Shown: positions 1-64,000 of the stretch, one piece after another
Position numbering within the stretch: position 1 is the first letter of the stretch
Layout of the letters: each line of letters opens with the position of its first letter
Source: a phage
Sequence record: PZ445524.1
Length of the DNA: 64,000 nucleotides
Direction: 5' to 3' (one strand)
Program-made: the position numbers and the translations under genes
The notes under the pieces: generated by a model
What the model saw: the letters and a program-made list of their open reading frames with translations, nothing else
Told to the model about the DNA's origin: nothing
The model's database searches: none

Positions 1-48
1 CTTTTTGTTAACAGATGAATTAATAATAACAAATAATTCTTAAAGCAT

Positions 49-357
49 TTATTTACCAATAAATTGAAGCAAATGCTCAACTTTCATACCATTAACAGAA
101 ATCAATTTGTCAATAGAAAAACCTCGCCATGCACCAAGCTCAACATCAAATACTGGAATCATGTCAGTAGATTCTTTCCGAGTAGATTCAGTCAATTTAC
201 CAGTTTGCATGGTTGGCATAAAGTCTGCATCACGAGTACCTTTCATAGTACGAATAGTACCATCAGACTTTTCAAAAACTACGTTTGAAACACCCATGGA
301 CAATTTAGTTTTCAAAATTTCACGAATTGCTACTTTCTGCTCAGTTGTTAGTTTCAT
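49..357 (-). CDS. hypothetical early protein (102 aa)
   Basis: ATG at 355-357, weak SD; stop of upstream ORF abuts start (TAAATG); lies downstream of cd. Confidence 0.55.
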   Translation of the reverse strand: MKLTTEQKVAIREILKTKLSMGVSNVVFEKSDGTIRTMKGTRDADFMPTMQTGKLTESTRKESTDMIPVFDVELGAWRGFSIDKLISVNGMKVEHLLQFIGK

Positions 358-594
358 TTATTTACCTATTACAGTTTTAATATGAGTTGTTCCACGTTCT
401 TTAAGGGTGGAAAGTAATTTTTGGCATTTTTCTAAATCAGATTTCCAACTATATGGTTTATCAATACAAACCCAATTTGTCTTATAATACTGTTTCCATT
501 TAGAGAAAAAATATTTCTTATACTCTACAGCAAACGAGATGTTCTCATTAGAATAAGAACTAATTGCTGTGAGCTTTACCAAACGAAATTTCAT
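358..594 (-). CDS. hypothetical early protein (78 aa)
   Basis: ATG overlaps cd stop by 1 nt (TAATG). Confidence 0.5.
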   Translation of the reverse strand: MKFRLVKLTAISSYSNENISFAVEYKKYFFSKWKQYYKTNWVCIDKPYSWKSDLEKCQKLLSTLKERGTTHIKTVIGK

Positions 595-1175
595 TATTCA
601 CCACAGAATTCGTTGATATTTTCCCAATTTAACTTATTCAAGTTTTTCTTAGGAACATTGAACACTTCAATACCCGCATTTCGCAGAATATCATCCCAGC
701 CAGGTTTATTTTTATCATATGTTTCGCAATAAACCAGCTTTTTAATTCCAGATTGAGCTATCGCTTTTGCGCAATCCGGACATGGAGAAAGTGTTACATA
801 CATAGTAGCACCTTCAATTGAAGAACCGTTTCGTGCAGCAAACAAAATTGCATTTAGTTCAGCATGAATTTCATTTTTAGATGACCATTCCGAGTGAGCG
901 CTGCGGTGTTCTTTCGCCAAAACAAAACGATCAGTTGAACCAAATGATACGCATTCAGGCTTATGACCTTGAATGATAGTATGTTTAGGCTTATTCAACA
1001 ACCAACCTTGCTCAGCAGCATAATCACAACAGTTCACTCCCCCTGCGGGTGAACCATTATACCCAGTAGAAATAATACGTCCATTCTTTTCAATTACTGC
1101 TCCTACCTTCCAGGAGCAACATTTTGATTCCTGCGATACTAAATATGCAATTTGAAGTACTGTACTCGCTTTCAT
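594..1175 (-). CDS. cd: dCMP deaminase
   Basis: 193 aa; zinc-binding cytidine/dCMP deaminase motifs HAELNA and SPCPDCAKAI. Confidence 0.9.
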   Translation of the reverse strand: MKASTVLQIAYLVSQESKCCSWKVGAVIEKNGRIISTGYNGSPAGGVNCCDYAAEQGWLLNKPKHTIIQGHKPECVSFGSTDRFVLAKEHRSAHSEWSSKNEIHAELNAILFAARNGSSIEGATMYVTLSPCPDCAKAIAQSGIKKLVYCETYDKNKPGWDDILRNAGIEVFNVPKKNLNKLNWENINEFCGE

Positions 1176-1510
1176 TTCATAATCACCAGATAAGCAGATT
1201 TAGCAGTTTCAACACGATAAATTTCGTGACGAAGTTTAGTTATACTTTTAATAACAGAACTAATTATATTCTGCCCATCTTTAAAGCGGTTTTTCTTATC
1301 AATAAAAACTGCGCCAGTCATCTTTTTGTGAAGCTCAATTGGATACTTCGTCACAATAATAGCATCATACACAGAAGGATGAATACTATTCACCAGAGTA
1401 TCATTCATTAAAGTTATTCTAATGAACTTTGCTGTTTCAGAGTCAAGCGCTCTATGATCACCAGTATCATTTTTAAGACAATTATCAATTATATCAGTTA
1501 AATTCATCAT
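1172..1510 (-). CDS. hypothetical protein (112 aa)
   Basis: ATGA overlap with cd start; co-oriented. Confidence 0.55.
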   Translation of the reverse strand: MMNLTDIIDNCLKNDTGDHRALDSETAKFIRITLMNDTLVNSIHPSVYDAIIVTKYPIELHKKMTGAVFIDKKNRFKDGQNIISSVIKSITKLRHEIYRVETAKSAYLVIMK

Positions 1511-1746
1511 AGTACGCCATACACCCTTTGTGCTTCAACTAATCCATCAAAATCCAATTTAAGATGCGATATTTGATCGCCATCGCCTGGATTCACAATT
1601 ACTAATACTGAACGAGGAGTTTCGGTAATAACACGAACCGATGTTTCAGGAAATCGTTCAGAAACCTTATTTACCAATTCCTGTGCAAATAGCTTAACTT
1701 TTTCTTGGAATTCTTTAACAGTAATCGGTTTTTCACTTAGCAGCAT
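1507..1746 (-). CDS. hypothetical protein (79 aa)
   Basis: ATG at 1744-1746 preceded by GAGGAAA SD; early promoter upstream. Confidence 0.55.
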   Translation of the reverse strand: MLLSEKPITVKEFQEKVKLFAQELVNKVSERFPETSVRVITETPRSVLVIVNPGDGDQISHLKLDFDGLVEAQRVYGVL

Positions 1747-1770
1747 TTTGTTTTCCTCATTTGTTTGGTA

Positions 1771-1805
1771 GAGCTATAATATCACAACTCTACCGTAAAG
1801 TAAAC
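1771..1805 (-). promoter_or_regulatory. early promoter (GTTTAC -35, TATTAT -10)
   Basis: - strand GTTTAC, ~18-nt spacer, TATTAT, then SD and ATG of ORF 1507..1746. Confidence 0.55.
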
Positions 1806-1807
1806 TA

Positions 1808-2083
1808 TTAAATTGCTTTGAATTCTGCTGTCTGCGATTCAAAACGAATATCGCCTTTGATGACTAGCTCAGCATCAAGACCGAATACAACAATGATATG
1901 CGCGGAACCTGGATACAGCGTAATGGCAACAGAATCCACCTGGTCTGGAAGCAAAGTGTTCAATACATGAGTCACTTGAGCATGGATTCGAAGCTCAGCT
2001 GCGTTATCAAGTTTTTCAAACATATTATTAGCGATAATTTGGCTAAACACTACTTCTACGATTTTAGAGTAAGTCGGAAACAT
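1808..2083 (-). CDS. hypothetical protein (91 aa)
   Basis: ATG with GAGGT SD. Confidence 0.5.
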   Translation of the reverse strand: MFPTYSKIVEVVFSQIIANNMFEKLDNAAELRIHAQVTHVLNTLLPDQVDSVAITLYPGSAHIIVVFGLDAELVIKGDIRFESQTAEFKAI

Positions 2084-2147
2084 ATTTACCTCACATAATT
2101 TTCTTCAAGCCAATTAATAATATCCCAAGTTTTATGATGCAAAGCCA

Positions 2148-3276
<1,129 letters not shown>

Positions 3277-3280
<4 letters not shown>

Positions 3281-3576
3281 TTACATTTATCCTCTTTTAA
3301 CTCTTGACGATAATAACATATCATAGTTTTCTGGTCATGTACATATCGTTTTACATCATTAAGCCAAATACGAAATTCCTGAGAATCTTCAAATGGCATA
3401 CCGACCCAAGCTTTACCATCGATAACTTTAACTTGCCAAGATAGTTTAGCTTCATCATATGACTTTATTTGTACAGGCCAATTAGGATGAACTGTTTCTT
3501 TCTTTACTTCTAGAGGCTTTGTCGAACAACCAACTAGAAGACCAATAGATAATATTACTGCTGATAGTTTAATCAT
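3277..3576 (-). CDS. putative lipoprotein (99 aa)
   Basis: N-terminal signal peptide with lipobox LLVGC. Confidence 0.55.
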
Positions 3577-3926
3577 TTAGAAAGGTCCTGGATGTCTTCT
3601 GCGAACTTGTTGAAGGAGTTGTTGATTTGTTTTTCAACCAATCCTGGCTTATGAGCCACCACATCCGCCTTCTTTGCATCTTTGCGCAGTTTTTCATTTT
3701 CACGCTCAATAGCAGCAATTGCCTCACGATTTTTAGTATTCATCGCATCAATATAATTATACTGAATTCGCAAATTATTTAATGCTAAGGCGTTTTCATT
3801 GGCCGTTTTTGTAATTTCTACAACAGACGTTTCTAATCTTTCAATTTTATTTTTTAAAATTAAAGAAGTTCCGCCTAATGCAATTACAATTAATAGCAAA
3901 CCTGCTGTCGTATTACTTAATTGCAT
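3573..3926 (-). CDS. membrane-anchored coiled-coil protein (117 aa)
   Basis: N-terminal hydrophobic segment then charged heptad-like sequence. Confidence 0.55.
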   Translation of the reverse strand: MQLSNTTAGLLLIVIALGGTSLILKNKIERLETSVVEITKTANENALALNNLRIQYNYIDAMNTKNREAIAAIERENEKLRKDAKKADVVAHKPGLVEKQINNSFNKFAEDIQDLSK

Positions 3927-4420
3927 AAAGTTTTAATAACCTCTATAATATCGTCTTGAGAAAGACCGTTAATTAAAATATGATGTTCAGCTGGAGATTT
4001 AGAAATTTTAAAGCATGCCGCAACATCTTCTGCCATATCTGATGCACTACGATTTGGATTACTAATTCCAAGACGATGCTTTCCAGTCAAAGGATTGACG
4101 ATGATATAGCATTTGCAGCTATTGATATGAACATTAGGTTGAGTCTGATTAATGAATACTTCGCACTCATACTTAGCGAGTTGATTTTCTAAAAAGACTT
4201 TCATCTCTTCAACCGCATCAGGAAGCATATCACGGGCTTGCTCAAGACGACGATTTCGATATTCTTTAATGGTCGTTTTCCGCTTGACTTGCTTAGCTAA
4301 ATCTTTCTTAAGATCAGTGATATATCCAACTCGACGATTTCCTTTGAATACAGAAATCCCATCTGTAGTATCACCGTATGCTTCAACGACCATTTCAGTA
4401 GTAATAAGTTGTAAATCCAT
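3917..4420 (-). CDS. alc: putative Alc (host transcription unfolding/termination protein)
   Basis: 167-168 aa ORF at the position between pseT and rnlA expected from T4 gene order; assignment is positional. Confidence 0.6.
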   Translation of the reverse strand: MDLQLITTEMVVEAYGDTTDGISVFKGNRRVGYITDLKKDLAKQVKRKTTIKEYRNRRLEQARDMLPDAVEEMKVFLENQLAKYECEVFINQTQPNVHINSCKCYIIVNPLTGKHRLGISNPNRSASDMAEDVAACFKISKSPAEHHILINGLSQDDIIEVIKTLCN

Positions 4421-4484
4421 CATAAAGTCCTCATGTTATGTCAGTAAGACTACTATAACACAACACGAGGGACTTGTAAACAGC

Positions 4485-6072
<1,588 letters not shown>

Positions 6073-6099
6073 AATAAAATGGGCCTTGCGGCCCACTCC

Positions 6100-8367
6100 T
6101 TAAAAGTATTTTTTAAAACTCATCATAACTTTATCATCAACATCATTATCAATCTGTGCAACAAGGTAAGATGACAGTTCTACTTCTTGTGGCGCGGATT
6201 GAACATTATCAGAATTAAGATATTCACGAATCCAAGGATATGGATGTTTAACCGGAGCATCGGTAATTGGGCATGGAAGACCACACTGTTTCATACGAGA
6301 TACAGTTAAGTAATCAATAAAGCTCCACATGCTATTTGTATTTAATCCAGGAACATCGCCATCTTTAAATAAATGAACTGCCCAATCTTTTTCTTGGCGG
6401 TTAACTTCCATGAAAATATCAACTGCTTCTTGTTCACACTCTTGAGCAATTTTAACCCATTCATCGCCATCAGTACCGGATTGAAGTTGACGAATAATAT
6501 ATTGAGTGCCTTTAAGGTGAAGCTGCTCATCACGTGCAATGAACTTCATAATCTTGGCATTACCTTCCATGATTTCCATGTTCTTATGGAAGTTAAAGGT
6601 ACCGTATGTTCGATTGAGCTCGCTAATTCTCAACCCGTTCTCTTATGAACTGCTGCATGTTACCATGCAGTCCAGACTATATCACAATCCCGGAGGGATT
6701 CTCCCCATTTCGAGTCGCTTGACCCTACGTCCGAAGACTAGTCGTTGAACCTTGCTTTGCAATTGTCGCCGTGCCATCGTTTATATGTTGATGGTGATAA
6801 ATCTTTCTTACCACAATATGGACAATTCAATTGAATTCTATTTGGATTTAATTTACATCTGTCATTATGTTTTAGATAAAATCCAGGACCTTTACCAATG
6901 TGACCACAGAAATCACATGTGATTTCTTTTTGTGCAGGATGGGTCCCGTTCTTAACCATTTCTAATGTTTTTGCTGATGTTCTTTTCTTATGGTCTTCTG
7001 ATAAGAAATGATGTGAACCGTCATTTACCCGTTTTGATTGAGTTTCTGACTGCATTTTACCACCGCAAAATACATGAGTACCTTCTTTTATAGCTGCAAT
7101 ATTGCGTTCTTTAACTTTTGCAATATGCTCAGCTTGTTGAAAATTATGTATACCTAATGCAACTCTATTTAAATTAGATTTACGCTGTATTTCACCATCT
7201 AAAAGATGAAATGTACCATTTTCTATCTTAGATTTAATAGAGGCAATATTTTTAGCTCGTACTTCAGGGATATTAAAAATCTGGATTTCTCTAGATTTTG
7301 CGGCTTTAGAAGCTAATTCAGAAATTTCTTCAGGAGAATATTTCATTCTAAGCTTTATAGCATGACAAGCCTGGTAATCTTTTTGAGCTAAATGTATATC
7401 ATAATGTTCCTGTATAGAAAGGCACATCAAATTATCTAAATCATTATTTTCACGGTTACCGTCTTTATGATGGATTTCGTATGTTCTTCCATCAGAATCT
7501 TTAGGTATAGGTCCGTTAGCATCTATCCAAATTTTTCTATAGTTCAATTGTGCATCCTCTTAAAAGTATAATCATATTTATATTATACTAATTAAAGGTG
7601 CAAGCAAAACCTTGGCTGCTAGTTTTCCATAAAGGACTTTCCAGCAATTAAAGGAGTTTTCGATAAACGTTACCGTTTAAAGGCGCATTTTACGCAAAAG
7701 ATACATAAAAACGAATAGCTTCCAATGCGTTGATTACATGGAGGCAAAGGTAAAGAGATTTCATTAAAGCACGTTTAGCTTCGGCTTCTTGTTTAATAGC
7801 TCGGTTTAAACGAAAGACGGCATCAGGAGATTCTTTAGCTAGTTCTACAAATTCTTTAGCATTTTCCCATTCACGGGTTTTAATCAGAACATCATCATAA
7901 TAACGCCCAATGGATTCAGCACGTTTCATAATAGCTTCATCTAATACAATCTCATCAAATACCTTCGATGGATCAGTATAAAGATTTCGCATGATATGTG
8001 TATATGAACGGCTGTGAATAGTTTCACTAAAAGTCCACGTAGCAACCCATGTATCAAGACTTGGGTCTGAAATTAATGACATAAGTACAGCAGATGGCGC
8101 ACGACCCTGAATGCTATCCAAAAGTGATTGATACTTCAGGTTGTTAGTAAAAATATTTTGCTGATACTGAGGAAGCTTATTAAACTGTGCAGCATCCATC
8201 ATTAAGTTTACTTCTTCCGGGCGCCAGAAAAATGATAATTGCTTTTCGGTCAAATCTTCAAAAACTTTATGGCGTTGAATGTCATAACGCGCAATACCAA
8301 GACCTGAACCAAAAAACATAGGTTCTTTTAAAACATCAACTGGATTTGTATTAAAAACTGTAGACAT
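6100..8367 (-). CDS. nrdB: ribonucleotide reductase small subunit NrdB, interrupted by a group I intron (exon1 7692..8367, exon2 6100..6602)
   Basis: Exon 1 ends FYVSFA + U; joining to 6602 restores CTFNFHKNMEIMEGNAKIM, colinear with the R2 iron-ligand region; intron 3' nt is G. Confidence 0.85.
6603..7691 (-). mobile_element. group I intron in nrdB (about 1089 nt) carrying an HNH homing endonuclease ORF
   Basis: Exon frames only join across this interval; exon 1 ends in U, intron ends in G; boundaries inferred, not folded. Confidence 0.75.
6738..7547 (-). CDS. intron-encoded HNH homing endonuclease, I-TevIII-like, full length (269 aa)
   Basis: HNH motif EIHHKDGNRENNDLDNLMCLSIQEHYDIH; C-terminal Cys clusters CDFCGH and CPYCG; start is TTG with AAGAGGA SD, no in-frame ATG. 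Confidence 0.8.
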   Translation of the reverse strand: MNYRKIWIDANGPIPKDSDGRTYEIHHKDGNRENNDLDNLMCLSIQEHYDIHLAQKDYQACHAIKLRMKYSPEEISELASKAAKSREIQIFNIPEVRAKNIASIKSKIENGTFHLLDGEIQRKSNLNRVALGIHNFQQAEHIAKVKERNIAAIKEGTHVFCGGKMQSETQSKRVNDGSHHFLSEDHKKRTSAKTLEMVKNGTHPAQKEITCDFCGHIGKGPGFYLKHNDRCKLNPNRIQLNCPYCGKKDLSPSTYKRWHGDNCKARFND

Positions 8368-8401
8368 ATTATTCTCGCTTATTATAGGTTTAAATATTTA
8401 A

Positions 8402-9205
8402 TCACATATTATGTATAAGCACTTCAGTCTGAAATGATGCACCTTTCTTTTGCTTCCTATACATGGTTTCAAAATATTCAATTTTGAAATTATTAGAAAG
8501 GGCCCAATCTTTTAAAATATAATTATTAATATCGTCCGATAGATTATTAGTGATAATAAATTTAGACTTTGACCGTTTAATTTTATCTAATAATTCTAAT
8601 TCATCCTTTTCTTCCCATCCTGAATATTTAAATTTAGTAGAAAGATAAGGCGGGTCAATGAATAAATTTTTGTTTTCAAAATCTAAATCTCTGAATGATT
8701 TATTACTAAATGTAAATCGGTGTTGTCTATTTTTAAATTCAGAAAATTTATCCTGTTGAGACTTATTAAAAGAAGTTCTGGAATACTTGGCTCTGTTGGC
8801 GAAAGCCGCGTTATAGTTCCCATTACTAGAAAATCGGATTAATGAACTGAATGAAAATAAATGTAGAACATAAAGATATAGTCCGTTTTTGGTTTTATCG
8901 TATTCTTTTGACAGATTATAAAAAGGTGCTGAATCTTTGTCATTCAAATTGAAGTCTTCAATAATTTTAACTATATCATTAATTGAAGATGATTTCATCT
9001 TTTTATACATGTCTATAAGAGGAGTATTAATATCATTACATATAACATTTCTTTGACAATTCATAGAAAATCCAAGACCGCCACAAAAAGCATCCAAAAC
9101 GGGCTTATCATCAAAGCAGTTTGAAAATTGTCTAATAAATGGCATATACTTATGCTTTGCACCTGGATATGTTATGGCAGGTAGGTCTTTCATATTATTT
9201 CTCAT
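8402..9205 (-). CDS. DNA N6-adenine methyltransferase, Dam family (alpha class)
   Basis: 267 aa; motif I DAFCGGLG near N-terminus, motif IV DPPY near residue 187; LYLYVLH and WEEKDELELL blocks resemble T4 Dam. Confidence 0.75.
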   Translation of the reverse strand: MRNNMKDLPAITYPGAKHKYMPFIRQFSNCFDDKPVLDAFCGGLGFSMNCQRNVICNDINTPLIDMYKKMKSSSINDIVKIIEDFNLNDKDSAPFYNLSKEYDKTKNGLYLYVLHLFSFSSLIRFSSNGNYNAAFANRAKYSRTSFNKSQQDKFSEFKNRQHRFTFSNKSFRDLDFENKNLFIDPPYLSTKFKYSGWEEKDELELLDKIKRSKSKFIITNNLSDDINNYILKDWALSNNFKIEYFETMYRKQKKGASFQTEVLIHNM

Positions 9206-9237
9206 TTGTTAGTGACTCGTCCGTGAGTCAAATTATA

Positions 9238-11502
9238 TCATAATTTACAGGATGAACAATCTTCAGCTTTTGGAGTTTCTATTTCATAATCATCAGTACC
9301 AGAACCATCACGGGTATTATGATAATAGAAATTTTTAATGCCATAATACCATCCGTATAGCATGTCATCAATCATTATTGACATTGGAACCTTTCCCTTT
9401 GGAAAAATCTGCGGGTCATAGTATGTATTCGCTGAAGCTGATTGACATACCCATTTCAGCATAATAGCTACCTGCGTAAGATAAGGTTTATTACCTTTCT
9501 TAGCTAATTTCCATGTATAATCATATAGGTCTATGTTATGCTCAATATTGGGCACGACTTGATTAAAGGAGCCCTCTTTTGATTCTTTAACAGAGACTGG
9601 TCCACGTGGAGGCTCGATGCCGTTTGTACTGTTAGAAACTTGGGAAGATGACTCACATGGCATAAGTGCTGATAATGTGCTATTACGGATGCCAAATAGC
9701 TTAAGGTCTTCCCGCAGCGACGACCAGTCACAAACGTATTTTGGAGCTGCGATTTGGTCAATCTTTTTATTGTACCAGTCGATAGGTAATTCGCCTCGAG
9801 ACCAACGAGTGTCTGAATAATATTCGCAAGGTCCTTTTTCTTTGGCGAGCTTAATGGATGCTTTAATGAGTCCATACTGTAATCTCTCAAATAGTTCATG
9901 TGTTAAATCGTTAGCATCTTCATAAGAAGCAAAGTTACTTGCCAGCCAAGCTGCATAGTTAGTAACACCTACACCAAGGTTACGACGCTTTTTAGCTTTT
10001 TCTGCTTCAGGAACTGGATATCCTTGGTAATCCAACAGATTATCAAGAGCACGAACTTGAACTTCTGCCAATTCATTAATTTTATCTTGGTCTTGCCAGT
10101 CAAAATTATCCAGTACGAAGGCAGAGAGAGTACACAACCCAATTTCAGCATCAGGACTATTCACATCATTTGTTGGAATAGCAATTTCACAGCACAAGTT
10201 ACTCTGACGAATAGGTGCCTTTTCACGAATAAACGGAGTATAGTTATTCGTATTATCAATGAACTGTACATAAATCCTTGCTGTTCCTGAACGTTCAGTC
10301 ATGAGCAATTCAAATAGTTCACGGGCTTTAATACGCTTTTTACGAATATTAGGGTCTTTTTCTGCTGCTTCGTATAATTCACGGAAACGGTCTTGGTCTT
10401 TAAAATAAGAATAATAAAGCTCTCCACCCATTTCATGCGGACTGAACAAAGTAATGTAATCGTTCTTTCCAAAACGTTCCATCATCAAATCATTCAGTTG
10501 AACGCCATAATCCATATGACGAATGCGGTTTTCTTCTACGCCTTTGTTATTTTTCAAAACGAGAAGATTTTCAACTTCCAAATGCCAAATAGGATAATAA
10601 GCAGTAGCAGCGCCGCCACGAATTCCACCCTGTGAGCATGATTTAACTGCAGTCTGAAAATGTTTCCAAAAAGGAATAACACCGGTATGGCGTACTTCAC
10701 CCATGCCAATCTTAGAACCTTCGGCACGAATCATACCAACGTTAATACCAATTCCAGCGCGTTTAGAGATATATTCAACAATTGAAGCGGAAGCCTTATT
10801 GATAGACTTCAGCGAATCACCTGCCTCAATAACAACACATGAACTAAACTGTCGAGTCGGAGTACGACAACCAGCCATAATAGGAGTTGGCAATGAAATC
10901 TGTCGAGTAGATACTGCTTCATAAAAACGAATAACATGTTTTAATCTATCAACAGGTTCATCTTGATGCAATGCCATTCCAATAGTCATAAATGCAAACT
11001 GTGGAGTTTCATAAATTTGACCAGTGGTTTTATCTTTAACTAGATATTTTTCTTTTAATTGCATCGCCCCGGAATAAGTAAATTCCATATCCCGCTCGTG
11101 CTTAATTTTTGATTCTAAAAATGTAATTTCTTCTGCTGAATATTTTGACAATAATTCAGGGTCATATTTACCTTCATTTACACAGTAAGAAATATGGTCA
11201 ATAAATGAACGTGGTTCATACTGCCCATAAACATGCTTACGAAGAGCGAACATTAAACAGCGTGCAGCTACATATTGATAATCAGGTTCTTCAACCGAAA
11301 TAGAATTCGCAGCAGCCTTAATGACAATAGTCTGAATATCATCAGTTGTCATTCCATCACGGAGATAAGATTTAATATTTTCATATAATTCATAAGGATC
11401 TACTGATGTTCCTTCAGCTGCCCAAGATAAAACTTTAATAATTTTTTGTGGGTCAAAGCTCTGAGAAACACCACTACTTTTGATAACATTAATTAATTGC
11501 AT
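9238..11502 (-). CDS. nrdA: ribonucleotide reductase large subunit
   Basis: 754 aa; class Ia RNR alpha with ATP-cone N-terminus and active-site NLCCEI; SD GAGGA. Confidence 0.95.
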   Translation of the reverse strand: MQLINVIKSSGVSQSFDPQKIIKVLSWAAEGTSVDPYELYENIKSYLRDGMTTDDIQTIVIKAAANSISVEEPDYQYVAARCLMFALRKHVYGQYEPRSFIDHISYCVNEGKYDPELLSKYSAEEITFLESKIKHERDMEFTYSGAMQLKEKYLVKDKTTGQIYETPQFAFMTIGMALHQDEPVDRLKHVIRFYEAVSTRQISLPTPIMAGCRTPTRQFSSCVVIEAGDSLKSINKASASIVEYISKRAGIGINVGMIRAEGSKIGMGEVRHTGVIPFWKHFQTAVKSCSQGGIRGGAATAYYPIWHLEVENLLVLKNNKGVEENRIRHMDYGVQLNDLMMERFGKNDYITLFSPHEMGGELYYSYFKDQDRFRELYEAAEKDPNIRKKRIKARELFELLMTERSGTARIYVQFIDNTNNYTPFIREKAPIRQSNLCCEIAIPTNDVNSPDAEIGLCTLSAFVLDNFDWQDQDKINELAEVQVRALDNLLDYQGYPVPEAEKAKKRRNLGVGVTNYAAWLASNFASYEDANDLTHELFERLQYGLIKASIKLAKEKGPCEYYSDTRWSRGELPIDWYNKKIDQIAAPKYVCDWSSLREDLKLFGIRNSTLSALMPCESSSQVSNSTNGIEPPRGPVSVKESKEGSFNQVVPNIEHNIDLYDYTWKLAKKGNKPYLTQVAIMLKWVCQSASANTYYDPQIFPKGKVPMSIMIDDMLYGWYYGIKNFYYHNTRDGSGTDDYEIETPKAEDCSSCKL

Positions 11503-11819
11503 AAGTCCTCAACTTGAAAATCGTCTTTAAACAATCGGTTAACTATATGAGCTATTATATCACCATGACACGGCTTTGGTTTACATGTGCATCCTAGCCT
11601 CATTCCACGTAAAGGCTCTAAATGTGCTTTAGTTATTTCTCCGGATTTAATTCGACGTATAAAATCTTTTTTGAATAATTCAATGGCAGCCGGGAGGCTG
11701 CCAGCATCTTTACCGACGTAATTTCCCCAAAATGTACCGCGGTGAATATTAACATCAAAGTCGGATTTGTATTTATTCACTACCCGGCATAGACGGCCCA
11801 CGCTGGAATAATTCGTCAT
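11493..11819 (-). CDS. hypothetical protein (108 aa)
   Basis: ATG at 11817-11819; contains [11 protein letters not shown]; overlaps nrdA start. Confidence 0.5.
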
Positions 11820-12036
11820 ATTGTTTTTCCGTTAATACAGTAATATCGTAGTAACAGTCAGAAGAAGTTTTAACTGTGGAAATTTTATTATCAAAATACT
11901 CACGAGTCATTTTATGAGTATAGTATTTTTTACCATAAATGGTAATAGGCTGTTCTGGTCCTGGAACTTCTAACTCGCTCGGGTTAGGAAGTGTAAAAAG
12001 AACTACACCAGAAGTATCTTTAAATCGTAAAATCAT
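11773..12036 (-). CDS. hypothetical protein (87 aa)
   Basis: ATG with GAGGA SD immediately downstream of td exon 2. Confidence 0.5.
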
Positions 12037-12055
12037 ATATCCTCACAATTAATAA

Positions 12056-13932
12056 TTACACCGCCATCTTTCCTTTAATAGGAGGGTGTGATACATAGTT
12101 GTTAAGAACGAAATCTTTAGGCCTAAGTTTAAGAACATATTTTAATTGTTCTTTAGTAGAAAGATATCGGAATTTATAAGGTAGACCACTTATTACCAGC
12201 TCACAAAGCTCTTTAGGTTCACGCCTCAAAATTTCTTTACATTGTTCTACGTGATTCATATAGATATGAGTATTACCACCAGAAAATATCAAATCCCCTG
12301 GAATAAGATTACACATCTTAGCTACAATATGAACTAACGTAGCATATGATGCAATATTAAACGGTAGCATTATGTTCAGATAAGGTCGTTAATCTTACCC
12401 CGGAATTATATCCAGCTGCATGTCACCATGCAGAGCAGACTATATCTCCAACTTGTTAAAGCAAGTTGTCTATCGTTTCGAGTCACTTGACCCTACTCCC
12501 CAAAGGGATAGTCGTTAGGCATTTATGTAGAACCAATTCCATTTATCAGATTTTACACGATAAGTAACTAATCCAGACGAAATTTTAAAATGTCTAGCTG
12601 CATCTGCTGCACATTCAAAAATAACCCCATCACATGAAATCTTTTTAATATTACTAGGCTTTTTACCTTTCATCTTTTCTGATATTTTAGATTTAGTTAT
12701 GTCTGAATGCTTATGATTAAAGAATGAATTATTTTCACCTGAACGATTTCTGCATTTACTACAAGTATAAGCAGAAGTTTGTATGCGAACACCGCACTTA
12801 CAAAACTTATGGGTTTCTGGATTCCAACGCCCATTTTTACTTCCGGGTTTACTGTAAAGAGCTTTCCGACCATCAGGTCCAAGTTTAAGCATCTTAGCTT
12901 TAACAGTTTTAGAACGTTTCTTAATAATTTCTTCTTTTAATGGATGCGTAGAACATGTATCACCAAACGTTGCATCAGCAATATTGTATCCATTAATTTT
13001 AGAATTAAGCTCTTTAATCCAAAAATTTTCTCGTTCAATAATCAAATCTTTCTCATATGGAATTTCTTCCAAAATAGAACATTCAAACACATTACCGTGT
13101 TTGTTAAAAGACCTCTGAAGTTTTATAGAAGAATGGCATCCTTTTTCTAAATCTTTAAAATGCCTCTTCCATCTCTTTTCAAAATCTTTAGCACTTCCTA
13201 CATATACTTTATTGTTTAAAGTATTTTTAATCTGATAAATTCCGCTTTTCATAAATACCTCTTTGAATATAGAAGTATTTATTAAAGGGCAGTCCTACAA
13301 TTTAGCACGGGATTGTCTACTAGAGAGTTTCCCCGTTTAGATAGATTACAAGTATAAGTCACCTTATACTCAGGCCTCAATTAACCCAAGAAAACATCTA
13401 CCGAACGTTGATACCACTGCAAATCCAAATAGCCATTACGAACATTAAATTGATAAAACATATGACAAGGCGGTAATGCCATCTGCTTGAGTTCAGCTGG
13501 ATTCCATGCTGAAACAATTTGACGCCTATCATTTGGCAGTTTTTTAATACGATCAATAACTTCTATAATTTGGTCTACACCACCAAAATCACGCCACTGT
13601 TTTCCATAAATTGGACCAAGTTCACCGCTATGGTATCCTAAATCTTTTGCTTGATTTTCGTAATTTTCATCCCAAACTGTTTTGCCTTGGATTAACGAAT
13701 CATGCTGAATTAATCGTAAATCATTGACATTTGTGCTTCCTGATAAAAACCATATTAACTCGGCAATGCAAGCTTTCCAGGCGAGCTTTTTAGTTGTTAC
13801 TGCAGGAAAACCTTTGGTTAAATCCCAACGCAATTTAGTACCGAACAAAGCAATTGTTCCTGTGCCTGTTCGGTCATCGGTTTCATAACCATTTTCAAAA
13901 ATGTCTTTAATTAAATCTTGGTATTGTTTCAT
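12056..13932 (-). CDS. td: thymidylate synthase, interrupted by a group I intron (exon1 13384..13932, exon2 12056..12367)
   Basis: Exon 1 ends YQRSVDVFLG, exon 2 begins LPFNIASY; spliced product 286 aa. Confidence 0.9.
12368..13383 (-). mobile_element. group I intron in td (1016 nt) carrying I-TevI
   Basis: Exon 1 ends in U (GGU), intron ends AUG with terminal G before CUA CCG; length equals the known T4 td intron. Confidence 0.85.
12515..13252 (-). CDS. intron-encoded GIY-YIG homing endonuclease I-TevI
   Basis: 245 aa; N-terminal GIYQIKNTLNNKVYVGSAKDFEKRWKRH, zinc finger CKCGVRIQTSAYTCSKC, C-terminal DNA-binding region. Confidence 0.9.
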   Translation of the reverse strand: MKSGIYQIKNTLNNKVYVGSAKDFEKRWKRHFKDLEKGCHSSIKLQRSFNKHGNVFECSILEEIPYEKDLIIERENFWIKELNSKINGYNIADATFGDTCSTHPLKEEIIKKRSKTVKAKMLKLGPDGRKALYSKPGSKNGRWNPETHKFCKCGVRIQTSAYTCSKCRNRSGENNSFFNHKHSDITKSKISEKMKGKKPSNIKKISCDGVIFECAADAARHFKISSGLVTYRVKSDKWNWFYINA

Positions 13933-13977
13933 TTAGTACCTTATATAAATTATAATACATTTTATGAAGCTAAATAA

Positions 13978-14337
13978 TCAATACGGTTTAGCATCAAATT
14001 TTCTCTCAATTTCAGGTGTGAAATATAATTCTTTACCACGTTTGGAAAAGCGACCAATAATATGATAATTATTCTCATCAAACGTGATATTACCAATATC
14101 CATAGCTTTCAACCAAATATCGATATTTCTATCCAGCTTTATGTCAAAATTCCAATACGGAGAACTATTACCGAAAATACTGCAAGCGGATTCAGTGAAA
14201 CAACTGCTATAAATCTTGTCTTTAGGAACTACTAATTGATAGACACCTTTAATAAACTGAGGACCTTGCCATTTTGGCTGTTTCGCGTCTTTTTCTAATA
14301 GAATAGGGTAATAATTAAAATTCATATTTTCAGCCAC
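13978..14337 (-). CDS. hypothetical protein (116-119 aa) between frd and td
   Basis: 360-nt ORF in AT-rich DNA; GTG at 14335-14337 or ATG at 14323-14325; no strong SD; no recognisable motif. Confidence 0.5.
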   Translation of the reverse strand: MAENMNFNYYPILLEKDAKQPKWQGPQFIKGVYQLVVPKDKIYSSCFTESACSIFGNSSPYWNFDIKLDRNIDIWLKAMDIGNITFDENNYHIIGRFSKRGKELYFTPEIERKFDAKPY

Positions 14338-14345
14338 GCGTTATT

Positions 14346-15172
<827 letters not shown>

Positions 15173-15182
15173 ATTATTTTCC

Positions 15183-15426
15183 TTAAACAGACTTTTTCAC
15201 AATTTTCCAATCAGCTTTAAACTGCTCGACGTCAGAATGGTAAATCCAAAATCCTGCGCTTTCTCCGTCTTCATAAAGAGGACATCCATCGCATTCATCT
15301 TCCCATCCCATATCGCGTAAAAGATGTTCAGCTTTTTCAACAAGTTCAGAATCTTTACCGATGATATTAAAATACCATTTACCTCTAACTTCCGAATCTT
15401 TGATGCTCTGACGTTGTAATCTCATT
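15183..15426 (-). CDS. hypothetical protein (80 aa)
   Basis: Start moved to ATG 15424-15426 with GAGGAG SD; the longer ORF-track N-terminus would include the promoter. Confidence 0.5.
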
Positions 15427-15449
15427 TTATTCTCCTCAGTAGTTGATAA

Positions 15450-15483
15450 GGCTATAGTATCATTACCATAGCCTGTTGTAAAC
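15450..15483 (-). promoter_or_regulatory. early promoter
   Basis: - strand GTTTAC ... TACTAT upstream of ORF 15183..15426. Confidence 0.5.
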
Positions 15484-15485
15484 AT

Positions 15486-15713
15486 TTATTTTTGGATTAA
15501 GCCCATATAAAATTTAGCATCTTCAGGATACATGCCATCACAATACTCATTGGTCATAAAACTAATAAGGTCTTCAAGAGGACCTTGGACTTCAATTTGA
15601 ATACTAAAGAATTGGGTGTCTTTAATGTAAGCCATACTCAAAGAAGGATAACGATTGCGGATAACTTCGTAAGTGTATTCAAAATCAACAATATCAATAT
15701 TAACCTTAGCCAT
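15486..15713 (-). CDS. hypothetical protein (75 aa), paralog of 16197..16424
   Basis: [13 protein letters not shown]...NEYCDGM aligns with [13 protein letters not shown]...NEYCDGM; SD GAGGAAA. Confidence 0.55.
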
Positions 15714-15739
15714 TTTATTTTCCTCATGTAGTTGATAGG

Positions 15740-15772
15740 GTAATAGTATCACACTACTACCCTACTGTAAAC
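15740..15772 (-). promoter_or_regulatory. early promoter
   Basis: - strand GTTTAC ... GATACTAT upstream of ORF 15486..15713. Confidence 0.5.
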
Positions 15773-16152
15773 TACTTTTTGAAAGTTTTTCGCAAAAGTT
15801 CAATGATTTCGTCTACATTGTTTTCGTCTACAATGCAGTGAATTTTTGTTACGCCAGAAACCAGGTCTTTGACTTCATCTTTTTCAGAAGTCGGTTCTTT
15901 ATACTCACGAAAACAATGAAATTCGTCTTCGCAAATTTCTAAAAGTCTATCTTTGAGGTAAAAATGCTTTCCATTTGCGCATTCAATGTGTTTTACTGCT
16001 TTATATCCATTAGCGACGGAAACTTCTTTAACTTCAAACCATCCGCCATTATCTCGAATGGCTTTAACTATTGATGAATTAGAACGTGGGCTATAATTAA
16101 TAAATGTATCAATAAGTCTTGGAACAAGTTCATACTTTTTACCGGTATACAT
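15772..16152 (-). CDS. hypothetical protein (126 aa)
   Basis: ATG with GAGGAAA SD; hairpin 16167-16186 upstream. Confidence 0.55.
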   Translation of the reverse strand: MYTGKKYELVPRLIDTFINYSPRSNSSIVKAIRDNGGWFEVKEVSVANGYKAVKHIECANGKHFYLKDRLLEICEDEFHCFREYKEPTSEKDEVKDLVSGVTKIHCIVDENNVDEIIELLRKTFKK

Positions 16153-16196
16153 TACGTTTTCCTCATTTTAATAGGGGCTTGATAGCCCCTTGATAA

Positions 16197-16424
16197 TTAC
16201 TGTTCAATAAATCCTGTGTAAAATTCTACATCTTCAGCATCCATACCGTCGCAGTATTCATTAACCATAAACTGTTTAAGACGATTTAAAGGACCTTCAA
16301 TAACAACTGAAACATTACAATTAGGATCATTTAGTGCGCTTATGATACTAAGTTCAGGATAACGATTACGAATAATTTCTTCAATATATTCAAAATCAAC
16401 AACATCAATATCAATTTTAGCCAT
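16197..16424 (-). CDS. hypothetical protein (75 aa), paralog of 15486..15713
   Basis: ATG with AGAGGAAA SD; own early promoter upstream. Confidence 0.55.
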
Positions 16425-16467
16425 ATTATTTTCCTCTTTAATTATCAGCAGTATTGCCGATAGTTGT

Positions 16468-16497
16468 ATATTACCACAGTATGCTTTGGTTGTAAAC
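16468..16497 (-). promoter_or_regulatory. early promoter
   Basis: - strand GTTTAC ... TAATAT upstream of ORF 16197..16424, just after the gene 32 terminator. Confidence 0.5.
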
Positions 16498-16520
16498 AGT
16501 TTTGTGAAAAATTTTTAAAA

Positions 16521-16547
16521 TAAAAAAAGGGGACCCTAGAGGTCCCC
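16521..16547 (-). terminator. rho-independent terminator after gene 32
   Basis: - strand GGGGACC-UCUAG-GGUCCCC followed by UUUUUUUAUUUU. Confidence 0.8.
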
Positions 16548-16569
16548 AATTAATTAGTAATATAATCTA

Positions 16570-17478
16570 TTAAAGGTCATTCAAAAGGTCATCCAGGTCC
16601 GTGTCATCAGCACTAGATGAACTGCTAGAGCTTGAGCTCATAAAATCATCTTCAGTTTTTGTATTGAAGTCATCAACATTGAATGCATCCAAATCATCAG
16701 CAACTTTATCAGCTTTCTTAGCGGCAGTTGCTGCGGCACCGCCCATCACAGCAGTTCCCATAACTTGACCGAATTTAGTGCTCAGTTCTTCAAACGATTT
16801 GAATTTATCTTTAGAAGTCATTTCAGAAAGGTCAACCATTTGTTCGAACAGTTCTTTCTGGAAAGATTCATCATCAATGTTTGGAATCGCAGATTGATTC
16901 AGGAATTTAGATTCATCGTAGTTACTAAATCCAGAAACCTGTTTAACTTTCAGTACAAAGTTAGCACCTTCCCACGGACAAGTTACATCAACCGGAGTTT
17001 CACCCATTTCAACATCAACTGCAATCATTGCATTGATTTTATCCCAGATTTTCTTACCGAAACGGTATTTAAATACTTTACCTTCATTTTCTGGAGCAGC
17101 TGGGTCTTTTACAACAAGAATATTAGCCCAGTAAGAAGTTTTACGTTTAACAAGACTGTACTCTTTATTGTCAGTGTTGTACAGATCATTTTTACTGATG
17201 TACTGACATACTGGGCAAGAATCGTAATCACCGTGGGTAGATGAACATGTTTCAATATACCATTTACCATTTTTCTTGAAACCGTGATTTACAAGAATTG
17301 CGAATGGTGCTTGTTCATCATTTTTAGACGGAAGAAAACGAATTACTGCTTGACCGTTACCCGCATTGTCGAGTTTCAGTTTCCACTCGCCTTTATCTTC
17401 AGAAGAAAAACCACCTTTATTTCCAGCCAGTTTAGCCATTTGCGCAGCGAGTTCAGCAGTAGATTTACGTTTAAACAT
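16570..17478 (-). CDS. 32: single-stranded DNA-binding protein gp32
   Basis: 302 aa; zinc site [14 protein letters not shown]; acidic Ser/Asp-rich C-terminus; AU-rich leader upstream. Confidence 0.95.
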
Positions 17479-17560
17479 TTTTATTTCCTTTTTAATTTAA
17501 TTAACAGTTGGTGCTATGACGATGTATGACCTCATAGCTGGTCAGTGAGATAATTATAAT
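17479..17560 (-). promoter_or_regulatory. gene 32 mRNA leader / autoregulatory translational operator
   Basis: - strand reads ...UUAAUUAAAUUAAAAAGGAAAUAAAUG; unstructured AU-rich tract adjacent to a structured region. Confidence 0.6.
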
Positions 17561-17562
17561 CT

Positions 17563-17570
17563 ATTTATAA
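17563..17570 (-). promoter_or_regulatory. late-type promoter TATAAATA upstream of gene 32
   Basis: Reverse complement TATAAATA about 85 nt upstream of the gene 32 ATG. Confidence 0.55.
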
Positions 17571-17577
17571 TAAGCAA

Positions 17578-18231
17578 TTAATACTTGCAAGATTTCACAG
17601 TTTCAATAAAAACACTTTTAGCTTTCTGTGAATCAATATTTAAAATTTTTCTATAAGCCTTTAACTTTATAGAATAATTATTCCAGACTAAATTATCAGT
17701 CTGTTCATCATGTTTATCAATTATATTTAAAAACGAATCAAGCAAGATAAACGTCTCAAACGAAATTATGTTCGATTGCAGAAGTTTAAAAATATAACTT
17801 GATTGAACTTTTGGATTATACTCAAAAATTTCTTTAAAAGCAGAAACTTCAACTTTTTTACTAAAATAATAAATGTTGCGAATATCTTCTTCAAACTTAA
17901 ATTTAATTTGCTTTAAGCGTCCGATATATTCACGATAAAACACAAGTGCATCAGCGTCAGAGATGTCACCAATCCAAGCATCTTGGTTAGCAACCAAATT
18001 GCTTATAAAGATTAAAGCAAGTTCCTTTAATTTATATTTTTCTGATAACTTCTGGAAAAAATACTTATCCCTTCGCTTTTGATAAGCGGCATCAGACACC
18101 CGCATGCACCAATTATACTTAATAACATCATACTTTCCATTCATATGCTGTTTTATCATTAAGTATAATTTATAAACTGATTTACCATCAATGTATCTTT
18201 CACCACCAGCAGGCATGCGGAGTTTAATCAT
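17578..18231 (-). CDS. 59: helicase loader gp59
   Basis: 217 aa basic protein directly upstream of gene 32. Confidence 0.85.
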   Translation of the reverse strand: MIKLRMPAGGERYIDGKSVYKLYLMIKQHMNGKYDVIKYNWCMRVSDAAYQKRRDKYFFQKLSEKYKLKELALIFISNLVANQDAWIGDISDADALVFYREYIGRLKQIKFKFEEDIRNIYYFSKKVEVSAFKEIFEYNPKVQSSYIFKLLQSNIISFETFILLDSFLNIIDKHDEQTDNLVWNNYSIKLKAYRKILNIDSQKAKSVFIETVKSCKY

Positions 18232-18566
18232 AGTAGAAAATCTAATGTATTAGTTTTTTCACAGCGAACAACAGAAGGACGTAAAAGATTTTCGTCAATA
18301 GCTTCTGACTGAATTTTTTCAATTATACCCGAAGGAATAAATTTAGCAAATTGAGTTTCAGGAATAGAGTTTTCTTCCAAGAATGCTGTCGTAGCTTCAA
18401 GATAACTCATTCCAAACTCTTCTACCATTTTTTCAATAATAAATCCATTTTCTTGACGATCAAGAAGCTTTGCTATTTCATCCTTTTCTTTCTTGATTGA
18501 GAGTTCTTTTTCTGAAAGACCGGTCTCATCGACCGGACGAATATCATTTAGAGAAAACTGTGTCAT
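18228..18566 (-). CDS. 33: late transcription co-activator gp33
   Basis: 112 aa from ATG 18564-18566; acidic; position 59-33-dsbA. Confidence 0.75.
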   Translation of the reverse strand: MTQFSLNDIRPVDETGLSEKELSIKKEKDEIAKLLDRQENGFIIEKMVEEFGMSYLEATTAFLEENSIPETQFAKFIPSGIIEKIQSEAIDENLLRPSVVRCEKTNTLDFLL

Positions 18567-18813
18567 AAAGTTCAACTACCTCTTCAGTTTCAGCTTCAAA
18601 CACATCACGGTTATCTTTATGATACAAAGCTAATAGACGATTAAACATCTTACCATCAACACCAAGTTCATCTTTAGCACGAATTCGAATATCTTTAATC
18701 AGTTCATTATAACCGGAAATTTTCAGTTTATGATCAGATGCTTCTTTAATAAATTTAGCCAAGTCTTCGCCATGGATAGCTTCATCAAATTCAACCATTT
18801 CTTTTTTAGCCAT
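18544..18813 (-). CDS. dsbA: dsDNA-binding protein DsbA
   Basis: 89 aa; GAGGTG SD; position between 33 and rnh. Confidence 0.7.
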   Translation of the reverse strand: MAKKEMVEFDEAIHGEDLAKFIKEASDHKLKISGYNELIKDIRIRAKDELGVDGKMFNRLLALYHKDNRDVFEAETEEVVELYDTVFSK

Positions 18814-18821
18814 TATTCACC

Positions 18822-19739
18822 TCAAAATTCATTAATGCTATTAGTTAATTTAGAAAGACCCGCTTTTACAAAATATGAATAAATTTTGCCACGCGGTGGT
18901 AATTTATATGAATTATAGTAATTCACAATGTTTGAAGCAATATTATCAGGAATATAATCAAAATCAATTAGAACTAAATTTTCTTTATATCGATTATATT
19001 CAGATTCAGTGAGAAGCACCTTAGCTTGCTCACGGTCATTAGCAATAGCTTCAACGATTGAAGTTTTCATTGAAGGAGTTCGTTCACCTTCAACTCTGGT
19101 AAACCAAAAGTCAGATCGTACTTTAACTGAAGCAACGTTATCCTTTTTGTCGCCTTTAAGGATTTTAGTCATACAGTCAATTTCAGCAGAACCGCTTTTA
19201 ATTTTAACCCATTTCTTGTGCATCGGTGACCATTGCTTAACATTTGGGTATTTGTGAAGTTGAGTAAAGTCACCATCCGACGAAATGATTAAAATCTTAT
19301 GTCCTTCTAAAGAGAACTTTTTAACAAGAACAGCAATGTGGTCATCTGCTTCATACTTATCAATATCCATAACAATGTATGGCATATAAGCTTTCAATTC
19401 ATCTATAACTTTATGGCTGGATTCAAAATAACCTTCCCAGTCCCAAGTAGATTCTTCTCGTGCTTTTCCACGGTTTTTCTTGTAATAATACGCGAAATCA
19501 CGACGCCAGTATCCAGATTTCGCGTTATCAATACACAGTACAATTTTAGTGTATCCAAGCGTTTTTGCTTTTTTGACATTAAACTTAATTGAGTTCAATA
19601 TCAAATGACGAACCATTGATAAATTAATTTTTTCTTTATCTGGGAAGTTTACCAGAGCAGTTGAAAGCGCAATTTGACTAAAGTCAATTAAGCAGATTCC
19701 TTCTTTGTAATCTTCATCCAACATCATTTCTAAATCCAT
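18822..19739 (-). CDS. rnh: RNase H (5'-3' exonuclease / flap endonuclease)
   Basis: 305 aa from ATG 19737-19739 (MDLEMM); FEN-family acidic residues. Confidence 0.9.
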   Translation of the reverse strand: MDLEMMLDEDYKEGICLIDFSQIALSTALVNFPDKEKINLSMVRHLILNSIKFNVKKAKTLGYTKIVLCIDNAKSGYWRRDFAYYYKKNRGKAREESTWDWEGYFESSHKVIDELKAYMPYIVMDIDKYEADDHIAVLVKKFSLEGHKILIISSDGDFTQLHKYPNVKQWSPMHKKWVKIKSGSAEIDCMTKILKGDKKDNVASVKVRSDFWFTRVEGERTPSMKTSIVEAIANDREQAKVLLTESEYNRYKENLVLIDFDYIPDNIASNIVNYYNSYKLPPRGKIYSYFVKAGLSKLTNSINEF

Positions 19740-19764
19740 ATGAACCTCGTTCAATTAGTGAGAT

Positions 19765-19797
19765 TTCTATTATATACCATCCAAATCTTAAAGTAAA
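19765..19797 (-). promoter_or_regulatory. early promoter for rnh, divergent from the gene 34 late promoter
   Basis: - strand GTTTAC ... TATATAAT upstream of the rnh ATG. Confidence 0.5.
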
Positions 19798-19801
19798 CAA
19801 G

Positions 19802-19809
19802 TATAAATA
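19802..19809 (+). promoter_or_regulatory. late promoter TATAAATA for gene 34
   Basis: Exact TATAAATA about 35 nt upstream of the gene 34 ATG. Confidence 0.8.
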
Positions 19810-19843
19810 CTTATTATTGAAAACACAATAGGAGCCCGGGAGA

Positions 19844-22800
19844 ATGGCCGAGATTAAAAGAAAGTTCAGAGCAGAAGATGGTCTGGACGCAGGTGGTGAT
19901 AAAATAATCAACGTAGCTTTAGCTGATCGTACCGTAGGAACTGACGGTGTTAACGTTGATTACTTAATTCAAGAAAACACAGTTCAACAATATGATCCAA
20001 CTCGTGGATATTTAAAAGATTTTGTAATCATTTATGATAACCGCTTTTGGGCTGCTATAAATGATATTCCAAAGCCAGCAGGAGCTTTTAATAGCGGACG
20101 CTGGAGAGCATTACGTACCGATGCTAACTGGATTACGGTTTCATCTGGTTCATATCAATTAAAATCTGGTGAAGCAATTTCGGTTAACACCGCAGCTGGA
20201 AATGACATCACGTTTACTTTACCATCTTCTCCAATTGATGGTGATACTATCGTTCTCCAAGATATTGGAGGAAAACCTGGAGTTAACCAAGTTTTAATTG
20301 TAGCTCCAGTGCAAAGTATTGTAAACTTTAGAGGTGAACAGGTACGTTCAGTACTAATGACTCATCCAAAGTCACAGCTAGTTTTAATTTTTAGTAATCG
20401 TCTGTGGCAAATGTATGTTGCTGATTATAGTAGAGAAGCTATAGTTGTAACACCAGCGAATACTTATCAAGCGCAATCCAACGATTTTATCGTACGTAGA
20501 TTTACTTCTGCTGCACCAATTAATGTTAAACTTCCAAGATTTGCTAATCATGGCGATATTATTAATTTCGTAGATTTAGATAAACTAAATCCGCTTTATC
20601 ATACAATTGTTACTACATACGATGAAACGACTTCAATACAAGAAGTTGGAACTCATTCCATTGAAGGCCGTACAACGATTGACGGTTTCTTGATGTTTGA
20701 TGATAATGAGAAATTGTGGAGATTGTTTGACGGGGATAGTAAAGCGCGTTTACGCATTATAACGACTAATTCTAATATTCGTCCAAATGAAGAAGTTATG
20801 GTATTTGGTGCGAATAACGGAACAGCTCAGACAATTGAACTTCAGCTTCCGACTGATATTTCTGTTGGTGATACTGTTAAAATTTCCATGAATTACATGA
20901 GAAAAGGACAAACAGTTAAAATCAAAGCTGCCGGTGAAGATAAAATTGCTTCTTCAGTTCAATTGCTGCAATTCCCAAAACGTTCAGAGTATCCGCCTGA
21001 AACTAAATGGGTTACAGTCCAAGAATTAGTTTTTAATGGTGAAACTAATTATGTACCAGTTTTAGAGCTTGCTTATATTGAAGATTCTGATGGAAAATAC
21101 TGGGTTGTACAGCAAAACGTTCCAACTGTCGAAAGAGTAGATTCTTTAAATGATTCTACTAGAGCAAGATTAGGCGTAATTGCTTTAGCTACACAAGCTC
21201 AAGCTAACGTCGATTTAGAAAATTCTCCACAAAAAGAATTAGCAATTACTCCAGAAACATTAGCTAACCGTACTGCTACAGAAACTCGTAGAGGTATCGC
21301 AAGAATAGCAACTACTGCTCAAGTGAATCAGAACACCACATTCTCTTTTGCAGATGACCTTATCATTACTCCTAAAAAGCTGAATGAAAGAACTGCTACA
21401 GAAACTCGCAGAGGTGTTGCTGAAATTGCTACGCAGCAAGAAACTAATGCAGGTACTGATGATACTACAATCGTCACTCCTAAAAAGCTTCAAGCTCGTC
21501 AAGGTTCTGAATCATTATCTGGTATTGTAACCTTTGTATCTACTGCAGGTGCTACTCCAGCTTCTAGCCGTGAATTAAATGGTACGAATGTTTATAATAA
21601 AAACACTAATAATTTAGTTGTTTCACCTAAAGCTTTGGATCAGTATAAAGCTACGCCTACTCAACAGGGTGCAGTAATTTTAGCAGTTGAAAGTGAAGTA
21701 ATTGCTGGACAAAGTCAGCAAGGATGGGCAAATGCTGTTGTAACGCCAGAAACGTTACATAAAAAGACATCAACTGATGGAAGAATTGGTTTAATTGAAA
21801 TTGCTACGCAAAGTGAAGTTAATACAGGAACTGATTATACTCGTGCAGTCACTCCTAAAACTTTAAATGGTCGTAAAGCAACTGAAAGTTTAAGTGGTAT
21901 AGCTGAAATTGCTACGCAAGTTGAATTCGACGCAGGCGTCGACGATACTCGTATCTCTACACCATTAAAAATTAAAACTAGATTTAATAGTACTGATCGT
22001 ACTTCTGTTGTTGCTCTATCTGGATTAGTTGAATCAGGAACTCTCTGGGACCATTATACCCTTAATATTCTTGAAGCAAATGAGACACAGCGTGGTACAC
22101 TTCGCGTAGCTACACAAGTTGAAGCTGCTGCAGGAAAATTAGATAATGTTTTAATAACTCCTAAAAAGCTTTTAGGTACTAAATCTACTGAAGCACAGGA
22201 AGGTGTTATTAAAGTTGCAACTCAGTCTGAAACTGTGACTGGAACATCAGCAAATACTGCTGTATCTCCAAAAAATTTAAAGTGGATTGTGCAGAGTGAA
22301 CCTACCTGGGCAGCTACTACTGCGGTAAGAGGTTTTGTTAAAACTTCATCTGGTTCAATTACATTCGTTGGTAATGATACGGTAGGTTCAACACAGCCAT
22401 TAGAATCATATGAGAAAAATAGCTATGCGGTATCACCATATGAATTAAACCGTGTATTAGCAAATTATTTGCCGTTAAAAGCAAAAGCTGCTGATACAAA
22501 TTTATTGGATGGTCTAGATTCATCTCAGTTCATTCGTAGGGATATTGCACAGACGGTTAATGGTTCACTAACCTTAACCCAACAAACGAATCTGAGTGCC
22601 CCTCTTGTATCATCTAGTACTGGTGAATTTGGTGGTTCATTGGCCGCTAACTCAACATTTACTATCCGTAACACAGGAACTATGACGCCCCGTATCGTTT
22701 TCGAAAAAGGTCCTGCATCTGGTGCAAACCCGGCACAGTCAATGAGTATTCGTGTATGGGGTAACCAATTTGGTGGCGGTAGTGATACGACTCGTTCGAC

Positions 22801-23719
22801 AGTGTTTGAAGTTGGCGATGATACATCTTATCACTTTTATTCTCAACGTAATAAAGACGGGAATATAACGTTTAGCATTAATGGTACTGTGATGCCAAAA
22901 AATGTTAACGCTTCAGGCACGTTGAATGCGAATGGCGTAGCAACATTTGGTAGTTCAGTTACAGCCAATGGTGAATTCATTAGCAAGTCTGCAAATGCCT
23001 TTAGAGCAATAAATGGTAATTATGGATTCTTTATCAGGAATGATGGCGGCAGCACATATTTTATGCTTACTGCATCGGGTGATCAGACTGGCGGATTTAA
23101 TGGATTACGTCCATTATCAATTAATAATCAATCTGGACAGGTTATAATTGGTGAAAGCTTAATCATTGCTAAAGGTGCTACTATAAATTCAGGCGGTTTG
23201 ACTGTTGTTAACTCGAGAATTCGTTCTCAGGGTACTAAAACATCTGATTTATACACCCGTGCACCAACATCTGATACTGTAGGATTCTGGTCAATCGATA
23301 TTAATGATTCAGCTACTTATAACCAATTCCCGGGTTATTTTAAAATGGTTGAAAAAACTAATGAAGTGACTGGGCTTCCATACTTAGAACGTGGCGAAGA
23401 AGTTAAATCTCCTGGTACACTGACTCAGTTTGGTAATACACTTGATTCGCTTTACCAAGATTGGATTACTTATCCAACGACGCCAGAAGCGCGTACCACT
23501 CGCTGGACACGTACATGGCAGAAAACCAAAAACTCTTGGTCAAGTTTTGTTCAGGTATTTGACGGAGGTAACCCTCCTCAACCATCTGATATCGGTGCTT
23601 TACCATCTGATAATGCTACAATGGGGAATCTTACTATTCGTGATTTCTTGCGAATTGGTAATGTTCGCATTGTTCCTGACCCAGTGAATAAAACGGTTAA
23701 ATTTGAATGGGTTGAATAA
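19844..23719 (+). CDS. 34: long tail fibre proximal subunit gp34
   Basis: 1291 aa; repeated TPKKL/ATETRRG motifs; late promoter and AGGAG SD upstream. Confidence 0.95.
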   Translation: MAEIKRKFRAEDGLDAGGDKIINVALADRTVGTDGVNVDYLIQENTVQQYDPTRGYLKDFVIIYDNRFWAAINDIPKPAGAFNSGRWRALRTDANWITVSSGSYQLKSGEAISVNTAAGNDITFTLPSSPIDGDTIVLQDIGGKPGVNQVLIVAPVQSIVNFRGEQVRSVLMTHPKSQLVLIFSNRLWQMYVADYSREAIVVTPANTYQAQSNDFIVRRFTSAAPINVKLPRFANHGDIINFVDLDKLNPLYHTIVTTYDETTSIQEVGTHSIEGRTTIDGFLMFDDNEKLWRLFDGDSKARLRIITTNSNIRPNEEVMVFGANNGTAQTIELQLPTDISVGDTVKISMNYMRKGQTVKIKAAGEDKIASSVQLLQFPKRSEYPPETKWVTVQELVFNGETNYVPVLELAYIEDSDGKYWVVQQNVPTVERVDSLNDSTRARLGVIALATQAQANVDLENSPQKELAITPETLANRTATETRRGIARIATTAQVNQNTTFSFADDLIITPKKLNERTATETRRGVAEIATQQETNAGTDDTTIVTPKKLQARQGSESLSGIVTFVSTAGATPASSRELNGTNVYNKNTNNLVVSPKALDQYKATPTQQGAVILAVESEVIAGQSQQGWANAVVTPETLHKKTSTDGRIGLIEIATQSEVNTGTDYTRAVTPKTLNGRKATESLSGIAEIATQVEFDAGVDDTRISTPLKIKTRFNSTDRTSVVALSGLVESGTLWDHYTLNILEANETQRGTLRVATQVEAAAGKLDNVLITPKKLLGTKSTEAQEGVIKVATQSETVTGTSANTAVSPKNLKWIVQSEPTWAATTAVRGFVKTSSGSITFVGNDTVGSTQPLESYEKNSYAVSPYELNRVLANYLPLKAKAADTNLLDGLDSSQFIRRDIAQTVNGSLTLTQQTNLSAPLVSSSTGEFGGSLAANSTFTIRNTGTMTPRIVFEKGPASGANPAQSMSIRVWGNQFGGGSDTTRSTVFEVGDDTSYHFYSQRNKDGNITFSINGTVMPKNVNASGTLNANGVATFGSSVTANGEFISKSANAFRAINGNYGFFIRNDGGSTYFMLTASGDQTGGFNGLRPLSINNQSGQVIIGESLIIAKGATINSGGLTVVNSRIRSQGTKTSDLYTRAPTSDTVGFWSIDINDSATYNQFPGYFKMVEKTNEVTGLPYLERGEEVKSPGTLTQFGNTLDSLYQDWITYPTTPEARTTRWTRTWQKTKNSWSSFVQVFDGGNPPQPSDIGALPSDNATMGNLTIRDFLRIGNVRIVPDPVNKTVKFEWVE

Positions 23720-23727
23720 GAGGTATT

Positions 23728-24843
23728 ATGGAAAAATTTATGGCAAAGTTTGGACAAGGATATGTCCAAACGCCATTTTTATCGGAAAGTAATTCAGTAA
23801 GATATAAAATAAGTATAGCGGGTTCTTGCCCGCTTTCTACAGCAGGACCATACGTTAAATTTCAGGATAATCCTGTAGGAAGTCAAACATTTAGCGCAGG
23901 CCTTCATTTAAGAGTTTTTGATCCTTCCACCGGAGCATTAGTTGATAGTAAGTCATATGCTTTTTCGACTTCAAATGATACAACATCAGCTGCTTTTGTT
24001 AGTTTCATGAATTCTTTGACGAATAATCGAATTGTTGCTATATTAACTAGCGGAAAGGTTAATTTTCCTCCTGAAGTAGTATCTTGGTTAAGAACCGCCG
24101 GAACGTCTGCTTTTCCATCTGACTCTATATTGTCAAGATTCGACGTATCATATGCTGCTTTTTATACTTCTTCTAAAAGAGCTATCGCATTAGAGCATGT
24201 TAAACTGAGTAATAGAAAAAGTACAGATGACTATCAAACTATTTTAGATGTTGTATTTGACAGTTTAGAAGATGTTGGAGCTACCGGGTTTCCAAGAAGA
24301 ACGTATGAAAGCGTTGAGCAATTCATGTCAGCGGTTGGTGGAACTAATAACGAAATTGCGAGATTGCCAACTTCAGCTGCTATAAGTAAATTATCTGATT
24401 ATAATTTAATTCCTGGAGATGTTCTTTATCTTAAAACACAGCTATACGCCGATGCTGATTTACTTGCTCTTGGAACTACGAATATATCCATTCGATTTTA
24501 TAATGCATCTAACGGATATATTTCTTCAACACAGACTGAATTTACCGGGCAAGCTGGGTCATGGGAATTAAAGGAAGATTATGTAGTTGTTCCAGAAAAC
24601 GCTGTAGGATTTACGATATACGCACAGAGAACTGCACAAGCTGGCCAAGGCGGCATGAGAAATTTAAGCTTTTCTGAAGTATCAAGAAACGGCGGCATTT
24701 CGAAACCTGCTGAATTTGGCGTCAATGGTATTCGTGTTAATTATATCTGTGAATCCGCTTCACCTCCGGATATAATGGTACTTCCTACACAAGCATCGTC
24801 TAAAACTGGTAAAGTGTTTGGGCAAGAATTTAGAGAAGTATAA
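23728..24843 (+). CDS. 35: long tail fibre hinge protein gp35
   Basis: 371 aa; SD AAGAGG. Confidence 0.9.
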   Translation: MEKFMAKFGQGYVQTPFLSESNSVRYKISIAGSCPLSTAGPYVKFQDNPVGSQTFSAGLHLRVFDPSTGALVDSKSYAFSTSNDTTSAAFVSFMNSLTNNRIVAILTSGKVNFPPEVVSWLRTAGTSAFPSDSILSRFDVSYAAFYTSSKRAIALEHVKLSNRKSTDDYQTILDVVFDSLEDVGATGFPRRTYESVEQFMSAVGGTNNEIARLPTSAAISKLSDYNLIPGDVLYLKTQLYADADLLALGTTNISIRFYNASNGYISSTQTEFTGQAGSWELKEDYVVVPENAVGFTIYAQRTAQAGQGGMRNLSFSEVSRNGGISKPAEFGVNGIRVNYICESASPPDIMVLPTQASSKTGKVFGQEFREV

Positions 24844-24847
24844 ATTG

Positions 24848-24872
24848 AGGGAGCCTTCGGGTTCCCTTTTTC
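24848..24872 (+). terminator. terminator-like hairpin after gene 35
   Basis: GGGAGCC-UUCG-GGUUCCC (one mismatch) followed by UUUUUCUUU. Confidence 0.55.
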
Positions 24873-24874
24873 TT

Positions 24875-24882
24875 TATAAATA
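24875..24882 (+). promoter_or_regulatory. late promoter TATAAATA for gene 36
   Basis: Exact TATAAATA between the post-gene-35 hairpin and the gene 36 SD. Confidence 0.75.
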
Positions 24883-24905
24883 CTATTAAAATAAAGGGGC
24901 ATACA

Positions 24906-25565
24906 ATGGCTGATTTAAAAGTAGGTTCAACAACCGGAGGCTCTGTCATTTGGCATCAAGGAAATTTTCCATTGAATCCGGCCGGTGACGATGTACTCTA
25001 TAAATCATTTAAAATATATTCAGAATATAATAAACCACAAGCTGCTGATAACGATTTCGTTTCTAAAGCTAATGGCGGTACTTATCTAAACCGAGTTACC
25101 TTTAACCGGGGTATTCAAGTCCCGGGAGCCGGCAATGGTCTGACCGGGATGTTTGTTGGGCCAGGTGATGGAGCAACTTATGATAATGTTAACCTTGATA
25201 TAATATCTTGGTATGGTATCGGATTTAAATCATCTCAAGGAACAGGACCCAGGACAATTGTTTTTAACGTTCGTGATGGTGAAATTTCGGCCCGTGGTAA
25301 TATAAATTCACAGCGTCAGGTGCGAGCCGAAGCCGCAGCGCCCATTGCCGCAAATGACCTTACTAGAAAGGACTATGTTGATGGAGCAATAAATACTGTT
25401 ACAGCAAATGCGAACTCTAGAGTGTTACGATCTGGCGACACTATGACGGGTAACTTAACCGCACCAAACTTTTTTTCGCAGAATCCTGCATCTCAACCTT
25501 CACATGTTCCACGATTTGACCAAATCGTAATTAAGGATTCTGTTCAAGATTTCGGCTATTATTAA
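24906..25565 (+). CDS. 36: long tail fibre distal connector gp36
   Basis: 219 aa; late promoter TATAAATA upstream. Confidence 0.9.
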   Translation: MADLKVGSTTGGSVIWHQGNFPLNPAGDDVLYKSFKIYSEYNKPQAADNDFVSKANGGTYLNRVTFNRGIQVPGAGNGLTGMFVGPGDGATYDNVNLDIISWYGIGFKSSQGTGPRTIVFNVRDGEISARGNINSQRQVRAEAAAPIAANDLTRKDYVDGAINTVTANANSRVLRSGDTMTGNLTAPNFFSQNPASQPSHVPRFDQIVIKDSVQDFGYY

Positions 25566-25573
25566 GAGGACTT

Positions 25574-28500
25574 ATGGCTACTTTAAAACAAATACAATTT
25601 AAAAGAAGCAAAACCGCAGGTGCACGTCCTGCTGCTTCAGTATTAGCCGAAGGTGAATTGGCTATAAACTTAAAAGATAGAACACTTTTTACTAAAGATG
25701 ATTCAGGAAATATCATTGATTTAAGCATTTCCGCTGGCGGTAATATCAGTGGAAATATCACTCAAACTGGTGATTATACACAGACTGGAAAATTTAATTT
25801 AATTGGTCCGCAAATTGTAGCAAGCGGTGGATATATTGAGTTTAATTATCGTACTACTGGAAGTGGGGCTTGGTCCGGTCAACATACTGCGAAAGCTCCA
25901 ATTTTTGTAGATTTAAGCTCAGCTACTTCCACATCTGAATATAATCCTATAATTAAACAGCGCTTTAAAGATGGAACTTTTTCTGTTGGTACGTTAGTAA
26001 ATGAAGGAAGTTTTAAGATTCATTATATCAATGAAACTGGGGATTCGAAATATTGGACTTTTAATCGTAATGGTAATTTCCAAGTTGTCACGGGCGATTT
26101 ATTTGTCAGCAACGGTAATATTTCCGCTTCAGGCAATATTAACTCGGCAACTGGATTTGTTTCTGCACCGCAGATTAATACAAAAACCATAGTTTTTGAT
26201 ACAAAAGCATTCGGACAATACGATTCGCAGTCATTAGTTCAATATGTTTATCCTGGAACCGGTGAAACAAACGGAATCAATTACCTTCGTAAAGTTCGAG
26301 CTAAATCAGGCGGAACCATTTACCATGAAATCGCTTCTGCGCAGACCGGTAAGAATGATGAAATTTCTTGGTGGACCGGAAATACACTTACTACTAAATT
26401 AATGGGTCTTCGTAATGATGGCGCAATGGTATTACGTCGTTCACTTGCTATTGGCACAATTACCACCGATGAAAATACTAACAACTATGGTTCTCCTACT
26501 CCAATGGGAGAAAGATATATTGCTTTGGGCGATGCTGCCACTGGTTTAAAATACATTAAGCAGGGTGTTTATGATTTAGTAGGTAATTGGAATTCTGTTG
26601 CTTCTATTACTCCTGATAGTTTCCGTAGTACTCGTAAAGCATTATTTGGACGTTCCGAGGACCAAGGCGGAACGTGGATTATGCCTGGAACGAACGCTGC
26701 TCTCTTGTCTGTTCAAACCCAGGCAGATGTGAATAACGCAGGTGATGGTCAAACCCACATTGGATATAATTCTGGCGGTAAAATGTCCCACTATTTCCGC
26801 GGTAAAGGCCAAACTAATATTAATACTCAAGAAGGCATGGAAGTTAACCCTGGTATTTTGAAATTGGTAACTGGCTCTAATAACGTACAGTTTTATGCCG
26901 ACGGAACAGTATCTTCAATACAAAGAATTAAATTTGATAACGGATTAGTTCTTACTGGTGCTAGACCCGACGGTATTCAACTTGACGCTCCTACAACAAC
27001 AGATGGCACTAAAACTATATTGTGGGCCGGCGGTACTCGCCCAGGTCAGAATAAAAGTTATCTATCTATCAAAGCATGGGGTAATGCCTTTAATGCATCT
27101 GGCGATCGTGCTCGTGAAACGGTTTTTGAGGTAGGTGATGGACAAGGTTACCATTTTTATTCTCAACGAGTTGCTCCCGGATCAGGTTCTACCGTCGGAC
27201 CTATTCAATTTCGAGTTAATGGTGGTTTATTAACTGCAGGTAGTATTGTTGCTTCTGGTTCTATTACAACTGAATCTTCTTTGAGTGTTAATAATGGCAT
27301 GTCAGTAATCGGTGAATTAAAGGTTGGTGGTACCGCAGATAACTTCCGTATTTGGAACGCTAAATACGGCGCTATTTTCCGTCGTTCAGAAGATTCCTTG
27401 TATATAATTCCTACAGCCATTAACCAAGGCGAAAGCGGTGGAATAAGCGATATAAGACCGTTCAGTATTAACCTTGGCACTGGCTCTGTTGCAATGGGTA
27501 ACCATACTCAAGCGGGTAAAAACCTTTTCACGGTTGATAACGTTTCTAAATTAGTACAAACTGATGTTCGTTTCCGTGTTAACATGGATTCCGACGGTAT
27601 TGTTTTGAATGCTTCTTCTCAAGCAGCGTCTAACTTTATCCAAGGACGTAAAGCAGATGCTCCGAAATGGTATCTCGGTATTGGCGACGGTGGTAACGTT
27701 GTTCGTTTACATAACTATACCTATTCCCACGGTATTGCATTAAACTCTGATACTGTAGATATTACTAAGCCTCTTAAAATTAATAATATTCGAATTGGTA
27801 CAGATGGCAACATCACAGGTGGTACTGATAATTTTGCCAATTTAAATACAACGTTAAACAATAAAGTCAATGTTGGTGGTTGGTCAGGCGGAGCTACAAC
27901 TGGGTGGTATAAGTTTGCGACAGTTAATATTCCTCAATCTACTGGAACAGTATCATTTAAAATATATGGTGGTTCAGGATTTAATTTTAAAAGTTATGGG
28001 CAAGCTTCTGTCGCAGAAATAATTCTTAGAACTGGAAATAATAATCCTAAAGGACTTAACGCTACATTATGGAACAGAACTTCTGAAGCATTTTCACAAA
28101 TTGCTACAGTTAACACAAGCAATGATACATATGACGTTTATGTTTATGTGGGAGGATATTCAAATGCTTTAGTCGTCGAATATTCATGTACCAGTAATAG
28201 TACAGTAACTGTGGTTGGTGTTAATGGAGGAATTCAACCTATTGTTGAAACACTTCCAGAAGGTCATGTAGTAGGTAAAACTGTAAAATTATTGAATAAC
28301 ATTGATGGAATGTTTTCAGCTGGTGAATCTGATATTATTACTCGCGGTGAATTTGTTACCAATAACCAAAAAGGTTTACGCATTAAATCTAGAGGCAACG
28401 ATATTGATTCTAATGCTGTTATTATTCGAAATGATGGTGGAAGTTTTTATATTCTAGCTACAGATAAGAATACATCATCAAATCCTGATGCTGCATCAGG

Positions 28501-29467
28501 TAATTGGAATAATTTAAGACCTTTCTCCATTAATATGGCTGATGGTCGCGTTGGTATGAACCATGGTCTAAATATTACCGGCGGTGGCTTGAATGTTACT
28601 GGTGGCTTGAATGTTACTAGTGGTAATACTAGTTTAGGTAATATCTCGTCTCGTGTAGTAGCAGGTTGGCGAGGAGCGTCTGGTTGGGCTGATAACTCGG
28701 ATACAATGAAATCTAAAATCACCTTTATGGCAGACCATGGGGATTTATCTAATTCAGGCAGTTATTATCCTATTGTAGGTGCATACAGCAACTATGGTTC
28801 AGCGGGTTATCGTCAAACCTTTGAATTTGGATGGGTCGGCTCTGGTACCACCGCTGGATGGCGAGAAGGTATTATTCGTATTCGCGGAGATAGTTCTAGC
28901 GGCCAGCAAGCAAGATGGCGATTTACAATGGATGGTATTTTAGATTGCCCGGGTAAAGTACAGATGCCACAAACAAGTGCATTTGGTGTCAATACAACAA
29001 ACGCACTTGGTGGAAACAGTATAACATTTGGTGATAGCGATACTGGTATTAAGCAAAATGGCGATGGATTATTAGACATATATGCGAACAACGTACAAGT
29101 ATTCCGTTTCCAAAACGGTGATTTGTACTCATACAAAAATATAAATGCTCCAAACGTTTATATTCGTTCTGATATTCGTTTAAAATCCAACTTTAAGCCT
29201 ATCGAAAATGCACTTGATAAAGTTGAAAAACTTAACGGTGTCATTTACGATAAAGCTGAATACATCGGTGGAGAGGCAATTGAAACTGAAGCAGGTATTG
29301 TGGCTCAAACGTTACAAGACGTTTTACCAGAAGCTGTCCGTGAAACAGAAGATAGCAAGGGTAATAAAATACTCACTGTTTCTTCTCAAGCCCAGATTGC
29401 TCTTCTAGTTGAAGCTGTGAAAACACTTTCTTCTCGTGTAAAAGAACTTGAATCTAAACTTATGTAA
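25574..29467 (+). CDS. 37: long tail fibre distal subunit gp37 with C-terminal S74-like intramolecular chaperone domain
   Basis: 1297 aa; N-terminus MATLKQIQFKRSK; last ~100 aa SDIRLK...GIVAQTLQDVLPEAV match the endosialidase-chaperone pattern. Confidence 0.9.
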   Translation: MATLKQIQFKRSKTAGARPAASVLAEGELAINLKDRTLFTKDDSGNIIDLSISAGGNISGNITQTGDYTQTGKFNLIGPQIVASGGYIEFNYRTTGSGAWSGQHTAKAPIFVDLSSATSTSEYNPIIKQRFKDGTFSVGTLVNEGSFKIHYINETGDSKYWTFNRNGNFQVVTGDLFVSNGNISASGNINSATGFVSAPQINTKTIVFDTKAFGQYDSQSLVQYVYPGTGETNGINYLRKVRAKSGGTIYHEIASAQTGKNDEISWWTGNTLTTKLMGLRNDGAMVLRRSLAIGTITTDENTNNYGSPTPMGERYIALGDAATGLKYIKQGVYDLVGNWNSVASITPDSFRSTRKALFGRSEDQGGTWIMPGTNAALLSVQTQADVNNAGDGQTHIGYNSGGKMSHYFRGKGQTNINTQEGMEVNPGILKLVTGSNNVQFYADGTVSSIQRIKFDNGLVLTGARPDGIQLDAPTTTDGTKTILWAGGTRPGQNKSYLSIKAWGNAFNASGDRARETVFEVGDGQGYHFYSQRVAPGSGSTVGPIQFRVNGGLLTAGSIVASGSITTESSLSVNNGMSVIGELKVGGTADNFRIWNAKYGAIFRRSEDSLYIIPTAINQGESGGISDIRPFSINLGTGSVAMGNHTQAGKNLFTVDNVSKLVQTDVRFRVNMDSDGIVLNASSQAASNFIQGRKADAPKWYLGIGDGGNVVRLHNYTYSHGIALNSDTVDITKPLKINNIRIGTDGNITGGTDNFANLNTTLNNKVNVGGWSGGATTGWYKFATVNIPQSTGTVSFKIYGGSGFNFKSYGQASVAEIILRTGNNNPKGLNATLWNRTSEAFSQIATVNTSNDTYDVYVYVGGYSNALVVEYSCTSNSTVTVVGVNGGIQPIVETLPEGHVVGKTVKLLNNIDGMFSAGESDIITRGEFVTNNQKGLRIKSRGNDIDSNAVIIRNDGGSFYILATDKNTSSNPDAASGNWNNLRPFSINMADGRVGMNHGLNITGGGLNVTGGLNVTSGNTSLGNISSRVVAGWRGASGWADNSDTMKSKITFMADHGDLSNSGSYYPIVGAYSNYGSAGYRQTFEFGWVGSGTTAGWREGIIRIRGDSSSGQQARWRFTMDGILDCPGKVQMPQTSAFGVNTTNALGGNSITFGDSDTGIKQNGDGLLDIYANNVQVFRFQNGDLYSYKNINAPNVYIRSDIRLKSNFKPIENALDKVEKLNGVIYDKAEYIGGEAIETEAGIVAQTLQDVLPEAVRETEDSKGNKILTVSSQAQIALLVEAVKTLSSRVKELESKLM

Positions 29468-29469
29468 AA

Positions 29470-29487
29470 GAGGGCTTCGGCCCTCTA
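29470..29487 (+). other. UUCG-tetraloop hairpin between genes 37 and 38
   Basis: AGAGGGC-UUCG-GCCCUCU directly after the gene 37 stop, 10 nt before the gene 38 SD. Confidence 0.6.
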
Positions 29488-29497
29488 AGGATTTTTA

Positions 29498-30283
29498 ATG
29501 GCAATTGTAGGTGTTCCTGGCTGGATTGGTGAATCTGCCGTGAATGAAACTGGACAACGTTGGATGGATGCTGCGATGAAAGCTGTTCGTGTTTCAGTTC
29601 CCGGCTGGATGAGCTCAATGGCTGGGCAATCTAAAGAAGTATATTATAGCGTTGGTGCTAGTAATTCTTATAATAAAGACACACTAATAAATTGGATAAA
29701 AGCCCAAGGTAGTACTCCTGTTGTTATTACAATTACAGGAAATATTGTTTCTCAATCTACAGGTGTTCCATGCTTAGATTTTCCTAGCTCATTAACTAAT
29801 GCATACGTGACACTTAATATCAATTCAGGCGTGTATGTTTGGGGTCGCGGCGGTAATGGTGGAAATAACTCTGCTGGTGGAGCAGGAGGAACTGCAATAA
29901 ATAACGGAATTGGAACTAGATTACGTATTAACAACAATGGTGTTATCGCAGGCGGTGGCGGCGGTGGCGGTGGTGGGTATTATTCTCCTATGTCACAAAT
30001 GAAATTAACCTTTGGCGGTGGCGGCGGTCGTCCGTTTGGTGCTGCTGGTGGATCTGCCAACATGCAATCAGGCGCAACTGCTGGTACTATTTCCGCGCCA
30101 GGTAAAGGGTCTGTCAACGGTGTCTATAATGGCGGAAACGGCGGTGATGCTGGTGCCGCAGGTGGTAAATGTAATATTCGTGGTCAAGGATCAGAATATA
30201 ACGGCGGTGCTGCGGGTAAAGCTGTTACTGGTAATGCTCCAACTTGGACTAAAGTTGGTACAATATACGGTTCAAGAGTATAA
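29498..30283 (+). CDS. 38: receptor-recognising adhesin gp38 (T2-type, glycine-rich)
   Basis: 261 aa; poly-Gly tracts (GGGGGGGGGYY, FGGGGGRPFGAAGG) separating short variable segments. Confidence 0.85.
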   Translation: MAIVGVPGWIGESAVNETGQRWMDAAMKAVRVSVPGWMSSMAGQSKEVYYSVGASNSYNKDTLINWIKAQGSTPVVITITGNIVSQSTGVPCLDFPSSLTNAYVTLNINSGVYVWGRGGNGGNNSAGGAGGTAINNGIGTRLRINNNGVIAGGGGGGGGGYYSPMSQMKLTFGGGGGRPFGAAGGSANMQSGATAGTISAPGKGSVNGVYNGGNGGDAGAAGGKCNIRGQGSEYNGGAAGKAVTGNAPTWTKVGTIYGSRV

Positions 30284-30313
30284 TTTGAATAAATATCCTT
30301 AAAAGGAGGGTCT

Positions 30314-30970
30314 ATGGCAGCACCTAGAATATCATTTTCGCCCTCTGATATTCTGTTTGGTGTTCTAGATCGCTTGTTCAAAGATAACGCTACCGGGAAG
30401 GTTCTTGCTTCCCGGGTAGCTGTCGTAATTCTTTTATTTATGATGGCGATTGTTTGGTATAGGGGAGATAGTTTCTTTGAGTACTATAAGCAATCAAAGT
30501 ATGAAACATACCGTGAAATTATTGAAAAGGAAAGAACTGCACGCTTTGAATCTGTCGCCCTGGAACAACTCCAGATAGTTCATATATCATCTGAGGCAGA
30601 CTTTAGTGCGGTGTATTCTTTCCGCCCTAAAAACTTAAACTATTTTGTTGATATTATAGCATACGAAGGAAGATTACCTTCAACAATAACTGAAAAATCA
30701 CTTGGAGGATATCCTGTTGATAAAACTATGGATGAATATACAGTTCATTTAAATGGACGTCATTATTATTCCAACTCAAAATTTGCTTTTTTACCAACTA
30801 AAAAGCCTACTCCCGAAATAAACTACATGTACAGTTGTCCATATTTTAATTTGGATAATATCTATGCTGGAACGATAACCATGTACTGGTATAGAAATGA
30901 TCATATAAGTAATGACCGCCTTGAATCAATATGTGCTCAGGCGGCCAGAATATTAGGAAGGGCTAAATAA
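30314..30970 (+). CDS. t: holin T
   Basis: 218 aa; single N-terminal TM segment and large periplasmic domain; SD AAGGAGGG. Confidence 0.9.
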   Translation: MAAPRISFSPSDILFGVLDRLFKDNATGKVLASRVAVVILLFMMAIVWYRGDSFFEYYKQSKYETYREIIEKERTARFESVALEQLQIVHISSEADFSAVYSFRPKNLNYFVDIIAYEGRLPSTITEKSLGGYPVDKTMDEYTVHLNGRHYYSNSKFAFLPTKKPTPEINYMYSCPYFNLDNIYAGTITMYWYRNDHISNDRLESICAQAARILGRAK

Positions 30971-31243
30971 TTATTTGTTCGTATACATCTCTAGATATCG
31001 ATATACACCCTCAAAACCCTCGTTGAATTCGTCGATGAGGGTTTTCTTATCTTCCTGAGTTAATTCAGAAACAATTTTACGGAATGAATTCTGATTTAAT
31101 TTTCTACCTTCATGCGTTACTCCAATCTCATTCAGAAATGCAATAAAATTAGCACGATTCTCAACAATATCTTCTCTGGAAAATTTAATCAAAATAGACG
31201 CAACAGTAATAATTTCACGAACTGTATCAATATTTTTATTCAT
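30971..31243 (-). CDS. asiA: anti-sigma70 factor AsiA
   Basis: 90 aa; convergent with t. Confidence 0.9.
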   Translation of the reverse strand: MNKNIDTVREIITVASILIKFSREDIVENRANFIAFLNEIGVTHEGRKLNQNSFRKIVSELTQEDKKTLIDEFNEGFEGVYRYLEMYTNK

Positions 31244-31404
31244 TAACTATACCACTCAATTAGTTGACTTTGTTATAATATCATCAGACGCTTGATTTGT
31301 AAACTGGTCTGTGTTATTTTCTTTAAAAATTTTTTCTACGAATTCCTTGAACGACTCACGTTCCTGAGCTACATTATGCTCGATTACCTTTTCAAGATTA
31401 TGAC

Positions 31405-31683
31405 TCATTCGAAATAATCTTCAATTTCGTAATCATGGACATAAATCATTATAGTTTTTAATACATCATCGATACTTTTTCCTGGTGCTGGAATTACGTA
31501 AAAATACCCTGCTTTTGAGAGGTCTTTATAAGTTCCAATCAAGAAATCATTATTCTCAAGATGTAGTTCTTCAACTAATTCATTGACAATTGAGTGGTAT
31601 AAATTTGGTAGAAACTTATATAGCTTTTCTAGAATATCAATTTTGATTGTATATTGAACCACGGACTGAGAATCAATAATCAT
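31405..31683 (-). CDS. arn: putative anti-restriction nuclease Arn
   Basis: 92 aa acidic protein at the expected position next to asiA; positional call. Confidence 0.6.
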   Translation of the reverse strand: MIIDSQSVVQYTIKIDILEKLYKFLPNLYHSIVNELVEELHLENNDFLIGTYKDLSKAGYFYVIPAPGKSIDDVLKTIMIYVHDYEIEDYFE

Positions 31684-31766
31684 AGACCTTCCCCTTATGT
31701 TTCTGTTTGCGATTAGATTCTTTAAACGCTTTCTTCTTATCCTTATGAACAGAAGCTTTATTAAAA

Positions 31767-31985
31767 TTATGCTTTGCGACTAAATTGTTCATAGTGCTGA
31801 ATTACCTCTCTCAAACATTTGCATGTGAATGAAAACTTTTTAGCTACACCACATTCAAATATATGTTCTCTTAAATCGTGTGTATCGGTATATCCCATCT
31901 CAACAATAAAATGCCGTATTAGATTTTTATCTTTATCATTGAGAGAATTAAAATAATCAGATTTTGAATTAATTTCCCTGGCCAA
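31767..31985 (-). CDS. hypothetical protein (72 aa)
   Basis: TTG start with AAGGTG SD; four-cysteine pattern CG...C.C. Confidence 0.4.
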   Translation of the reverse strand: MAREINSKSDYFNSLNDKDKNLIRHFIVEMGYTDTHDLREHIFECGVAKKFSFTCKCLREVIQHYEQFSRKA

Positions 31986-32265
31986 ATTGAATCACCTTCA
32001 GTTGACGTTTTAACTCTTTTATCATTTCTTCGTTCATCGTAATATAAAGATCGCGTAAAGCAGGTTTTAACATTCCATTTACTGGAGAACTAAATGGACA
32101 TACATAATCTTTTCCTACAAGCTTTTTGGTGAATTCCATATCACAGAACTTAAATCCCGGCTCATTGGTATAAATTCCCCAATTAGTTGACATCATTTTA
32201 TTGGCATATTCCAGTGCCTGGATTTGATTCATAATTCCATCAATTTGAAACTTTTTAATATTCAT
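31969..32265 (-). CDS. hypothetical protein (98 aa)
   Basis: ATG at 32263-32265, 1-nt overlap with upstream stop. Confidence 0.5.
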   Translation of the reverse strand: MNIKKFQIDGIMNQIQALEYANKMMSTNWGIYTNEPGFKFCDMEFTKKLVGKDYVCPFSSPVNGMLKPALRDLYITMNEEMIKELKRQLKVIQFGQGN

Positions 32266-32726
32266 TAGTAAAGGTCCTCAGAGTAAAGTTCTTTTTCACT
32301 ACCACCACGTTCAATACGTACTTGTCCAGCGTAAGTTGCAATAATCATTGCTTCTTCACGTGTCCAATAATTACTATATTGGTCAATAAACCCTTGGTCA
32401 TCATCACAAACTTGCTGAGTAACTAATTGAGGTTTAACTACATCTAAAACTTCTGCCATATCTTTAGAATAATGACGAGCACCTGGAATAATAAGAGTTC
32501 GTCCATCTTTTAATTTAAAACGATTAGCTGCGCAAACAATTCGTCGTTGATACTTTTGATTTTCATCCCAATATGCAGTCTGCCAACAGATTTCAGGAAC
32601 TTCTTTCAGAATATCTTCTTCTGTGCATTTATAACCATGCGCTTTAAATTTTTCAACAAGACTTTCTGGAGTTTCACGAGATAAAGGAACATTCAGCATT
32701 TTTAAACGATTGATAAATGGGTTCAT
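32265..32726 (-). CDS. hypothetical protein (153 aa)
   Basis: ATGA overlap with upstream gene. Confidence 0.55.
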
Positions 32727-33052
32727 TTAAACCATCCTTTAATACGCTGCCACAAAGTTTTCTGCTGAGCTTTGTTAACACCAATTGAACGAATAACCGG
32801 TTGAGATTCCTGGAATTCTTTATAATCGGCAAGGTAAATTTCGTAAGCTGCATCCGTAAATGAACTTATCGCTGCCATAAAATTATTGCGAATACCTACT
32901 GGAGCATCTTTACTTTCACGAATAATCATGTATTTACCAGTCTTAATCTTTACAATAGTTCCAAGATAAGCTCCATGGTACCAAATATCCCAACCCTCTT
33001 GAGTAGGTTCTGCGCAACGACGAAGTTCATTAACGATTTCTAACTTGTTCAT
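32723..33052 (-). CDS. hypothetical protein (109 aa)
   Basis: ATG at 33050-33052 just downstream of motA. Confidence 0.55.
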
Positions 33053-33062
33053 TATTTATTCC

Positions 33063-33698
33063 TCACAGTTCAGATGCTACAGTGATTACAGCTTCAATGT
33101 TTTCTGCCGAGCGTTTAATGTCAAGATACACATTACCGTTTTTAGCGATTTTACATGACATTCCGATATCAGTAAATTTCTGAATATGATGTTCCATCAT
33201 TTTGTATCCAAAAATTCGCATATTTCCATTGTTGTTAATTTCAAAATTACGAATTCCGTTAGTGCGTTTTTCTAAAATAGCAAGATAATTACTACGATAA
33301 ATTTCAACCTTTTTAAGAACAAATCCATTTTTATCTAAAAGTTTTAACACGAGGTCTTTATCTTCTTCCATATCGGAAGTAATCTCGCGAGCTTTACGAG
33401 TTGCTCGTTTTTTCAGTAGTTCCGGAGCATTTTCCTGTGCGTATAAAGTAGCTGCATTTGAAATAATATCCTGAGCTTCACCTGTAATGATTAATCCATC
33501 ACCAGATTTCTCCACCAGGCCTTTTTTAATCAATACCCCAATATTACTATTAACTACTGCGTTACCTAAATCTGGATGCACCTCACGAACTTCTGCAGCT
33601 GTAATGAAATCTTTCTTAGCAATGGTAATTAAAATCGTAGCAGTTTTTTCATTCAGAACATCGTTAGAAGCTTTGATGATGTAAGTTACTTTAGACAT
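33063..33698 (-). CDS. motA: middle-transcription activator MotA
   Basis: 211 aa; early promoter and terminator upstream. Confidence 0.85.
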   Translation of the reverse strand: MSKVTYIIKASNDVLNEKTATILITIAKKDFITAAEVREVHPDLGNAVVNSNIGVLIKKGLVEKSGDGLIITGEAQDIISNAATLYAQENAPELLKKRATRKAREITSDMEEDKDLVLKLLDKNGFVLKKVEIYRSNYLAILEKRTNGIRNFEINNNGNMRIFGYKMMEHHIQKFTDIGMSCKIAKNGNVYLDIKRSAENIEAVITVASEL

Positions 33699-33737
33699 TT
33701 TCTAATCTCCGTAATTCTGTATCAGTAGTTGATAGTT

Positions 33738-33769
33738 GTATAGTACCACAGTATGCTTTGGTTGTAAAC
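33738..33769 (-). promoter_or_regulatory. early promoter for motA
   Basis: - strand GTTTAC, 18-nt spacer, TACTAT, then SD GGAG and motA ATG. Confidence 0.55.
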
Positions 33770-33790
33770 CGTTTTGTGAAAAAATTTTTT

Positions 33791-33822
33791 GAAATAAAAA
33801 AAGGGAGAGCCTCGGCTCTCCC
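33791..33822 (-). terminator. rho-independent terminator downstream of gene 52 and the 49-aa peptide
   Basis: - strand GGGAGAGCC-GA-GGCUCUCCC followed by a U-run. Confidence 0.75.
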
Positions 33823-33827
33823 TAAAA

Positions 33828-33977
33828 TTACTGCATGAATGTGATAACTATCATGATAACACGTTGAATTCCGAACGCAAGAAGACCTCCTGCTACGGCT
33901 GGAACAACACCTAACCCCGCCAGTAAAATGCTACCAGATACTAATGCAGCGCTTGTAATACCAATGAATGGACTCAT
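33828..33977 (-). CDS. small hydrophobic membrane peptide (49 aa)
   Basis: Hand-translated MSPFIGITSAALVSGSILLAGLGVVPAVAGG...; ATGA overlap with gene 52 stop. Confidence 0.5.
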   Translation of the reverse strand: MSPFIGITSAALVSGSILLAGLGVVPAVAGGLLAFGIQRVIMIVITFMQ

Positions 33978-35302
33978 TTGATTTCCTCTAAATCTTTGGT
34001 GTATTCTGTAACTACATCAGTAGTTTTCCAATATTCGTTTTCTTCTTTTTTAGCTTTAGCTTCTTCAGCAAGTTTCTTCGCTTCATCGGAAGTCATATGA
34101 AAAATATTCATTCCAACTAGTTTATCAACATAAGAAGAATACATATCGATTTTCGAAAGTTCTTCGGTCAGTTCTTTACGAGTTTTACCCTGTACAACGA
34201 TTTCACCTGAAATTACCTTCTTAATGAAATGTGCCTTGGCAAAGGCTAAACGAAAAGCTGACTCAGTTTCTTTAATTTTGTTATCAATTCGTTTTTGGAC
34301 ATAAGTTTTACGAACTTCAACGAAGTCTTTAATTAAATCGACTACGTTATCGTAAACTTGTAGTTTTCCTTTCTCATTAATAACCGTAATATTCTGGGAA
34401 CGACGCTCAATCAACCCGAAGTCTTTCATAATTTTTGCATGGCGTTCTTCTTCGTTATCGCTCAAAGAGTATTCTTTGCGGAATTTAACTTTGAAGCCAA
34501 AGCCATGCTCACCACAAGCATCATCCCATGTAATGAAGCCTTTATCTTCAAGCGGGTCTAAGATTTTACTCACATAAGTTTCACGATCATACTTATACGG
34601 AATCTCAGTGATATGCATTTGAGTTCGTGAAGTAAACTTGTATGTTCCACGAATTTCATATTGCCCATCAATTTCAACGACTTCACCACGAAATTCTGGG
34701 AATTCTACTTTCGGTTTAGTTACTTTCTTTCCTTGAAGAGCTTGCAGTACAGCTTTCTTAACAGAAGAAACACTATGAGGAAGAATGTAAGTTGCATAAC
34801 CAGTTGCAATACCGGAAACGCCATTAAGAAGAACAGTAGGAATAACAGGCAAATAGAAAGCAGGCGGAATGTGTTCTTTATCTTGATGTACCGGAGCATA
34901 TTCAGTATCTTTATATACGTTATAGAAATTTTTACTTACACGAGCAAAAATATAACGACTTGCTGCTGCCTTTTGGACAGTACGAGAACCAAAGTTTCCT
35001 TGACCATCTAATAGAGGAAAGTTATTATTCCAAGTATTAGCCATCAAAGCGCCCGCATCTTGTGCAGAGTTTTCGCCATGATGATATCCAAGGTCCGCTA
35101 CACCACCTGCGATAGAAGCGAGTTTGTGAAACTTATCTTTATTTCCTCGTGCCAAATCAAGAGCTCGAGCAATAACAAATCGTTGAACTGGCTTAAATCC
35201 ATCAATCATATTTGGAATGGCACGATTTTCAACCGTGTACATAGCATAAGCCAATGCTTCATTATCAATGATACTTTTTAAATCGCGATTATTCAGTTGC
35301 AT
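33974..35302 (-). CDS. 52: DNA topoisomerase II medium subunit gp52 (GyrA-like)
   Basis: 442 aa; motif FKPVQRF. Confidence 0.92.
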   Translation of the reverse strand: MQLNNRDLKSIIDNEALAYAMYTVENRAIPNMIDGFKPVQRFVIARALDLARGNKDKFHKLASIAGGVADLGYHHGENSAQDAGALMANTWNNNFPLLDGQGNFGSRTVQKAAASRYIFARVSKNFYNVYKDTEYAPVHQDKEHIPPAFYLPVIPTVLLNGVSGIATGYATYILPHSVSSVKKAVLQALQGKKVTKPKVEFPEFRGEVVEIDGQYEIRGTYKFTSRTQMHITEIPYKYDRETYVSKILDPLEDKGFITWDDACGEHGFGFKVKFRKEYSLSDNEEERHAKIMKDFGLIERRSQNITVINEKGKLQVYDNVVDLIKDFVEVRKTYVQKRIDNKIKETESAFRLAFAKAHFIKKVISGEIVVQGKTRKELTEELSKIDMYSSYVDKLVGMNIFHMTSDEAKKLAEEAKAKKEENEYWKTTDVVTEYTKDLEEIK

Positions 35303-35306
35303 AAAT

Positions 35307-35447
35307 TTACCATACTAGTGAATGTAGTGCCATAATAACATCAGAAATGAAAAGCACGACTTGAATTAATCCGAACATTACTCCATAATATAGTGCTACC
35401 AATAAAGTAGCAAGGGCTAATGAATAGCCCAAGATTTTCTTAATCAT
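35307..35447 (-). CDS. small hydrophobic membrane peptide (46 aa)
   Basis: Hand-translated MIKKILGYSLALATLLVALYYGVMFGLIQVV...; below ORF-track size cutoff. Confidence 0.45.
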   Translation of the reverse strand: MIKKILGYSLALATLLVALYYGVMFGLIQVVLFISDVIMALHSLVW

Positions 35448-35598
35448 TAGTAGATAACAACACAAATGTTAAATATGCACACATACCCTGGGCTAAAGCT
35501 TGTGAAAACACACTGCTAGCATCGATACAGATAGTTAAAACACATGCTACTATCCAACAAATAAATGAAATAACTCCTAATAATTTTGCGATATTCAT
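35440..35598 (-). CDS. small hydrophobic membrane peptide (52 aa)
   Basis: ATG at 35596-35598 with GAGGAG SD; paralogous to the adjacent 51-aa peptide. Confidence 0.5.
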   Translation of the reverse strand: MNIAKLLGVISFICWIVACVLTICIDASSVFSQALAQGMCAYLTFVLLSTND

Positions 35599-35608
35599 AA
35601 TATTCTCC

Positions 35609-35764
35609 TCAACTATTTTTAGAACCAATGTACGCGAATAATGATAAAATCGCTAATACGCCCTGAGCTGATGCTTGCAAAAATACTGAAGTTTCTCCAG
35701 TTATTACTGTTCCGATGCATAAAAAGAACCAACAGAAAAAGGCTATACCGTGAACAAATTTCAT
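35609..35764 (-). CDS. small hydrophobic membrane peptide (51 aa), ac-like by position
   Basis: Hand-translated MKFVHGIAFFCWFFLCIGTVITGETSVFLQASAQGVLAILSLFAYIGSKNS; sits next to stp. Confidence 0.5.
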   Translation of the reverse strand: MKFVHGIAFFCWFFLCIGTVITGETSVFLQASAQGVLAILSLFAYIGSKNS

Positions 35765-35771
35765 ATTTTCC

Positions 35772-35852
35772 TCACTGGCGTCCGAAGACGCCTTTGGTTT
35801 TAAGATTGTTACGATAGAACTGCATCACATGTTCGTTATGGAAATTACTCAT
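35772..35852 (-). CDS. stp: Stp peptide (26 aa)
   Basis: Hand-translated [26 protein letters not shown], matching my recollection of T4 Stp; ATG overlaps ndd stop. Confidence 0.8.
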
Positions 35853-36310
35853 TAATATGCCTGCAAAACAAATTTAAAGTTATCAGCCAACATACGGTTC
35901 ATTTCTTCAAGTGTTTGATACTCAGAATGATGATTACGAGTAAACGCCAAAGCTAACTGACCTTTTCCAAATCCCGTCGTCAGAGGTTTCATCTTAGAAG
36001 CAGGCAGATAAAACACTGTGTATGGAACATTGTTATTTGCAATAGTACGCGCAAGTTGAGACCGGCGTTGACGAATATGACTTAAAACCGCACTGAATCC
36101 TTGCTTAGAACGTTGATTACCTACATAAAATCGTGCAGACACACATGGATTACTAAATGGACGACCATCTAATTTACTTACTAAAAAGTAAAATCCAGGT
36201 TTAGATAAAATATCTTTATGCGGAGTTCCTAAAAACCATTCACCACCCTTGATTGTACCAATAACAGTTGCGCCTGCATTGTTCAGATCAGTAACAGTCA
36301 TGTATTTCAT
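35852..36310 (-). CDS. ndd: nucleoid disruption protein Ndd
   Basis: 152 aa from ATG 36308-36310 with GAGGAAA SD. Confidence 0.75.
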
Positions 36311-36370
36311 ATTAATTTCCTCTAAATTATTTTCTACTCCAAGGCCGCATGAATACACACGGCCATTAAA

Positions 36371-36586
36371 TTAATCGTCGCAGTCGACGCTCAATTCCCA
36401 AAACTCTTCTACAGTATAAGTTTCAGTATCATTTTCAATACAGAAACGTTCATTACTGTTATTTGCTAAAGTAGCATTAACTGTCGGTTTCTCGCTAGTG
36501 CTCTTAAGAGGTGAAATACGAATTAACTGATCACCGTTATCTAAACAGAAAATTTCACCAACTTTTACATCTTTAAAACTTTTCAT
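36371..36586 (-). CDS. hypothetical acidic protein (71 aa)
   Basis: ATG with GAGGTG SD. Confidence 0.5.
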   Translation of the reverse strand: MKSFKDVKVGEIFCLDNGDQLIRISPLKSTSEKPTVNATLANNSNERFCIENDTETYTVEEFWELSVDCDD

Positions 36587-36701
36587 AATTCACCTCAAGG
36601 AGTATAAAATCCAAATGCAGTTGTTGACCATCCCATCCAATACGGAAAATTTGCACCAATGTAAAACATGAGAATATAAAACCAACCGCTCAGCAAATTC
36701 A

Positions 36702-36899
36702 TCATTTTACACCATTCCAAATTGTTTCAACCACGGATTTTAAACCATTTTGATGAATATCAATTCCGACTACCGCCATCAAATAAATTCCAACTACAAC
36801 TGAACCTAAGGCAAAAATCAGCATGAAAATGAATAAAGCCGGAAAAATATTATCGAAAAACCATTCAATAAATGTAAAAGCACTGCGTTTACGCTTCAT
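36702..36899 (-). CDS. small membrane protein (65 aa)
   Basis: Start moved to ATG 36897-36899 with GAGGAAAA SD; hydrophobic core. Confidence 0.45.
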   Translation of the reverse strand: MKRKRSAFTFIEWFFDNIFPALFIFMLIFALGSVVVGIYLMAVVGIDIHQNGLKSVVETIWNGVK

Positions 36900-36906
36900 A
36901 TTTTCC

Positions 36907-37020
36907 TCACATAAATCCAAAGTAAACGTTTAATACATCAATCATTAAAACGATTGGGAATATACTCAAAACTATTAGTATTATAACTACATTCCATATA
37001 GCTTTAATAATCTTTTTCAT
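36907..37020 (-). CDS. small membrane peptide (37 aa)
   Basis: ATG 37018-37020 with GGAGGAA SD; MKKIIKAIWNVVIILIVLSIF... Confidence 0.4.
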   Translation of the reverse strand: MKKIIKAIWNVVIILIVLSIFPIVLMIDVLNVYFGFM

Positions 37021-37262
37021 TTTCTGTTCCTCCGTAGTTGATAGGGTAATAGTACCACGGAAGAACAGTCTTGTAAACAACTTTTTAAAAATATTCGTAA
37101 TAAATGTGAATACCAACTACTACCGCTGAAACCTGTGCAACCCACCACGCACAAGCAATAAGTACAGAATTCAAAATTTTCATAATAACCTCATCACAAA
37201 AGTAAATGTTAAACAAATTAATGGAATACTAATTAACCAAACAAAACACCACCATAATGAAC

Positions 37263-37526
37263 TCATAGTTCAATCTCAGCGATTTTCATTTCATTACTAT
37301 TAATAGCCGCTTTAAGACTATCTGAAAGAATTACATTCCAATGGTCATTCATATGACCACTAACTAAGCGTGTAATTTCTTCAGGAGTTGAAAAATAAGG
37401 CTGATCAGACTCCCAATGCGATAGTCCCAAGCGAGTATAAATCATACCTTCATCATCGCTAGAATATTCAACTGACACAAACTCATCAGTTATTTTATGT
37501 TTAGCGTAATAAAATTTAAATTTCAT
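37263..37526 (-). CDS. hypothetical protein (87 aa)
   Basis: ATG 37524-37526. Confidence 0.5.
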   Translation of the reverse strand: MKFKFYYAKHKITDEFVSVEYSSDDEGMIYTRLGLSHWESDQPYFSTPEEITRLVSGHMNDHWNVILSDSLKAAINSNEMKIAEIEL

Positions 37527-37531
37527 TTTAC

Positions 37532-37738
37532 TCAATAATCCGCTAAAAGATCAACGATTGCATCACGAAGACACTTATTCGCAATACGTTTAAGAGCAAT
37601 TTCAGTTTCTGGAGCATTTTGAATAATCATTGAATTCAATTCAGCCTCAGCAAACTGAAGTTCTTTAACTAATTCAGCTTTATATTTTCCTTGCCCTTTC
37701 TTAGCTTTTGCTCGTTTTAATTCAGCTGTAGTAAACAT
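37532..37738 (-). CDS. hypothetical protein (68 aa)
   Basis: ATG 37736-37738 with GGAG SD; early promoter upstream. Confidence 0.5.
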   Translation of the reverse strand: MFTTAELKRAKAKKGQGKYKAELVKELQFAEAELNSMIIQNAPETEIALKRIANKCLRDAIVDLLADY

Positions 37739-37820
37739 TTTATTCTCCAAATCCGTATCAGTTGATAGTTGTATATTACCACAGTCCTTGTGGTATGTAA
37801 ACCGTTTTGGGAAAAAATTT

Positions 37821-38378
37821 TTAAATGGAGAGATACCATCCGTTGTAGTTGCTTTTTCTTACAACCTTACGAAGGTCTTCTCTATCACCGATGAATTTCG
37901 GAGTGTACTGGATGACACCTGGGTGAATTTCTTTAGTGTTGAATATAATTATACAGTCAGCGACTTGGTGATTCAGAATGGGCCCTAGATTTATTCCAGA
38001 ACCGTATGGATACTCTCCGCTGCATCCGGTTGTTACCGAAATCCAACGTGAGTCAGTTTGATGTGTCTTAACTTCTACACGAAGCCCACAGTATTTTGGA
38101 TGCGCCAATACATCCCATGCATATGTGTACGGATCATCGACATCTTCTTGACCTTTGTTAACATACCCGCTCAGCCAATCTGCTACAAAAAACTCTGCGT
38201 ACACAGCGATACGGCATCTTTCGATAACTTCTGCCTTATCCTGATTTGGGTTTTGTTTTAAAGAGTATCTTGCAGTATCAGCAATTTTGACCTTCATTTC
38301 ACTGGTCAAGTCACTGTTCGATAGGGTAAATGTCGGAATCTGAAATAGTCTCTGTAACCCAGGATTCGTTTTCTGCAT
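37821..38378 (-). CDS. denB: putative endonuclease IV DenB
   Basis: 185 aa ORF at the expected position before rIIB; positional and size-based. Confidence 0.6.
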   Translation of the reverse strand: MQKTNPGLQRLFQIPTFTLSNSDLTSEMKVKIADTARYSLKQNPNQDKAEVIERCRIAVYAEFFVADWLSGYVNKGQEDVDDPYTYAWDVLAHPKYCGLRVEVKTHQTDSRWISVTTGCSGEYPYGSGINLGPILNHQVADCIIIFNTKEIHPGVIQYTPKFIGDREDLRKVVRKSNYNGWYLSI

Positions 38379-38444
38379 TTAAACTTTCCTTTATGTCGGA
38401 ATCACCGATATTCATATAATAAATCATAATTTCTCTTAAAACAA

Positions 38445-38466
38445 AAGGGCCGAAGCCCTTATTTAT
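38445..38466 (-). repeat. intercistronic hairpin element, copy 1 (AAGGGC-tetraloop-GCCCUU + AUUUA)
   Basis: Near-identical ~21-nt sequence also at 38676-38696. Confidence 0.6.
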
Positions 38467-38657
38467 TTGAATTGTGCAATTCTTTTCTCTAGACATTCAG
38501 CATAAGATTTCATTGAGATGAACTGTGAAAGTAGCAGTTCTTGCTCAACTGCGTTAACTGTTAGAAACTTTGTGCTTTCTAAAAATTTACTCAGTGCATT
38601 AATTTTGAGCATTAATTGATCATATTCTTCTTTTACTCGTGCTTGATAACCTAACAT
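38463..38657 (-). CDS. hypothetical protein (64 aa)
   Basis: ATG with AAGGAAA SD; hairpins on both sides. Confidence 0.5.
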   Translation of the reverse strand: MLGYQARVKEEYDQLMLKINALSKFLESTKFLTVNAVEQELLLSQFISMKSYAECLEKRIAQFK

Positions 38658-38675
38658 AATTTTCCTTAATATGAT

Positions 38676-38696
38676 AAGGGCCGAAGCCCTTATTTA
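38676..38696 (-). repeat. intercistronic hairpin element, copy 2, immediately after the rIIB stop
   Basis: Same sequence as 38445-38466; overlaps the rIIB stop codon. Confidence 0.6.
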
Positions 38697-39628
38697 AATT
38701 GTTCAGTAACGTCTTCAACTACTTCGTATTGGCAGGTACGCATTTTAGCATCGTTGTAATCAATCGGAATTGATACTACATCACGCGGATGTACTTTAAC
38801 TTTTACAACTCGGCTAGTTGAACTGCCAAAGTGACGAATATAAGATTTAGAACACACATGCAGACCACGAGAACAAGTTTGTGTATCATCGTCATTCACA
38901 CGAGTACGTGGCATTTTAACTACTTTACCCGGACTGTTATCAAAGGTGTTTGAGTGACAGTCAAAGTAATTGCTGCGAACTACTTTCCAAGCATAGAAGT
39001 AACCATCTTCTGTAATTTCAATATCGTTTGCTACCAAGAAATCAAAGAGTCGAGATACCGCTTTTTGGCTTGGGTTTTCTAGCAGATTTTCCAAGAACGG
39101 AAAATAAAATTCAAAGTTTTCGCCTTTTTCCATCGAGTCAAGAATACGATCAACCAAACCAGACCGCAATTCAATATTTTGATAGAACAAGCTTCCACCT
39201 TCAATTCGAACATCGCCGGAAATATATTTTTCAACAGCACGACGAACATTAATTTTTTGTGCCGCTTCTTCCAACTTATCCGCTACAAGCAGATTAAGAA
39301 TTTCCTGGAAGTTTGAATGAGTATTAGGAGTTGCGTTATAAGTTACACCGTCAACAGTAATTGAAATGAATTTTTTAGATGCATTCCAAATAATGTCAGA
39401 TTTAGCAACTGGAGCAATAACTGCATCGCTATTAACTTTAACTGTAATATCACCGCTAATAGTAACTTTAGGGTGTTTAGCTTCTTCAGCATTTTTCAAA
39501 ACACGACGGATTGTGTCAACCGATACACCTTGCCAATCAGCCAATTCCTGTTGGGTATAATTACCACTTGAATACAGCTTAACAATTTCAGCTTGTTCGT
39601 TTTTGGTCAGGCATTTAATATTGTACAT
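38690..39628 (-). CDS. rIIB: rapid-lysis protein rIIB
   Basis: 312 aa; immediately follows rIIA. Confidence 0.9.
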   Translation of the reverse strand: MYNIKCLTKNEQAEIVKLYSSGNYTQQELADWQGVSVDTIRRVLKNAEEAKHPKVTISGDITVKVNSDAVIAPVAKSDIIWNASKKFISITVDGVTYNATPNTHSNFQEILNLLVADKLEEAAQKINVRRAVEKYISGDVRIEGGSLFYQNIELRSGLVDRILDSMEKGENFEFYFPFLENLLENPSQKAVSRLFDFLVANDIEITEDGYFYAWKVVRSNYFDCHSNTFDNSPGKVVKMPRTRVNDDDTQTCSRGLHVCSKSYIRHFGSSTSRVVKVKVHPRDVVSIPIDYNDAKMRTCQYEVVEDVTEQFK

Positions 39629-39639
39629 AATTTTCCTTA

Positions 39640-41817
39640 TTAGGCCGCAAGGGCCTTCATAGTTTTAGCGATTTGGGAAACTTCATCATCACTTAAAGAG
39701 TTGCGATAACCGATGAAGTCGGAAACAATACGGAATTTCTTGGTAAACTCAGCAACCATTTTATCACTGTTTTTTGAAGCATTATTTGATAATACATCAA
39801 AAAGATTAGTTACTGTCCAGATGTCATGACCGATGGTATCTTTTCCACCATTAAAATATACACCCTGTAATGAACTAACCATATTAGCAAGTCGTGTATA
39901 TTCTTCAGAAACTTCATCTACACTGAAGTACTTCATCATAAAATCTAACTCAGGATACTTGATAATTTTATCAATATATCGTTTAGCTGAACTTGAATAA
40001 CCTACATACTTATCATAATCTACATCATCAAAAGCATCTACATATAAATCACGCAAAGCTTCAAAAATACATTGGCACTGACCGAGTTCTTTTACCTTTT
40101 TCTGTAAAAGCGGACGAATAACATAAAATTCATTAATGCCAATAAGATTAGCCATACGAATCAAAATATTCATAGATGGATGACAAAGAGATGTAGTACC
40201 ATCCATAGAGAAAATATCAGAACGATGCATATACGCTACATAACCAGTAATTTCATCTGCTTCTGATGTGAGCGTAAATAATTCCTCTTTTTCCCAGCGC
40301 CCATCTTTAATTTCAAACTTAAATGCTGTAGCAGCTTTAGGACGAGGAGCTTTACTTTTAACTACCTTTGGAATATAGCTTTTAACTAAAGCTTCAATTT
40401 CTGACAAATAATGAATGTTAACTTCATCACTTTCAAACATCGCCATAATATCAGGAAGTAAATCAATCTGCGATTCTACTTCTGGATTAATAAACAGAAG
40501 ACGCTCATTGTGATGAATATTCAAAGTGTTATTAAATTCACTATCATCTAACGCATGCGCTAATCCACGAACAATATTAACACGATTTTTAATATTATCA
40601 ATAACGATATTAATTTTTGTTGTATTAATACCAAACAGACGATAACTTGATGCAACGGCTGAAGTTTCATGACTTTGCTTAATGCGCTTCAGTCGAGGGT
40701 CAAGATTTACTTCATACACAACTCCTGCATTGCATAACTTACTGTCAGGTTCAAACATGCTCTGCATCTTTTTATATGACAGATTTTTAGTCGTGAATTT
40801 GACTGAATTACTAATCATATAATCTCGAGCAGAATACCCCATCTTCATCAATTCACGATATGTGTGACGAGGAGATGTAGATTCTTTAAATCGTTTTACA
40901 TCTTCATTAAATGCTTTCTCACTGAGTTCTTTAACTCGTTCAATAATATTTTTACGAGTACGATCATCCAGTGAAAGAGCCTCGCGTGATGGAGCAATAT
41001 CCAATGAACCCATTGGAAACTTAATGTAATTCACTTCATTGCGAATGCTTAGCCAGTTACGGTCTCTAATAACACCATCGATAGGATAAACAATACCGCC
41101 GTAGATAGCATATAATCCACCACGATCAGGCCAGTATCTTTCTGGATTTACGCCGTAATAATCATCGAAATCCGGAAAATAATCAATTTCGCGGTCAAGA
41201 CCATTAATGATAGCCAAATCTTTGAATGGTCGCATGATATAAGAAACTTCATAAGCAAAGTTTCTAAAGTCTTTTTCTTCAACTGGAACTACGATTTCAA
41301 TACCAGTTTTATCATCTGGACCCATTTCTTTTACGAATGTAGGTTTAATTTGTGGACCATCGCCATCCATGTAAGCTACATAACCACGAATTTCACCTTT
41401 ATGATACGAAGTAATACTAAATGTATCAGTATAACTAAATGGAGATTTAGAACCTAAACCAAATCCGCCAATGAAATCGTTAGATTCAGCCTTAGATGAA
41501 CTGAAGTATGAATTATACAAACCAGGAGAATTATCATCACCCTGAATATCAAAATCACTCATACCCGGACCAAAATCTCGACAAACAAATCGTGGGTCTA
41601 AACGTCCAGGAACTTGTATGATAAATTTTTCAGGATTTCCATTAAGTGCATGGGCATCAATCATGTTGGTAATCAATTCACGGACTACTGCGCGAATCTT
41701 GTTTGTATACAAATCAGATGATAGAATTTTAAATACTTTAGGAGATGCTGTGATGCTAAATGCTTTTGATTTAGAACCATTACCAAGAATTGTTTCTTTT
41801 TCAGTGGTGATAATCAT
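39640..41817 (-). CDS. rIIA: rapid-lysis protein rIIA (GHKL-type ATPase-like N-terminus)
   Basis: 725 aa; N-terminal ATP-binding motifs ELITNMIDA and FGLGSKSPF. Confidence 0.92.
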
Positions 41818-41827
41818 AATTTCCTCA

Positions 41828-42031
41828 TTAATTCATATTACGCTTAATAACTTCAGCAACTTCTAGTAATTCATCTTTAGTTGCGGTGTCGGATTGAATT
41901 TTATCTCTAATATCCTTAAAGCGGTTTTTAAATTCTTCGGCTTCTCCCATATCGAAAAAGCGTTGAATGATTCTATATTCTCGATGAACTGCTTTATCAA
42001 AAAGTTCTAAATTTACTCTATATGATTTCAT
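41828..42031 (-). CDS. hypothetical protein (67 aa)
   Basis: ATG with GAGGA SD; early promoter upstream. Confidence 0.55.
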
Positions 42032-42054
42032 TTCAATATCCTCATTTGCCCAAT

Positions 42055-42086
42055 TAATTATACCACATCCTTGTGGTAAAGTAAAC
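42055..42086 (-). promoter_or_regulatory. early promoter upstream of ORF 41828..42031
   Basis: - strand GTTTAC overlapping the gene 60 stop, then a -10-like element. Confidence 0.45.
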
Positions 42087-42618
42087 TACTGGCTCATCCA
42101 TTCTTTACGAAGGTCAGCATTATCTCCCATGAGCATTTCAAAAAGCTCTTTCCAGTTCTCAGGAAGTTTAACAACATCATATACTGGATTTTGAATCATT
42201 TCACGATATTCAGATTTTTCCAAAGAGCCAAGTCCTTTAATATAACGGATGCTATGTTTAGGTAAAGCATCTTTAGCACTCTCATATTCAGCGACTGTAT
42301 AAAACCATTCTTGTTTTTTACCGACCTGAGCGATGATTACAGGAGTTTTGACAAAGCGAATTCTTCCTTGTTCAAACAGTTCTGGCCAATTACTAAAAAA
42401 TCCGAGCAAAGAAGGATAAATAGAACCTAATCCAATAATCTCTTAATTATGAGGTATTTCTATAGATAGCCCGAAGGCTATCCATCGTGATCTGCGTCTG
42501 TCATAATAGCGACATTCGCATAGTTCATTGAAGAGGATTTAATAGAACGACGAACATTGTTCTGCAATTTATATTTTTTCATATCAACGCTAGAAGAATC
42601 AATTTTTACAAATTTCAT
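42086..42618 (-). CDS. 60: DNA topoisomerase II small subunit gp60, with 50-nt translational bypass (codons 1-46 at 42481..42618, codons 47-160 at 42086..42430)
   Basis: ATG 42616-42618 (MKFVKIDSS); codon 46 GGA then UAG; landing GGA 42431-42433; resumes UUA GGU (LGSIYPS...). Confidence 0.9.
42431..42483 (-). other. gene 60 translational bypass element (take-off GGA, UAG stop, stem-loop, landing GGA)
   Basis: - strand reads GGA UAGCCUUCGGGCUAUC...UUAUU GGA; UUCG tetraloop hairpin directly 3' of the take-off codon. Confidence 0.85.
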
Positions 42619-43417
42619 TATACACCTCATAGAACTTTTCATCAGGAATCCAACCGCGTTTAAATTCATTAAATGCTCGGCCGAATAATTTTGAATTCAC
42701 AGTTATATTATTAACTGATTTCCATTTAGCAACTCCCGTTCGTTTATAATGATCGGGGTCATATTTCGTGACGTACCATTCATATAAATTTGGTATTAAT
42801 TTTACAGCCTCTGGATTTGTCGCTGATTTATTATACCATGGTTTCGCTTTTTCAAGTTCAGCTGCTTTTGCAGTAGCAGCAACAGTATTTCCAATACCAA
42901 CTAATTTTTCAGCTTTAATGCGTGGATCATTAACATGAAGACGAAAAACTTCGCCTTTTTCATTTTTAAAGCATGTCATGCCTTTAATTCCAGGAAGCTT
43001 AACACCTTTATTAACACCGCACCATTCCTTTGGGTTAAATGATCCTTTAATTAATAAGGCGCATTTACCCGATTTAATACTTCTCATTAAAACTTTATCT
43101 TTCATAAAGTTTTTTGACCATTCAGATACTGCTCTTTGATGGTAAATTCTAGCAATTTCATATAATTTACTAGAACGTAAATATTTTTCAGTGTTTAACA
43201 TTCTATTCATCGCATATGCCATTTCACGATTACGATGAATTTTATATAGTAGAAAATGTGCTAAAAAGTGTTCACGAAAAGTCAGTTTCACCAAATTTTC
43301 TTTATCATCAGAACCTCCCATTGATCTTGGAAGGATATGATGAATTTCACCCTTAAATTTAGAAACGCGGGTTTTACCCCGCACTATTAAGTCATTATAG
43401 ATTTTTTCGTAATTCAC
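42599..43417 (-). CDS. mobA: HNH homing-endonuclease-like protein (Mob family) between genes 39 and 60
   Basis: 272 aa; HNH motif EIHHILPRSMGGSDDKENLVKLTFREH; no ATG near N-terminus (GTG start), overlaps gene 39 end and gene 60 start. Confidence 0.65.
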   Translation of the reverse strand: MNYEKIYNDLIVRGKTRVSKFKGEIHHILPRSMGGSDDKENLVKLTFREHFLAHFLLYKIHRNREMAYAMNRMLNTEKYLRSSKLYEIARIYHQRAVSEWSKNFMKDKVLMRSIKSGKCALLIKGSFNPKEWCGVNKGVKLPGIKGMTCFKNEKGEVFRLHVNDPRIKAEKLVGIGNTVAATAKAAELEKAKPWYNKSATNPEAVKLIPNLYEWYVTKYDPDHYKRTGVAKWKSVNNITVNSKLFGRAFNEFKRGWIPDEKFYEVYNEICKN

Positions 43418-44945
43418 CTACTGTTATCCATTTACCATTAATCTGTACTTCATCATTTTCATTTACGATAATTGTATCGCCATTTAGTTCGAAAGTAAAC
43501 CACTCGCCATCTTCTTTTTCTTCAAACGCCTTTTCACCAAGAACTAGACCAGTGATTGCGCAAATATCAAATAGTTCTTTGTTTTTAAGCATATCGGCAT
43601 ATGACATACCCCAGCTATTAAGAACTTTACCGCGCAATGGATAACCACCATGAAGTTCTTTATCGCGAACATCAATAAGATATCCGATAGCAGAATCACC
43701 CTCAGTCAAGAAAAGAGTAGTGTCAGCATCTTTACCGCAAAGATTCGCTTTGATATGTTTATGAACCTTAGCTTTAGAAGCCTTTTTAGCTGCTTTAGTT
43801 TCTGCTGCTTTTTCTGCCGCCAATTTACGAGCCAAAGCAGCTTCAATAATCGGCATCAGAATTGCTTCATTATTTAGAATAGCGCGTGAAATCTTTTTAG
43901 CATCAAGCTGAATATGACTACGAATTTCACCAAATGGAGAAGTCAAACGCTCTTTAGTTTGAGAATCAAATCGCATGTTTTTCATATCACGAACAAACAT
44001 AACGATAGTCAAACATTCTTTAACACGTGCTTTAGTTACATCAATTTTGAACTTACGTTTGATTTGTGGAATAAGGTCTTCACAAATATCATCCATAACA
44101 CAGTCAATGTGATGGCCACCATTCTTAGTGTGGATGTTATTCACATAAGTTAATTGACGAAATCCATCCGGTGAACGACCAACCGCAATAGAACAATTTT
44201 CTTGTTCTTGAACAATAGCATGTTCATCATACTGCCGTGCATATTTCTTAAAATTGCCCTGAACCTTTTTACCATTAAAGGTAAATTGGATATCAGGATA
44301 AACAACAGCAAGTGTCTGGAGACGATCTAGTGTAATGTCAAGATAAACTTGGGACAGCTCATTAGTTTCAAATGACATAAAATCAGGAATGAAAGTAACA
44401 CGAGTTCCTTTCCATTTTCCAGGAATATCTTCCCATGATTTATTTTCCATGCCATTTGAACAACGAACTACAATATTATTTTGACCATCGCCAGTTTCAC
44501 CAACAAACATCACAGAAAAAATGTTTGTCAAACTAGAACCAACACCATTCATACCGCCAGTGACGCGTTCTTTATCATCACCAAAGTTACCACCTGCTTT
44601 TGGAATAGTCCATGCAGCAACAGGACCAGGAATTTCTTCACCGGTAGGTGTTTTAACCATCGCTTGTGGAATACCACGACCGTTATCTTCAACTGTTACT
44701 TGATTGTTTTTAATAGTAACATTAATTTTATTTGCGAATTTAAACTTAGTACGAATACCTTCATCTACTGAGTTATCGATAATTTCATCAATAAGCTTAA
44801 CAAGACCAGGTACATACTGAACACTTTCCCATTTACCAAACAGAAAGCGCTCATGCATTTCATTAGCAGAAGAGCCAATATACATGCCGCTACGCTTTTT
44901 GATATGTTCAATATCGCTCAGAATTTTAATTTCATTCTTAATCAT
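43395..44945 (-). CDS. 39: DNA topoisomerase II large subunit gp39 (GyrB-like ATPase)
   Basis: 516 aa from ATG 44943-44945 with GAGGA SD; ATPase motifs GLVKLIDEIIDNSVDE and GRGIP. Confidence 0.92.
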   Translation of the reverse strand: MIKNEIKILSDIEHIKKRSGMYIGSSANEMHERFLFGKWESVQYVPGLVKLIDEIIDNSVDEGIRTKFKFANKINVTIKNNQVTVEDNGRGIPQAMVKTPTGEEIPGPVAAWTIPKAGGNFGDDKERVTGGMNGVGSSLTNIFSVMFVGETGDGQNNIVVRCSNGMENKSWEDIPGKWKGTRVTFIPDFMSFETNELSQVYLDITLDRLQTLAVVYPDIQFTFNGKKVQGNFKKYARQYDEHAIVQEQENCSIAVGRSPDGFRQLTYVNNIHTKNGGHHIDCVMDDICEDLIPQIKRKFKIDVTKARVKECLTIVMFVRDMKNMRFDSQTKERLTSPFGEIRSHIQLDAKKISRAILNNEAILMPIIEAALARKLAAEKAAETKAAKKASKAKVHKHIKANLCGKDADTTLFLTEGDSAIGYLIDVRDKELHGGYPLRGKVLNSWGMSYADMLKNKELFDICAITGLVLGEKAFEEKEDGEWFTFELNGDTIIVNENDEVQINGKWITVGELRKNL

Positions 44946-45014
44946 CACTTATCCTCGTTTGGTTTCGGGAATATTATACTCCAATAATCATAAAGCTAAA
45001 GGCCCGAAGGCCTT

Positions 45015-45275
45015 TTATTTAAAACGAATAGTCGAATCCTTGAAGAATAGTCCAGAACATACTGTTCCTTCTACTTTCTGCCCAGTAGGTCCAATAGCAC
45101 GAAATCCAGTATGCTGGAAATCATTTTCAGAGCAACCGAACCAATTATATCCAGTGATTTCAATATTAGTAAAACCACTTGAAGACAAAACTTTGGTTGC
45201 ATTATCAGCATCAGTACATCCTATTAAAGACACTGCTAATACTAATGCTGCAATAGAACGATTAATATATTTCAT
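45015..45275 (-). CDS. putative lipoprotein (86 aa)
   Basis: Signal peptide with lipobox SLIGC. Confidence 0.5.
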   Translation of the reverse strand: MKYINRSIAALVLAVSLIGCTDADNATKVLSSSGFTNIEITGYNWFGCSENDFQHTGFRAIGPTGQKVEGTVCSGLFFKDSTIRFK

Positions 45276-45280
45276 AATTT

Positions 45281-45652
45281 TCACTTAAATTTAATGGCTT
45301 GAAGAAGACTAATAACTCTCAAGCGGCTTCTTTCATCTTTAACTGTAAAAGAAAGAGGGTCACCAGATTTCATAGTGATAGTGCATCCAAAATCAAAATT
45401 TTCGGGAACTTCTTCGAAGAAGTCAAATTCTTCAGCATAAATTAGAACATTACTCTGCATACTGTGAAGAATTTTTCCATTATTTCCAGACGCTGTACTA
45501 ATCATCGTAACATTATGACCTTTCATATCTTCAACGATAAATTCGCTTGTAGATATTACAGCATTAATAGAACCATTCCTATAAATAGCAGACATTAGAT
45601 ATTTCTTTTCTTCGCCTTCGCGAATACGATATTTCTTACCGATTTTAAACAT
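45281..45652 (-). CDS. hypothetical protein (123 aa)
   Basis: ATG 45650-45652 just after the upstream stop. Confidence 0.5.
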   Translation of the reverse strand: MFKIGKKYRIREGEEKKYLMSAIYRNGSINAVISTSEFIVEDMKGHNVTMISTASGNNGKILHSMQSNVLIYAEEFDFFEEVPENFDFGCTITMKSGDPLSFTVKDERSRLRVISLLQAIKFK

Positions 45653-45654
45653 AA

Positions 45655-45831
45655 TCACCCTTTAAGTAAGTCGTAAAAACCACCATTCACATGCTTAGGA
45701 GCAGAAGGCCGACGAGTAGACAAACGATGACATTTAGGGCAAACATCATTTTCTCGTTCAGAAATCTTTTTAATTTTTTCATATTCATGCCCGCAGTCTT
45801 CAGATTGGCATTTATAATCATACATTGGCAT
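45655..45831 (-). CDS. small zinc-ribbon protein (58 aa)
   Basis: Hand-translated MPMYDYKCQSEDCGHEYEK...DVCPKCHRL; two CxxC pairs. Confidence 0.45.
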   Translation of the reverse strand: MPMYDYKCQSEDCGHEYEKIKKISERENDVCPKCHRLSTRRPSAPKHVNGGFYDLLKG

Positions 45832-45833
45832 AA

Positions 45834-46253
45834 TTATTCCTTAAAATGAGCTTTCAGCATCTGATACAAAGACCATGCCTGTTCATTATTTTCAATAGTA
45901 ACTTTCATTACCGGGAATTCTGTGAAATCTTCTATTTGTTCTTGCTCTTCCTGCTCTTGTTCTTCAGCAGCCTGATATGGATTTTCAACTTCGTCAAAGA
46001 ACCCAGCTTCGTTAGTAGAGAGCCAGATAAAGTTTTCGTCAAGGATATCACCGCCGGCACAACGTTTGAGTACACCTATGGATGTCATAATTTTAGTAGG
46101 ACGCCCAAGATAATCAGCATCTAAAATTTTAAAAGGCTCCATACCTAAACGTCGTGCATAGATTCCGTTATCAGTATGGTCTTTAATAAAATTTTCTTGA
46201 GCTTGTTTATTTTTAAATTGATACCATTTATTAACTTCAAATTTAATAGCCAT
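45834..46253 (-). CDS. hypothetical acidic protein (139 aa)
   Basis: [10 protein letters not shown] acidic tract; position of T4 goF, identity not verified. Confidence 0.55.
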
Positions 46254-46468
46254 TAATAAATTTCCTTCCAGTAAGTTGTGCCGTCTTCAGTAATTTCACG
46301 AAATACACCGTAAATTGGCTGTTTATCACCGACTTTCTCATACACATAAACAGAAGTCAAGTGAGTAAACTTGCTAGTATGTTCCTTTTGAACTACTACC
46401 AAATTTGGATCAAATAATACATCTTCAAATTCGTCATTAGTGCAATTCTGAACAATTTTACGTTTCAT
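46253..46468 (-). CDS. hypothetical protein (71 aa)
   Basis: 1-nt stop/start overlap; position and size fit T4 cef, not verified. Confidence 0.5.
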
Positions 46469-46481
46469 TATAATTTCCTCA

Positions 46482-46751
46482 TTAATTGAACATTGGAGCG
46501 ATACGTTTCAGAAGAGTAGCAGCACCTTTGGCGAATTTTACATCATGAAAAACAGTTTCTTCTTCCGTTACAACACGAACTTTAATGTTTTCACAATCCC
46601 AATTTTTACGAACAATCTTCAAAAGCTGCAGTAAATCTTTACATTCAGCAATATCGATAACACATCCACGAGAATCTTCCATTATCGCACGATAACCGTA
46701 AGCCATACCATAATCGTTGAAAGATTGCTCGATGATAATTAAGTTTTCCAT
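46482..46751 (-). CDS. hypothetical protein (89 aa)
   Basis: ATG 46749-46751 with GGAG SD. Confidence 0.5.
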   Translation of the reverse strand: MENLIIIEQSFNDYGMAYGYRAIMEDSRGCVIDIAECKDLLQLLKIVRKNWDCENIKVRVVTEEETVFHDVKFAKGAATLLKRIAPMFN

Positions 46752-46848
46752 TTTATTCTCCAAGTTGTTTTCTGTATCAGTAGTTGATATTGATATAGTA
46801 CCATAATCAACTACTGATGTATATAGTTTTATGAAAAAATTTTAAACT

Positions 46849-47346
46849 TTATGCACAGCGAGCTTTGCTATAGTGTTTAATCCAACTTTCAGGAATGACT
46901 TTGTATGTTCCTAAAAATACCGCGTTGTACAGCTTAACACCATCTTCTACCCACTGATCGGTAATGTATGCGCACATAGCACGAGTACGGTGTTTTTGAA
47001 CAACCCCTTCCTCATCTTCAGTAAATTCGAATTCATAAGGAGCAACGAACTTGATAGCTTGACCGAGTTTCCACTTAAAGTCTACACCTACATGCGAAGT
47101 ATCAATCGTTTCAATTCCTTTAGCAGGAACAGCTTTCAAAAACGCAGATTCAAGAAATTTCGCGCGAACATAACCAAACTGAGGTTTAGACTTTCCATCT
47201 TTAGGAATGATACGCACTTTTACTTCAGAATCTTCATCTTTAACGCCGTGTTTAAGCTGAATGCTTACAATTTCGACCAATTTTCCTGCTGCTTTAGAAC
47301 GGGATTTATCAGATACACGAGCAATTTCACCAATATTAATAATCAT
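46849..47346 (-). CDS. hypothetical protein (165 aa), MotB-like by position; paralog of 47423..47965
   Basis: C-terminal block YITDQWVEDGVKLYNAVFLGTYKVIP shared with the next ORF. Confidence 0.5.
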   Translation of the reverse strand: MIINIGEIARVSDKSRSKAAGKLVEIVSIQLKHGVKDEDSEVKVRIIPKDGKSKPQFGYVRAKFLESAFLKAVPAKGIETIDTSHVGVDFKWKLGQAIKFVAPYEFEFTEDEEGVVQKHRTRAMCAYITDQWVEDGVKLYNAVFLGTYKVIPESWIKHYSKARCA

Positions 47347-47422
47347 AGTTATCTCTCACTTGTTAAAAAGATTTTATACTCCGCGGGACCATTATACTCT
47401 GGTCCCAAGAGTTTGTAAACTA

Positions 47423-47965
47423 TTAATTTAAAATAGCTACCACCGCACTACGAGGTACTACGCTAAAATCACCTGCATGAACAACGTTCAGAAGTTCAAC
47501 ACCATCTTCAATCCATTGGTCTGTTACCCAACCACAGACCGAAATAAATGGGGTCTTAATAGCTACTGCATGAGTCAAAAGGTCAGTAGGATCAACTTCT
47601 TTGAAGAGGATAAGCTCTGCTTCAAAGACTATAGTTTTAATTACTTCATCATTATCTAAGCGATGTGCTCGAATCACGTAAGCTTTATTCTTATCATACC
47701 AGTTACTTTTTGAAAAGCTTTTAACCACAAACTCGCCTTCACCAAAAGCATTAGTCAATGCTTTATAACCCAAATTTAGTTCAGTAGTTTTAATTTCAGT
47801 TTCAACCAGTTTGTAGGTTTTGCCAATTTCGATGGTCCGAGCAGTCATAAATGTTTCCTTAATTTCTAATGGTTTAACAAGAGTGCCGTACATGCTTGCT
47901 ATATCCATATCAAACGGTTTATCTACAGGATTCGGTGTGTATTCAGGATTATAATTAAATTTCAT
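47423..47965 (-). CDS. hypothetical protein (180 aa), paralog of 46849..47346
   Basis: C-terminal block WVTDQWIEDGVELLNVVHAGDFSVVP. Confidence 0.55.
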   Translation of the reverse strand: MKFNYNPEYTPNPVDKPFDMDIASMYGTLVKPLEIKETFMTARTIEIGKTYKLVETEIKTTELNLGYKALTNAFGEGEFVVKSFSKSNWYDKNKAYVIRAHRLDNDEVIKTIVFEAELILFKEVDPTDLLTHAVAIKTPFISVCGWVTDQWIEDGVELLNVVHAGDFSVVPRSAVVAILN

Positions 47966-47967
47966 AA

Positions 47968-48468
47968 TTATCTCATTTCAATAAAATCTACGAGTTCAGC
48001 ATGCGATTTGCGGAACATTACTTGATGCCCACCAATGATAACTTCATCTTCAGGAACTTCGTATACAGCGAGATAAAATCCTTTAGAAGATAATTCTTCC
48101 CGCTCTTCTCGTGTGAACCATCTCATCATATCATACTCACTAGCGAAAGCAAAATGATAAAGAGCTATAAACCATCCTGGAATATGATATTCTACTCCAA
48201 CATAATCTTTCTTGAACTTAGTATTAATTACTATATTAGCGTTTTTAACTAATAGTTTATCTTCGTGTGGTAAAGGAATTCTTTTATTATTATCGCTATG
48301 ATGCATAAAATTAGGTCTGTCATAACCTACGTGTAATAGCCACTCTTCGCTCCATGAATCTATTATACTCCTGTACGGCGTTATTTGAACACAAAGATTT
48401 CGACGTATTGTTATAGCGTCTTCATAATCAAGAATACTAAACGATGATTCAACACGATAAATTTTCAT
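47968..48468 (-). CDS. hypothetical protein (166 aa)
   Basis: ATG 48466-48468; early promoter upstream. Confidence 0.55.
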   Translation of the reverse strand: MKIYRVESSFSILDYEDAITIRRNLCVQITPYRSIIDSWSEEWLLHVGYDRPNFMHHSDNNKRIPLPHEDKLLVKNANIVINTKFKKDYVGVEYHIPGWFIALYHFAFASEYDMMRWFTREEREELSSKGFYLAVYEVPEDEVIIGGHQVMFRKSHAELVDFIEMR

Positions 48469-48494
48469 TTTTATTATCCTCAGTAGCTATGGTG

Positions 48495-48526
48495 TTATAA
48501 TACCATAACTAACCGAGGAAGTAAAC
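48495..48526 (-). promoter_or_regulatory. early promoter
   Basis: - strand GTTTAC ... TATTAT upstream of ORF 47968..48468. Confidence 0.5.
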
Positions 48527-48532
48527 AACTTT

Positions 48533-49216
48533 TTATCGTTTTGTTGGAAGAGATAGAGGATCGCATTCTTCCTCTGATGGAGCGTCTTCAAGACCCATAG
48601 CATACCGCAAAGCATACTTCATCATCAGGATGTCTTTCGCACAGTCATGAATAGAATCATGTGCAACAAATCCATCTAAAGTTCCCTTTGGAAGGGGGCA
48701 TGTGGTCATATCACGAACAAGGAGAAGTGCTTCAATTCTGGTACGAATATCACGCTGATTCCAGAATTTACATGGTTCTAACTTAAATGTGTCAAGTTCA
48801 TTCTCAGAAACACCATTAAGACGTTGAATATCACGAATGAGATCGACTAAAATTGGAAAATCAAACGACATTCCACGGCACCAGCCTTGAGATTTCCAAG
48901 GATCGATATTATGCGCATTGATGTAATCATTAAATTTTGCAATACCATCGATGGTGCTTACATCTTCATCTGATGGTGCAATATTTTTTCGAGCTTCAGG
49001 AGACTGATTTTTCCACCATTCGATAGTGCTTTTAGTAAAAAGACGATGTCCTTTTTGGCTTTTTAAATCAAATTTGATTTTAATGCCGCGTGAAACTAAT
49101 TCATCAAATGTTTCAACTACTTCTGGGTTAGGGTCAAAAGCAATTACAGCTAAATCAATAACAGCTGCTTTTTCACCACTTCCCATTGTTTCAAAATCTA
49201 TAATAAAATCAAACAT
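48533..49216 (-). CDS. dexA: exonuclease A (DnaQ-like 3'-5' exonuclease)
   Basis: 227 aa; Exo I-like motif FDFIIDFETMG. Confidence 0.8.
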   Translation of the reverse strand: MFDFIIDFETMGSGEKAAVIDLAVIAFDPNPEVVETFDELVSRGIKIKFDLKSQKGHRLFTKSTIEWWKNQSPEARKNIAPSDEDVSTIDGIAKFNDYINAHNIDPWKSQGWCRGMSFDFPILVDLIRDIQRLNGVSENELDTFKLEPCKFWNQRDIRTRIEALLLVRDMTTCPLPKGTLDGFVAHDSIHDCAKDILMMKYALRYAMGLEDAPSEEECDPLSLPTKR

Positions 49217-49458
49217 TAAATTTTCCTTGCTAAATCGCGAATTTGACCTACAGTATAGTCTTGAATATAAACTTTATTAATAGGTTCATCAATAAATTTT
49301 GCCATAGATTCAATATCTTTTTGCATCTCTTCAAGACTGTATATTATCTTTAAAGCTTTTTCGCGAATAGTAATATTTTCAGGACCAGAATTTTTCTCAA
49401 TGACAGCTTTAACATTTGTCATAAGAGATTTAAACTGACACCAACTTAATTCAATCAT
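49216..49458 (-). CDS. hypothetical protein (about 80 aa)
   Basis: Internal ATG 49456-49458 chosen; ORF-track start is GTG. Confidence 0.45.
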   Translation of the reverse strand: MIELSWCQFKSLMTNVKAVIEKNSGPENITIREKALKIIYSLEEMQKDIESMAKFIDEPINKVYIQDYTVGQIRDLARKI

Positions 49459-49696
49459 TAATAACCGCCTTATAAAGATGGCTAATTTCACCTAAAATGT
49501 AATCACTGATTGTAACAGTTTTTACTTCACCACAAAAGAATTCTAACGCAATCAAATCTCGTTCAATTTCTTCCAATTGAAGCATTAACTTGCCTGATTC
49601 AGTTTTCACATTTTTGCGATTTTTGCTATAAGCTATTTCATAAATTTCGCTTACTTTATCTTGAAGAAGATAAAACTGATCTTTAGTTATTTCCAC
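49451..49696 (-). CDS. hypothetical protein (about 81 aa)
   Basis: GTG start with GAGGAAG SD. Confidence 0.45.
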   Translation of the reverse strand: MEITKDQFYLLQDKVSEIYEIAYSKNRKNVKTESGKLMLQLEEIERDLIALEFFCGEVKTVTISDYILGEISHLYKAVIND

Positions 49697-49717
49697 GAAT
49701 AGCTTCCTCAAATTTAA

Positions 49718-51037
49718 TCATACATAAAATACATCATAACGACCACGGGTAACACCAACATAAAGAAGTTGTTGGGCCAATTCAGCATCTGCATAATGAA
49801 TACAAGGCGTATAAATGAAAGCACGGTCTACAGACATACCCTGAGCTTTATGGAATGTTGATGCAGGAAGTGCTTTCACTTTACTGAACTGTGATTTAGC
49901 ATCCCAAAAATCACTCCACGGAGCTTTTCCGCCTTTGTTCCAATTTTTATAAGTTTCTGCCGTTTTACCTAAAAATAAATTAAACTTATATAGCTCTTCA
50001 TCAGATGAAATTATTTTAATCTTTTCACGATAATATTCATCATCGCCGTAAGTTTCTACTGTTAAATCCCAATGACGAATTAAGTATTCTCCAGAAACAC
50101 CACGAGCTTTAACAAAGGTTGATGTATACTCTGCTTCTATAATACGAACTAATTGTCCGTTATTAAAAATAATTTCTGACACAGGCTTTCCATCAATTTT
50201 ATATGTTTTAATTAATGGTTCCTGCATTACAATAATTTCACCGACAATAAAATCTTTATCAGTTTCAAAAATCTTTTTACGAATAATGCTATTTAACTTG
50301 TCAACAGATTTATTCGTAAATGCCATTACACGATTTTCAAACAAATCATCTAGTGATTTGACGATTGAAAAATAATTTACCATAAAATCGCGTAAAGCGG
50401 TATCACCAGTAAATCCACGTACTCCATGCCCGTCAACAACTTTATCATAAATCCACTTACCGTTACGAACGTCAGTAGCTACATCAATAATAGGAGCATT
50501 ACTGCGTTTAACTTCAGTGAGTTCACACTGATAAAAATCTTTATGTGTAAAGAATGGACTGATATAAGCAGTATTTTCTCCTGGGTCAACAGGTCTAATT
50601 TGCTTATTATCACCTATTCCAATTATGGTACACCAAGGTGGAATAGTTGAAAGCAGAATTTTAAATAGCTTTCTATCATACATTGACACTTCGTCGCAGA
50701 TTAATACCCTGCATTTAGCTAAATCTGGTACTTCCTTCTGCTCGAAGAGGACATTTTCTTCATATGTTACCGGGTTAATTTTAAGAATGCTATGAATAGT
50801 ACTTGCTTCTTTCCCTGATAGTTTTGAAAGAATCTTTTTAGCTGCATGAGTAGGAGCTGCTAAAATAATACCAGTTTCACCCGTAGATATTAAAGCTTCA
50901 ATGATGAACTTAGTAAGAGTAGTCTTACCAGTACCAGCAGGTCCATTAATAGTTACATGATGTTTCTTTTCTTTAATAGCCTTCATAACAATGTTAAAGG
51001 CATTTTTTTGACCTTCGGTCAAATCATCAAATGTCAT
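49718..51037 (-). CDS. dda: Dda DNA helicase (SF1B)
   Basis: 439 aa; Walker A GPAGTGKTT, Walker B LICDEVSM. Confidence 0.92.
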   Translation of the reverse strand: MTFDDLTEGQKNAFNIVMKAIKEKKHHVTINGPAGTGKTTLTKFIIEALISTGETGIILAAPTHAAKKILSKLSGKEASTIHSILKINPVTYEENVLFEQKEVPDLAKCRVLICDEVSMYDRKLFKILLSTIPPWCTIIGIGDNKQIRPVDPGENTAYISPFFTHKDFYQCELTEVKRSNAPIIDVATDVRNGKWIYDKVVDGHGVRGFTGDTALRDFMVNYFSIVKSLDDLFENRVMAFTNKSVDKLNSIIRKKIFETDKDFIVGEIIVMQEPLIKTYKIDGKPVSEIIFNNGQLVRIIEAEYTSTFVKARGVSGEYLIRHWDLTVETYGDDEYYREKIKIISSDEELYKFNLFLGKTAETYKNWNKGGKAPWSDFWDAKSQFSKVKALPASTFHKAQGMSVDRAFIYTPCIHYADAELAQQLLYVGVTRGRYDVFYV

Positions 51038-51345
51038 CGTAAATTCCCTGCAATTGGTATACTAACAATACGCCCAGTATCTAAAATTCGCCGATATAAT
51101 CTTTGTGTGTCTACATCAGGCTTAACATGTTTAACTTCTATTTTATTAAACCAAAACTTGCGTGGAGTCTCAACTAGTCTTGGAATTCCCATACCTAAAG
51201 CTAGTTTATATTGCTCTTTAAGAGTAGTAAATACTTTATCAGCAATCTCCCTTTCAAAAAATACAGCAGGACGATGTTCATCAAGTGGAACTGGCGCCGT
51301 AAATCCGTCTTTGTCTCGGTAAACTATCGCATATACATAAACCAT
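51034..51345 (-). CDS. hypothetical protein (103 aa)
   Basis: ATG with GAGGATAA SD; ATGA overlap with dda. Confidence 0.55.
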   Translation of the reverse strand: MVYVYAIVYRDKDGFTAPVPLDEHRPAVFFEREIADKVFTTLKEQYKLALGMGIPRLVETPRKFWFNKIEVKHVKPDVDTQRLYRRILDTGRIVSIPIAGNLR

Positions 51346-51346
51346 A

Positions 51347-52093
51347 TTATCCTCGGATAAGTTTAAAAATTGAACAATTTAGCGGATATCCTCTTTTCAG
51401 TTTAAGTTTATCAATAAAAGACAAATTTTGATACCGCTCTACACCTTGAATAATTTTATCACACATATCATATTGCATTTCTGCTTCTGACAACTTTTTC
51501 ACAATTTTCCAATCCGAGCCTTTAAGAAGAACGTTCAGTTTAACAACTTCAGCGCCTTCTGCTATGCGAGAACCATCAATACGAGCTTTAAGTGCTATAA
51601 TTCTTAGCTTAATGTCAGAGGTCTGTTTTGATTTAGAAAGCTGAGAAATGTGTTCAATTCGGTTTTCACGTTTTTTCTGTATAGCTTTAATTTGATTATA
51701 AGTCTTTTTGATTTTAGCCCATTTCTTTTCATCTAAATTTAGTTTATGAACTTTTTTCGCAGATGAACGACCAATTCGCAAAGCAAATAAATCACGTTTT
51801 TCAATCAACTCCTCTAAAGTATAATCAGAACGAAATGTATTATACTTTTTCTTTACTGCAATAACATTCCCTTTAATGTATCCAATGTTATTATCAAAAC
51901 GTTCTAATGATAATTTCTCTCCTTCAATACGATTATCAAAAGGTTCTCCTGAGTAAGCACAAACTTTCTGATCTAAAATGTTCTTAATGTAATTGAAATC
52001 TAAGTTAAAATCTTTAGAACGTCTTTTTGCAGATGCCTGAGTATGCTCTAGACGACGTTTAATTTTACGAATTTGATTATTAGACAGCTTCAT
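51347..52093 (-). CDS. hypothetical basic protein (248 aa); position corresponds to T4 srd
   Basis: Lys/Arg-rich; early promoter upstream; identity not verified. Confidence 0.55.
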   Translation of the reverse strand: MKLSNNQIRKIKRRLEHTQASAKRRSKDFNLDFNYIKNILDQKVCAYSGEPFDNRIEGEKLSLERFDNNIGYIKGNVIAVKKKYNTFRSDYTLEELIEKRDLFALRIGRSSAKKVHKLNLDEKKWAKIKKTYNQIKAIQKKRENRIEHISQLSKSKQTSDIKLRIIALKARIDGSRIAEGAEVVKLNVLLKGSDWKIVKKLSEAEMQYDMCDKIIQGVERYQNLSFIDKLKLKRGYPLNCSIFKLIRG

Positions 52094-52124
52094 ATTTTTC
52101 TCACATCTTACGGACGGTTAACTA

Positions 52125-52159
52125 CTTATACTATAACATTTTTACCTTAACTTGTAAAC
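52125..52159 (-). promoter_or_regulatory. early promoter upstream of ORF 51347..52093
   Basis: - strand GTTTACA ... TAGTAT. Confidence 0.45.
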
Positions 52160-52216
52160 AACTTTATGTAAAAATGCTTTAAAACTTTCATGGTATAATG
52201 AATTTAAGTCCTTCCA

Positions 52217-52819
52217 TTATAGATTAAATCCTTCAAAATCAAGAGTATAGATAGTGTATGTTGAATACTTTTTGTACTCATATCTATCTGCAATTCTAAA
52301 TACACTTCCAGCTGGTATCATTACTTCTTGTTCATCTGAAACTAATTCCATATTACGATAACGATGGCTATCCGGAAACTTAAAGTTTGGATTGTATTCT
52401 TTACAACGTAGAGCTTTTATAGCATACTCCTGGAAATTGAATACCATAGGAGCTTTGAATTCAAAAATAACTTGTGTGTTATACTCTAAACCGGAAGCAA
52501 AATGTAGAGCTATATTTTTATCATATGAAGCTGATACTACTTTATCAAATTTAATAATATCAATTCCTTGATTTAATACTTGTTTAGTCTCAGCTGGAAC
52601 ACCTCTCCAAAGAGGTTTATCGTTTGGAACCAAACGAGATTTGATTATTTCATTTAACCAAGTATGATCATCTGGCTTATTAGTAATACAATGAATTAAA
52701 AGTTCAATTTCAGATAAATTAAACCCTTCAGAAAGTAATTCTTCACGAATAGAAGCACGCACCGATGCATCCATTGATTTTATTTTAAAATCTTTTAGTT
52801 GCATTACTGAGTATTTCAT
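52217..52819 (-). CDS. modA: ADP-ribosyltransferase ModA
   Basis: 200 aa; R-S-ExE pattern (LWRG, SASYD, EQEVMIP). Confidence 0.7.
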   Translation of the reverse strand: MKYSVMQLKDFKIKSMDASVRASIREELLSEGFNLSEIELLIHCITNKPDDHTWLNEIIKSRLVPNDKPLWRGVPAETKQVLNQGIDIIKFDKVVSASYDKNIALHFASGLEYNTQVIFEFKAPMVFNFQEYAIKALRCKEYNPNFKFPDSHRYRNMELVSDEQEVMIPAGSVFRIADRYEYKKYSTYTIYTLDFEGFNL

Positions 52820-53439
52820 TCAACTACCTCAATATCATAAACTTTAAATGTTCCAAATGAATCGTGTAATTTTTCTTTTGAAATAGAAGTTATTCTATAC
52901 TTTCCAATTGGAATCATCCATTCTTGTTCACGCACAATCATCATTAAGTTATCAGTACGCTCTGAATCTAGCCCATCAGTATCTTCATACGTGTACTTGA
53001 ACTCAGTATTAGGAGAAGAAAGTATAATATCGCTGATATGGTCAGAATAATTAAAAGCTTTATCAGTTTTTAAGCGAAGTATTATTTTAGTAAAATATTC
53101 AGCATAAGAAAAAGAACATGCTGTGAGTAAACTAGTAGTAAATGAATCTACCCTGTTCGTTGAAAACACTTCTCCAACTTGTAAATCTTTAATAAGTTCT
53201 TCTGTTGATTTTGATATACCACGATATAACTGATAAGGCGATTTAGTTAAATGCTTTTTAATGATTTTATTCAATTGCCGATGAAGAGCTTCATTCTTTT
53301 TGGCTTCCATACATTGCCAAAGAACAGATTGCTCAAAGTCAGTAAATTTTTCACAGACTTTTTTATACATATCATATTGAAAATCAACGCTTTCAGCTTT
53401 TATAGATAACTGTTCAACATCTGCAAGATTAATAATCAT
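52816..53439 (-). CDS. modB: ADP-ribosyltransferase ModB
   Basis: 207 aa; R-S-ExE pattern (LYRG, STN, EQEWMIP); GGAGG SD; ATGA overlap with modA. Confidence 0.7.
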   Translation of the reverse strand: MIINLADVEQLSIKAESVDFQYDMYKKVCEKFTDFEQSVLWQCMEAKKNEALHRQLNKIIKKHLTKSPYQLYRGISKSTEELIKDLQVGEVFSTNRVDSFTTSLLTACSFSYAEYFTKIILRLKTDKAFNYSDHISDIILSSPNTEFKYTYEDTDGLDSERTDNLMMIVREQEWMIPIGKYRITSISKEKLHDSFGTFKVYDIEVVE

Positions 53440-53461
53440 GATAGCCTCCGTATACTTCAGA

Positions 53462-53495
53462 AGCTATCATATCATCGTTAGGAAGGAAAGTAAAC
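53462..53495 (-). promoter_or_regulatory. early promoter upstream of modB
   Basis: - strand GTTTAC then a -10-like element about 17 nt downstream. Confidence 0.45.
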
Positions 53496-53506
53496 AACTT
53501 TTTGAA

Positions 53507-53689
53507 TTATTTTGCCCAGGGAGCCCAGGGCGGAGGGTCAAGATGGTATGAAGCTAGTTCTTCTAGAAGAGCATCTGGGGCTTCAATTCCATAATTCTGT
53601 AATACTATACGGTACTCTTTCTTATAATCACTAGAATCATTCCGGATATTCGTAGAATGATTATCTTCTAACATCTCAAATAAATCCAT
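53507..53689 (-). CDS. hypothetical acidic protein (60 aa)
   Basis: ATG 53687-53689. Confidence 0.45.
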   Translation of the reverse strand: MDLFEMLEDNHSTNIRNDSSDYKKEYRIVLQNYGIEAPDALLEELASYHLDPPPWAPWAK

Positions 53690-53697
53690 ATTAATTC

Positions 53698-54168
53698 CTA
53701 GCGATAAAAACCAAAATAACGATTAGCTTCAATAATCTTTCTTTCTTCTTCGGACATTCTCCAACGTAGTCCAACATCAAAATGAGCCCAGACCATCTTA
53801 ACAAATGCGTTTATATCTTTAATATCTTCAATAATGAATGTTTTACTTTTAAAAGGCTGACTCGCTAATTTAACTTTATCATCTTCAAACAGGTCAAAAA
53901 GACCATATTCATGAGCTCTTTTATAGCCTTTAATAGTTAAAGCTTCAGAAGAAGAAAACGGTGAATCAGTATCCTGCAAAATATCTTCAGTATGCTTTAT
54001 AATTAGAATAACATTTTCTGGATATTTTCTTTCTTTTATATCTTCAATTAAAAAATCCGGATTTTCTGCTAAAGGAATAATTAATGAGCATTTTTTACCA
54101 AGAGTATTTACTGATTTACCTTCTTTAGACATGAATTCTACTGAATAATGTTTTGCTACTTCAATCAT
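53698..54168 (-). CDS. hypothetical protein (156 aa)
   Basis: ATG with AAAGGAAA SD. Confidence 0.55.
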
Positions 54169-54321
54169 GTGATTTCCTTTTGCCTACTAATGGACCATCG
54201 GGAATTTTGTTTTCCTGGATATATTTCTCATTTTCTTCCATCATTTTACGACCAATTTTAAGAAGCAAATCCATTGCTTCATTTGCTTTAGCTTTAGCCT
54301 CTTCTAACGTCATATCTTTGT

Positions 54322-54525
54322 TCATGATTTATCCCCATAGATGTCTCTCATCAATTTAAGCGCTGAGCGCTCTAATTTCTTTTCTTTCTCAGCACTAATC
54401 ATTGATTTCATCCATTCTTCCGATTCGTTCTGCATTTCTTTATTTGCTTGTTCAACCCAACCATCATCAATATACATTGAGTTTGGTCTATTGAACCATT
54501 CAAGAATTTTCTTCAGAACTTTCAT
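54322..54525 (-). CDS. hypothetical protein (67 aa)
   Basis: ATG 54523-54525. Confidence 0.45.
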
Positions 54526-54985
54526 TTGTTTTACCTAAAACAATAGTAGGATTATCATCAAATTCATGAATTTTGAGTAAATTTGGATTTAAACTATTCC
54601 ATACAGAAGAAATAAAGTATGATAAAGCATCTTCACTCACAATTATAAACTTATTTCCTTTATCTATTTTCCAGTCATATACTGAATCGTACGAATAAAA
54701 AGATAAAGGATTACCATTATATTGTTCTGCGCTAACATTAATGTATTCGGATTTAGTAAATGCTTCAATTGCTCTAAACGGACTATTTGGCACAGTTTCA
54801 ATAATTCCGATCTTTTTAAGTTTTATTTCAACATCTTCTGGAACTGGCATTGAAACGAAATTTTCTACGAGATACATAGGGTTACAATAACCCTTATCAA
54901 TCACTACGGCTACAGTAATTGGAACATCTTTAGCAAACGACATGCTATTACTGCTAATATACATTTCAAACAAAATCGCTTCCAT
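54500..54985 (-). CDS. hypothetical protein (161 aa)
   Basis: ATG 54983-54985 with GAGGAAA SD; size fits T4 mrh, not verified. Confidence 0.5.
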
Positions 54986-54993
54986 AATTTTCC

Positions 54994-55326
54994 TCAATCA
55001 CAAGATGTAGATGAACAACTAGAATCACAAGAACTTCCACATGAATCGCCCGTCCATACATGAACAGGAACATTAGTATCATATGAATCAGAACTAGACT
55101 GCGCATTAGATGATGTAGTAGGTGTTGACCAGCGCCGAGGATTTTTATAATATTCTTGGGCTTCTTCATAAGTCATAGTAACTGCTTCTACTGTTCCATC
55201 TCCCATATAAACATATTCAACTACAGTTAAAGGAAGGTAGTCATTTGAAATAGGAACTACACCTTCCCCAGGAGTCGTAGAGAAAAAATCCGTAAAGAAA
55301 CTTTTAAACCAATTAAAGATAAACAT
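54994..55326 (-). CDS. hypothetical protein (110 aa) with Cys/Ser-rich C-terminal tail
   Basis: C-terminus [19 protein letters not shown]. Confidence 0.5.
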
Positions 55327-55532
55327 TACAAAAAGCCTCTTTTGAATTCAACTTGTTTATCGCCATAATCATATCGAATCTCTGCATTAAATTCGACAGA
55401 ACCATCGGCGTACATCATAAATGAATGCACAACAACTTCTGTAGACCATGGTTGTAGTTCATATTTCTTCATTACATGCCGTGAAATGATAATATCTAAA
55501 TCTTCATTCGGTTTAATCCAACGATTTAACAT
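55326..55532 (-). CDS. hypothetical protein (68 aa)
   Basis: ATG with GAGGAGAG SD. Confidence 0.45.
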   Translation of the reverse strand: MLNRWIKPNEDLDIIISRHVMKKYELQPWSTEVVVHSFMMYADGSVEFNAEIRYDYGDKQVEFKRGFL

Positions 55533-55597
55533 AGCGCTCTCCTCTATAAGATAATTCTATTATACCATACTCATTTTGGAAAGTAAACCGTTTAAAT

Positions 55598-55623
55598 GAA
55601 AAAAGGACTCCCGAAGGAGTCCT
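55598..55623 (-). terminator. rho-independent terminator after soc
   Basis: - strand AGGACUCC-UUCG-GGAGUCCU followed by UUUUUUCAUUU. Confidence 0.75.
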
Positions 55624-55630
55624 TGAATTA

Positions 55631-55867
55631 TTAACCACCTATTTCTGTTGGCGTAAACATTGCAGCATTCTTAGTTTTCCAGTCAGCTGCATCAGAAACT
55701 ACAGTAGAATATGCCGCCTTTTCAGAAGGAAAGGTCTGATAATGAGAATCTGCAATACGATGCTCGTTAGAATAGATTTCAAATGGAACAGAAACTTCCA
55801 TACCTTTAACTTCTTTACCTTCACCTGCTGGATGAGTAAAGGTCTTTATATTAACGAAACCACCCAT
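55631..55867 (-). CDS. soc: small outer capsid protein Soc
   Basis: 78 aa; AGGAG SD; late promoter upstream and terminator downstream. Confidence 0.8.
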   Translation of the reverse strand: MGGFVNIKTFTHPAGEGKEVKGMEVSVPFEIYSNEHRIADSHYQTFPSEKAAYSTVVSDAADWKTKNAAMFTPTEIGG

Positions 55868-55898
55868 AATAAACTCCTTTATTGTTTAATTACAGGTG

Positions 55899-55906
55899 TA
55901 TTTATA
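55899..55906 (-). promoter_or_regulatory. late promoter TATAAATA for soc
   Basis: Reverse complement TATAAATA about 30 nt upstream of the soc ATG. Confidence 0.7.
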
Positions 55907-56738
55907 AACCATTTTCAAATCTCTTTATCATGTTTATATAATTTTCGTCAGGATAACCTAGGCTAACTGCTAGCTTTCTAAAATTGACATATTTAGGTTT
56001 GTTGTTATTAATCCATAATTCTCTAAGCTCTTTTTCATAATTCCATTTAAGTTGATTTCTGCGTGCAATTTTGCTTAAAGTTTTTCCTTTAGCTTTTAAA
56101 GCTTTTTCAGATGACTGTTTTAATTTTTGAATATTTAAAACTTCTTCTATAGATAAATTATTTTCCTTTGAATATCTTATGCAAAAATCTTTTACTATGG
56201 CTATTAGGCAATTTTTGTGAGTACCTAAAATTTCTGGATTATTTTCTTCAACTAAAATTCCCCAATACCTTCGATAGCGAGGCATATCCCTTGAAATCCA
56301 GTCATTATACCAAAAATCAAAGTTGGAATACATGAAAGATTTTCTTTTACGAAGAGTATCTTGGTTTATCCATTGCTCACGTTTATCAGCCCATAACTTA
56401 ATAGTAAAGTCTTTCTCTAAGTCAGAAAGCTTCTTAAATTGTGAGCTATTTACTGAGGTCATTCTCTGGAATGCATTCAGCAATCCAAATCTTCCAGTTG
56501 AACATAAGAGATAGTGAACATATATGTGTTGATATATTGGGAGATATACTCTATTCCAAGGATATATTTTAAAATCACTATACTCAGGAAATGCACATTT
56601 AGGAAGTATATGATGGGCTTCTGTTTTAGATTTAATGTGAGTGTTTAACTTATACTTATCTATAATTTTTAAATACTCATCTAAAAGTTCCCATTGCGGG
56701 AACTTTTCTTTAAGAGCAGATTTGAAATTAATATCCAT
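55902..56738 (-). CDS. HNH homing-endonuclease-like protein (Mob-type) adjacent to gene 56
   Basis: 278 aa from ATG 56736-56738; motif EAHHILPKCAFPEY; basic C-terminal region; start overlaps gene 56 3' end by 11 nt. Confidence 0.65.
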   Translation of the reverse strand: MDINFKSALKEKFPQWELLDEYLKIIDKYKLNTHIKSKTEAHHILPKCAFPEYSDFKIYPWNRVYLPIYQHIYVHYLLCSTGRFGLLNAFQRMTSVNSSQFKKLSDLEKDFTIKLWADKREQWINQDTLRKRKSFMYSNFDFWYNDWISRDMPRYRRYWGILVEENNPEILGTHKNCLIAIVKDFCIRYSKENNLSIEEVLNIQKLKQSSEKALKAKGKTLSKIARRNQLKWNYEKELRELWINNNKPKYVNFRKLAVSLGYPDENYINMIKRFENGL

Positions 56739-57246
56739 TATCTTGACGTTCAAAATTATGTTTGTTCTTCAAATAATAAAGTTTAAAGATTTCTTCAGCC
56801 GACATTCCAAGAGCAATAAATTTATTCATGAAAAAGTGAAATTGGTCAATCAGTTCAAATTTAATTTCAAGCTGATCTTCGGGAGATAAATCTTGAATTT
56901 TCTTGGATTGCATTTCAGAATAACGTTTCTTCCAAGGTTTCCATACAGCAGAAGCTTCTTTTTCACCATTACTCATACCACCAAGAGAAGTATATAGCTC
57001 GCGAGTTTCGTCTGCGATATAATCGTCTTGGTTTCGCAGCCAAGCAAGAACTTCTCCTGCAGTTTCAAGTGAATCGGGATGACGATTTGTTTCTGGTTTA
57101 TCATTAGCCAAACGAATCTGTAAATGCCGCTGCATATCAAGCATAACCTGCAATGGGTCTTTTTCATCACCGAGAATATCCCAGTATTCATTTTGAGCTT
57201 TATCAACACCTTCGATCAAATGAGCACATTCATTAAAGTGAGCCAT
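56728..57246 (-). CDS. 56: dCTPase/dUTPase gp56 (MazG-like)
   Basis: 172 aa from MAHFNECAHL; middle-promoter-like element upstream. Confidence 0.85.
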   Translation of the reverse strand: MAHFNECAHLIEGVDKAQNEYWDILGDEKDPLQVMLDMQRHLQIRLANDKPETNRHPDSLETAGEVLAWLRNQDDYIADETRELYTSLGGMSNGEKEASAVWKPWKKRYSEMQSKKIQDLSPEDQLEIKFELIDQFHFFMNKFIALGMSAEEIFKLYYLKNKHNFERQDNGY

Positions 57247-57280
57247 TATTTTTCCTTTCAATTCATGGGTTAGTAGATTA

Positions 57281-57305
57281 ATTATACAATAAATATATAA
57301 AGCAA
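57281..57305 (-). promoter_or_regulatory. MotA-dependent middle promoter for gene 56
   Basis: - strand TTGCTTTA (MotA box) then 11 nt then TATAAT, about 40 nt upstream of the gene 56 ATG. Confidence 0.6.
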
Positions 57306-57317
57306 TAAGGAGGACAT

Positions 57318-57518
57318 ATGGTACAAAAATTAATGGCACTTGTTGATGCCATAAAAGGTAATAAGAAACGTATAGCTTTTACTATTTCTGCTATGGTAGG
57401 AATTTTACTCTGGAACTTTATTTTATCACCTGTTGCAATTGCACATGGTATTAATATTCCAGTAGTTACTCTTGATACATTCGTAGATTTAGCATTTGCT
57501 TTAGTTGGGTTAATTTAA
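57318..57518 (+). CDS. small putative membrane protein (66 aa) on the + strand between genes 56 and 61
   Basis: SD AAGGAGGA then ATG at 57318; two hydrophobic segments; stop overlaps gene 61 stop convergently (TTAA). Confidence 0.45.
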   Translation: MVQKLMALVDAIKGNKKRIAFTISAMVGILLWNFILSPVAIAHGINIPVVTLDTFVDLAFALVGLI

Positions 57519-58543
57519 ATCTTAGCATATTTAGATAGCCGCATTTTAGCCATCAACCCCTGGGCAATATTATTTTTCATATATTCCATAATTTGTTCAG
57601 GGGTTGCACCTTCCTTTCTAATCATATCATTAACATCTTTTGATTTCCAGGGAGATTTATCCCAAAACATAACCCTTTCTCCTGCATCAACTAATTTAGT
57701 CATCCGTTTAATAGTGTCAGGGTGACGAGGTTCATTATCTAAAACCCACACTCGTCTATCTTTAAATGGAACAACTTCTAGGTCTAATTGACCACCCGTA
57801 ATAGCTATACCATTTTCAATAAAAAGTGAATCTATAGGTCCTTCTAGAACATATACATCACCATCTTTAACTCGTTCGACTCCATAGATTTTTGTTGCTT
57901 CAGGATAAGCTTTGATGGTGATATATTTTTGAGGAGCATCTTTCTTTAATGCACGTCCTTGAAAAGACTCAGCTTTTCCATTAGCATTATAAATTGGAAT
58001 AACAAGACGAGGCTCAGAAATTTCCTTTTTATATGTTCCCGGTGCTATGCTATTAACCAATTTAGGCCATTCGGTTGTAAACCAAAGATATTTCCATTTA
58101 TCCTTTGGAATACAACGAGCTTTTACATATTTTATAATTGGATGGTCTTCCGCCAGTTTATCTAATCTAACACATGACGGAAGAGATTTAATTATTTTCT
58201 TCTCAGGTTGTTTAGGAAGTTCTTTAGGTTTTTCTACTGGACGACTTTTACCTTTTTCTTTTCTTATTTCAAAGATATACTCACGATATAAATCAGGTTC
58301 AAACTCCTTTAAATATATTCCGATTGGTGCATGATAGTTACAGTTATAACAATGAATATTTCCTTCATTATTATCACCATAATACCATCCACGGGCTTTA
58401 TTTTGGTCGGTTTTTGAATCTCCACACACTGGGCATCTAAACCGTAATTTAAAAGTTGAACTATTATTTACTTGTGTGAATTTAGGTAAATGAGCTAATG
58501 CACGGTATGCAAACTCATTATCAATCCAAGGTATTGATGACAT
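57515..58543 (-). CDS. 61: DNA primase gp61
   Basis: 342 aa; zinc ribbon CPVCGDS...CYNCNYH plus TOPRIM-like core. Confidence 0.92.
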   Translation of the reverse strand: MSSIPWIDNEFAYRALAHLPKFTQVNNSSTFKLRFRCPVCGDSKTDQNKARGWYYGDNNEGNIHCYNCNYHAPIGIYLKEFEPDLYREYIFEIRKEKGKSRPVEKPKELPKQPEKKIIKSLPSCVRLDKLAEDHPIIKYVKARCIPKDKWKYLWFTTEWPKLVNSIAPGTYKKEISEPRLVIPIYNANGKAESFQGRALKKDAPQKYITIKAYPEATKIYGVERVKDGDVYVLEGPIDSLFIENGIAITGGQLDLEVVPFKDRRVWVLDNEPRHPDTIKRMTKLVDAGERVMFWDKSPWKSKDVNDMIRKEGATPEQIMEYMKNNIAQGLMAKMRLSKYAKI

Positions 58544-58545
58544 TT

Positions 58546-58710
58546 TTACTCTTCTTTTTCTTTAGATTCCTCTTTTTTCTTTTTAGGAATCTGTTCAGGA
58601 CCTTTATTTACTACAGCGCCTGATGTTGTTCCAGTAGAGATATTTTCAGGACTACCACCTGAATCTCCAGCGACCATATCTTCTTTGATAAATTCTTTAT
58701 ATGTTTTCAT
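58546..58710 (-). CDS. small acidic/basic-tailed protein (54 aa)
   Basis: Hand-translated MKTYKEFIKEDMVAGDSGGSPE...KKKKEESKEKEE; stop 2 nt before gene 61 start. Confidence 0.45.
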   Translation of the reverse strand: MKTYKEFIKEDMVAGDSGGSPENISTGTTSGAVVNKGPEQIPKKKKEESKEKEE

Positions 58711-58711
58711 A

Positions 58712-59338
58712 TTAACCTCTATTCATAAAAGCATTAAAAATTTGGTCATCAATAGAAACATTTACTTTAGACTGTTTTTCGGATGGTAATTCATATCCAC
58801 ATATTACAATTTTGTGATCAATATCAAAATACACAGAAGCAATATGATTAATGATATTTTCAGTGAAGTCTAAATCAACATCAATGTCTTTTTGACCAAA
58901 GCCCAAAGGATAAATAATGCGAGTAATTCGATTATCTTTAACAAAGATTCCACCGACATACTCTGTGCTGCGTTTAAAGTCTACACGCCGACGAAATGAA
59001 AAATATTCAGGCTCTTTATGAGCTCGGCTCATAGGGCACAACGAATAACTAGAATAAGAAATGTCAAATCCTACGCCTTCAATATGAACTAAATTGTCAT
59101 GATTAAACCAATTATAATCATATGCCAAGTCCATTAGATTGTCATATGTGAAAGGCACCGGATTAACATCATTGGTCACAAGCATATAATTAGCAACTGC
59201 TATAATTTCATTATTTTTAACGAATACAAACCGTGATTGATGCGAATGGCCTGGACCTGCGTTTTCACGATTAATGATATAACACTGGGCACCTTTATAT
59301 TTGTACGTGTCTTTACACTTGTGCATTTGATAAAGCAT
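58712..59338 (-). CDS. hypothetical protein (208 aa)
   Basis: ATG 59336-59338, 1-nt overlap with upstream stop. Confidence 0.6.
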   Translation of the reverse strand: MLYQMHKCKDTYKYKGAQCYIINRENAGPGHSHQSRFVFVKNNEIIAVANYMLVTNDVNPVPFTYDNLMDLAYDYNWFNHDNLVHIEGVGFDISYSSYSLCPMSRAHKEPEYFSFRRRVDFKRSTEYVGGIFVKDNRITRIIYPLGFGQKDIDVDLDFTENIINHIASVYFDIDHKIVICGYELPSEKQSKVNVSIDDQIFNAFMNRG

Positions 59339-59631
59339 TATTCACCTACCACTTCAGCGATGATATTTTTATTATTAAAGTTTTTATCGCAATACAGAAC
59401 ATAATTATACTGCATTACACCACCAGACTTAAGCTGTTTTTGCACTTCAGCTTTCATTTCAGGACGATCGCGCTCAACGATATTCATAATATCTGCTTCA
59501 ATTTGAGTTTCAACCTCAGTCTGATCCGCAGTCATAGACCATTCGCACAAATCTTTATCATAACCTGCCATAGCAGGCTGAGCAGCACAAGAAGCTAAAG
59601 CAAAAATTGTAGCAAAGATAAATTTTTTCAT
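59338..59631 (-). CDS. sp: Spackle periplasmic protein (superinfection exclusion / lysozyme inhibitor)
   Basis: 97 aa with signal peptide MKKFIFATIFALASCAAQPAMA; GAGGAG SD. Confidence 0.75.
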   Translation of the reverse strand: MKKFIFATIFALASCAAQPAMAGYDKDLCEWSMTADQTEVETQIEADIMNIVERDRPEMKAEVQKQLKSGGVMQYNYVLYCDKNFNNKNIIAEVVGE

Positions 59632-59654
59632 GATAATCTCCTCAGTAGTTTATG

Positions 59655-59688
59655 TTTATATAGTATCTCAATTTCCAACAAAAGTAAA
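59655..59688 (-). promoter_or_regulatory. early promoter for sp
   Basis: - strand GTTTAC ... ATACTA-type -10 upstream of the sp SD. Confidence 0.45.
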
Positions 59689-59691
59689 CAG

Positions 59692-59988
59692 TTATTTTAA
59701 AACTTCTGCATAATCACATGTTACAAACTGTTTCTCTAGCTTAACGATCTTACGAAAATACCTTTTACACTGACGAATCTGTCGCTTCGTAGGACGTACA
59801 GCAAACTTAATAAATTCCACTCGACCAAATGGAGGACTTTCTTCTGCTGGAATATCTAACACCAATTCCCACGTATCGGCAATAAGTGCTTTGAATTGCG
59901 TATTTTTCCTGACGCTATACGGAGTAGGTTTAAATAAAACAATATGCATATTATCCTCGGCAATCCACTTCACATACTTTCTTTTCAT
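59692..59988 (-). CDS. hypothetical basic protein (98 aa)
   Basis: ATG 59986-59988. Confidence 0.5.
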   Translation of the reverse strand: MKRKYVKWIAEDNMHIVLFKPTPYSVRKNTQFKALIADTWELVLDIPAEESPPFGRVEFIKFAVRPTKRQIRQCKRYFRKIVKLEKQFVTCDYAEVLK

Positions 59989-60133
59989 CAATGAAAGCTT
60001 TAACTAATGCTTTATTAACTTCAGCATACTGAGTAGTAGCCCATTGAACGTCATCTTTCATCATTGTGGTTTCTTTAGTAAACATGCTTTCATTCTTAAA
60101 CCACCCCATAAAAACTACCTTTACCAATTCCAT
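59951..60133 (-). CDS. dmd: Dmd antitoxin (inhibitor of host RnlA/LsoA toxins)
   Basis: 60 aa; GAGGAG SD; position directly downstream of gene 41. Confidence 0.75.
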   Translation of the reverse strand: MELVKVVFMGWFKNESMFTKETTMMKDDVQWATTQYAEVNKALVKAFIDEKKVCEVDCRG

Positions 60134-60159
60134 AACAATCTCCTCATTTAACCAACAAG

Positions 60160-60192
60160 ACTACTATACCATAGTCTTGTCAGCTTGTAAAC
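60160..60192 (-). promoter_or_regulatory. early promoter for dmd
   Basis: - strand GTTTAC (overlapping gene 41 stop) ... TATAGT, then SD GAGGAG. Confidence 0.5.
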
Positions 60193-61619
60193 TAAAATTT
60201 TAATTCATTTGCCAAAGCATCTAACTGGGCTCGAGTGGATTCATTTCTTTGATAGCGATTCTGCTCAGCCTGAATCTGTTGTGAACCTGCTACTTCGTTC
60301 ACTTCAGTTGGAGTAGAATCTTGTTCAATTTCTACCCATTTCTGATTTCCTTTTTGAACACCCATCAAAAACTTATTCCATTTGTTCTTATCGCCATATC
60401 GTGATTTGATTTGCTTAATGAGTTGTTGTTCAGCAGCTGCTAACTCCTCGGTTTCAATGACCGCAAGCATAAAATCGGCTGTTGCTGGAAGACCGGCAGA
60501 TTCTGCAATATCGCTCATGTTAACATCAGAAGAATCCCAAGCTTGTTTACCAACCTGTGCTGCAGTCCAAAGAACAGTTTCGGTTTCAACAGCAAGAGCA
60601 CGCAATTCCTCTGCAATAGCTTTAACAGTTGTGTAACTATTTTCTGAATAAACTCTAATGCGGCAAGATTTACAAATACCCAGATAGTCGACAATAATGA
60701 TTGTTGGAACAAAATTCTTCTTGAGCTTCAATTCGTTTAAAAGTGATCGAAATGTATTAGCATCTGCTCCACCGGTAGGATACTGTTTAACGATTAAACG
60801 ACCGAGAGTAGATTTCTCACGCCATTTTTCCATTTTTCCTTTATATTCAGCGTAAGAAATATGCCCATCATCAATGTCATCAAGAGAAACATCAAGCATA
60901 TTAGCATCAATACGCTTAGCACAGACTTCTTCTGCCATTTCCATGGAAATGTAAAGAACATTATGTCCGAGCTGCAAATAATCTGCTGCCAATGAACACA
61001 GACCTAATGACTTACCAACGTTAACGCCAGCCATTAAAACGTTCAGTGTTCCAGTCTCAGCTCCGCCTTTAGTAATTTTGTTTAGAATTCTGAGTTTAAA
61101 TGGAACCTTACGAGCTTTATTCATATAAGATAGCCAACGTGCTTCGTAGTCAGCCATCCAATCATGACCAACGTAGCTATCAAATGAAATTGATAATGCT
61201 TGGCGCATGATGTCAGGAATAGCACCAACATCCGGCATTTTCTTATTTCGTTTTTCCGGAGGAAGCTCAGCATTAGTTTGAATTTCGATTATTTTAGACG
61301 TAGCATTAAACATCGCCCTTTGCTGAACATATTTTTCTGTTTCTTTTACTAACCAGCTGTGGTCTTCCGGAGAATCAGCCAGTTTTGAAATAAGTGTTTT
61401 TACACCAGAATATTCTGTTTCAGTAAATGAACTATTTTCTAATGCAACATTTAACGCATTAATAGATGGAACGCTATGATACTCATTGACATGAGATTTA
61501 ATTAATTTGAATGTATTTTTAGCTGGACCACTTTCAAAATATTCTGAATCCATATATGGCCAAACTTTTGAAAAATAAGCTTGATCAAATATGAGATGAG
61601 AAAGAATAATTTCTACCAC
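60192..61619 (-). CDS. 41: replicative DNA helicase gp41 (DnaB family)
   Basis: 475 aa; Walker A GVNVGKS; GTG start with AAGGAG SD. Confidence 0.93.
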   Translation of the reverse strand: MVEIILSHLIFDQAYFSKVWPYMDSEYFESGPAKNTFKLIKSHVNEYHSVPSINALNVALENSSFTETEYSGVKTLISKLADSPEDHSWLVKETEKYVQQRAMFNATSKIIEIQTNAELPPEKRNKKMPDVGAIPDIMRQALSISFDSYVGHDWMADYEARWLSYMNKARKVPFKLRILNKITKGGAETGTLNVLMAGVNVGKSLGLCSLAADYLQLGHNVLYISMEMAEEVCAKRIDANMLDVSLDDIDDGHISYAEYKGKMEKWREKSTLGRLIVKQYPTGGADANTFRSLLNELKLKKNFVPTIIIVDYLGICKSCRIRVYSENSYTTVKAIAEELRALAVETETVLWTAAQVGKQAWDSSDVNMSDIAESAGLPATADFMLAVIETEELAAAEQQLIKQIKSRYGDKNKWNKFLMGVQKGNQKWVEIEQDSTPTEVNEVAGSQQIQAEQNRYQRNESTRAQLDALANELKF

Positions 61620-61628
61620 ACTTACTCC

Positions 61629-61973
61629 TTAAAAGAATTTAAATTTTTTCTTTGACCTTTTATTAAATGCATCTTGTAGTTGCATTGTAATACATTTTTC
61701 TACATGAGGAGCTAACTCAGCTTTTCTTTCTTGGTCAAGAACAGCAAAGTCCATTACAACCTTTCCATCAACCCAATCCAGTTTAGTTACATACACTATA
61801 TGTGTAGAACCATCTTCTAGTTTAATGACAATCTCCTGGATAACATTTTCCATAGCGGATTTAATTATCTTAAGAGACTCATTAAAAAGACGTTCTTTTC
61901 TTTCTTCTTCCCCCTCCGAAGAGGGGGATTCATCGATAATTTCTAGATCTAAATCTAAATCATCTTTATTCAT
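61629..61973 (-). CDS. 40: putative head vertex assembly protein gp40
   Basis: 114 aa from ATG 61971-61973, overlapping uvsX 3' end; acidic; positional call. Confidence 0.6.
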   Translation of the reverse strand: MNKDDLDLDLEIIDESPSSEGEEERKERLFNESLKIIKSAMENVIQEIVIKLEDGSTHIVYVTKLDWVDGKVVMDFAVLDQERKAELAPHVEKCITMQLQDAFNKRSKKKFKFF

Positions 61974-63147
61974 TAAATTCTTCCATATCACTTAACTGTT
62001 CAAGGTCAGTTTCTAAATCAGCTGCTGATTTACTTTTACTTTCTGGAGATTTAAATTTTTCAACCTTTGAGTTAATCAATTCATCAACTTCAGCTTCAAC
62101 AATTTCATTACTATCAATAGCACCTAACTGATAAGCACGTTTAATAGCATCTCGGAATGGTTGATGCTTAAATAAAGGACCCCAGAATGTAGTACAGTTA
62201 GTATCTTTTGCACGCCAAGATTTTTCTTCGCGAATCATCTCGCCGGTTTCTTCGTCAAGAAATTCACGAGCATACCAGCCATTTTTTGGTTTTACTACAA
62301 ATCCTAATTCTAGAGCCATATCTAACAATCCAGAATAAGGATCGATACCACCGTCAAATTTAACATCAATAAAGAATTTACTTTTTTCTTTAACGGTACG
62401 AGATTTTTCTACATTTAGAACAAATTGATACCCCTGAAGATCAGAACCATCTTTAATCTGACGCTTACCGATAATGAATACAGTATCAGCCGAATACATT
62501 ACGCCTGTACCACCTGTCATCACGGTTTTACTAAACATTTCAATTGTTTCAATTGTATGGTTAACCGCAACACATGGAATATTTTTAATGCTAAAATAAG
62601 GAGTAACAATACGGAATAATGACTTCAGTGATTTAGCACGAGTCATATCTGCCACAGATTTTTCATTCAAGGCATCTTCCGTTTCTTTCTTAGAAGCCAT
62701 ATTACCGATTGAGTCGATGAATACAATAACCTTTTCACCACGCTCAATAGCTTCAAGCTGGTTCACCATATCAATTTTCAGCTGTTCAACTGACTGAATT
62801 GGCGTATGAATTACTCGTTCCGGGTCAACTCCCATGGATCGCAAATAAGCTGGAGTAATACCAAATTCGCTATCATAGAATAAACAAACCGCGTCAGGAT
62901 ATTTGTTCAAATACGCTGCAACCATAGTCAAAGACATATTTGATTTAAAGTGTTTAGAAGGCCCTGCGAAAATAGTTAAACCAGACTGCATACCGCCATC
63001 AATCGCACCAGAAATAGCAATATTAAGCATTGGGATTTTTGTGCGAATTACATCCTTTTCATTAAAGAATTTAGATGTAGTCAGTTCAGCAGTCATTTTA
63101 GAAGTGGAAGCTTTAATCAAACGGGATTTTAAATCTGCAATAGACAT
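61966..63147 (-). CDS. uvsX: UvsX recombinase (RecA/Rad51 family)
   Basis: 393 aa; Walker A GPSKHFKS; acidic C-terminal tail. Confidence 0.93.
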   Translation of the reverse strand: MSIADLKSRLIKASTSKMTAELTTSKFFNEKDVIRTKIPMLNIAISGAIDGGMQSGLTIFAGPSKHFKSNMSLTMVAAYLNKYPDAVCLFYDSEFGITPAYLRSMGVDPERVIHTPIQSVEQLKIDMVNQLEAIERGEKVIVFIDSIGNMASKKETEDALNEKSVADMTRAKSLKSLFRIVTPYFSIKNIPCVAVNHTIETIEMFSKTVMTGGTGVMYSADTVFIIGKRQIKDGSDLQGYQFVLNVEKSRTVKEKSKFFIDVKFDGGIDPYSGLLDMALELGFVVKPKNGWYAREFLDEETGEMIREEKSWRAKDTNCTTFWGPLFKHQPFRDAIKRAYQLGAIDSNEIVEAEVDELINSKVEKFKSPESKSKSAADLETDLEQLSDMEEFNE

Positions 63148-63454
63148 TCATTTTTTCCATAGGCATCATTATATTTTTCTCGCGGTTTATAATAAAGGGT
63201 TTATACTTAGAGTTTAACTACATTAAAACTTATTTAAGATAGAATAATTTTATCACTCAATCTTTTAGCATTATCGCTTGAAGTCTCAGTTAACTGAGCA
63301 TTTGGCTATTCGATGAACTTCTCTCTTTTCTAATCAATATAACAAAAGAAGTCCCAAAAAGCAAACAGACCTAAACCGATAATAAGCAATAAAGGTCCTA
63401 ACATTTATTCCACCGGTTAAAGATAAATAACTTTCTAATAATAGTTCATAATTT

Positions 63455-64000
63455 TTATAAATCAATAGCTTTTTTGAACGCATCTTGCCATTCGGCTTTC
63501 TTTTCACGGGTTTTATTTAAAATATCATGTTGAATAGAAAGCATCTCTTTACGTAAAACATCACTGTGTTTTAACTCATTGACTCTATCAATGAGTTCAG
63601 CACGATTATTTACATAAAAACGAGCATCATTAATAATTCGATGTTTGGTATCAAATTCTTCGTCAATTAGCATCACTGCATCAGATGCCATTGTTTCCCA
63701 GACGCGTAAGGTAATAAAGTTGTCATTATAATTCTTGTCACCAATAATTAATGCAGCAATAGCTTGACTATTCTTTTCAGATACCATGTTCATAGGAATT
63801 TTTCCAGTGAACACCGGAGCTTTGGTCCAAGGATATTTAGGATTTTTAAACTGTTTTTCTCGTGCATTGCCAAAAAACTCAATATTTAAACCGGTGTCAA
63901 ATAAGAATTCTACCATCTTGGATTCGCGTTGACCGGACCGAAATGAACCGCCATAAATAACATCCAAAGTTTTCTTGGTAGGCTTAGATAATTGAAAATC
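63455..64000 (-). CDS. bgt: DNA beta-glucosyltransferase, C-terminal part (5' end beyond window)
   Basis: Open frame reaches the window edge; stop at 63455; recognised from recalled T4 beta-gt C-terminus and position upstream of uvsX. Confidence 0.65.
   Translation of the reverse strand, partial: DFQLSKPTKKTLDVIYGGSFRSGQRESKMVEFLFDTGLNIEFFGNAREKQFKNPKYPWTKAPVFTGKIPMNMVSEKNSQAIAALIIGDKNYNDNFITLRVWETMASDAVMLIDEEFDTKHRIINDARFYVNNRAELIDRVNELKHSDVLRKEMLSIQHDILNKTREKKAEWQDAFKKAIDL

Follow-up and report, generated by a model that had tools for sequence, protein, structure and literature searches.

The window, a 64,000-nt stretch of phage DNA (record PZ445524.1), comes from a Tequatrovirus (T4-like) phage, and the part described here corresponds to the gene 52–denB section of such genomes. 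Across the peptide-gene region it shares 98.2% DNA identity with ECML-134 and is syntenic with annotated T4, RB14 and Aplg8. We found that this section holds nine genes for hydrophobic peptides of 28–65 aa, namely motA.1, 52.1, two ac genes, ndd.2, ndd.2a, ndd.4, ndd.5 and ndd.6 (Table 1). Profile searches matched every peptide to a PHROG family (E ~1e-17 to 1e-31), and the Pfam families scoring above their cutoffs were DUF7396, DUF7248 and PF08133. For motA.1, ndd.2, ndd.4, ndd.5 and ndd.6, full-length profile matches (E from 3e-17 to 1e-30) coincide with the syntenic position. As judged from these matches, the nine genes are orthologues of named T4 genes, the second ac-type gene being absent from T4 itself. 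Both the cluster and its gene names belong to already known T4 content, so that the series, as a preliminary description of this DNA had reported it, is correct but ordinary.

Table 1. Genes and transcription signals of the gene 52 to denB section, in order of position in the window.
Feature	Positions	Strand	Description	Match or remark
Terminator	33802..33823	(-)	Intrinsic terminator directly after motA.1, closes the transcription unit	9-bp G+C-rich stem, then T-run
motA.1	33828..33977	(-)	49-aa Gly/Ala/Ser-rich hydrophobic peptide	phrog_3487, E = 1e-30; ATG overlaps gene 52 stop (ATGA)
Gene 52	33974..35302	(-)	Topoisomerase II medium subunit	Context gene, comparison anchor
52.1	35307..35447	(-)	46-aa peptide	phrog_3595; 8-nt start overlap with ac stop
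ac (T4 type)	35440..35598	(-)	52-aa two-helix membrane peptide, acridine-sensitivity determinant	phrog_2501
Second ac (RB51/RB32/wV7 type)	35609..35764	(-)	51 aa, family-consensus loop TGETSVF	phrog_2501
stp	35772..35852	(-)	26 aa, activates host PrrC anticodon nuclease; non-hydrophobic	Pfam PF08133, E = 2e-21
ndd.2	36595..36705	(-)	36 aa, one hydrophobic helix and aromatic tail	phrog_4135, E = 3e-29
ndd.2a	36702..36899	(-)	65 aa, intact form of T4 ndd.3 + ndd.2a	Pfam DUF7248, phrog_2401
ndd.4	36907..37020	(-)	37-aa single-helix peptide	phrog_3098, E = 5e-21
Promoter	37049..37077	(-)	Early-type, between ndd.5 and ndd.4	TTTACA, 17 nt, TACTAT, preceded by TG
ndd.5	37085..37183	(-)	32-aa single-helix peptide	phrog_5011, E = 4e-26
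ndd.6	37180..37266	(-)	28-aa single-helix peptide	phrog_8851, E = 3e-17
Promoter	37773..37801	(-)	Early-type, downstream of denB	Probable start of the unit with the two non-T4 ORFs, ndd.6 and ndd.5

The T4 cluster and that of the window have gene order, orientation, overlaps and lengths in common, and their sequences are near-identical. The window differs from T4 in an extra RB51-type ac gene, placed between stp and ac, in an intact 65-aa ndd.2a, which in the T4 reference copy is split by a 1-nt deletion, and in two extra ORFs between ndd.6 and denB, neither of them hydrophobic. Three clusters of predicted membrane proteins have been distinguished in the T4 genome (Miller et al. 2003), the gene 52-denB cluster among them, and the viable T4 deletion sa-delta-9 removes 52.1 through denB (PMC6071114). 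In every Tevenvirinae genus sampled, the ndd-to-52 interval carries one to four small two-helix ORFs whose families change.

All seven ORFs listed in the preliminary description are present on the minus strand (49, 46, 52, 51, 37, 32 and 28 aa; the 46 aa of 52.1 being counted from its ATG). The last of them exists as described, but its boundary had been given as 37183, where 37180 is correct with the stop codon counted. The same series also includes ndd.2, ndd.2a (65 aa) and the non-hydrophobic stp, for which no coordinates had been provided. The genes are translationally coupled, as the earlier reading of good Shine-Dalgarno sites and ATGA junctions implied. ATGA overlaps join 52 with motA.1 (33974–33977), ndd.2a with ndd.2 (36702–36705), ndd.6 with ndd.5 (37180–37183) and an upstream ORF with ndd.6 (37263–37266), so that ndd.6 is coupled at both ends; the ac/52.1 junction is an 8-nt overlap, ATGATTAA, and ndd/stp is joined by TAATG. 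GAGG-type Shine-Dalgarno sites precede motA.1, ac, the ac-like gene, ndd.2a, ndd.4 (a strong GGAGG) and ndd.5, and the genes without a good site (52.1, ndd.2 and ndd.6) are all overlapped ORFs. The nine peptides, each with one or two transmembrane helices as proposed, are hydrophobic by GRAVY (0.49–1.88), and their best 19-residue Kyte-Doolittle window scores 2.15–3.06 in eight of nine and 1.17 in ndd.2.

Each peptide family has a recognizable signature. MotA.1 shares 47 of 49 residues with its T4 counterpart and is kept in 12 distinct DNA versions, with a median dN/dS of 0.08. The 52.1 product, probably a two-helix hairpin, retains the motif LYYGV..G.I..VLFISDVI......SL.W, matches DUF7396 over positions 1–46 of 46 (81.9 bits, cutoff 27; dN/dS 0.29) and is present at 31 examined loci, at which gp52 identity falls as low as 60%. 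The stp product is identical to T4 Stp; it lies within the series, yet is no membrane peptide. Among the ndd genes, ndd.2 (motif Y.G.N.pYW.G; 15 distinct DNA versions, dN/dS 0.21) is preceded by ndd.2a, whose product combines a transmembrane segment with a basic N-terminus and a conserved motif at the C-terminal side, GLKSVVETIWNG (DUF7248, 68.9 bits, cutoff 27; dN/dS 0.32). In turn, ndd.4 keeps the motif KK.lKaIWn...vl.iFp...miDv in 17 distinct DNA versions (dN/dS 0.20), and ndd.6 the motif sSk.WC.iW...IP.iC in 18 versions from several genera (dN/dS 0.42). The ndd.5 gene is restricted to Tequatrovirus, where it occurs in 496 phage records at 90–100% DNA identity.

The two ac genes lie between stp (or ndd) and 52.1 on a common strand and fall into a family of ~47–52 aa. 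Their products had been called paralogous, which is borne out by BLASTP (43% identity over 40 residues, E = 6e-10) and by full-length matches to one family, phrog_2501 (E = 4e-25, and 5e-26 for the 51-aa peptide). Comparison with the 'ac type' had been drawn as an analogy only, whereas the gene at 35440–35598 is ac itself and that at 35609–35764 the other of the two allelic types of ac known from Tequatrovirus. PF26944 appears in the precomputed annotation of the relatives P0004 and P0007; our Pfam search did not report it for either Ac peptide. The T4-type product equals T4 Ac plus one inserted Thr near the C-terminus, an insertion also found in PP01 Ac, which retains the phenotype (bioRxiv 10.1101/2025.06.30.662393). 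The second type is the sole ac gene in RB51, wV7 and pEC-M719, and both types stand in tandem in about 51 phage records. Both copies are preceded by an identical stop and Shine-Dalgarno junction, TGAGGA(A/G)AAT, and the tandem may have arisen by unequal recombination between phages carrying either type.

AlphaFold2, run on the family alignment, predicts the second Ac to be a helical hairpin (helix 2–22, loop 23–26, helix 27–50; mean pLDDT 76). The Kyte-Doolittle profile agrees with two Ac helices and a short polar loop, as does a published ESMfold model of T4 Ac with the two-helix form (bioRxiv 10.1101/2025.06.30.662393). T4 Ac and both window copies have this hairpin and the pattern W...T.....SVF.Q..AQG in common; the loop of the second copy is of the wider-family type (TGETSVF), in contrast to CIDASSVF in T4 Ac. 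Judging by its terminal Lys residues and its acidic TGE loop, the Ac family would have both termini in the cytoplasm and the loop in the periplasm. T4 Ac corresponds to the 'pr' gene of T2. According to the published phenotype, acridines accumulate in the infected or expressing cell: ac expression sensitises E. coli by 3 logs, and deletion of ac or the G38R change confers acriflavine resistance (bioRxiv 10.1101/2025.06.30.662393). That Ac blocks AcrAB-TolC was put forward there as a hypothesis only, and the idea is repeated in PMC13250531.

The genes are packed by stop/start overlaps behind early-type promoters, and one terminator ends the series. This terminator (folding energy -17.6 kcal/mol, z = -4.3) is annotated as such in Aplg8. 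The promoter between ndd.5 and ndd.4 can be aligned with the one upstream of motA, while that downstream of denB is the probable start of a unit comprising the two non-T4 ORFs, ndd.6 and ndd.5. In T4, RNA-seq places motA.1, 52.1, ac, stp and ndd.2 to ndd.6 in the early class, and in the time-course proteome the small hydrophobic peptides were all undetected (protein class NA; PMC9697503, Table S2). The case for their translation therefore comes from genetics (ac, stp) and the evolutionary signal only. Tryptic mass spectrometry is poorly suited to such small hydrophobic peptides. The peptides would be made within the first minutes of infection.

Could the frames be chance openings in T-rich, untranslated leader or spacer RNA? 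The coding strand has a T content of 40–41%, which favours hydrophobic codons, many spurious ORFs of 20–40 aa arise in AT-rich phage DNA, and the peptides went undetected in the T4 proteome. However, ATG-initiated hydrophobic ORFs of 28 aa or more occupy 74% of 36595–37266 and 98% of 35307–35764, whereas coverage averages ~9% in dinucleotide-preserving shuffles and reached the observed level in 0 of 500. Frame conservation among related phages, the check on which the preliminary description had staked its claim, was run on 41 loci of diverged T4 relatives: the frames are kept between genera and intact in up to 31 of the 41, with median dN/dS of 0.08–0.46 across the peptide genes, fairly relaxed in the Ac family and ndd.6 (~0.4–0.5) and still well below 1. 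Indels fall outside the reading frames, each family conserves specific polar or aromatic motifs, and the variable codons of ndd.5 are silent at 7 of 11 positions in the annotated frame, against 1–2 of 10–11 in the other two. Genetic phenotypes exist, moreover, for ac and stp. As judged from these substitution patterns, the peptide genes are under purifying selection in related phages; chance frames are already contradicted by the present data and we regard them as scarcely credible.

Taken as a whole, the locus is likely best explained as the known T4 cluster of small membrane peptides, with tandem Ac types, early expression and binding of host proteins. The peptides would form single helices or helical hairpins in the inner membrane of the host and most likely bind particular host membrane proteins rather than damage the membrane in bulk, since each family keeps its own polar or aromatic motif. 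For the eight peptides besides T4-type Ac, the RB51-type included, host-protein binding is an extrapolation, a phenotype being on record for T4-type Ac only. The 'effector' role suggested earlier for the whole series is documented for Ac only. We found nothing to link the peptides with superinfection exclusion: Imm and Sp are, like the peptides, early, small and membrane-associated, but their T4 genes are located elsewhere in the genome, their products are larger (83 and 97 aa, respectively), and no peptide matched these families in Pfam at E ≤ 1.

Other roles at the membrane can be envisaged. Given that the neighbouring stp is a counter-defence factor interacting with the Prr restriction/anticodon-nuclease system, the peptides might be further such factors, or might be what defence systems in the membrane, of host or prophage origin, sense, with an arms race maintaining their variability. 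The interval shows turnover of families, distinct allelic types and a duplication in tandem, which point in this direction, as does the dispensability of the genes in laboratory strains (PMC6071114). Yet, we found no match to PADLOC models, a library of defence rather than anti-defence proteins, and our literature search found no experimental link to defence, which leaves this reading unlikely. It is quite unlikely, too, that the series consists of membrane-damaging peptides like type I toxins or holins, which would depolarise or permeabilise the inner membrane and aid host shut-off, the Ac effect being acridine influx. Hok- and TisB-type peptides do resemble the series in size and hydrophobicity, and Hok, TisB, phage T holin and the peptides are all short, hydrophobic and of the inner membrane. 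The early work of Silver proposed increased permeability, cloned small early T4 genes are often lethal to the host (PMC6071114), and Ac expression sensitises cells to ampicillin as well (bioRxiv 10.1101/2025.06.30.662393). Against this, the families retain specific polar or aromatic motifs instead of generic hydrophobicity, the G38R substitution alone is enough to remove the Ac effect, and no toxin or holin family was matched at E ≤ 1. Unlike type I toxins and holins, the peptides are translated from polycistronic early messages, at Shine-Dalgarno sites or through stop/start overlaps; moreover, infected cells must remain energised for ~25 minutes.

Remodelling of the host membrane by the cluster, at the level of lipid synthesis or assembly sites rather than of individual host proteins, seems to us very unlikely. 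It draws on sa-delta-9 (lacking 52.1, ac, stp, ndd, ndd.1 to ndd.6 and denB), which abolishes the post-infection stimulation of phosphatidylglycerol synthesis, and on the membrane location that the authors report for several products of the region (PMC6071114). However, ndd and denB are lost with this deletion as well, so that the effect is not attributed to one of the small peptides, and the mutant phage keeps growing, at roughly half its usual rate (PMC6071114). The genus-to-genus turnover of families, in turn, is easier to reconcile with accessory roles tied to particular hosts than with a core function in the membrane.

The preliminary description also held such peptides to be under-annotated. 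All ORFs have T4 gene names and PHROG families, which speaks against this, but annotation is indeed patchy in some records, and small-ORF calling is inconsistent among T4-like phages. ECML-134, the closest RefSeq record, is devoid of 52.1, stp, ndd.4, ndd.5 and ndd.6 and carries a spurious ORF across a promoter, and in ~8 of the roughly 51 tandem records the second ac gene has no feature at all. In the T4 reference, a conserved 65-aa gene is broken by a 1-nt deletion. The two diverged Ac types, in tandem in ~50 phages, were missed by the recent Ac study because it used high-identity BLASTN only.

The binding of host membrane proteins, which we favour, has parallels among small membrane-protein regulators of bacteria. 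AcrZ binds AcrB and MgrB binds PhoQ, and like the phage peptides these proteins are ~30–50 aa long, have one or two transmembrane helices and would act on a large membrane protein. The proposed Ac target is the pump bound by AcrZ, but the single-helix AcrZ tunes it, whereas the two-helix Ac would be an inhibitor. No similarity to cellular small-protein families, AcrZ included, was found in Pfam and NCBIfam at E ≤ 1, nor did any PDB chain, AcrB-AcrZ complexes being among them, match the Ac profile at E ≤ 10. If the link between Ac and AcrAB-TolC is true, the two Ac types offer a ready comparison for interaction mapping. A more speculative extension, to which we give only limited credence, is that the cluster forms a modular arsenal in which each peptide would inhibit a different host inner-membrane machine (a pump, a transporter, a sensor or defence protein), the Ac tandem widening the range of pump variants or hosts. 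Were this so, T4-like phages would constitute a natural library of AcrZ/MgrB-style inhibitors, including efflux-pump blockers.

The 3.9-kb stretch found matches in 900 phage records, 487 of which cover at least 80% of it; the strongest belong to Tequatrovirus (T4-like phages), with Escherichia phage ECML-134 as the top match (98.2% identity). According to the annotations of phages Aplg8, RB14, ECML-134 and T4, the minus-strand gene order is denB, two small non-T4 ORFs, ndd.6, ndd.5, ndd.4, ndd.2a, ndd.2, ndd.1, ndd and stp, continued by an ac-type gene, ac, 52.1, gene 52, motA.1, a terminator and motA. All seven tiny ORFs listed in the preliminary description are present in the sequence, and in every test of sequence and synteny the small hydrophobic ORFs of this region are members of named T4 families; the small membrane-protein genes found here are already known. 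The two ORFs located between ndd.6 and denB are not hydrophobic and bear the names RB14ncORF269c and RB32ORF266c in the RB14 annotation, while in T4 this interval consists of a short spacer only.

Features of the gene 52 to denB region (window coordinates)
Feature	Position	Strand	Remarks
early-type promoter	33740-33768	minus	
intrinsic terminator	33802-33823		strong; after motA.1
motA.1	33828-33977	minus	49 aa
52.1	35307-35447	minus	46 aa
ac	35440-35598	minus	52 aa
second ac-type gene	35609-35764	minus	51 aa
stp	35772-35852	minus	26 aa; non-hydrophobic, part of the series
tetraloop hairpin	35777-35792	minus	-12.2 kcal/mol
ndd.2	36595-36705	minus	36 aa
ndd.2a	36702-36899	minus	65 aa; upper size limit of the preliminary description
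ndd.4	36907-37020	minus	37 aa
early-type promoter	37049-37077	minus	
ndd.5	37085-37183	minus	32 aa
ndd.6	37180-37266	minus	28 aa
non-T4 ORF	37263-37526	minus	87 aa; phrog_2390
non-T4 ORF	37532-37738	minus	68 aa; phrog_4535
early-type promoter	37773-37801	minus	

The small hydrophobic ORFs are real small membrane-protein genes, in identity as well as in coding status. Every peptide has a full-length PHROG family match (E 3e-17 to 1e-30), and Pfam matches above the gathering cutoff were obtained for 52.1 (DUF7396), ndd.2a (DUF7248) and stp (PF08133). GRAVY values range from 0.49 to 1.88, and a 19-residue window above 2.1 occurs in all peptides except ndd.2. Of the two stretches, 74% and 98% are occupied by hydrophobic ATG ORFs; dinucleotide-preserving shuffles averaged 9%, and none of the 500 reached the observed coverage, despite a coding strand with 40–41% T. 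The proposed translational coupling was confirmed by ATGA overlaps at 52/motA.1, ndd.2a/ndd.2, ndd.6/ndd.5 and upstream ORF/ndd.6, with further overlaps of 8 nt at ac/52.1 and 1 nt at ndd/stp. Good Shine-Dalgarno sites, also suggested earlier, were found as GAGG-type ribosome-binding sites before motA.1, both ac genes, ndd.2a, ndd.4 and ndd.5; a good site is absent only from those three genes whose starts overlap the preceding stop.

In six-frame translations of 41 gene 52 loci from IMG/VR (gp52 identity 47–100%), all real family members are co-oriented with gene 52 and keep their order. The most widespread is 52.1 (31 loci), followed by the Ac family, ndd.4 and ndd.6 (roughly 20 each), ndd.2 and ndd.2a (17–19) and motA.1 (13). 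Median pairwise dN/dS equals 0.08 for motA.1, 0.20 for ndd.4, 0.21 for ndd.2, 0.29 for 52.1, 0.32 for ndd.2a, 0.42 for ndd.6 and 0.46 for the Ac family. Beyond mere hydrophobicity, each family conserves its own motif, e.g., LYYGV..G.I..VLFISDVI in 52.1, GLKSVVETIWNG in ndd.2a, KAIWN...IFP...MIDV in ndd.4 and W...T.....SVF.Q..AQG in Ac. As for ndd.5, it is confined to Tequatrovirus (496 records, 90–100% DNA identity); a comparison of six further records shows 11 variable codons in the annotated frame, 7 of them silent, vs. 1–2 silent ones of 10–11 in the other two frames, and single-base indels fall just outside the ORF. Loss of the reading frames in related phages, regarded in the preliminary description as an argument against these genes, was thus not observed. 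Over the whole window, hydrophobic small ATG ORFs (28–70 aa) number 35 on the minus strand vs. 14 on the plus strand, which suggests that more small membrane-protein genes are located elsewhere in it.

The three early-type promoters follow the pattern GTTTACA-N17-GTGGTAnTAT (TAnTAT preceded by TG), possess similar transcribed leaders (…CTATCAACT…) and place three or more early transcription starts in the 5-kb stretch. A T4 time course by RNA-seq classified motA.1, 52.1, ac, stp and ndd.2 to ndd.6 as early transcripts, and in the accompanying proteome their proteins were not detected, while Ndd and Ndd.1 were (PMC9697503, Table S2). Since, moreover, we found no T4 ribosome-profiling study in the literature, direct proof of translation is limited to the genetically defined ac and stp. 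The last stp codons contain a GGCGUC-UUCG-GACGCC tetraloop hairpin, placed immediately upstream of the Shine-Dalgarno site that belongs to the following gene and conserved in T4 and RB51, which may have a role in mRNA stability or processing.

The initial view of these ORFs as under-annotated membrane peptides holds in part: the genes are real, but they are known and named in T4, and under-annotation is only patchy. It is seen in the closest RefSeq record, ECML-134 (NC_025449), which lacks 52.1, stp, ndd.4, ndd.5 and ndd.6. This record calls a 37-aa 'MVFTFITN...' ORF across the ndd.5-ndd.4 early promoter (3703-3816 of L003, the locus fetched from it; window 37021-37127), a frame which in some records is fused to ndd.4 (79–80 aa, phrog_28140). 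Both the 37-aa frame and a 79-aa 'MGCTGFSG...' frame were picked up by iterated ndd.4/ndd.6 HMMs. They were not accepted as genes, since both run out of frame over ndd.5 and across the ndd.5-ndd.4 promoter and are interrupted in several phages. In T4 (NC_000866, 166432-166628; locus L005), two fragments, ndd.3 and ndd.2a, are annotated because of a 1-nt deletion immediately behind the initial ATGAA of the conserved 65-aa ndd.2a, a gene that is intact in the window and RB14. The deletion could be a genuine frameshift of the lab strain or stem from an error in old sequencing.

The 52-aa peptide differs from T4 Ac by an additional Thr close to the C-terminus, an insertion reported as common and phenotypically silent (preprint bioRxiv 10.1101/2025.06.30.662393). 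The 51-aa peptide is indeed its paralog, as initially noted (43% identity, E = 6e-10). The 51-aa gene is not present in T4 and RB14 and constitutes the sole ac gene of RB51, RB68, wV7 and others, exactly at the T4 ac position; therefore, Tequatrovirus has two allelic types of Ac. Both occur in tandem in about 51 records, including ECML-134, Aplg8, PST and the window. The tandem may have arisen by unequal recombination between phages with different types, which would fit the junction TGAGGA(A/G)AAT...ATG common to both copies. The T4 type looks derived, because the RB51-type loop TGETSVF is also seen in other genera. One 50-aa relative (protein P0009) combines a TGES loop of RB51 type with the C-terminal CAYLTF of T4 type and is a putative intermediate or recombinant between the two. 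AlphaFold2 on the family alignment predicted helices 2–22 and 27–50 joined by a four-residue loop (mean pLDDT 76). A word-indexed search yielded 7 clusters, and 1.84 billion representative proteins, searched exhaustively with the profile, gave six small relatives of about 50 aa; two long proteins were rejected as spurious. With only these six, the Ac family appears confined to T4-like phages.

Among the small hydrophobic peptides, Ac is the only one with a phenotype. Deletion of ac or a G38 -> R change renders T4 acriflavine-resistant, and ac expression in E. coli increases acriflavine killing by 3 logs; the authors propose that Ac, once inserted into the membrane, would block the AcrAB-TolC efflux pump (bioRxiv 10.1101/2025.06.30.662393), which a 2026 PNAS paper restates as an assumption. 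For motA.1, 52.1 and ndd.2 to ndd.6 no functional data were found in the literature, nor are these genes mentioned in the main text of two phage functional-genomics papers.

As for the mode of action, we infer that the small hydrophobic ORFs encode early inner-membrane peptides which would bind specific proteins of the host membrane; for Ac, the process affected would be drug efflux. Alternatively, they could be membrane-damaging toxins or counter-defence factors. Pfam, NCBIfam and PADLOC searches at E <= 1 returned only two DUFs, the Stp family and noise, and none of the PDB sequence searches, for which the Ac profile, Ndd.2a and 52.1 were used, gave a meaningful match; thus, in these databases the peptides have no related cellular family and are unrelated by sequence to type I toxins, Imm/Sp and AcrZ. 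Another explanation would be that they remodel lipids or assembly. T4 with the deletion sa-delta-9, from which 52.1 through denB are missing, remains viable but no longer stimulates phosphatidylglycerol synthesis upon infection (PMC6071114), an effect attributed to none of the deleted genes individually. Under the preferred reading, binding to host membrane proteins, a functional analogy to small regulators of the AcrZ/MgrB type is plausible.

Modest new points are that Ac comes in two types which can stand in tandem, that the T4 reference has a split ndd.2a/ndd.3 and that the closest RefSeq record is mis-annotated. In all Tevenvirinae genera sampled, the ndd-to-52 interval contains between one and four small ORFs of the two-helix type, whose families differ by genus (L046 4448-4863, L011 3912-4622, L013 4342-4807, L025 2943-3116, L030 3256-3794 and other fetched loci). 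Elsewhere, these include a 57-aa family ending in ...ERLCKMCGVYE, directly after ndd, and a 52/53-aa family starting with MIILVFIELI. Downstream of gene 52, other genera possess different small hydrophobic ORFs in place of motA.1, and L011 and L036 carry duplicated stp and 52.1 fragments. Since families turn over by genus and fragments are duplicated in some phages, the pattern of the ndd-to-52 interval is that of an accessory, host-adaptive region.

Follow-up and report, generated by a model that had tools for sequence, protein, structure and literature searches.

Programmed bypassing in gene 60 is a classic departure from triplet-by-triplet decoding and has been studied since 1988. In phage T4, whose sequence at the site is identical to the one described here, experiments have demonstrated bypassing (Huang 1988, Weiss 1990, Samatova 2014, and Agirrezabala 2017, as summarized in PMC7026636). 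About half of the T4 ribosomes complete the hop, and about half stop after the first open reading frame, ORF1 (PMC7026636). The bypass cassette is held in a mobile element, the MobA element, of 1097-1106 nt with an HNH endonuclease gene, as described by Manning & Atkins (bioRxiv 10.1101/2022.08.31.505936). According to the same authors, the element provides the upstream ORF with an in-frame C-terminal extension of ~43 aa and the downstream ORF with an N-terminal extension made of ~30 unique residues and a homologous replacement region, and the T4 clade adds 9 nt. The gap disrupts the target site of MobA and, therefore, shields the genome that carries it (PMC7026636; bioRxiv 10.1101/2022.08.31.505936; PMC11194080). 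Homing by MobA has been reported from experiments (Bonocora 2011, in the accounts given by PMC7026636 and bioRxiv 10.1101/2022.08.31.505936), and the mobility of the cassette has already been described (Bonocora 2011, as cited there; Manning & Atkins, bioRxiv 10.1101/2022.08.31.505936).

The locus studied here lies in the window, that is, the whole stretch of 64,000 nucleotides of phage DNA that was analysed. It is almost certainly the programmed translational bypass cassette of phage T4 gene 60, carried by a T4-like phage (Tequatrovirus) other than T4. By its sequence, the cassette falls in clade 1 among the bypass cassettes linked to MobA (Manning & Atkins 2022). Gene 60 bypassing at this site is already known, and nothing is added here to its mechanism. 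All gene 60 coordinates were recomputed by script, and the minus strand of 41900-42800 was read, with the following anatomy:

42618-42616, minus strand: ATG start codon of gene 60, from the script recount
42623..42628, minus strand: Shine-Dalgarno sequence of gene 60, GAGGUG, 4 nt 5' of the ATG, read from the sequence
42481..42618, minus strand: gene 60 ORF1, 46 codons, from the ATG at 42618 to the take-off GGA at 42483-42481
42431..42480, minus strand: untranslated coding gap of 50 nt, from the UAG through the landing GGA at 42433-42431
42086..42430, minus strand: gene 60 ORF2, 114 codons and the TAG stop at 42088-42086

The translation of the 46 codons of ORF1 is MKFVKIDSSSVDMKKYKLQNNVRRSIKSSSMNYANVAIMTDADHDG; its last codon, the take-off GGA (codon 46), is directly followed by a UAG at 42480-42478, and the gap (42480-42431) reads TAGCCTTCGGGCTATCTATAGAAATACCTCATAATTAAGAGATTATTGGA. 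The original prediction had placed the GGA-UAG after 46 codons at 42478-42483, a matching GGA at 42431-42433, and a restart at UUA GGU UCU leading to a 160-aa product; the scripts reproduced all of these on the minus strand. Decoding of ORF2 would restart at UUA GGU UCU from 42430, and ORF1 joined to the post-landing ORF2 amounts to exactly 160 aa, with the residues ...AIMTDADHDG-LGSIYPSLLGFFSNWPELFEQGR... across the junction. Both the take-off and the landing codon are GGA, read by the same tRNA-Gly, at a spacing of 50 nt, which is not a multiple of three. As 50 nt is 2 mod 3, a change of frame is required, and ORF2 is, in fact, in the third frame with respect to ORF1 (offset 2 in the script numbering). 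Stop codons were found by script in each of the three frames within the gap.

An upstream in-frame ATG at 42669 opens a 63-aa version of ORF1 in the mechanical ORF list. We rejected it as the start and preferred 42618 because of the strong GAGGUG at 42628-42623 and the MKF... start conserved in diverged cassettes of other phages; in the four diverged cassettes examined (see below), the frames are closed upstream of the MKF... start.

The signals associated with bypassing in T4 are distributed along ORF1, the gap, and the beginning of ORF2:

42529..42579, minus strand: nascent-peptide bypass signal KKYKLQNNVRRSIKSSS, codons 14-30, identical to T4, role from the literature
42493..42520, minus strand: 5' stem-loop UGCGAAUGUCGCUAUUAUGACAGACGCA, identical to T4, role from the literature
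42462..42485, minus strand: take-off stem-loop, 10 base pairs and a UUCG tetraloop, from the predicted fold
42440..42442, minus strand: GAG 'mini Shine-Dalgarno', 6 nt 5' of the landing codon, AU-rich, role from the literature
42363..42414, minus strand: region of the predicted 3' stem-loop ('forward slippage barrier'), host-encoded

The take-off hairpin, AUGGAUAGCC-UUCG-GGCUAUCUAU (42485-42462), was predicted to fold at -11.7 kcal/mol as a 23-nt piece (z = -4.2), and none of 200 shuffled sequences folded as well; the fold range is -11.7 to -14.0 kcal/mol. A UUCG hairpin following the take-off codon had been anticipated; the hairpin itself stands, but it does not follow the codon, as both the take-off GGA and the UAG are within its 5' arm. 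The tip is CC-UUCG-GG. The 5' stem-loop, located upstream of the take-off stem-loop, was predicted to fold at -10.1 kcal/mol, although its z is modest (-1.9); it is invariant in clade 1, and its role has been described (PMC7026636; bioRxiv 10.1101/2022.08.31.505936). The nascent-peptide signal (KKYK..., with the residues Y16, Q19, V22, R24, Y33, M39, and T40 listed by Manning & Atkins, bioRxiv 10.1101/2022.08.31.505936) is present, with ORF1 matching T4 gp60 at 46 of 46 residues; its role is likewise known from published work (PMC7026636; bioRxiv 10.1101/2022.08.31.505936; PMC11194080). Before the landing site, the order is GAG (42442-42440), AUUAUU, and GGA. The role of the mini Shine-Dalgarno, which in the family is a GAG-type motif 5-7 nt 5' of landing, is taken from bioRxiv 10.1101/2022.08.31.505936.

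A 1.5-kb query around the site matched 503 phage records, with the T4 records 98-99% identical. The T4 records annotate at this locus gene 39, mobA, gene 60, and a 'non-coding translational bypass region', and those of T4 and T4T mark exactly these 50 nt as the bypass region. ORF1 and the gap are identical to T4 at 188 of 188 nt, and the joined product is identical to T4 gp60 at 160 of 160 residues. The alignment with T4 gene 60 had been proposed as a check of the prediction, and these identities support the reading of the site as the classic gene 60 hop. In the PDB, the nascent chain of a ribosome stalled at take-off (entry 5np6_C, 46 residues) is identical to ORF1, and entry 8yo3_C, a T4 gp39-gp60 fusion used for cryo-EM, includes the joined 160-aa sequence at 100% identity.

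As the signals are identical to those of T4, the T4 mechanism would apply here (PMC7026636; Manning & Atkins, bioRxiv 10.1101/2022.08.31.505936; PMC11194080); we infer from the T4 experiments that the hop takes place, how efficient it is, and what each signal does. In this respect, the assertion that the bypass is directly visible was overstated: the sequence gives only the signals, and the hop comes from the identity with T4. By analogy, the nascent peptide KKYK... would engage the exit tunnel and translation would slow down, such that the ribosome, with 46 codons done, would pause on the GGA while the UAG occupies the A site. In that site, the top of the take-off hairpin would then form, block the release factor, and mimic a tRNA. 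Together, the nascent peptide and the hairpin top would block termination and trigger a pseudo-translocation driven by EF-G, leaving the ribosome hyper-rotated. The peptidyl-tRNA-Gly would leave its codon and stay in the P site, whereas the ribosome would slide over the 50 nt; with ~99% of the ribosomes going on at each nucleotide, roughly half would arrive. There, the tRNA would pair again with the second GGA, and decoding would restart at UUA.

A search of the joined gp60 against Pfam revealed TOPRIM_C (residues 74-159, E = 6e-8) and no other domain above the cutoff; as the junction region is not covered by Pfam, colinearity was checked against T2 gp39. Residues 27-160 of the joined gp60 align without gaps to residues 472-605 of T2 gp39 (E = 1e-92), and the alignment passes through the junction G46/L47 (...IMTDADHDG/LGSIYPSLL...). 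Chance would not come near to producing such an arrangement, with ORF1 and the gap also identical to T4. The split of the acidic Toprim motif, DxDxDG, coincides exactly with the junction; in T2, the motif is unbroken. Since the alignment is continuous through the junction, the hop would restore the sequence of the uninterrupted enzyme, including the Toprim DxDxDG. With gp39 corresponding to T2 residues 1-473 and gp60 residues 27-160 to T2 residues 472-605, the expected T4-type split 39/60 arrangement, instead of the fused T2-type gene, was borne out; PDB structures exist for both the split and the unsplit forms of the topoisomerase. In the post-landing frame, ORF2 is under purifying selection: each of its 9 differences from T4 is synonymous, and the ORF2 part does not differ from T2 in any amino acid.

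We considered whether the two parts of gene 60 could be translated with no hop, that is, as a 46-aa ORF1 peptide and an ORF2 product made by internal initiation or termination-reinitiation. The elements for such an arrangement would be the GAG at 42440-42442 as a Shine-Dalgarno and, as starts, the AUU codons at 42439-42434 or the UUG at 42409; the GAG is upstream of an in-frame AUU AUU GGA, the mechanical ORF list treats the UUG at 42409 as a start, and about half of the ribosomes in T4 do stop after ORF1 (PMC7026636). However, the UUG is a CUG in T4, HY01, G50, and GRNsp7, such that this start is not conserved, and only 0-3 nt separate the GAG from the AUU codons, a distance too small for initiation. 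The position of the junction, exactly within a DxDxDG motif that is contiguous in T2, also speaks against independent translation of the two parts, and for the identical T4 sequence, mass spectrometry is reported to have identified one product only, with landing at the GGA 50 nt downstream (bioRxiv 10.1101/2022.08.31.505936). Translation with no hop, including that from the start sites just mentioned, seems very improbable to us.

It is hardly credible that the 50 nt are removed or neutralized in the RNA, by a mini-intron, processing, or editing, or that the hairpin is a terminator or stability element accompanied by ordinary frameshifting. Hairpins of the CC-UUCG-GG type recur in T4 as RNA-stabilizing or terminator elements (bioRxiv 10.1101/2022.08.31.505936), and a spacing of 2 mod 3 does call for a change of frame; nevertheless, a single +1 or -1 shift fails, as frame 0 ends in the UAG at take-off and each of the other two frames meets a stop in the gap, and there is no overlapping frame free of an intervening stop, as is characteristic of programmed -1/+1 frameshifting. 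The terminator scan of 41800-45100 called none at 42462-42485, where the hairpin is followed by AGAAAUACC and not by a U-run. A group I or group II intron would be far longer than 50 nt. No Rfam family matched the site, or any part of the window, at the gathering threshold, a weak negative considering that the group I intron of nrdB in the window was missed too (36.3 bits against a threshold of 50) and was seen only in an E-value scan. In the same 41800-45100 region, promoter-like sites numbered 8, fewer than the 13.9 in shuffled sequence, and are uninformative. For T4, the title of the 1988 paper, 'A persistent untranslated sequence', conveys that the insert stays in the mRNA (as cited in PMC7026636), and splicing, frameshifting, and termination were contradicted by the original experiments, according to their citation in PMC7026636.

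Finally, an error of sequencing or assembly, or a pseudogene in decay, with the gap as an artefact, has a negligible probability: nothing specific favors it beyond interrupted ORFs being often errors in general, the stops in all three frames of the gap leave no single indel that restores the ORF, the same 50 nt occur in 42 records at at least 95% identity, including independent T4 sequences, and the changes in ORF2 are all synonymous with respect to T4 (9) and absent at the amino acid level with respect to T2. Sequencing error had been named in advance as the explanation that would undo the prediction; it fails on the stops in all frames and the presence of the same gap in many independently sequenced phages, and nothing in the sequence argues against the T4 gene 60 reading.

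The genes upstream of gene 60 and the mobile element, which reaches into gene 60, are listed here:

43395..44945, minus strand: gene 39, 516 aa, N-terminal part of the GyrB-like large subunit of topoisomerase II
42599..43417, minus strand: mobA, an intact gene for a 272-aa HNH-family homing endonuclease
42422..43526, minus strand: MobA mobile element, ~1105 nt, from alignment to T4T and T2

The product of gene 39 matches HATPase_c and DNA_gyraseB in Pfam; in its residues 1-473, it is identical to T2 gp39 at 472 of 473 positions, and it has three amino acid differences from T4T gp39. The last ~43 aa of gp39 (about 43398-43526) are a C-terminal extension encoded by the mobile element. mobA shares 23 nt with the end of gene 39 and 20 nt with the start of gene 60, and is out of frame with both. 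Because the Pfam HNH match of MobA is weak (E = 7e-4, 20.1 bits, under the 21.4 cutoff), its identity rests on the match to the annotated MobA of T4T, from which it differs by 2 nt and 1 aa (271/272 aa identity). The intact mobA between genes 39 and 60 is an addition to what had been noticed originally, as is the T4-like mosaic identity of the phage.

The element consists of the C-terminal extension of gp39, mobA, the N-terminal extension of gp60, which includes the homologous replacement region, the 50-nt gap, and ~9 nt more; its 3' end can be placed from these data only between 42410 and 42431. In T2, this ~1.1 kb (42422-43526) is absent, except for the 43-nt homologous region at 42485-42527, which is ~74% identical to the T2 stretch it replaced. 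The insert in the window fits the layout and size of the Straboviridae MobA element, i.e., ~1.1 kb with extensions of ~43 aa and ~46 aa. Compared with T4T, the element has 3 differences in 1105 nt (43488, 42956, and 42913), whereas the flanks in genes 39 and 60 have 50 in 1755 (~2.8%; Fisher p = 3.7e-8). Divergence from T4T restarts at 43530 and at 42409, that is, it resumes within at most 4 nt towards gene 39 and within at most ~13-22 nt towards gene 60, and this sharp step at the edges of the element is a clean natural illustration of the mobility of the cassette. Its place in a mobile element explains the origin of the gap: it is the 3' end of a ~1.1-kb MobA element that entered the ancestral large-subunit gene in its Toprim region, an insertion that splits the topoisomerase gene into 39 and 60. 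A near-identical element within diverged flanks gives indirect support to the endonuclease activity and homing of MobA.

The host part of gene 60 is 98.4% identical to T2, up to 99.0% identical to phages with the unsplit gene, and 97.5% identical to T4. As this part is nearer to the unsplit-gene phages than to T4, the window carries a T4-type cassette in a different backbone, as a mobile element predicts. The best 25-kb matches of the window are ~95-96% identical; the window is collinear with T4 from 131.5 kb through the end of the record to 24.9 kb, and several segments are replaced. On these comparisons, it is a T4-like (Tequatrovirus) mosaic and not T4 itself.

The host-encoded 3' stem-loop region has four silent changes with respect to T4, at 42409, 42379, 42371, and 42364. 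In a fold comparison that left T2 out, the 64 nt from the landing codon were predicted at -6.9 kcal/mol in the window vs. -12.0 kcal/mol in T4, and the 80 nt from the landing codon at -14.9 vs. -16.4 kcal/mol, the window making an alternative extended helix in the 80-nt context. The same four-position haplotype is found in the cassette-bearing phage Manna, and G50 has it at three of the four positions, keeping the C of T4 at 42409. The 3' stem-loop is poorly conserved and possibly not sequence-specific (Manning & Atkins, bioRxiv 10.1101/2022.08.31.505936). A weaker 3' stem-loop as a firm functional difference was rejected, as the stability over 80 nt is near that of T4, the haplotype occurs in Manna and partly in G50, and the element is poorly conserved; through these changes, the bypass efficiency could be somewhat different from that of T4. 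We consider it unlikely that MobA recently brought the cassette into this backbone from a T4-like donor, co-converting almost none of the flanks, and that the 3' stem-loop variant gives an efficiency measurably unlike that of T4; if true, the phage would be a natural test of the importance of the 'forward slippage barrier'.

The host part of gene 60 was found in ~498 records, and the gap with mobA at at least 95% identity in ~42, counts that include duplicate GenBank/RefSeq entries; among the ~42 gap-bearing records are independent T4 sequences. Within the T4 clade, HY01 and G50 convert a G-U pair of the stem to G-C, and the gap of GRNsp7 is 51 nt. Diverged cassettes were present in 12 further records, and we examined those of S16, PM2, Thanatos-1, and UoN_LG358_1. 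In these four, ORF1 is 44-46 aa and starts with MKF or MFT, the UAG is right after the take-off codon, the take-off/landing pairs are GGU/GGC, GGG/GGA, or GGU/GGU (synonymous Gly codons), the gaps are 48-52 nt, an ORF of 114-115 codons follows the landing site, and the hairpin is predicted at -13 to -15 kcal/mol. The GAG is likewise 6 nt before landing in S16, UoN_LG358_1, and PM2. These features, like the T4-clade variants above and the stem pairing below, have already been described by Manning & Atkins (bioRxiv 10.1101/2022.08.31.505936). UoN_LG358_1 (136 kb) was considered as a new host clade and rejected, as it is a Gelderlandvirus and its cassette is identical to that of S16.

In the four distinct cassettes (window/T4, S16, PM2, and Thanatos-1), all 40 of the 40 cells of the 10-bp take-off stem are paired; as a control, sliding the partner strand by 1-3 columns gave 20-43% pairing. 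The pair formed by the third base of the take-off codon is A-U, U-A, or G-C across the cassettes. In the covariation test, made with only 4 distinct sequences, 34 of 500 shuffles reached the observed score, and we take the covariation of the stem as supportive rather than decisive for the predicted take-off hairpin. Overall, the sequence-defined features of the family are present in the window; the 3' stem-loop, which the literature deems not conserved in the family, is a candidate whose predicted stability relative to T4 changes with the length taken.

The practical value of the analysis is in annotation: gene 60 should be annotated as one CDS, join(42618..42481, 42430..42086) on the minus strand, beside an intact mobA. 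Many related records split gene 60 into two CDSs named 'hypothetical protein' or 'topoisomerase'.

Among the known systems is the 'byp' of the mitochondrion of the yeast Magnusiomyces capitatus, compared here by its description in the literature (PMC7026636; bioRxiv 10.1101/2022.08.31.505936). It also involves bypassing, with inserts of 27-55 nt, matched codons, and a take-off stem-loop; however, its sequence and host are unrelated, there are many inserts per genome, and, by description, it has neither a linked homing endonuclease nor a requirement for a stop codon. The cassettes of the Salmonella phage S16 (Gelderlandvirus), the Proteus phage PM2, and the Shewanella phage Thanatos-1 have the same insertion site and a linked endonuclease, and share with the window the UAG after take-off, the CC-UUNG-GG tip, the MKF... 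N-terminal extension, and a gap whose 3' part is AU-rich; they differ in being ~73-82% identical over a 120-nt query (42396-42515), with compensatory changes in the stem. The unsplit gene 39 of T2 and T6 (605 aa) encodes the same protein outside the insertion, with residues 1-473 of gp39 and 47-160 of gp60 being 99-100% identical to T2 gp39. T2, unlike the window, is devoid of the ~1.1-kb MobA element and the 50-nt gap, such that it makes a single polypeptide and recoding is not needed. The closest system is the gene 60 bypass of T4 (Huang et al. 1988). The backbone of the window differs from that of T4, with gene 39/60 flanks ~97% identical; like T4T, it has an intact mobA, a gene that the T4 reference record gives as defective; and its host-encoded 3' stem-loop region has the four silent changes. 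The features that define the system are the same in the two: ORF1, the 50-nt gap, the GGA/UAG take-off and the GGA landing, the UUCG hairpin, the nascent-peptide signal, the 5' stem-loop, the GAG placed 6 nt ahead of the landing codon, the point of insertion in the DxDxDG of Toprim, and the 160-aa product.

Upstream of the accepted start of gene 60 (ATG at 42618, minus strand), the frame remains open for 17 more codons (42619-42669, minus strand), and the in-frame ATG at 42669 that ends this extension falls within mobA; the T4 frame is likewise open upstream of its accepted start. In the diverged cassettes (those of S16, PM2, Thanatos-1 and UoN_LG358_1), the frame is closed upstream and the protein starts with MKF..., and, judging from these sequences, the 17-codon extension is therefore probably not used. 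Among the clade 1 cassettes, that of Salmonella phage GRNsp7 (ON720975.1, 115487-115907) carries one additional T after GAGA, such that the gap becomes 51 nt and the spacing from GAG to the landing codon 7 nt; the additional T either reflects natural variation or is a sequencing error in a homopolymer. In the annotation of several related records, gene 60 is divided into two CDSs or listed as hypothetical proteins.

Further features of the window are as follows.

Additional features of the window
6653-7547, minus strand: nrdB group I intron with an endonuclease ORF
6738-7547, minus strand: intact HNH_3 endonuclease ORF, 269 aa, inside the nrdB intron
8402-9205, minus strand: D12-class N6-adenine DNA methyltransferase, 267 aa (Pfam E = 1.4e-23)
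13978-14337, minus strand: 119-aa ORF between td and frd, in a segment without T4 counterpart
25574-30283, plus strand: T2-type tail-fibre tip region
37263-37750, minus strand: 90-aa and 72-aa ORFs between ndd.6 and denB, in a segment without T4 counterpart
45281-45658, minus strand: 125-aa ORF directly upstream of gene 39, in a segment without T4 counterpart
55902-56753, minus strand: 283-aa ORF between soc and gene 56, carrying the HNH-like motif 'EAHHILPK'

The endonuclease ORF of the nrdB intron resembles I-TevIII and is intact, whereas its T4 counterpart is truncated; for 476 nt of this ORF region (6999-7474), T4 has no equivalent. The Rfam family Intron_gpI scores 36.3 bits at 6653-6893, below the gathering score of 50, which is why a default Rfam scan of the window was empty. 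The methyltransferase gene sits between nrdB and nrdA, an interval occupied in T4 by nrdB.1 and mobE, and full-length matches to its segment were found in 8 phage records only, at identities of up to about 97%. The window lacks the dam slot that T4 itself has between genes 56 and 61 (T4 16846-17625; site at 57286-57307 of the window).

At the place of the 283-aa ORF, T4 has the GIY-YIG endonuclease gene segF. A Pfam search of this ORF gave no match, nor did one of the 119-aa and 125-aa ORFs; the 283-aa ORF is present in 31 phage records, in some of which it is labelled an HNH endonuclease or a homing endonuclease. The adjoining gene 56 is only 80% identical to that of T4. The T4 homing endonuclease gene segA (T4 23570-24235) is also absent, and in its place about 169 nt of unrelated sequence (63136-63304) separate uvsX from beta-gt.

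The tail fibre ends in a tip of the T2 rather than the T4 type. T4 offers no match to the distal part of gene 37 (27169-29467), and gp38 (29498-30283), with glycine-rich repeats, matches the Pfam GP38 adhesin family (E = 6.6e-71). The phage thus pairs a T2-type adhesin with a T4-type split topoisomerase.

Follow-up and report, generated by a model that had tools for sequence, protein, structure and literature searches.

The minus-strand open reading frame at positions 42599–43417 of the window, which is the whole 64,000-nucleotide stretch of phage DNA analysed (sequence record PZ445524.1), is identified by sequence comparison as mobA of a T4-like phage. Very probably it is a free-standing HNH homing endonuclease gene carried on a 1.1-kb cassette, with a GUG start and with translation that is probably coupled to that of gene 39. 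The locus, including the GUG start and the overlap, has already been described in the literature and nothing in it is new; it is a textbook locus, its cassette being the one with the well-known 50-nt hop of ribosomes in T4 gene 60, and its re-examination is of value mainly for the housekeeping of annotation.

The frame appears in the open reading frame listing of the window as 272 codons followed by a TGA stop, and it was confirmed in every element of its initial annotation, namely the lack of an ATG in the first ~30 codons, GTG at 43417 and overlaps with both genes 39 and 60. The same annotation took gene 60 to encode the small topoisomerase subunit, but gp60 is instead the C-terminal piece of the large subunit. 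The genes are in the order 39, mobA, 60 and are placed as follows.

43395–44945, minus strand: gene 39, encoding the N-terminal portion (516 aa) of the large subunit of topoisomerase II and preceded by a GAGGA Shine-Dalgarno sequence of its own
43395–43417, minus strand: 23-nt overlap of gene 39 and mobA, proposed termination and re-initiation zone; the gene 39 stop codon is TAA at 43397–43395
42599–43417, minus strand: mobA coding sequence, free-standing HNH homing endonuclease, at the same coordinates as the annotated mobA of T4T, BF15, HY01 and LH2
42599–42618, minus strand: 20-nt overlap of the 3’-end of mobA and the 5’-end of gene 60; the gene 60 ATG is at 42618–42616

The 2951 nt around mobA matched 552 phage records, the best being those of T4-like Tequatroviruses, with BF15 as the closest record (98.6% identity), followed by T4T and other isolates of T4 (98.1%). 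The positions of mobA, 39 and 60 coincide with those in the curated T4T annotation, where rIIA.1, 60 (joined over a 50-nt ‘translational bypass’), mobA (‘homing endonuclease’) and 39 all lie at the constant offset of 39628. The predicted protein was 99.3–99.6% identical to MobA of ~40 T4-like phages. As the closest homologue had an E value of 3.8e-181 and PHROG 655, ‘homing endonuclease’, matched with E = 2.5e-57, the open reading frame is not a chance one.

The single 60plus39 gene of phage RB14 was used as the fused-gene reference. Window positions 45081–43528 aligned with it at 97.6% identity and positions 42434–42000 at 97.0%, identity being lost abruptly between them. The breakpoints lie at 43528/43527 and at ~42422, and the insert starts after nt 1418 of the fused gene. 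This alignment had been proposed as a check on the suggestion that an endonuclease insertion split a fused topoisomerase gene, and with flanks at 97–98% and clean breakpoints it bears that suggestion out. The parts of the insert are given below.

42422–43527, minus strand: complete MobA mobile cassette, 1106 nt long and standing in place of 64 nt of the fused gene (at the least 42435–43527, as delimited by BLAST)
43398–43527, minus strand: cassette-encoded C-terminal extension of gp39, 43 aa, FEEKEDGEW...ELRKNL (identity to RB14 stops at 43528)
42481–42618, minus strand: gene 60 codons 1–46, cassette-encoded N-terminal extension plus homR, to the take-off GGA, MKFVKIDSS...TDADHDG(stop); in T4T, join(2458..2802, 2853..2990)
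42482–42527, minus strand: homR, cassette copy of the replaced topoisomerase segment, 46 nt, 78% identical to RB14
42431–42480, minus strand: 50-nt translational bypass (coding gap) of gene 60, UAG to landing GGA; a misc_feature in T4T and HY01
42086–42430, minus strand: gene 60 codons 47–160 and stop, with ancestral topoisomerase sequence from ~42421 downstream

The bypass reads GAU GGA UAG ...47 nt... GGA UUA at 42483–42428, with matched take-off and landing GGA codons and UAG after the take-off codon, and the 3’-end of the cassette is 9 nt beyond the landing codon. Neither the 43-aa tail of gp39 nor the 46-codon head of gene 60 is present in the fused RB14 gene; the last 20 nt of the tail also encode MobA residues 1–7 in another frame. 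In the preferred reading, the cassette supplies the gp39 tail, mobA, the gp60 head with a diverged copy of the replaced segment, and the 50-nt bypass. The published element is 1097–1106 nt long and inserted at nt 1399–1419, ending just after D490/G491 (Manning and Atkins 2022, 10.1101/2022.08.31.505936). It replaces 55–75 nt, with a deletion of 64 nt in HY01 and with 9 nt beyond the bypass in clade 1 (10.1101/2022.08.31.505936). The size of the window cassette and its 64-nt deletion agree with clade 1 and HY01, all of the defining features that can be read from sequence are present, and the locus is on this evidence a member of the MobA cassette family. MobA is reported to nick the cassette-free gene 39 of phage T2, with high-frequency inheritance in mixed infections (PMC2988022). 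The bypass insert is described as protecting the carrier’s own DNA, mobility being attributed to Bonocora et al. 2011 as cited by Manning and Atkins 2022.

The HNH motif was located by Pfam, by alignment of homologues and by a profile match.

43256–43348, minus strand: HNH motif, codons 24–54 (EIHHILPRSMGGSDDKENLVKLTFREHFLAH)

Residues H26-H27, N41, H50 and H54 are all present in MobA; in the alignment of its homologues N41, H50 and H54 do not vary, and conservation of H26/H27 is 90% or more. The Pfam HNH family (PF01844) matched with E = 7e-4 at 20.1 bits, just below the gathering cutoff of 21.4, and the sole match in NCBIfam was a sub-threshold IscB HNH. The MobA family profile matched solved HNH domains, namely 6me0 (E = 7e-4) and Cas8-HNH (0.035). 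The AlphaFold model (pLDDT 79, pTM 0.50) places strands at residues 24–27 and 42–45 and a helix at 47–61. This model is elongated and multi-domain, and a whole-model Foldseek search of the PDB returned no matches at E ≤ 0.001, while low-scoring matches of the HNH domain were to Cas8-HNH with a probability of 0.6–0.75. T4 MobA is described as nicking its target in one strand (Edgell et al. 2010, PMC2988022; Bonocora et al. 2011 as cited by Manning and Atkins 2022).

Two in-frame codons bear on where the gene begins.

43415–43417, minus strand: GTG, inferred initiation codon of mobA, from the in-frame stops upstream and the homologous start codons
43319–43321, minus strand: the first ATG of the frame, codon 33, within the HNH motif (sequence ...HHILPRSMGG...), not the start

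Comparison of homologues gives good support to GUG 43417 as the first codon of the frame, at the position where sister clades have AUG. The codons directly upstream are TAA CAG TAG (translation ...G(stop)Q(stop)VNYEKIY), so that the frame cannot open earlier. The N-terminus MNYxKIYxxLI is common to 12 homologues, with the same start residue, down to 29% identity. When the start codon was read in the DNA of fourteen lineages, the homologous position was found to be used throughout, with ATG in eight of them (S16, two Acinetobacter phages, Aeromonas AS-gz and four metagenomic contigs) and GTG in the T4-like clade, in three Proteus-like sequences and in Shewanella phage Thanatos-1. The GTG is invariant in eight T4-like genomes. 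In the model, residues 3–16 form a confident helix leading into the HNH strand-strand-helix, with a pLDDT of 89 for the first 10 residues. Of the free-standing endonuclease genes of T4, mobA alone has been listed as ‘predicted to start at a GUG codon’ (Edgell, Gibb and Belfort 2010, PMC2988022). The non-AUG start is on this evidence a conserved homologous initiation position and no mark of decay.

It is very unlikely that translation starts elsewhere in the frame, at the GTG of codon 12 (43384) or the ATG of codon 33, to give a shorter MobA. The mobA fragment of AF158101 is annotated from codon 12, annotation pipelines in some cases place the start at codon 33 or at an ATG further on, and a good Shine-Dalgarno sequence is absent at every candidate start, but residues 1–11 (MNYEKIYNDLI) are kept across clades to 29% identity and are part of the confident predicted helix. 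Codon 12, the only nearby alternative start, is GCG in HY03, and the sequence upstream of it has zero anti-Shine-Dalgarno pairing. Codon 33 follows H26/H27, so that a product begun there would be without these two histidines, with which the HNH motif opens, and would lack the catalytic histidine. An N-terminal peptide predicted from the GUG start is NYEK... / NYEKIYNDLIVR. Wrong starts, at codon 33 or a later ATG, were found in some records, among them pSe_SNUABM_01 (240 aa) and the RefSeq record of AS-gz. With mobA mis-started or split in several genome records, a proteomics study lists the protein only as the hypothetical “gp60.1”.

Initiation at GUG 43417 is likely to be weak and to depend on coupling to gene 39. 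Gene 39 itself has its GAGGA 6 nt upstream of the start, and the GAGGUG of gene 60 sits inside mobA, 4 nt before the gene 60 start. At the mobA GUG no Shine-Dalgarno sequence was found at a distance of 4–10 nt, the sole complementarity, UAGGUG, including the start codon itself. A sequestering hairpin as in other T4 endonuclease genes was sought by RNA folding around the mobA start, which gave no significant structure (z = -0.77), and an Rfam search of positions 42000–45100 returned one chance-level match, far under the gathering score. Most sister clades overlap gene 39 by 4 nt, as ATGA or GTGA, the classic coupling arrangement, and in two lineages without the overlap the ATG is preceded by AAGGTG or GGAG. 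Taken together, the absence of a usable Shine-Dalgarno sequence and of structure and the ATGA/GTGA overlaps of sister clades suggest translation by ribosomes coming straight from termination on gene 39. A substitution of A by G at 43396 in HY01 is tolerated in both frames, changing the gene 39 stop from TAA to TGA and MobA N8 to D. A GCGGG/CCCGC hairpin at 43382–43367 was considered and set aside: it is not terminator-like, and its sequence is lost in S16 though the same amino acids are encoded.

A promoter scan upstream of mobA gave a 9/12 match as its sole candidate, with eight hits in the region against 14.2 in shuffled sequences. The gene is listed as a promoter-less cassette, ribosome scanning across the 23-bp overlap after termination of the upstream open reading frame has been proposed for it, and T4 homing endonucleases are as a rule attenuated in expression (Edgell et al. 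2010, PMC2988022). With neither a promoter nor a usable Shine-Dalgarno sequence of its own, mobA would be read from the gene 39 transcript. Judging from the arrangement, ribosomes would finish gene 39 twenty nt downstream of the GUG and re-initiate at this nearby codon. The output of MobA would in this way be tied to the translation of gene 39 and kept modest, as is usual for phage homing endonucleases.

The overlap also contains an A6 run, and a +1 slip of tRNA-Lys on 43407–43402 (CGA AAA AAU to AAA AUC) would land exactly in the mobA frame, past the TAG that closes it. It is nevertheless extremely improbable that part of MobA is made in this manner as a gp39-MobA fusion. All eight T4-like genomes have the run, a conservation that is uninformative because the whole of mobA is >99% identical among them, and the run merely spells the conserved E4-K5-I6. 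No stimulatory element is evident, there being no structure and the next codon in the 0 frame, AAU, not being rare; the Proteus-like clade lacks the run although its two frames are related in the same way, and in clades with the ATGA overlap the run has no bearing. The fusion is predicted to be a product of ~90 kDa with the junction peptide ...GELRKIYNDLIVR. Were it made, the homing endonuclease would be tethered to the topoisomerase, and the missing AUG and Shine-Dalgarno sequence would matter less than they seem.

Evidence for the product comes from the supplementary tables of a time-resolved proteomic study of T4 itself, and not of the phage of the window (PMC9697503; Wolfram-Schauerte et al. 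2022). In the older annotation on which that study relied, ‘60.1’ is the name of the 3’ third of mobA, and sequence comparison equated gp60.1 with MobA residues 147–272. The entry (P39487) is classed as early RNA and late protein. With the order of LFQ columns deduced from the stated design (eight time points, three replicates each), a single replicate of the three gave a signal at each of 5 and 8 min, and every replicate did so at 12, 20 and 30 min, with values of 1.1–2.4e8. Late values were 3–5e8 for gp60, 2–5e8 for MobB and MobD, ~1e8 for MobE and ~0.5e8 for I-TevI. The mobA frame is translated in T4 at a level ordinary for homing endonucleases; as the search database held the C-terminal MobA fragment only, its peptides do not separate GUG 43417 from an internal start.

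These data bear on a second route to the same GUG, namely independent initiation in place of coupling to gene 39, by 30S subunits binding an unstructured A/U-rich region or on a separate cassette transcript. The start region is indeed A-rich and unstructured by the folding score given above, and a T4-early-like TTTACT-17-TACAAT lies at 43499–43471, ~55 nt upstream, with both hexamers kept in eight genomes. MobA also appears later than gp60 (robustly at 12 min against 3–5 min), where simple 1:1 coupling predicts otherwise, but late first detection may just mean low abundance near the detection limit. Promoter-like hits are rarer in the region than in shuffled sequences, as noted, and both the published listing of the cassette as promoter-less and the ATGA/GTGA overlaps of most sister clades favour coupling. 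Independent initiation is accordingly considered unlikely, though it deserves some weight, and coupling to gene 39 is the preferred reading. The initial suggestion that the gene may be poorly expressed holds for initiation, which is probably weak in view of the lack of a usable Shine-Dalgarno sequence, and fails for the product, which in T4 is found at levels like those of MobB, MobD and MobE.

The same annotation regarded the gene as an old insertion that may now be decaying, and neither part of this agrees with its distribution and variation. The cassette was found in only ~43 of the 552 phage records with a T4-like topoisomerase region, and over the central 601 nt of mobA every carrier is at least 99.5% identical, apart from the old T4 records AF158101/NC_000866 (97.4%) and X06220 (95.9%). 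Synonymous diversity (pS) was 0.022 in mobA against 0.140 in the flanking ancestral part of gene 39 and 0.106 in that of gene 60. The value for mobA, ~6-fold below that of gene 39, indicates that the endonuclease copies of T4-like phages go back to a more recent common ancestor than do the copies of the host gene. Sporadic presence together with near-identity is the expected signature of homing, and the pattern, as published (10.1101/2022.08.31.505936), is read from these comparisons as that of a recently spread element and not of an old relic. The gene is intact, with no internal stops, in all eight T4-like genomes; its variable codons are nine synonymous and three non-synonymous, and pN/pS = 0.04, which is taken as purifying selection.

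The T4 reference sequence gives a different impression. AF158101/NC_000866 splits the gene into a 37-codon ‘MobA pseudogene’ and ‘60.1’, and on this basis the mobA of laboratory T4 is still described as defective (a 2010 review; Manning and Atkins 2022, 10.1101/2022.08.31.505936). Compared with T4T, BF15 and the window, AF158101 contains 11 single-base insertions and several substitutions within ~300 nt, all of them absent from every other T4 record examined. Most likely the ‘pseudogene’ annotation reflects old sequencing errors.

There is little probability left for the reading of mobA as a decaying or non-functional old remnant, kept because its excision would harm the topoisomerase genes. 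It draws on the lack of an ATG and of a usable Shine-Dalgarno sequence, on the label ‘MobA homing endonuclease pseudogene’ and the 2010 review that calls the gene apparently defective, and on cases of true decay in relatives, UoN_LG358_1 having lost ~11 nt at the mobA 5’-end and further pseudogenised or deleted copies being listed by Manning and Atkins (10.1101/2022.08.31.505936). Against this, the GTG is exactly at the position of the sister-clade ATG, the catalytic residues are invariant, the eight genomes have the intact frames and the low pN/pS just described, and the differences of AF158101 fit old sequencing errors. The product is moreover detected in T4 (PMC9697503), and nicking and high-frequency inheritance are reported (PMC2988022). 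An intact and mobile endonuclease gene remains the preferred reading.

The closest known system is that of T4. The host genome of the window is not T4 itself, being 98.1% identical to it over the mobA region, and its MobA is 99.3% identical to the T4 protein, from which it has two amino-acid differences; codon comparison shows one of the two, A169T, and at K154 a change that is synonymous. The two phages agree in gene, position, length (272 aa), start codon and overlaps. The T4 mobA/gene 60 bypass cassette likewise has the same parts (C-terminal extension, MobA, N-terminal extension, homR and 50-nt bypass) and the same breakpoints relative to the fused gene (10.1101/2022.08.31.505936). In other clades, represented by S16 (Gelderlandvirus), Proteus phage Pm5461, Acinetobacter Lazarusvirus, Shewanella phage Thanatos-1 and Aeromonas phage AS-gz, MobA is found at the same insertion between split topoisomerase open reading frames and has the same MNYxKIY N-terminus, at 37–60% protein identity. 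The overlap with gene 39 differs, with 23 nt in the T4-like clade, 14 nt in the Proteus-like clade and 4 nt in most others.

MobE of T4 and Aeh1, a free-standing HNH endonuclease encoded between or within nrd genes, is of the same Mob type, with an N-terminal HNH and a distinct C-terminal region (PMC2988022). Its gene, like mobA, is promoter-less and overlaps the upstream open reading frame, and coupling has been proposed to limit its expression (PMC2988022). In Aeh1 the host gene is also split into two functional pieces with added tails, whereas the target gene is different, the start is AUG and there is no bypass element. I-HmuI and I-HmuII of Bacillus phages are, like MobA, HNH nicking homing endonucleases that home via a single-strand nick (PMC2988022). 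Neither gave a sequence match with MobA in the solved-structure or fold search, and both are intron-encoded, whereas MobA is free-standing.

The MobA cassette (42422..43527, minus strand), a mobile element inserted in the fused topoisomerase gene of T4-like phages, is a mosaic. Across the central 601 nt of mobA (42700-43300), HY01, PEC04, pSe_SNUABM_01, JEP6 and ELT1 share 100.0% identity with the window and HY03 shares 99.8%, whereas in the adjoining 198 nt (43330-43527), which comprise the cassette-encoded C-terminal extension of gp39 (the gp39 tail) and the 5' end of mobA, identity in the same six genomes is 95.5-97.0%. Synonymous diversity in the gp39 tail (pS = 0.133) reaches the level of the ancestral flanks. 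The near-identity of the core set against the diverged adjoining segment, together with the high pS of the gp39 tail, suggests recombination within the cassette near 43300-43340 or, alternatively, that one resident cassette had its mobA core replaced by that of another.

HY01 has a single A to G change at window position 43396, where gene 39 and mobA overlap: the TAA stop of gene 39 becomes TGA, and residue 8 of MobA is D instead of N. This is a neat case of one substitution tolerated by two overlapping frames. At the other end of gene 39, the ORF listing adds one codon at 44946..44948 (minus strand), beginning the frame at GTG (MMIKNEIK...); the start supported by annotation and a Shine-Dalgarno (SD) sequence is the ATG at 44945.

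The T4 reference record AF158101.6 (850-1690, corresponding to window 42599-43417) carries a mobA with 11 single-base insertions and several substitutions, found in no other T4 isolate record examined, and it is these that split the gene into a 'MobA pseudogene' and 'gp60.1' in the annotation. Legacy sequencing error is very likely their source, and they are still carried into UniProt (P39487) and omics analyses. Several other deposited annotations begin mobA at an internal ATG, by which the catalytic histidines are lost:

pSe_SNUABM_01, 850-1572: mobA annotated from an internal ATG
UoN_LG358_1, 2082-2795: mobA annotated from an internal ATG
AS-gz RefSeq, 2088-2840: mobA annotated from an internal ATG

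In UoN_LG358_1 this annotation goes together with a genuine loss of about 11 nt directly behind the start codon, with S16 as reference.

Two elements lie close to the mobA start:

43499..43471, minus strand: T4-early-like promoter match TTTACT-17-TACAAT, in the gp39 tail; the mobA start follows about 55 nt downstream
43382..43367, minus strand: small GC hairpin GCGGG-GUAAAA-CCCGC, with GUUUCU after it, within mobA codons 12-17, 13 nt past the gene 39 stop

Both hexamers of the promoter match are kept in eight genomes; in the promoter scan the match could not be told apart statistically from background, and mobA has been described as promoter-less (Edgell et al. 2010, PMC2988022). The hairpin is the sole stable element of the centroid fold and received no terminator call; in S16 its sequence is not conserved, while the encoded amino acids are.

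Among MobA clades (loci L004-L010 and L017-L022, from other records) the mobA start codon alternates between ATG and GTG without tracking protein similarity. Both lineages with a free-standing SD start at ATG. One possible reason for the switching is that, where initiation proceeds by re-initiation, the identity of the start codon is under weak selection. T4-like phages use GTG, whereas S16, their nearest clade, uses ATG; the Proteus-like and Shewanella clades have GTG, and those of Acinetobacter and Aeromonas ATG.

Follow-up and report, generated by a model that had tools for sequence, protein, structure and literature searches.

A Mob-type HNH homing endonuclease gene between soc and gene 56 of a T4-like phage, in the slot that segF occupies in T4

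SegF of phage T4 (formerly gene 69) mediates exclusion of the T2 gene 56, and its cleavage of T2 gene 56 has been shown experimentally. The Mob family of T4 (MobA to MobE, with MobE the best studied) joins an N-terminal HNH nuclease, marked by E-HHILP...N...H...H, to a separate C-terminal DNA-binding region; its genes lie between conserved genes, lack promoters of their own, start within the upstream gene, are sporadically distributed and are conserved above the level of their flanks, and nicking of T2 nrdB by MobE has been mapped. A related layout is found in I-HmuI, which is intron-encoded, and in the phage HNH nicking enzymes, in which HNH and linker are followed by modular DNA-binding elements ending in an HTH. 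Different endonuclease families at one site have already been documented: at other loci, the nrd genes, SegH and Hef replace mobC and mobE in T-even relatives, occupying the same intergenic positions and sharing their target genes despite belonging to different families (Sandegren et al. 2005, as cited in PMC2988022).

Here we describe the gene that fills the soc–56 interval in a 64,000-nucleotide stretch of phage DNA (sequence record PZ445524.1; called the window below), whose relevant features are collected in Table 1. An earlier note on this DNA had placed a 278-aa ORF between soc and gene 56 with an 11-nt overlap, and its coordinates all hold: the ATG (56738–56736) falls within GAT AAT GGA TAT TAA, so that the overlap with gene 56 is exactly 11 nt. 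The note had also put the soc late promoter at the 3′ end of the ORF, as is indeed the case, with the stop codon inside the promoter box: TATAAATA begins with the last two bases of the Leu278 codon, runs through the TAA at 55904..55902 and ends three bases later. The ATAAATA of this box was invariant in all 18 aligned genomes, with KM16 having A for the first T (AATAAATA), and similarity among the HNH, segF, RB14-type and empty configurations of the interval restarts exactly at TATAAATA. A chance ORF was ruled out by the 726 relatives of its protein, by its intactness in all 14 carrier genomes that we aligned and examined, and by dN/dS values of 0.02–0.16.

Table 1. Positions of the endonuclease ORF, its parts and the neighbouring features in the window.
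Feature	Position	Strand	Basis and remarks
HNH homing endonuclease ORF	55902..56738	-	ORF listing and translation; ATG start, 278 aa plus stop
N-terminal nuclease domain, residues 1-130	56349..56738	-	Block pLDDT 87-98 (residues 1-120) and 84 (121-130)
HNH beta-beta-alpha-metal core, residues 39-79	56502..56624	-	TEAHHILPKC...WNRVYLPIYQHIYVHYLLC; invariant residues and model
Helical linker/middle region, residues 131-229, lineage-specific	56052..56348	-	Low to medium model confidence
C-terminal HTH-like DNA-binding module (predicted), residues 230-278	55905..56051	-	W..EL..LW...PKY..FRK.A..GYPD..Y..M.K.F
Terminator-like hairpin at the 5′ end of the ORF	56683..56707	-	AAAAGUUCCC-GCAAU-GGGAACUUUU; RNA fold
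Variant 42-nt gene 56 3′ tail	56728..56769	-	KNKHNFERQDNGY and stop; holds endonuclease start codon; carrier alignment
Gene 56 (dCTPase), conserved flank, presumed target gene	56728..57246	-	Translation and relatives' annotation
soc (small outer capsid protein), downstream flank	55631..55867	-	ORF and relatives' annotation
soc late promoter box	55899..55906	-	TATAAATA; gives ORF stop codon; right cassette boundary
mobA	42599..43417	-	Within the window; motif EIHHILPRS

Residues 39–53 of the ORF protein form the motif TEAHHILPKCAFPEY, which had been likened to that of the mobA product encoded elsewhere in the window; BLASTP aligned the two HNH motifs with 18 of 43 residues identical (E = 0.001 for the pair). 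The protein has the canonical HNH spacing, H42-H43...N62-x8-H71-x3-H75 (the signature residues of colicin E9 are H102/H103/N118/H127/H131), and H42, H43, P46, N62, H71 and H75 did not vary at all among the 80 family members that were aligned. As judged from this signature and the structural model, H43 is likely to be the general base, H42, H71 and H75 the metal ligands and N62 the structural asparagine. A search of 1.84 billion representatives returned the 726 relatives at E ≤ 1e-3, most of them matching residues 1–130, and some relatives bear NUMOD3, I-HmuI NUMOD-like or Pfam HNH domains (among the 80 aligned, PF01844 in 3, HNH_5 in 2 and HNH_4 in 1, with possible overlap in membership). The protein also matched PHROG 655 ('homing endonuclease', 1.1e-32) and, through residues 17–107, PHROG 12434 ('HNH endonuclease', 5.3e-10); all named entries among its 24 BFVD matches at E ≤ 1e-3 were homing, HNH or Mob endonucleases, and annotations as HNH or homing endonuclease already exist for the gene in RefSeq relatives and in PhiZZ23, fPS-2, ACG-C40, KM16 and other phages.

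Several profile and structure searches were blank. The Pfam check for HNH_3 or NUMOD domains that the earlier note had proposed came back negative, and the ORF protein had no meaningful match among the Pfam and NCBIfam profiles. We did not count this blank against an HNH assignment because MobA and SegF fail Pfam too; T4-type MobA itself scored 20.1 bits against Pfam HNH, under the cut-off of 21.4, and the family assignment therefore leans on other evidence. In sequence searches of the PDB, neither the single protein nor the 80-sequence profile found anything beyond chance matches to centrin, no sequence or structure match to I-HmuI was recovered, and a separate search for homologous proteins yielded just 3–6 proteins, the profile query included. 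Membership of the SegF family was rejected: locus and C-terminal module are common to the two proteins, but the GIY-YIG motif (KFYRTYIV...WYAGKH...YPGSG in SegF) is absent from the N terminus of the ORF protein.

An AlphaFold2 (AF2) model built on the 80-sequence alignment reached a mean pLDDT of 82.5 (a single-sequence model, at 39, was unusable) and has two confident domains on either side of a low-confidence linker. The modelled HNH core (pLDDT 94–98) consists of a strand at residues 39–43 ending in the two histidines, a strand at 63–67 immediately after N62, and a helix at 68–79 carrying H71 and H75. Residues 151–168 of the linker fell below a pLDDT of 50, and relatives place NUMOD3 repeats or other modules at this position. 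The C-terminal module resembles HTH domains and is found independently on other endonucleases. The predicted layout would thus be an N-terminal HNH nuclease, a helical linker and a C-terminal three-helix HTH-like DNA-binding module.

With both the HNH signature and the predicted beta-beta-alpha core found, the ORF is confirmed as a Mob-type free-standing HNH homing endonuclease gene, as had been proposed. It shares with the Mob genes the domain order, the intergenic, overlapping and apparently promoterless placement, the sporadic distribution and the conservation above its flanks, and with mobE in particular a terminator-like hairpin near the start of the reading frame; its tblastn and BFVD matches include entries labelled MobD-like, mobC or mobE, and some of its relatives, as noted, match the Pfam I-HmuI NUMOD-like family. 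It differs in lying at soc/56 and presumably in its target, in lacking NUMOD3 repeats and a Pfam HNH match, and in having a predicted activity where that of MobE has been mapped. Its nearest full-length paralogues, one of which T6 and CM8 carry between genes 46 and 47, are only ~25–30% identical. This is a known type of phage nuclease, and the ORF is one additional member of a kind already annotated in relatives.

The gene is optional. Most T4-like relatives are without the ORF: the cassette was present, at one copy per record, in 31 of ~706 T4-like records that hold the soc–56 region, and it sat in the same slot in four genera (Tequatrovirus, Moonvirus, Gaprivervirus and Klebsiella phages). 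Between carriers it was 97–99% identical, with gene 56 bodies just 66–77% identical; the copy in a Klebsiella phage was 97.6% identical, next to a soc of 62%. Three gene 56 allele families, mutually 70–78% identical, sit upstream of the same HNH cassette, and diversity among carriers drops from 0.10–0.25 to 0.00–0.03 near position 56790. The interval as a whole has four configurations, namely empty, segF, HNH and a soc.1/soc.2-type insert. Judged by these comparisons, the cassette behaves as a mobile element.

Expression of the cassette is predicted to be restrained. The RNA of 56760..56660 folded at -23.8 kcal/mol (z -3.85), and none of 200 shuffled sequences was as stable. Thirteen of the 14 carriers had the same hairpin, even DK-13, whose copy is 85% identical; in ACG-C40 the loop alone was inverted and the stem retained. 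The fPS-2 annotation calls it a terminator, and a simple terminator scan did not flag it, the U-run lying within the stem. Internal terminators are reported at the same relative place in T4 segF and mobE (PMC2988022), for which expression precedents have been described (PMC2988022; PMC2790892). By analogy with these genes, the cassette would lack a promoter and be read from gene 56 transcripts, which the hairpin, 31–55 nt into the ORF, would attenuate. No Shine-Dalgarno sequence was found upstream of the ATG; ribosomes ending gene 56 presumably re-initiate at the AUG in its last codons, and little protein would therefore be made. The fold also contains a small, weak, A/U-rich hairpin in which the AUG is paired to bases specific to the tail.

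The AUG lies in a variant 42-nt tail of gene 56 that was 100% identical in T4 and in 10 of the 13 other carriers (8 of 10 among Tequatrovirus), with 1 nt different in CJY920 and SmallBear, 4 in KM16 and 6 in DK-13; the tail is 62–64% identical to the corresponding sequences of ECP52, PhiZZ30 and RB14. In a comparison with just three empty-type genomes, the fixed differences between carriers and empty sites in gene 56 came to 14 substitutions, all within its last 36 nt (56764..56729). Gene 56 bodies were otherwise close to that of empty-site ECP52, at 93.5% identity for the window and 98.1% for PhiZZ23. The end of gp56 is conserved (..NAENF.RQ..GY in 39 of 43 diverse T4-like loci) and is therefore the kind of sequence that such enzymes usually target. 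A strict tie between the tail and the endonuclease was dropped after a junction search found the full tail in HMD-9, and half of it in CE1 and PD112, without the gene; a role of the tail in immunity is therefore one of two readings, the other being that it may be ordinary allele polymorphism or an adaptation for translation initiation and not a determinant of immunity.

When a cassette-free relative infects the same cell, the enzyme would nick or cut the relative's genome, most likely at, or within a very short distance of, the 56/soc junction or the gene 56 3′ end. Repair by recombination would then transfer a copy of the cassette, along with a short stretch of flanking DNA, to the cleaved genome, whereas the insertion, and perhaps the variant tail as well, would protect the genome of the carrier. 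We consider it probable that the locus as a whole is best explained in this way, as a selfish Mob-type HNH cassette of ~820 bp, bounded by the gene 56 stop codon and the soc late promoter, with a junction-proximal target and a probable exchange with a segF-type cassette.

It is possible, but in our judgement doubtful, that a working endonuclease instead cuts at a distance, hundreds of base pairs inside gene 56 or in soc, with the tail a mere hitch-hiking polymorphism or translation-start adaptation. As a general rule, the cut of a free-standing T4 endonuclease lies hundreds of base pairs from its own gene (PMC2988022), which counts against a junction-proximal site, and MobE nicks nrdB 122–126 nt inside the gene (PMC2790892); moreover, the tail raises the A/U content upstream of the AUG and creates the AUG itself, and it occurs without the gene in HMD-9 and CE1. 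Against these points, there were zero fixed differences between carriers and empty sites across the 480-nt body of gene 56 or in soc, such that a distant site would also exist in the carriers' own genomes. In addition, conservation towards gene 56 reached no further than ~50–75 nt in three or more independent backgrounds, consistent with a break near the insertion point.

The remaining claim of the earlier note concerned the history of the slot. T4 does carry segF, from a different nuclease family, at the same hot spot, between soc and 56 and with the same 11-nt overlap, as the note had said. The two genes also share the ATG within the 42-nt tail, the stop in TATAAATA and an internal 5′ terminator-like hairpin; they differ in nuclease domain, GIY-YIG in SegF (224 aa) and HNH in the ORF protein (278 aa). 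SegF has been drawn as a GIY-YIG/HNH-type hybrid (PMC2988022), and its C-terminal region matched the profile of the ORF's DNA-binding module at 11.9 bits in a targeted test, the sole support for a common module. The Mob-type HNH nature of the ORF, its optional presence and its placement at the segF hot spot all stood, and the junctions speak against the independent invasion that the note had suggested from the difference in families.

That the HNH gene and segF separately entered an empty soc–56 site, as a preferred landing place, seems unlikely to us. The nuclease domains are indeed unrelated, the cassette interiors have no detectable DNA similarity (36.9% identity in alignment), BLASTP of the ORF protein against T4 SegF gave a marginal 26-residue C-terminal match (best E = 0.07), the interval with its four configurations is plainly a hot spot, and different endonuclease classes target the same genes independently (PMC2988022). 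However, the 42-nt tail has 0 differences between the HNH and segF cassettes while differing from empty sites by the 14 substitutions, both genes start at the ATG that the tail contains, both stop within TATAAATA and both have an early internal hairpin, and two independent insertions are unlikely to have produced the same tail and equally ORF-precise boundaries. Furthermore, the HNH cassette of CJY920 follows a T4-type gene 56 (93.7% identical to T4), an arrangement expected if cassettes swap through shared flanks. Because tail, ATG, right boundary, hairpin and a related C-terminal module are held in common, the sequences are better explained by replacement of one cassette with the other, at a site modified beforehand, than by fully independent invasion: the HNH cassette probably replaced, or was replaced by, a segF-type cassette. 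The two would then be alleles exchangeable via their common flanks.

A more far-reaching version of this relationship, which we regard as quite unlikely, is that HNH and SegF are interchangeable nuclease 'heads' on a locus-specific chassis (tail and start codon, early hairpin, related HTH module and soc-promoter stop), both reading the conserved 3′ end of gene 56. If true, the locus would be a natural in-situ swap of nuclease domains, in which one endonuclease displaces another from an occupied, otherwise immune site.

It is very unlikely that the gene is an inactive relic that hitch-hikes without homing, or has been domesticated to some other use for the phage, for instance gene regulation (through its DNA-binding module) or interference with competitors, for although T4 has defunct endonuclease genes such as I-TevIII (PMC2790892) and decay does occur, with a frameshifted copy of the ORF lying among duplicated gene 56 fragments in vB_EcoM_005, the predicted catalytic residues are all kept, the ORF is intact and constrained in the carriers as described above, and near-identical copies across genera indicate a recent horizontal spread beyond the reach of a relic. 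Purifying selection by itself cannot tell homing from a domesticated role.

The HNH cassette at soc/56 does not overturn current understanding. With it, the T-even catalogue gains one more Mob-type endonuclease, and two nuclease families are seen to compete for the soc/56 slot, with start codon, gene 56 tail and stop in common. The locus is a handy natural system for studying replacement between homing endonucleases and the minimum length of co-conversion tracts, and it also suits asking whether HNH and GIY-YIG enzymes with related DNA-binding modules share a target. For crosses of therapeutic or laboratory T4-like phages, the prediction is that gene 56 and soc alleles would be subject to local marker exclusion.

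The window is a segment of a T4-like (Tequatrovirus) genome, with best 24-kb matches in the phage collection that are 94–96% identical to it and no identical record there. An earlier note had described a Mob-type HNH endonuclease gene between soc and gene 56 (dCTPase), and its account of the gene order, overlap, promoter box and motifs proved accurate throughout: the 11-nt overlap with gene 56 is exact, with the ATG lying within ...GAT AAT GGA TAT TAA, the TAA stop sits inside the soc late promoter, and the motif TEAHHILPKCAFPEY is present in the ORF. The mobA homologue with the related motif EIHHILPRS (43417..42599, minus strand; 272 aa, GTG start) itself shares 23 nt with the 3′ end of the topoisomerase subunit gene that precedes it (44948..43395).

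Features of the soc–56 interval
Feature	Position	Strand	Remark
gene 56	57246..56728	-	first in minus-strand order
HNH ORF, 278 aa	56738..55902	-	second, after gene 56
hairpin AAAAGUUCCC-GCAAU-GGGAACUUUU	56707..56683	-	RNA fold, stable
soc late-promoter box TATAAATA	55906..55899	-	contains ORF stop
ORF stop TAA	55904..55902	-	the TAA within the soc late-promoter box
soc	55867..55631	-	third, after HNH ORF

Gene 56 is of the ECP52/RB14 type outside a small mosaic patch of ~37 nt (57160-57196, minus strand), which encodes AQNEYWDILGDEKD and is of the T4/fPS-2 allele type. The interval between genes 56 and 61 is a second variable region adjoining gene 56: the dam methyltransferase gene present there in T4, ACG-C40, PhiZZ30 and SH_GT is absent from the window, which has only a 66-aa RB32ORF030w-like ORF (57318-57518, plus strand).

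Sequence searches of Pfam (where HNH_3 or NUMOD domains had been anticipated), NCBIfam and PDB returned no meaningful match to the ORF. We attribute this silence to poor coverage of T4 endonucleases rather than to the protein, because the window's MobA scored 20.1 bits, just below the Pfam HNH cut-off of 21.4, and T4 SegF matched nothing in the same library check. PHROG 655 ('homing endonuclease', 1.1e-32) and PHROG 12434 ('HNH endonuclease', 5.3e-10) both matched the ORF. A search of 1.84 billion cluster representatives yielded 726 relatives at E<=1e-3, whose matches fell into two separable blocks (residues ~4–130 and ~200–277), indicating that the protein is modular. Across an 80-sequence alignment the invariant columns were H42, H43, P46, N62, H71 and H75, which give the classical H-N-H layout (HH...N-x8-H-x3-H), as in colicin E9. 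An AlphaFold2 model built on this alignment (mean pLDDT 82.5, mostly >90 in the N-terminal domain) has strands at 39–43 and 63–67 and a helix at 68–79, a predicted beta-beta-alpha arrangement bearing the conserved residues. Searching predicted viral structures gave 24 matches at E<=1e-3, of which all named ones were homing, HNH or Mob endonucleases. Among the 80 relatives, 20 had NUMOD3 and 5 an I-HmuI NUMOD-like domain, and a few reached Pfam HNH models (3 PF01844, 2 HNH_5, 1 HNH_4). Based on the PHROG matches, relatives, invariant residues, model and structure matches, we file the ORF as a Mob-type HNH homing endonuclease, as the earlier note had claimed. Its nearest full-length paralogues are ~30% identical and lie elsewhere, in the interval separating gene 46 from gene 47 in T6, CM8 and others.

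The soc–56 slot varied widely across T4-like genomes, being empty (ECP52, PhiZZ30), filled by segF (T4 and 49 other records), filled by a soc.1/soc.2-type insert (RB14, T2-like SV76; all or part of this insert is matched in 316 records) or filled by the HNH cassette, whose DNA occurred in single copy in 31 phage records out of ~706 containing the region. In Tequatrovirus, Moonvirus KM16, Gaprivervirus DK-13 and Klebsiella phages alike, the HNH gene lies in this slot and overlaps gene 56 by 11 nt. In an 18-genome alignment with the window as the reference, most carriers were only 66–77% identical in the gene 56 body, and yet the last 42 nt of gene 56 (the tail) were identical in 10 of 13 other carriers, with identities of 86–98% in CJY920, SmallBear, KM16 and DK-13. 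The rest of the cassette was 97–99% identical in 11 carriers, one of them a Klebsiella phage with a soc only 62% identical, and 92% and 85% identical in KM16 and DK-13, respectively. Among 11 Tequatrovirus carriers, nucleotide diversity was 0.10–0.25 across gene 56, 0.00–0.03 from ~56790 through most of the ORF, ~0.06 in its last ~60 nt and 0.02–0.07 in soc. The gene 56 copies ahead of the cassette fall into three allele families with mutual differences of 22–30%. The ORF was intact in 14 of 14 carriers (277–278 aa), and dN/dS between the window and each of the 11 carriers of equal length was 0.02–0.16. Judged from these comparisons, the patchy slot use, conserved cassette, intact ORFs and low dN/dS together bear the standard signatures of a recently spreading and presumably functional homing endonuclease gene. 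The frameshifted, 86%-identical copy in vB_EcoM_005, which lies amid duplicated gene 56 fragments, exemplifies the decay phase of the homing cycle.

That locus (L047; NC_055783, ~1700-3750) holds fragments of an endonuclease C-terminal module and of an HNH N-terminus, two gene 56 copies (one diverged and partial, the second without its first 42 codons) and finally the frameshifted copy followed by soc, a tangle suggestive of remnants from homing that recurred or went astray. Other relatives differed around the slot. In fPS-2, PYPS2T and G2540-3, gene 56 is bracketed by two endonuclease genes, because another homing endonuclease gene directly precedes it (fPS-2, L002, 4249-4899, minus strand; 216 aa, NUMOD3 7e-7, weak HNH); in relative locus L030, the C-terminal module of an endonuclease closely precedes gene 56. 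DK-13 (L060, 670-903, minus strand) has an additional 77-aa ORF between the HNH gene and soc, and the promoter box at the right edge of the KM16 (L058) cassette is AATAAATA, not TATAAATA.

T4 segF, which encodes a GIY-YIG endonuclease, occupies exactly this slot. The earlier note was therefore right that a different nuclease family had reached the same hot spot, but its suggestion of independent invasion fared poorly. T4 and the window have no differences over the tail, including ATGGATATTAA; their similarity vanishes directly past the gene 56 stop and resumes exactly at TATAAATA, the TAA of which is the stop codon of SegF as well as of the HNH ORF. Both proteins start M-D-I, and both genes have an early hairpin within the ORF. 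Because this common tail differs at 14 positions from the empty-site alleles, it seems unlikely that the two cassettes invaded an empty site fully independently; more probably, one moved into a site that the other had previously shaped. After such a takeover the two cassettes would be alleles exchangeable through their common flanks, which fits CJY920, where a T4-type gene 56 (93.7% identical to T4) precedes the HNH gene. Within the slot, segF copies have diverged further (65% aa identity) than HNH copies (86–89%), which hints that segF was there first; the 65%-identical segF homologue of a more distant genome (L039) likewise has an 11-nt overlap with gene 56, but its tail sequence differs.

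A profile of the C-terminal module made from ORF relatives matched T4 SegF residues 168–201 (11.9 bits, E 1.2e-5 for a single comparison), and the SegF-like GIY-YIG proteins P0006, P0012, P0013, P0015, P0022 and P0026 hold the module, often twice, at 40–46% identity to the ORF. A review figure legend calls segF a 'hybrid' of both endonuclease types (PMC2988022). The ~50-residue module (W..EL..LW...PKY..FRK.A..GYPD..Y..M.K.F), which has no Pfam family, occurs once or twice per protein on HNH or GIY-YIG heads (those six plus P0017, P0019 and P0084; alignment A3) and seems to be a DNA-binding module of nucleases that has no name as yet.

The gene 56 bodies of PhiZZ23 and the window are of the empty-site type (98.1% and 93.5% identical to ECP52). 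Over the stretch comprising gene 56, the soc promoter and soc, all Tequatrovirus carriers differed from all three empty-type genomes only by 14 substitutions at 56764..56729 and two directly after the stop. Should empty-site phages of this type be the targets, the enzyme would have to tell self from non-self by the tail, the insertion or both, which would place recognition at or near the gene 56 3′ end. The conserved tract on the gene 56 side is very short (~50–75 nt in at least three independent backgrounds), suggesting a break close to the insertion point, and 39 of 43 diverse T4-like loci encode a gp56 ending in ..NAENF.RQ..GY, conservation of the kind that homing enzymes favour. Of the four exceptions, two carry an endonuclease gene, and the other two (IMG/VR contigs L017 and L021) are empty sites whose tail, NQHNFERQDNGY, resembles that of carriers. 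Counting against a junction-proximal site, the usual cut site of a free-standing T4 endonuclease lies hundreds of bp from its own gene (PMC2988022), and a wider junction search found tails without an endonuclease gene: the full carrier tail KNKHNFERQDNGY in HMD-9 (L063), where just the final ~65 nt of a soc.1-type insert follow it, and the chimeric tail KNKHNFERQDRGY in CE1 (L064) and PD112. Such tails, like those of L017 and L021, may have been left behind by a lost cassette or by crossing-over within the tail. The tail might just as well be an ordinary polymorphism of gene 56, a trace of cassette loss or an adaptation creating the AUG and an A/U-rich leader. We regard the case for a junction-proximal cut site as about evenly balanced.

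Because no Shine-Dalgarno sequence precedes the ORF ATG, ribosomes terminating on gene 56 probably initiate at this AUG, as proposed for the 11-bp overlap of segF (PMC2988022). A weak A/U-rich stem predicted at 56736-56760 (minus strand) pairs the AUG with tail-specific bases (CAUAAUUUUGAACGUCAAGAUAAUG); it could hide the start codon but is too weak to argue from. The region of the early hairpin had a z-score of -3.85, with 0 of 200 shuffles folding as well. The hairpin is annotated as a terminator in the fPS-2 record, was not called by a simple terminator scan and is unchanged even in the 85%-identical DK-13 copy; internal terminators are recorded in segF and mobE (PMC2988022). In ACG-C40 (L057) the loop GCAAT is replaced by its exact reverse complement, ATTGC, with the stem kept (Q15L, W16R), a change suggestive of loop inversion mediated by the hairpin. 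The soc late promoter at the 3′ edge of the cassette would leave soc expression independent of the insert.

Free-standing Mob endonucleases are established T4 biology, as are promoterless, terminator-damped expression, neighbour-gene nicking and marker exclusion (PMC2988022, PMC2790892). Targeting of one gene by different endonuclease families is already documented (PMC2988022), and domain shuffling has been described for phage homing endonucleases. RefSeq labels the gene 'HNH endonuclease' or 'homing endonuclease' in several relatives, and the literature searched contained no description of it or of its link to segF. The HNH ORF is thus a new, uncharacterised Mob-type endonuclease, and the start, tail and stop that it has precisely in common with segF are a neat detail for specialists rather than a surprise.
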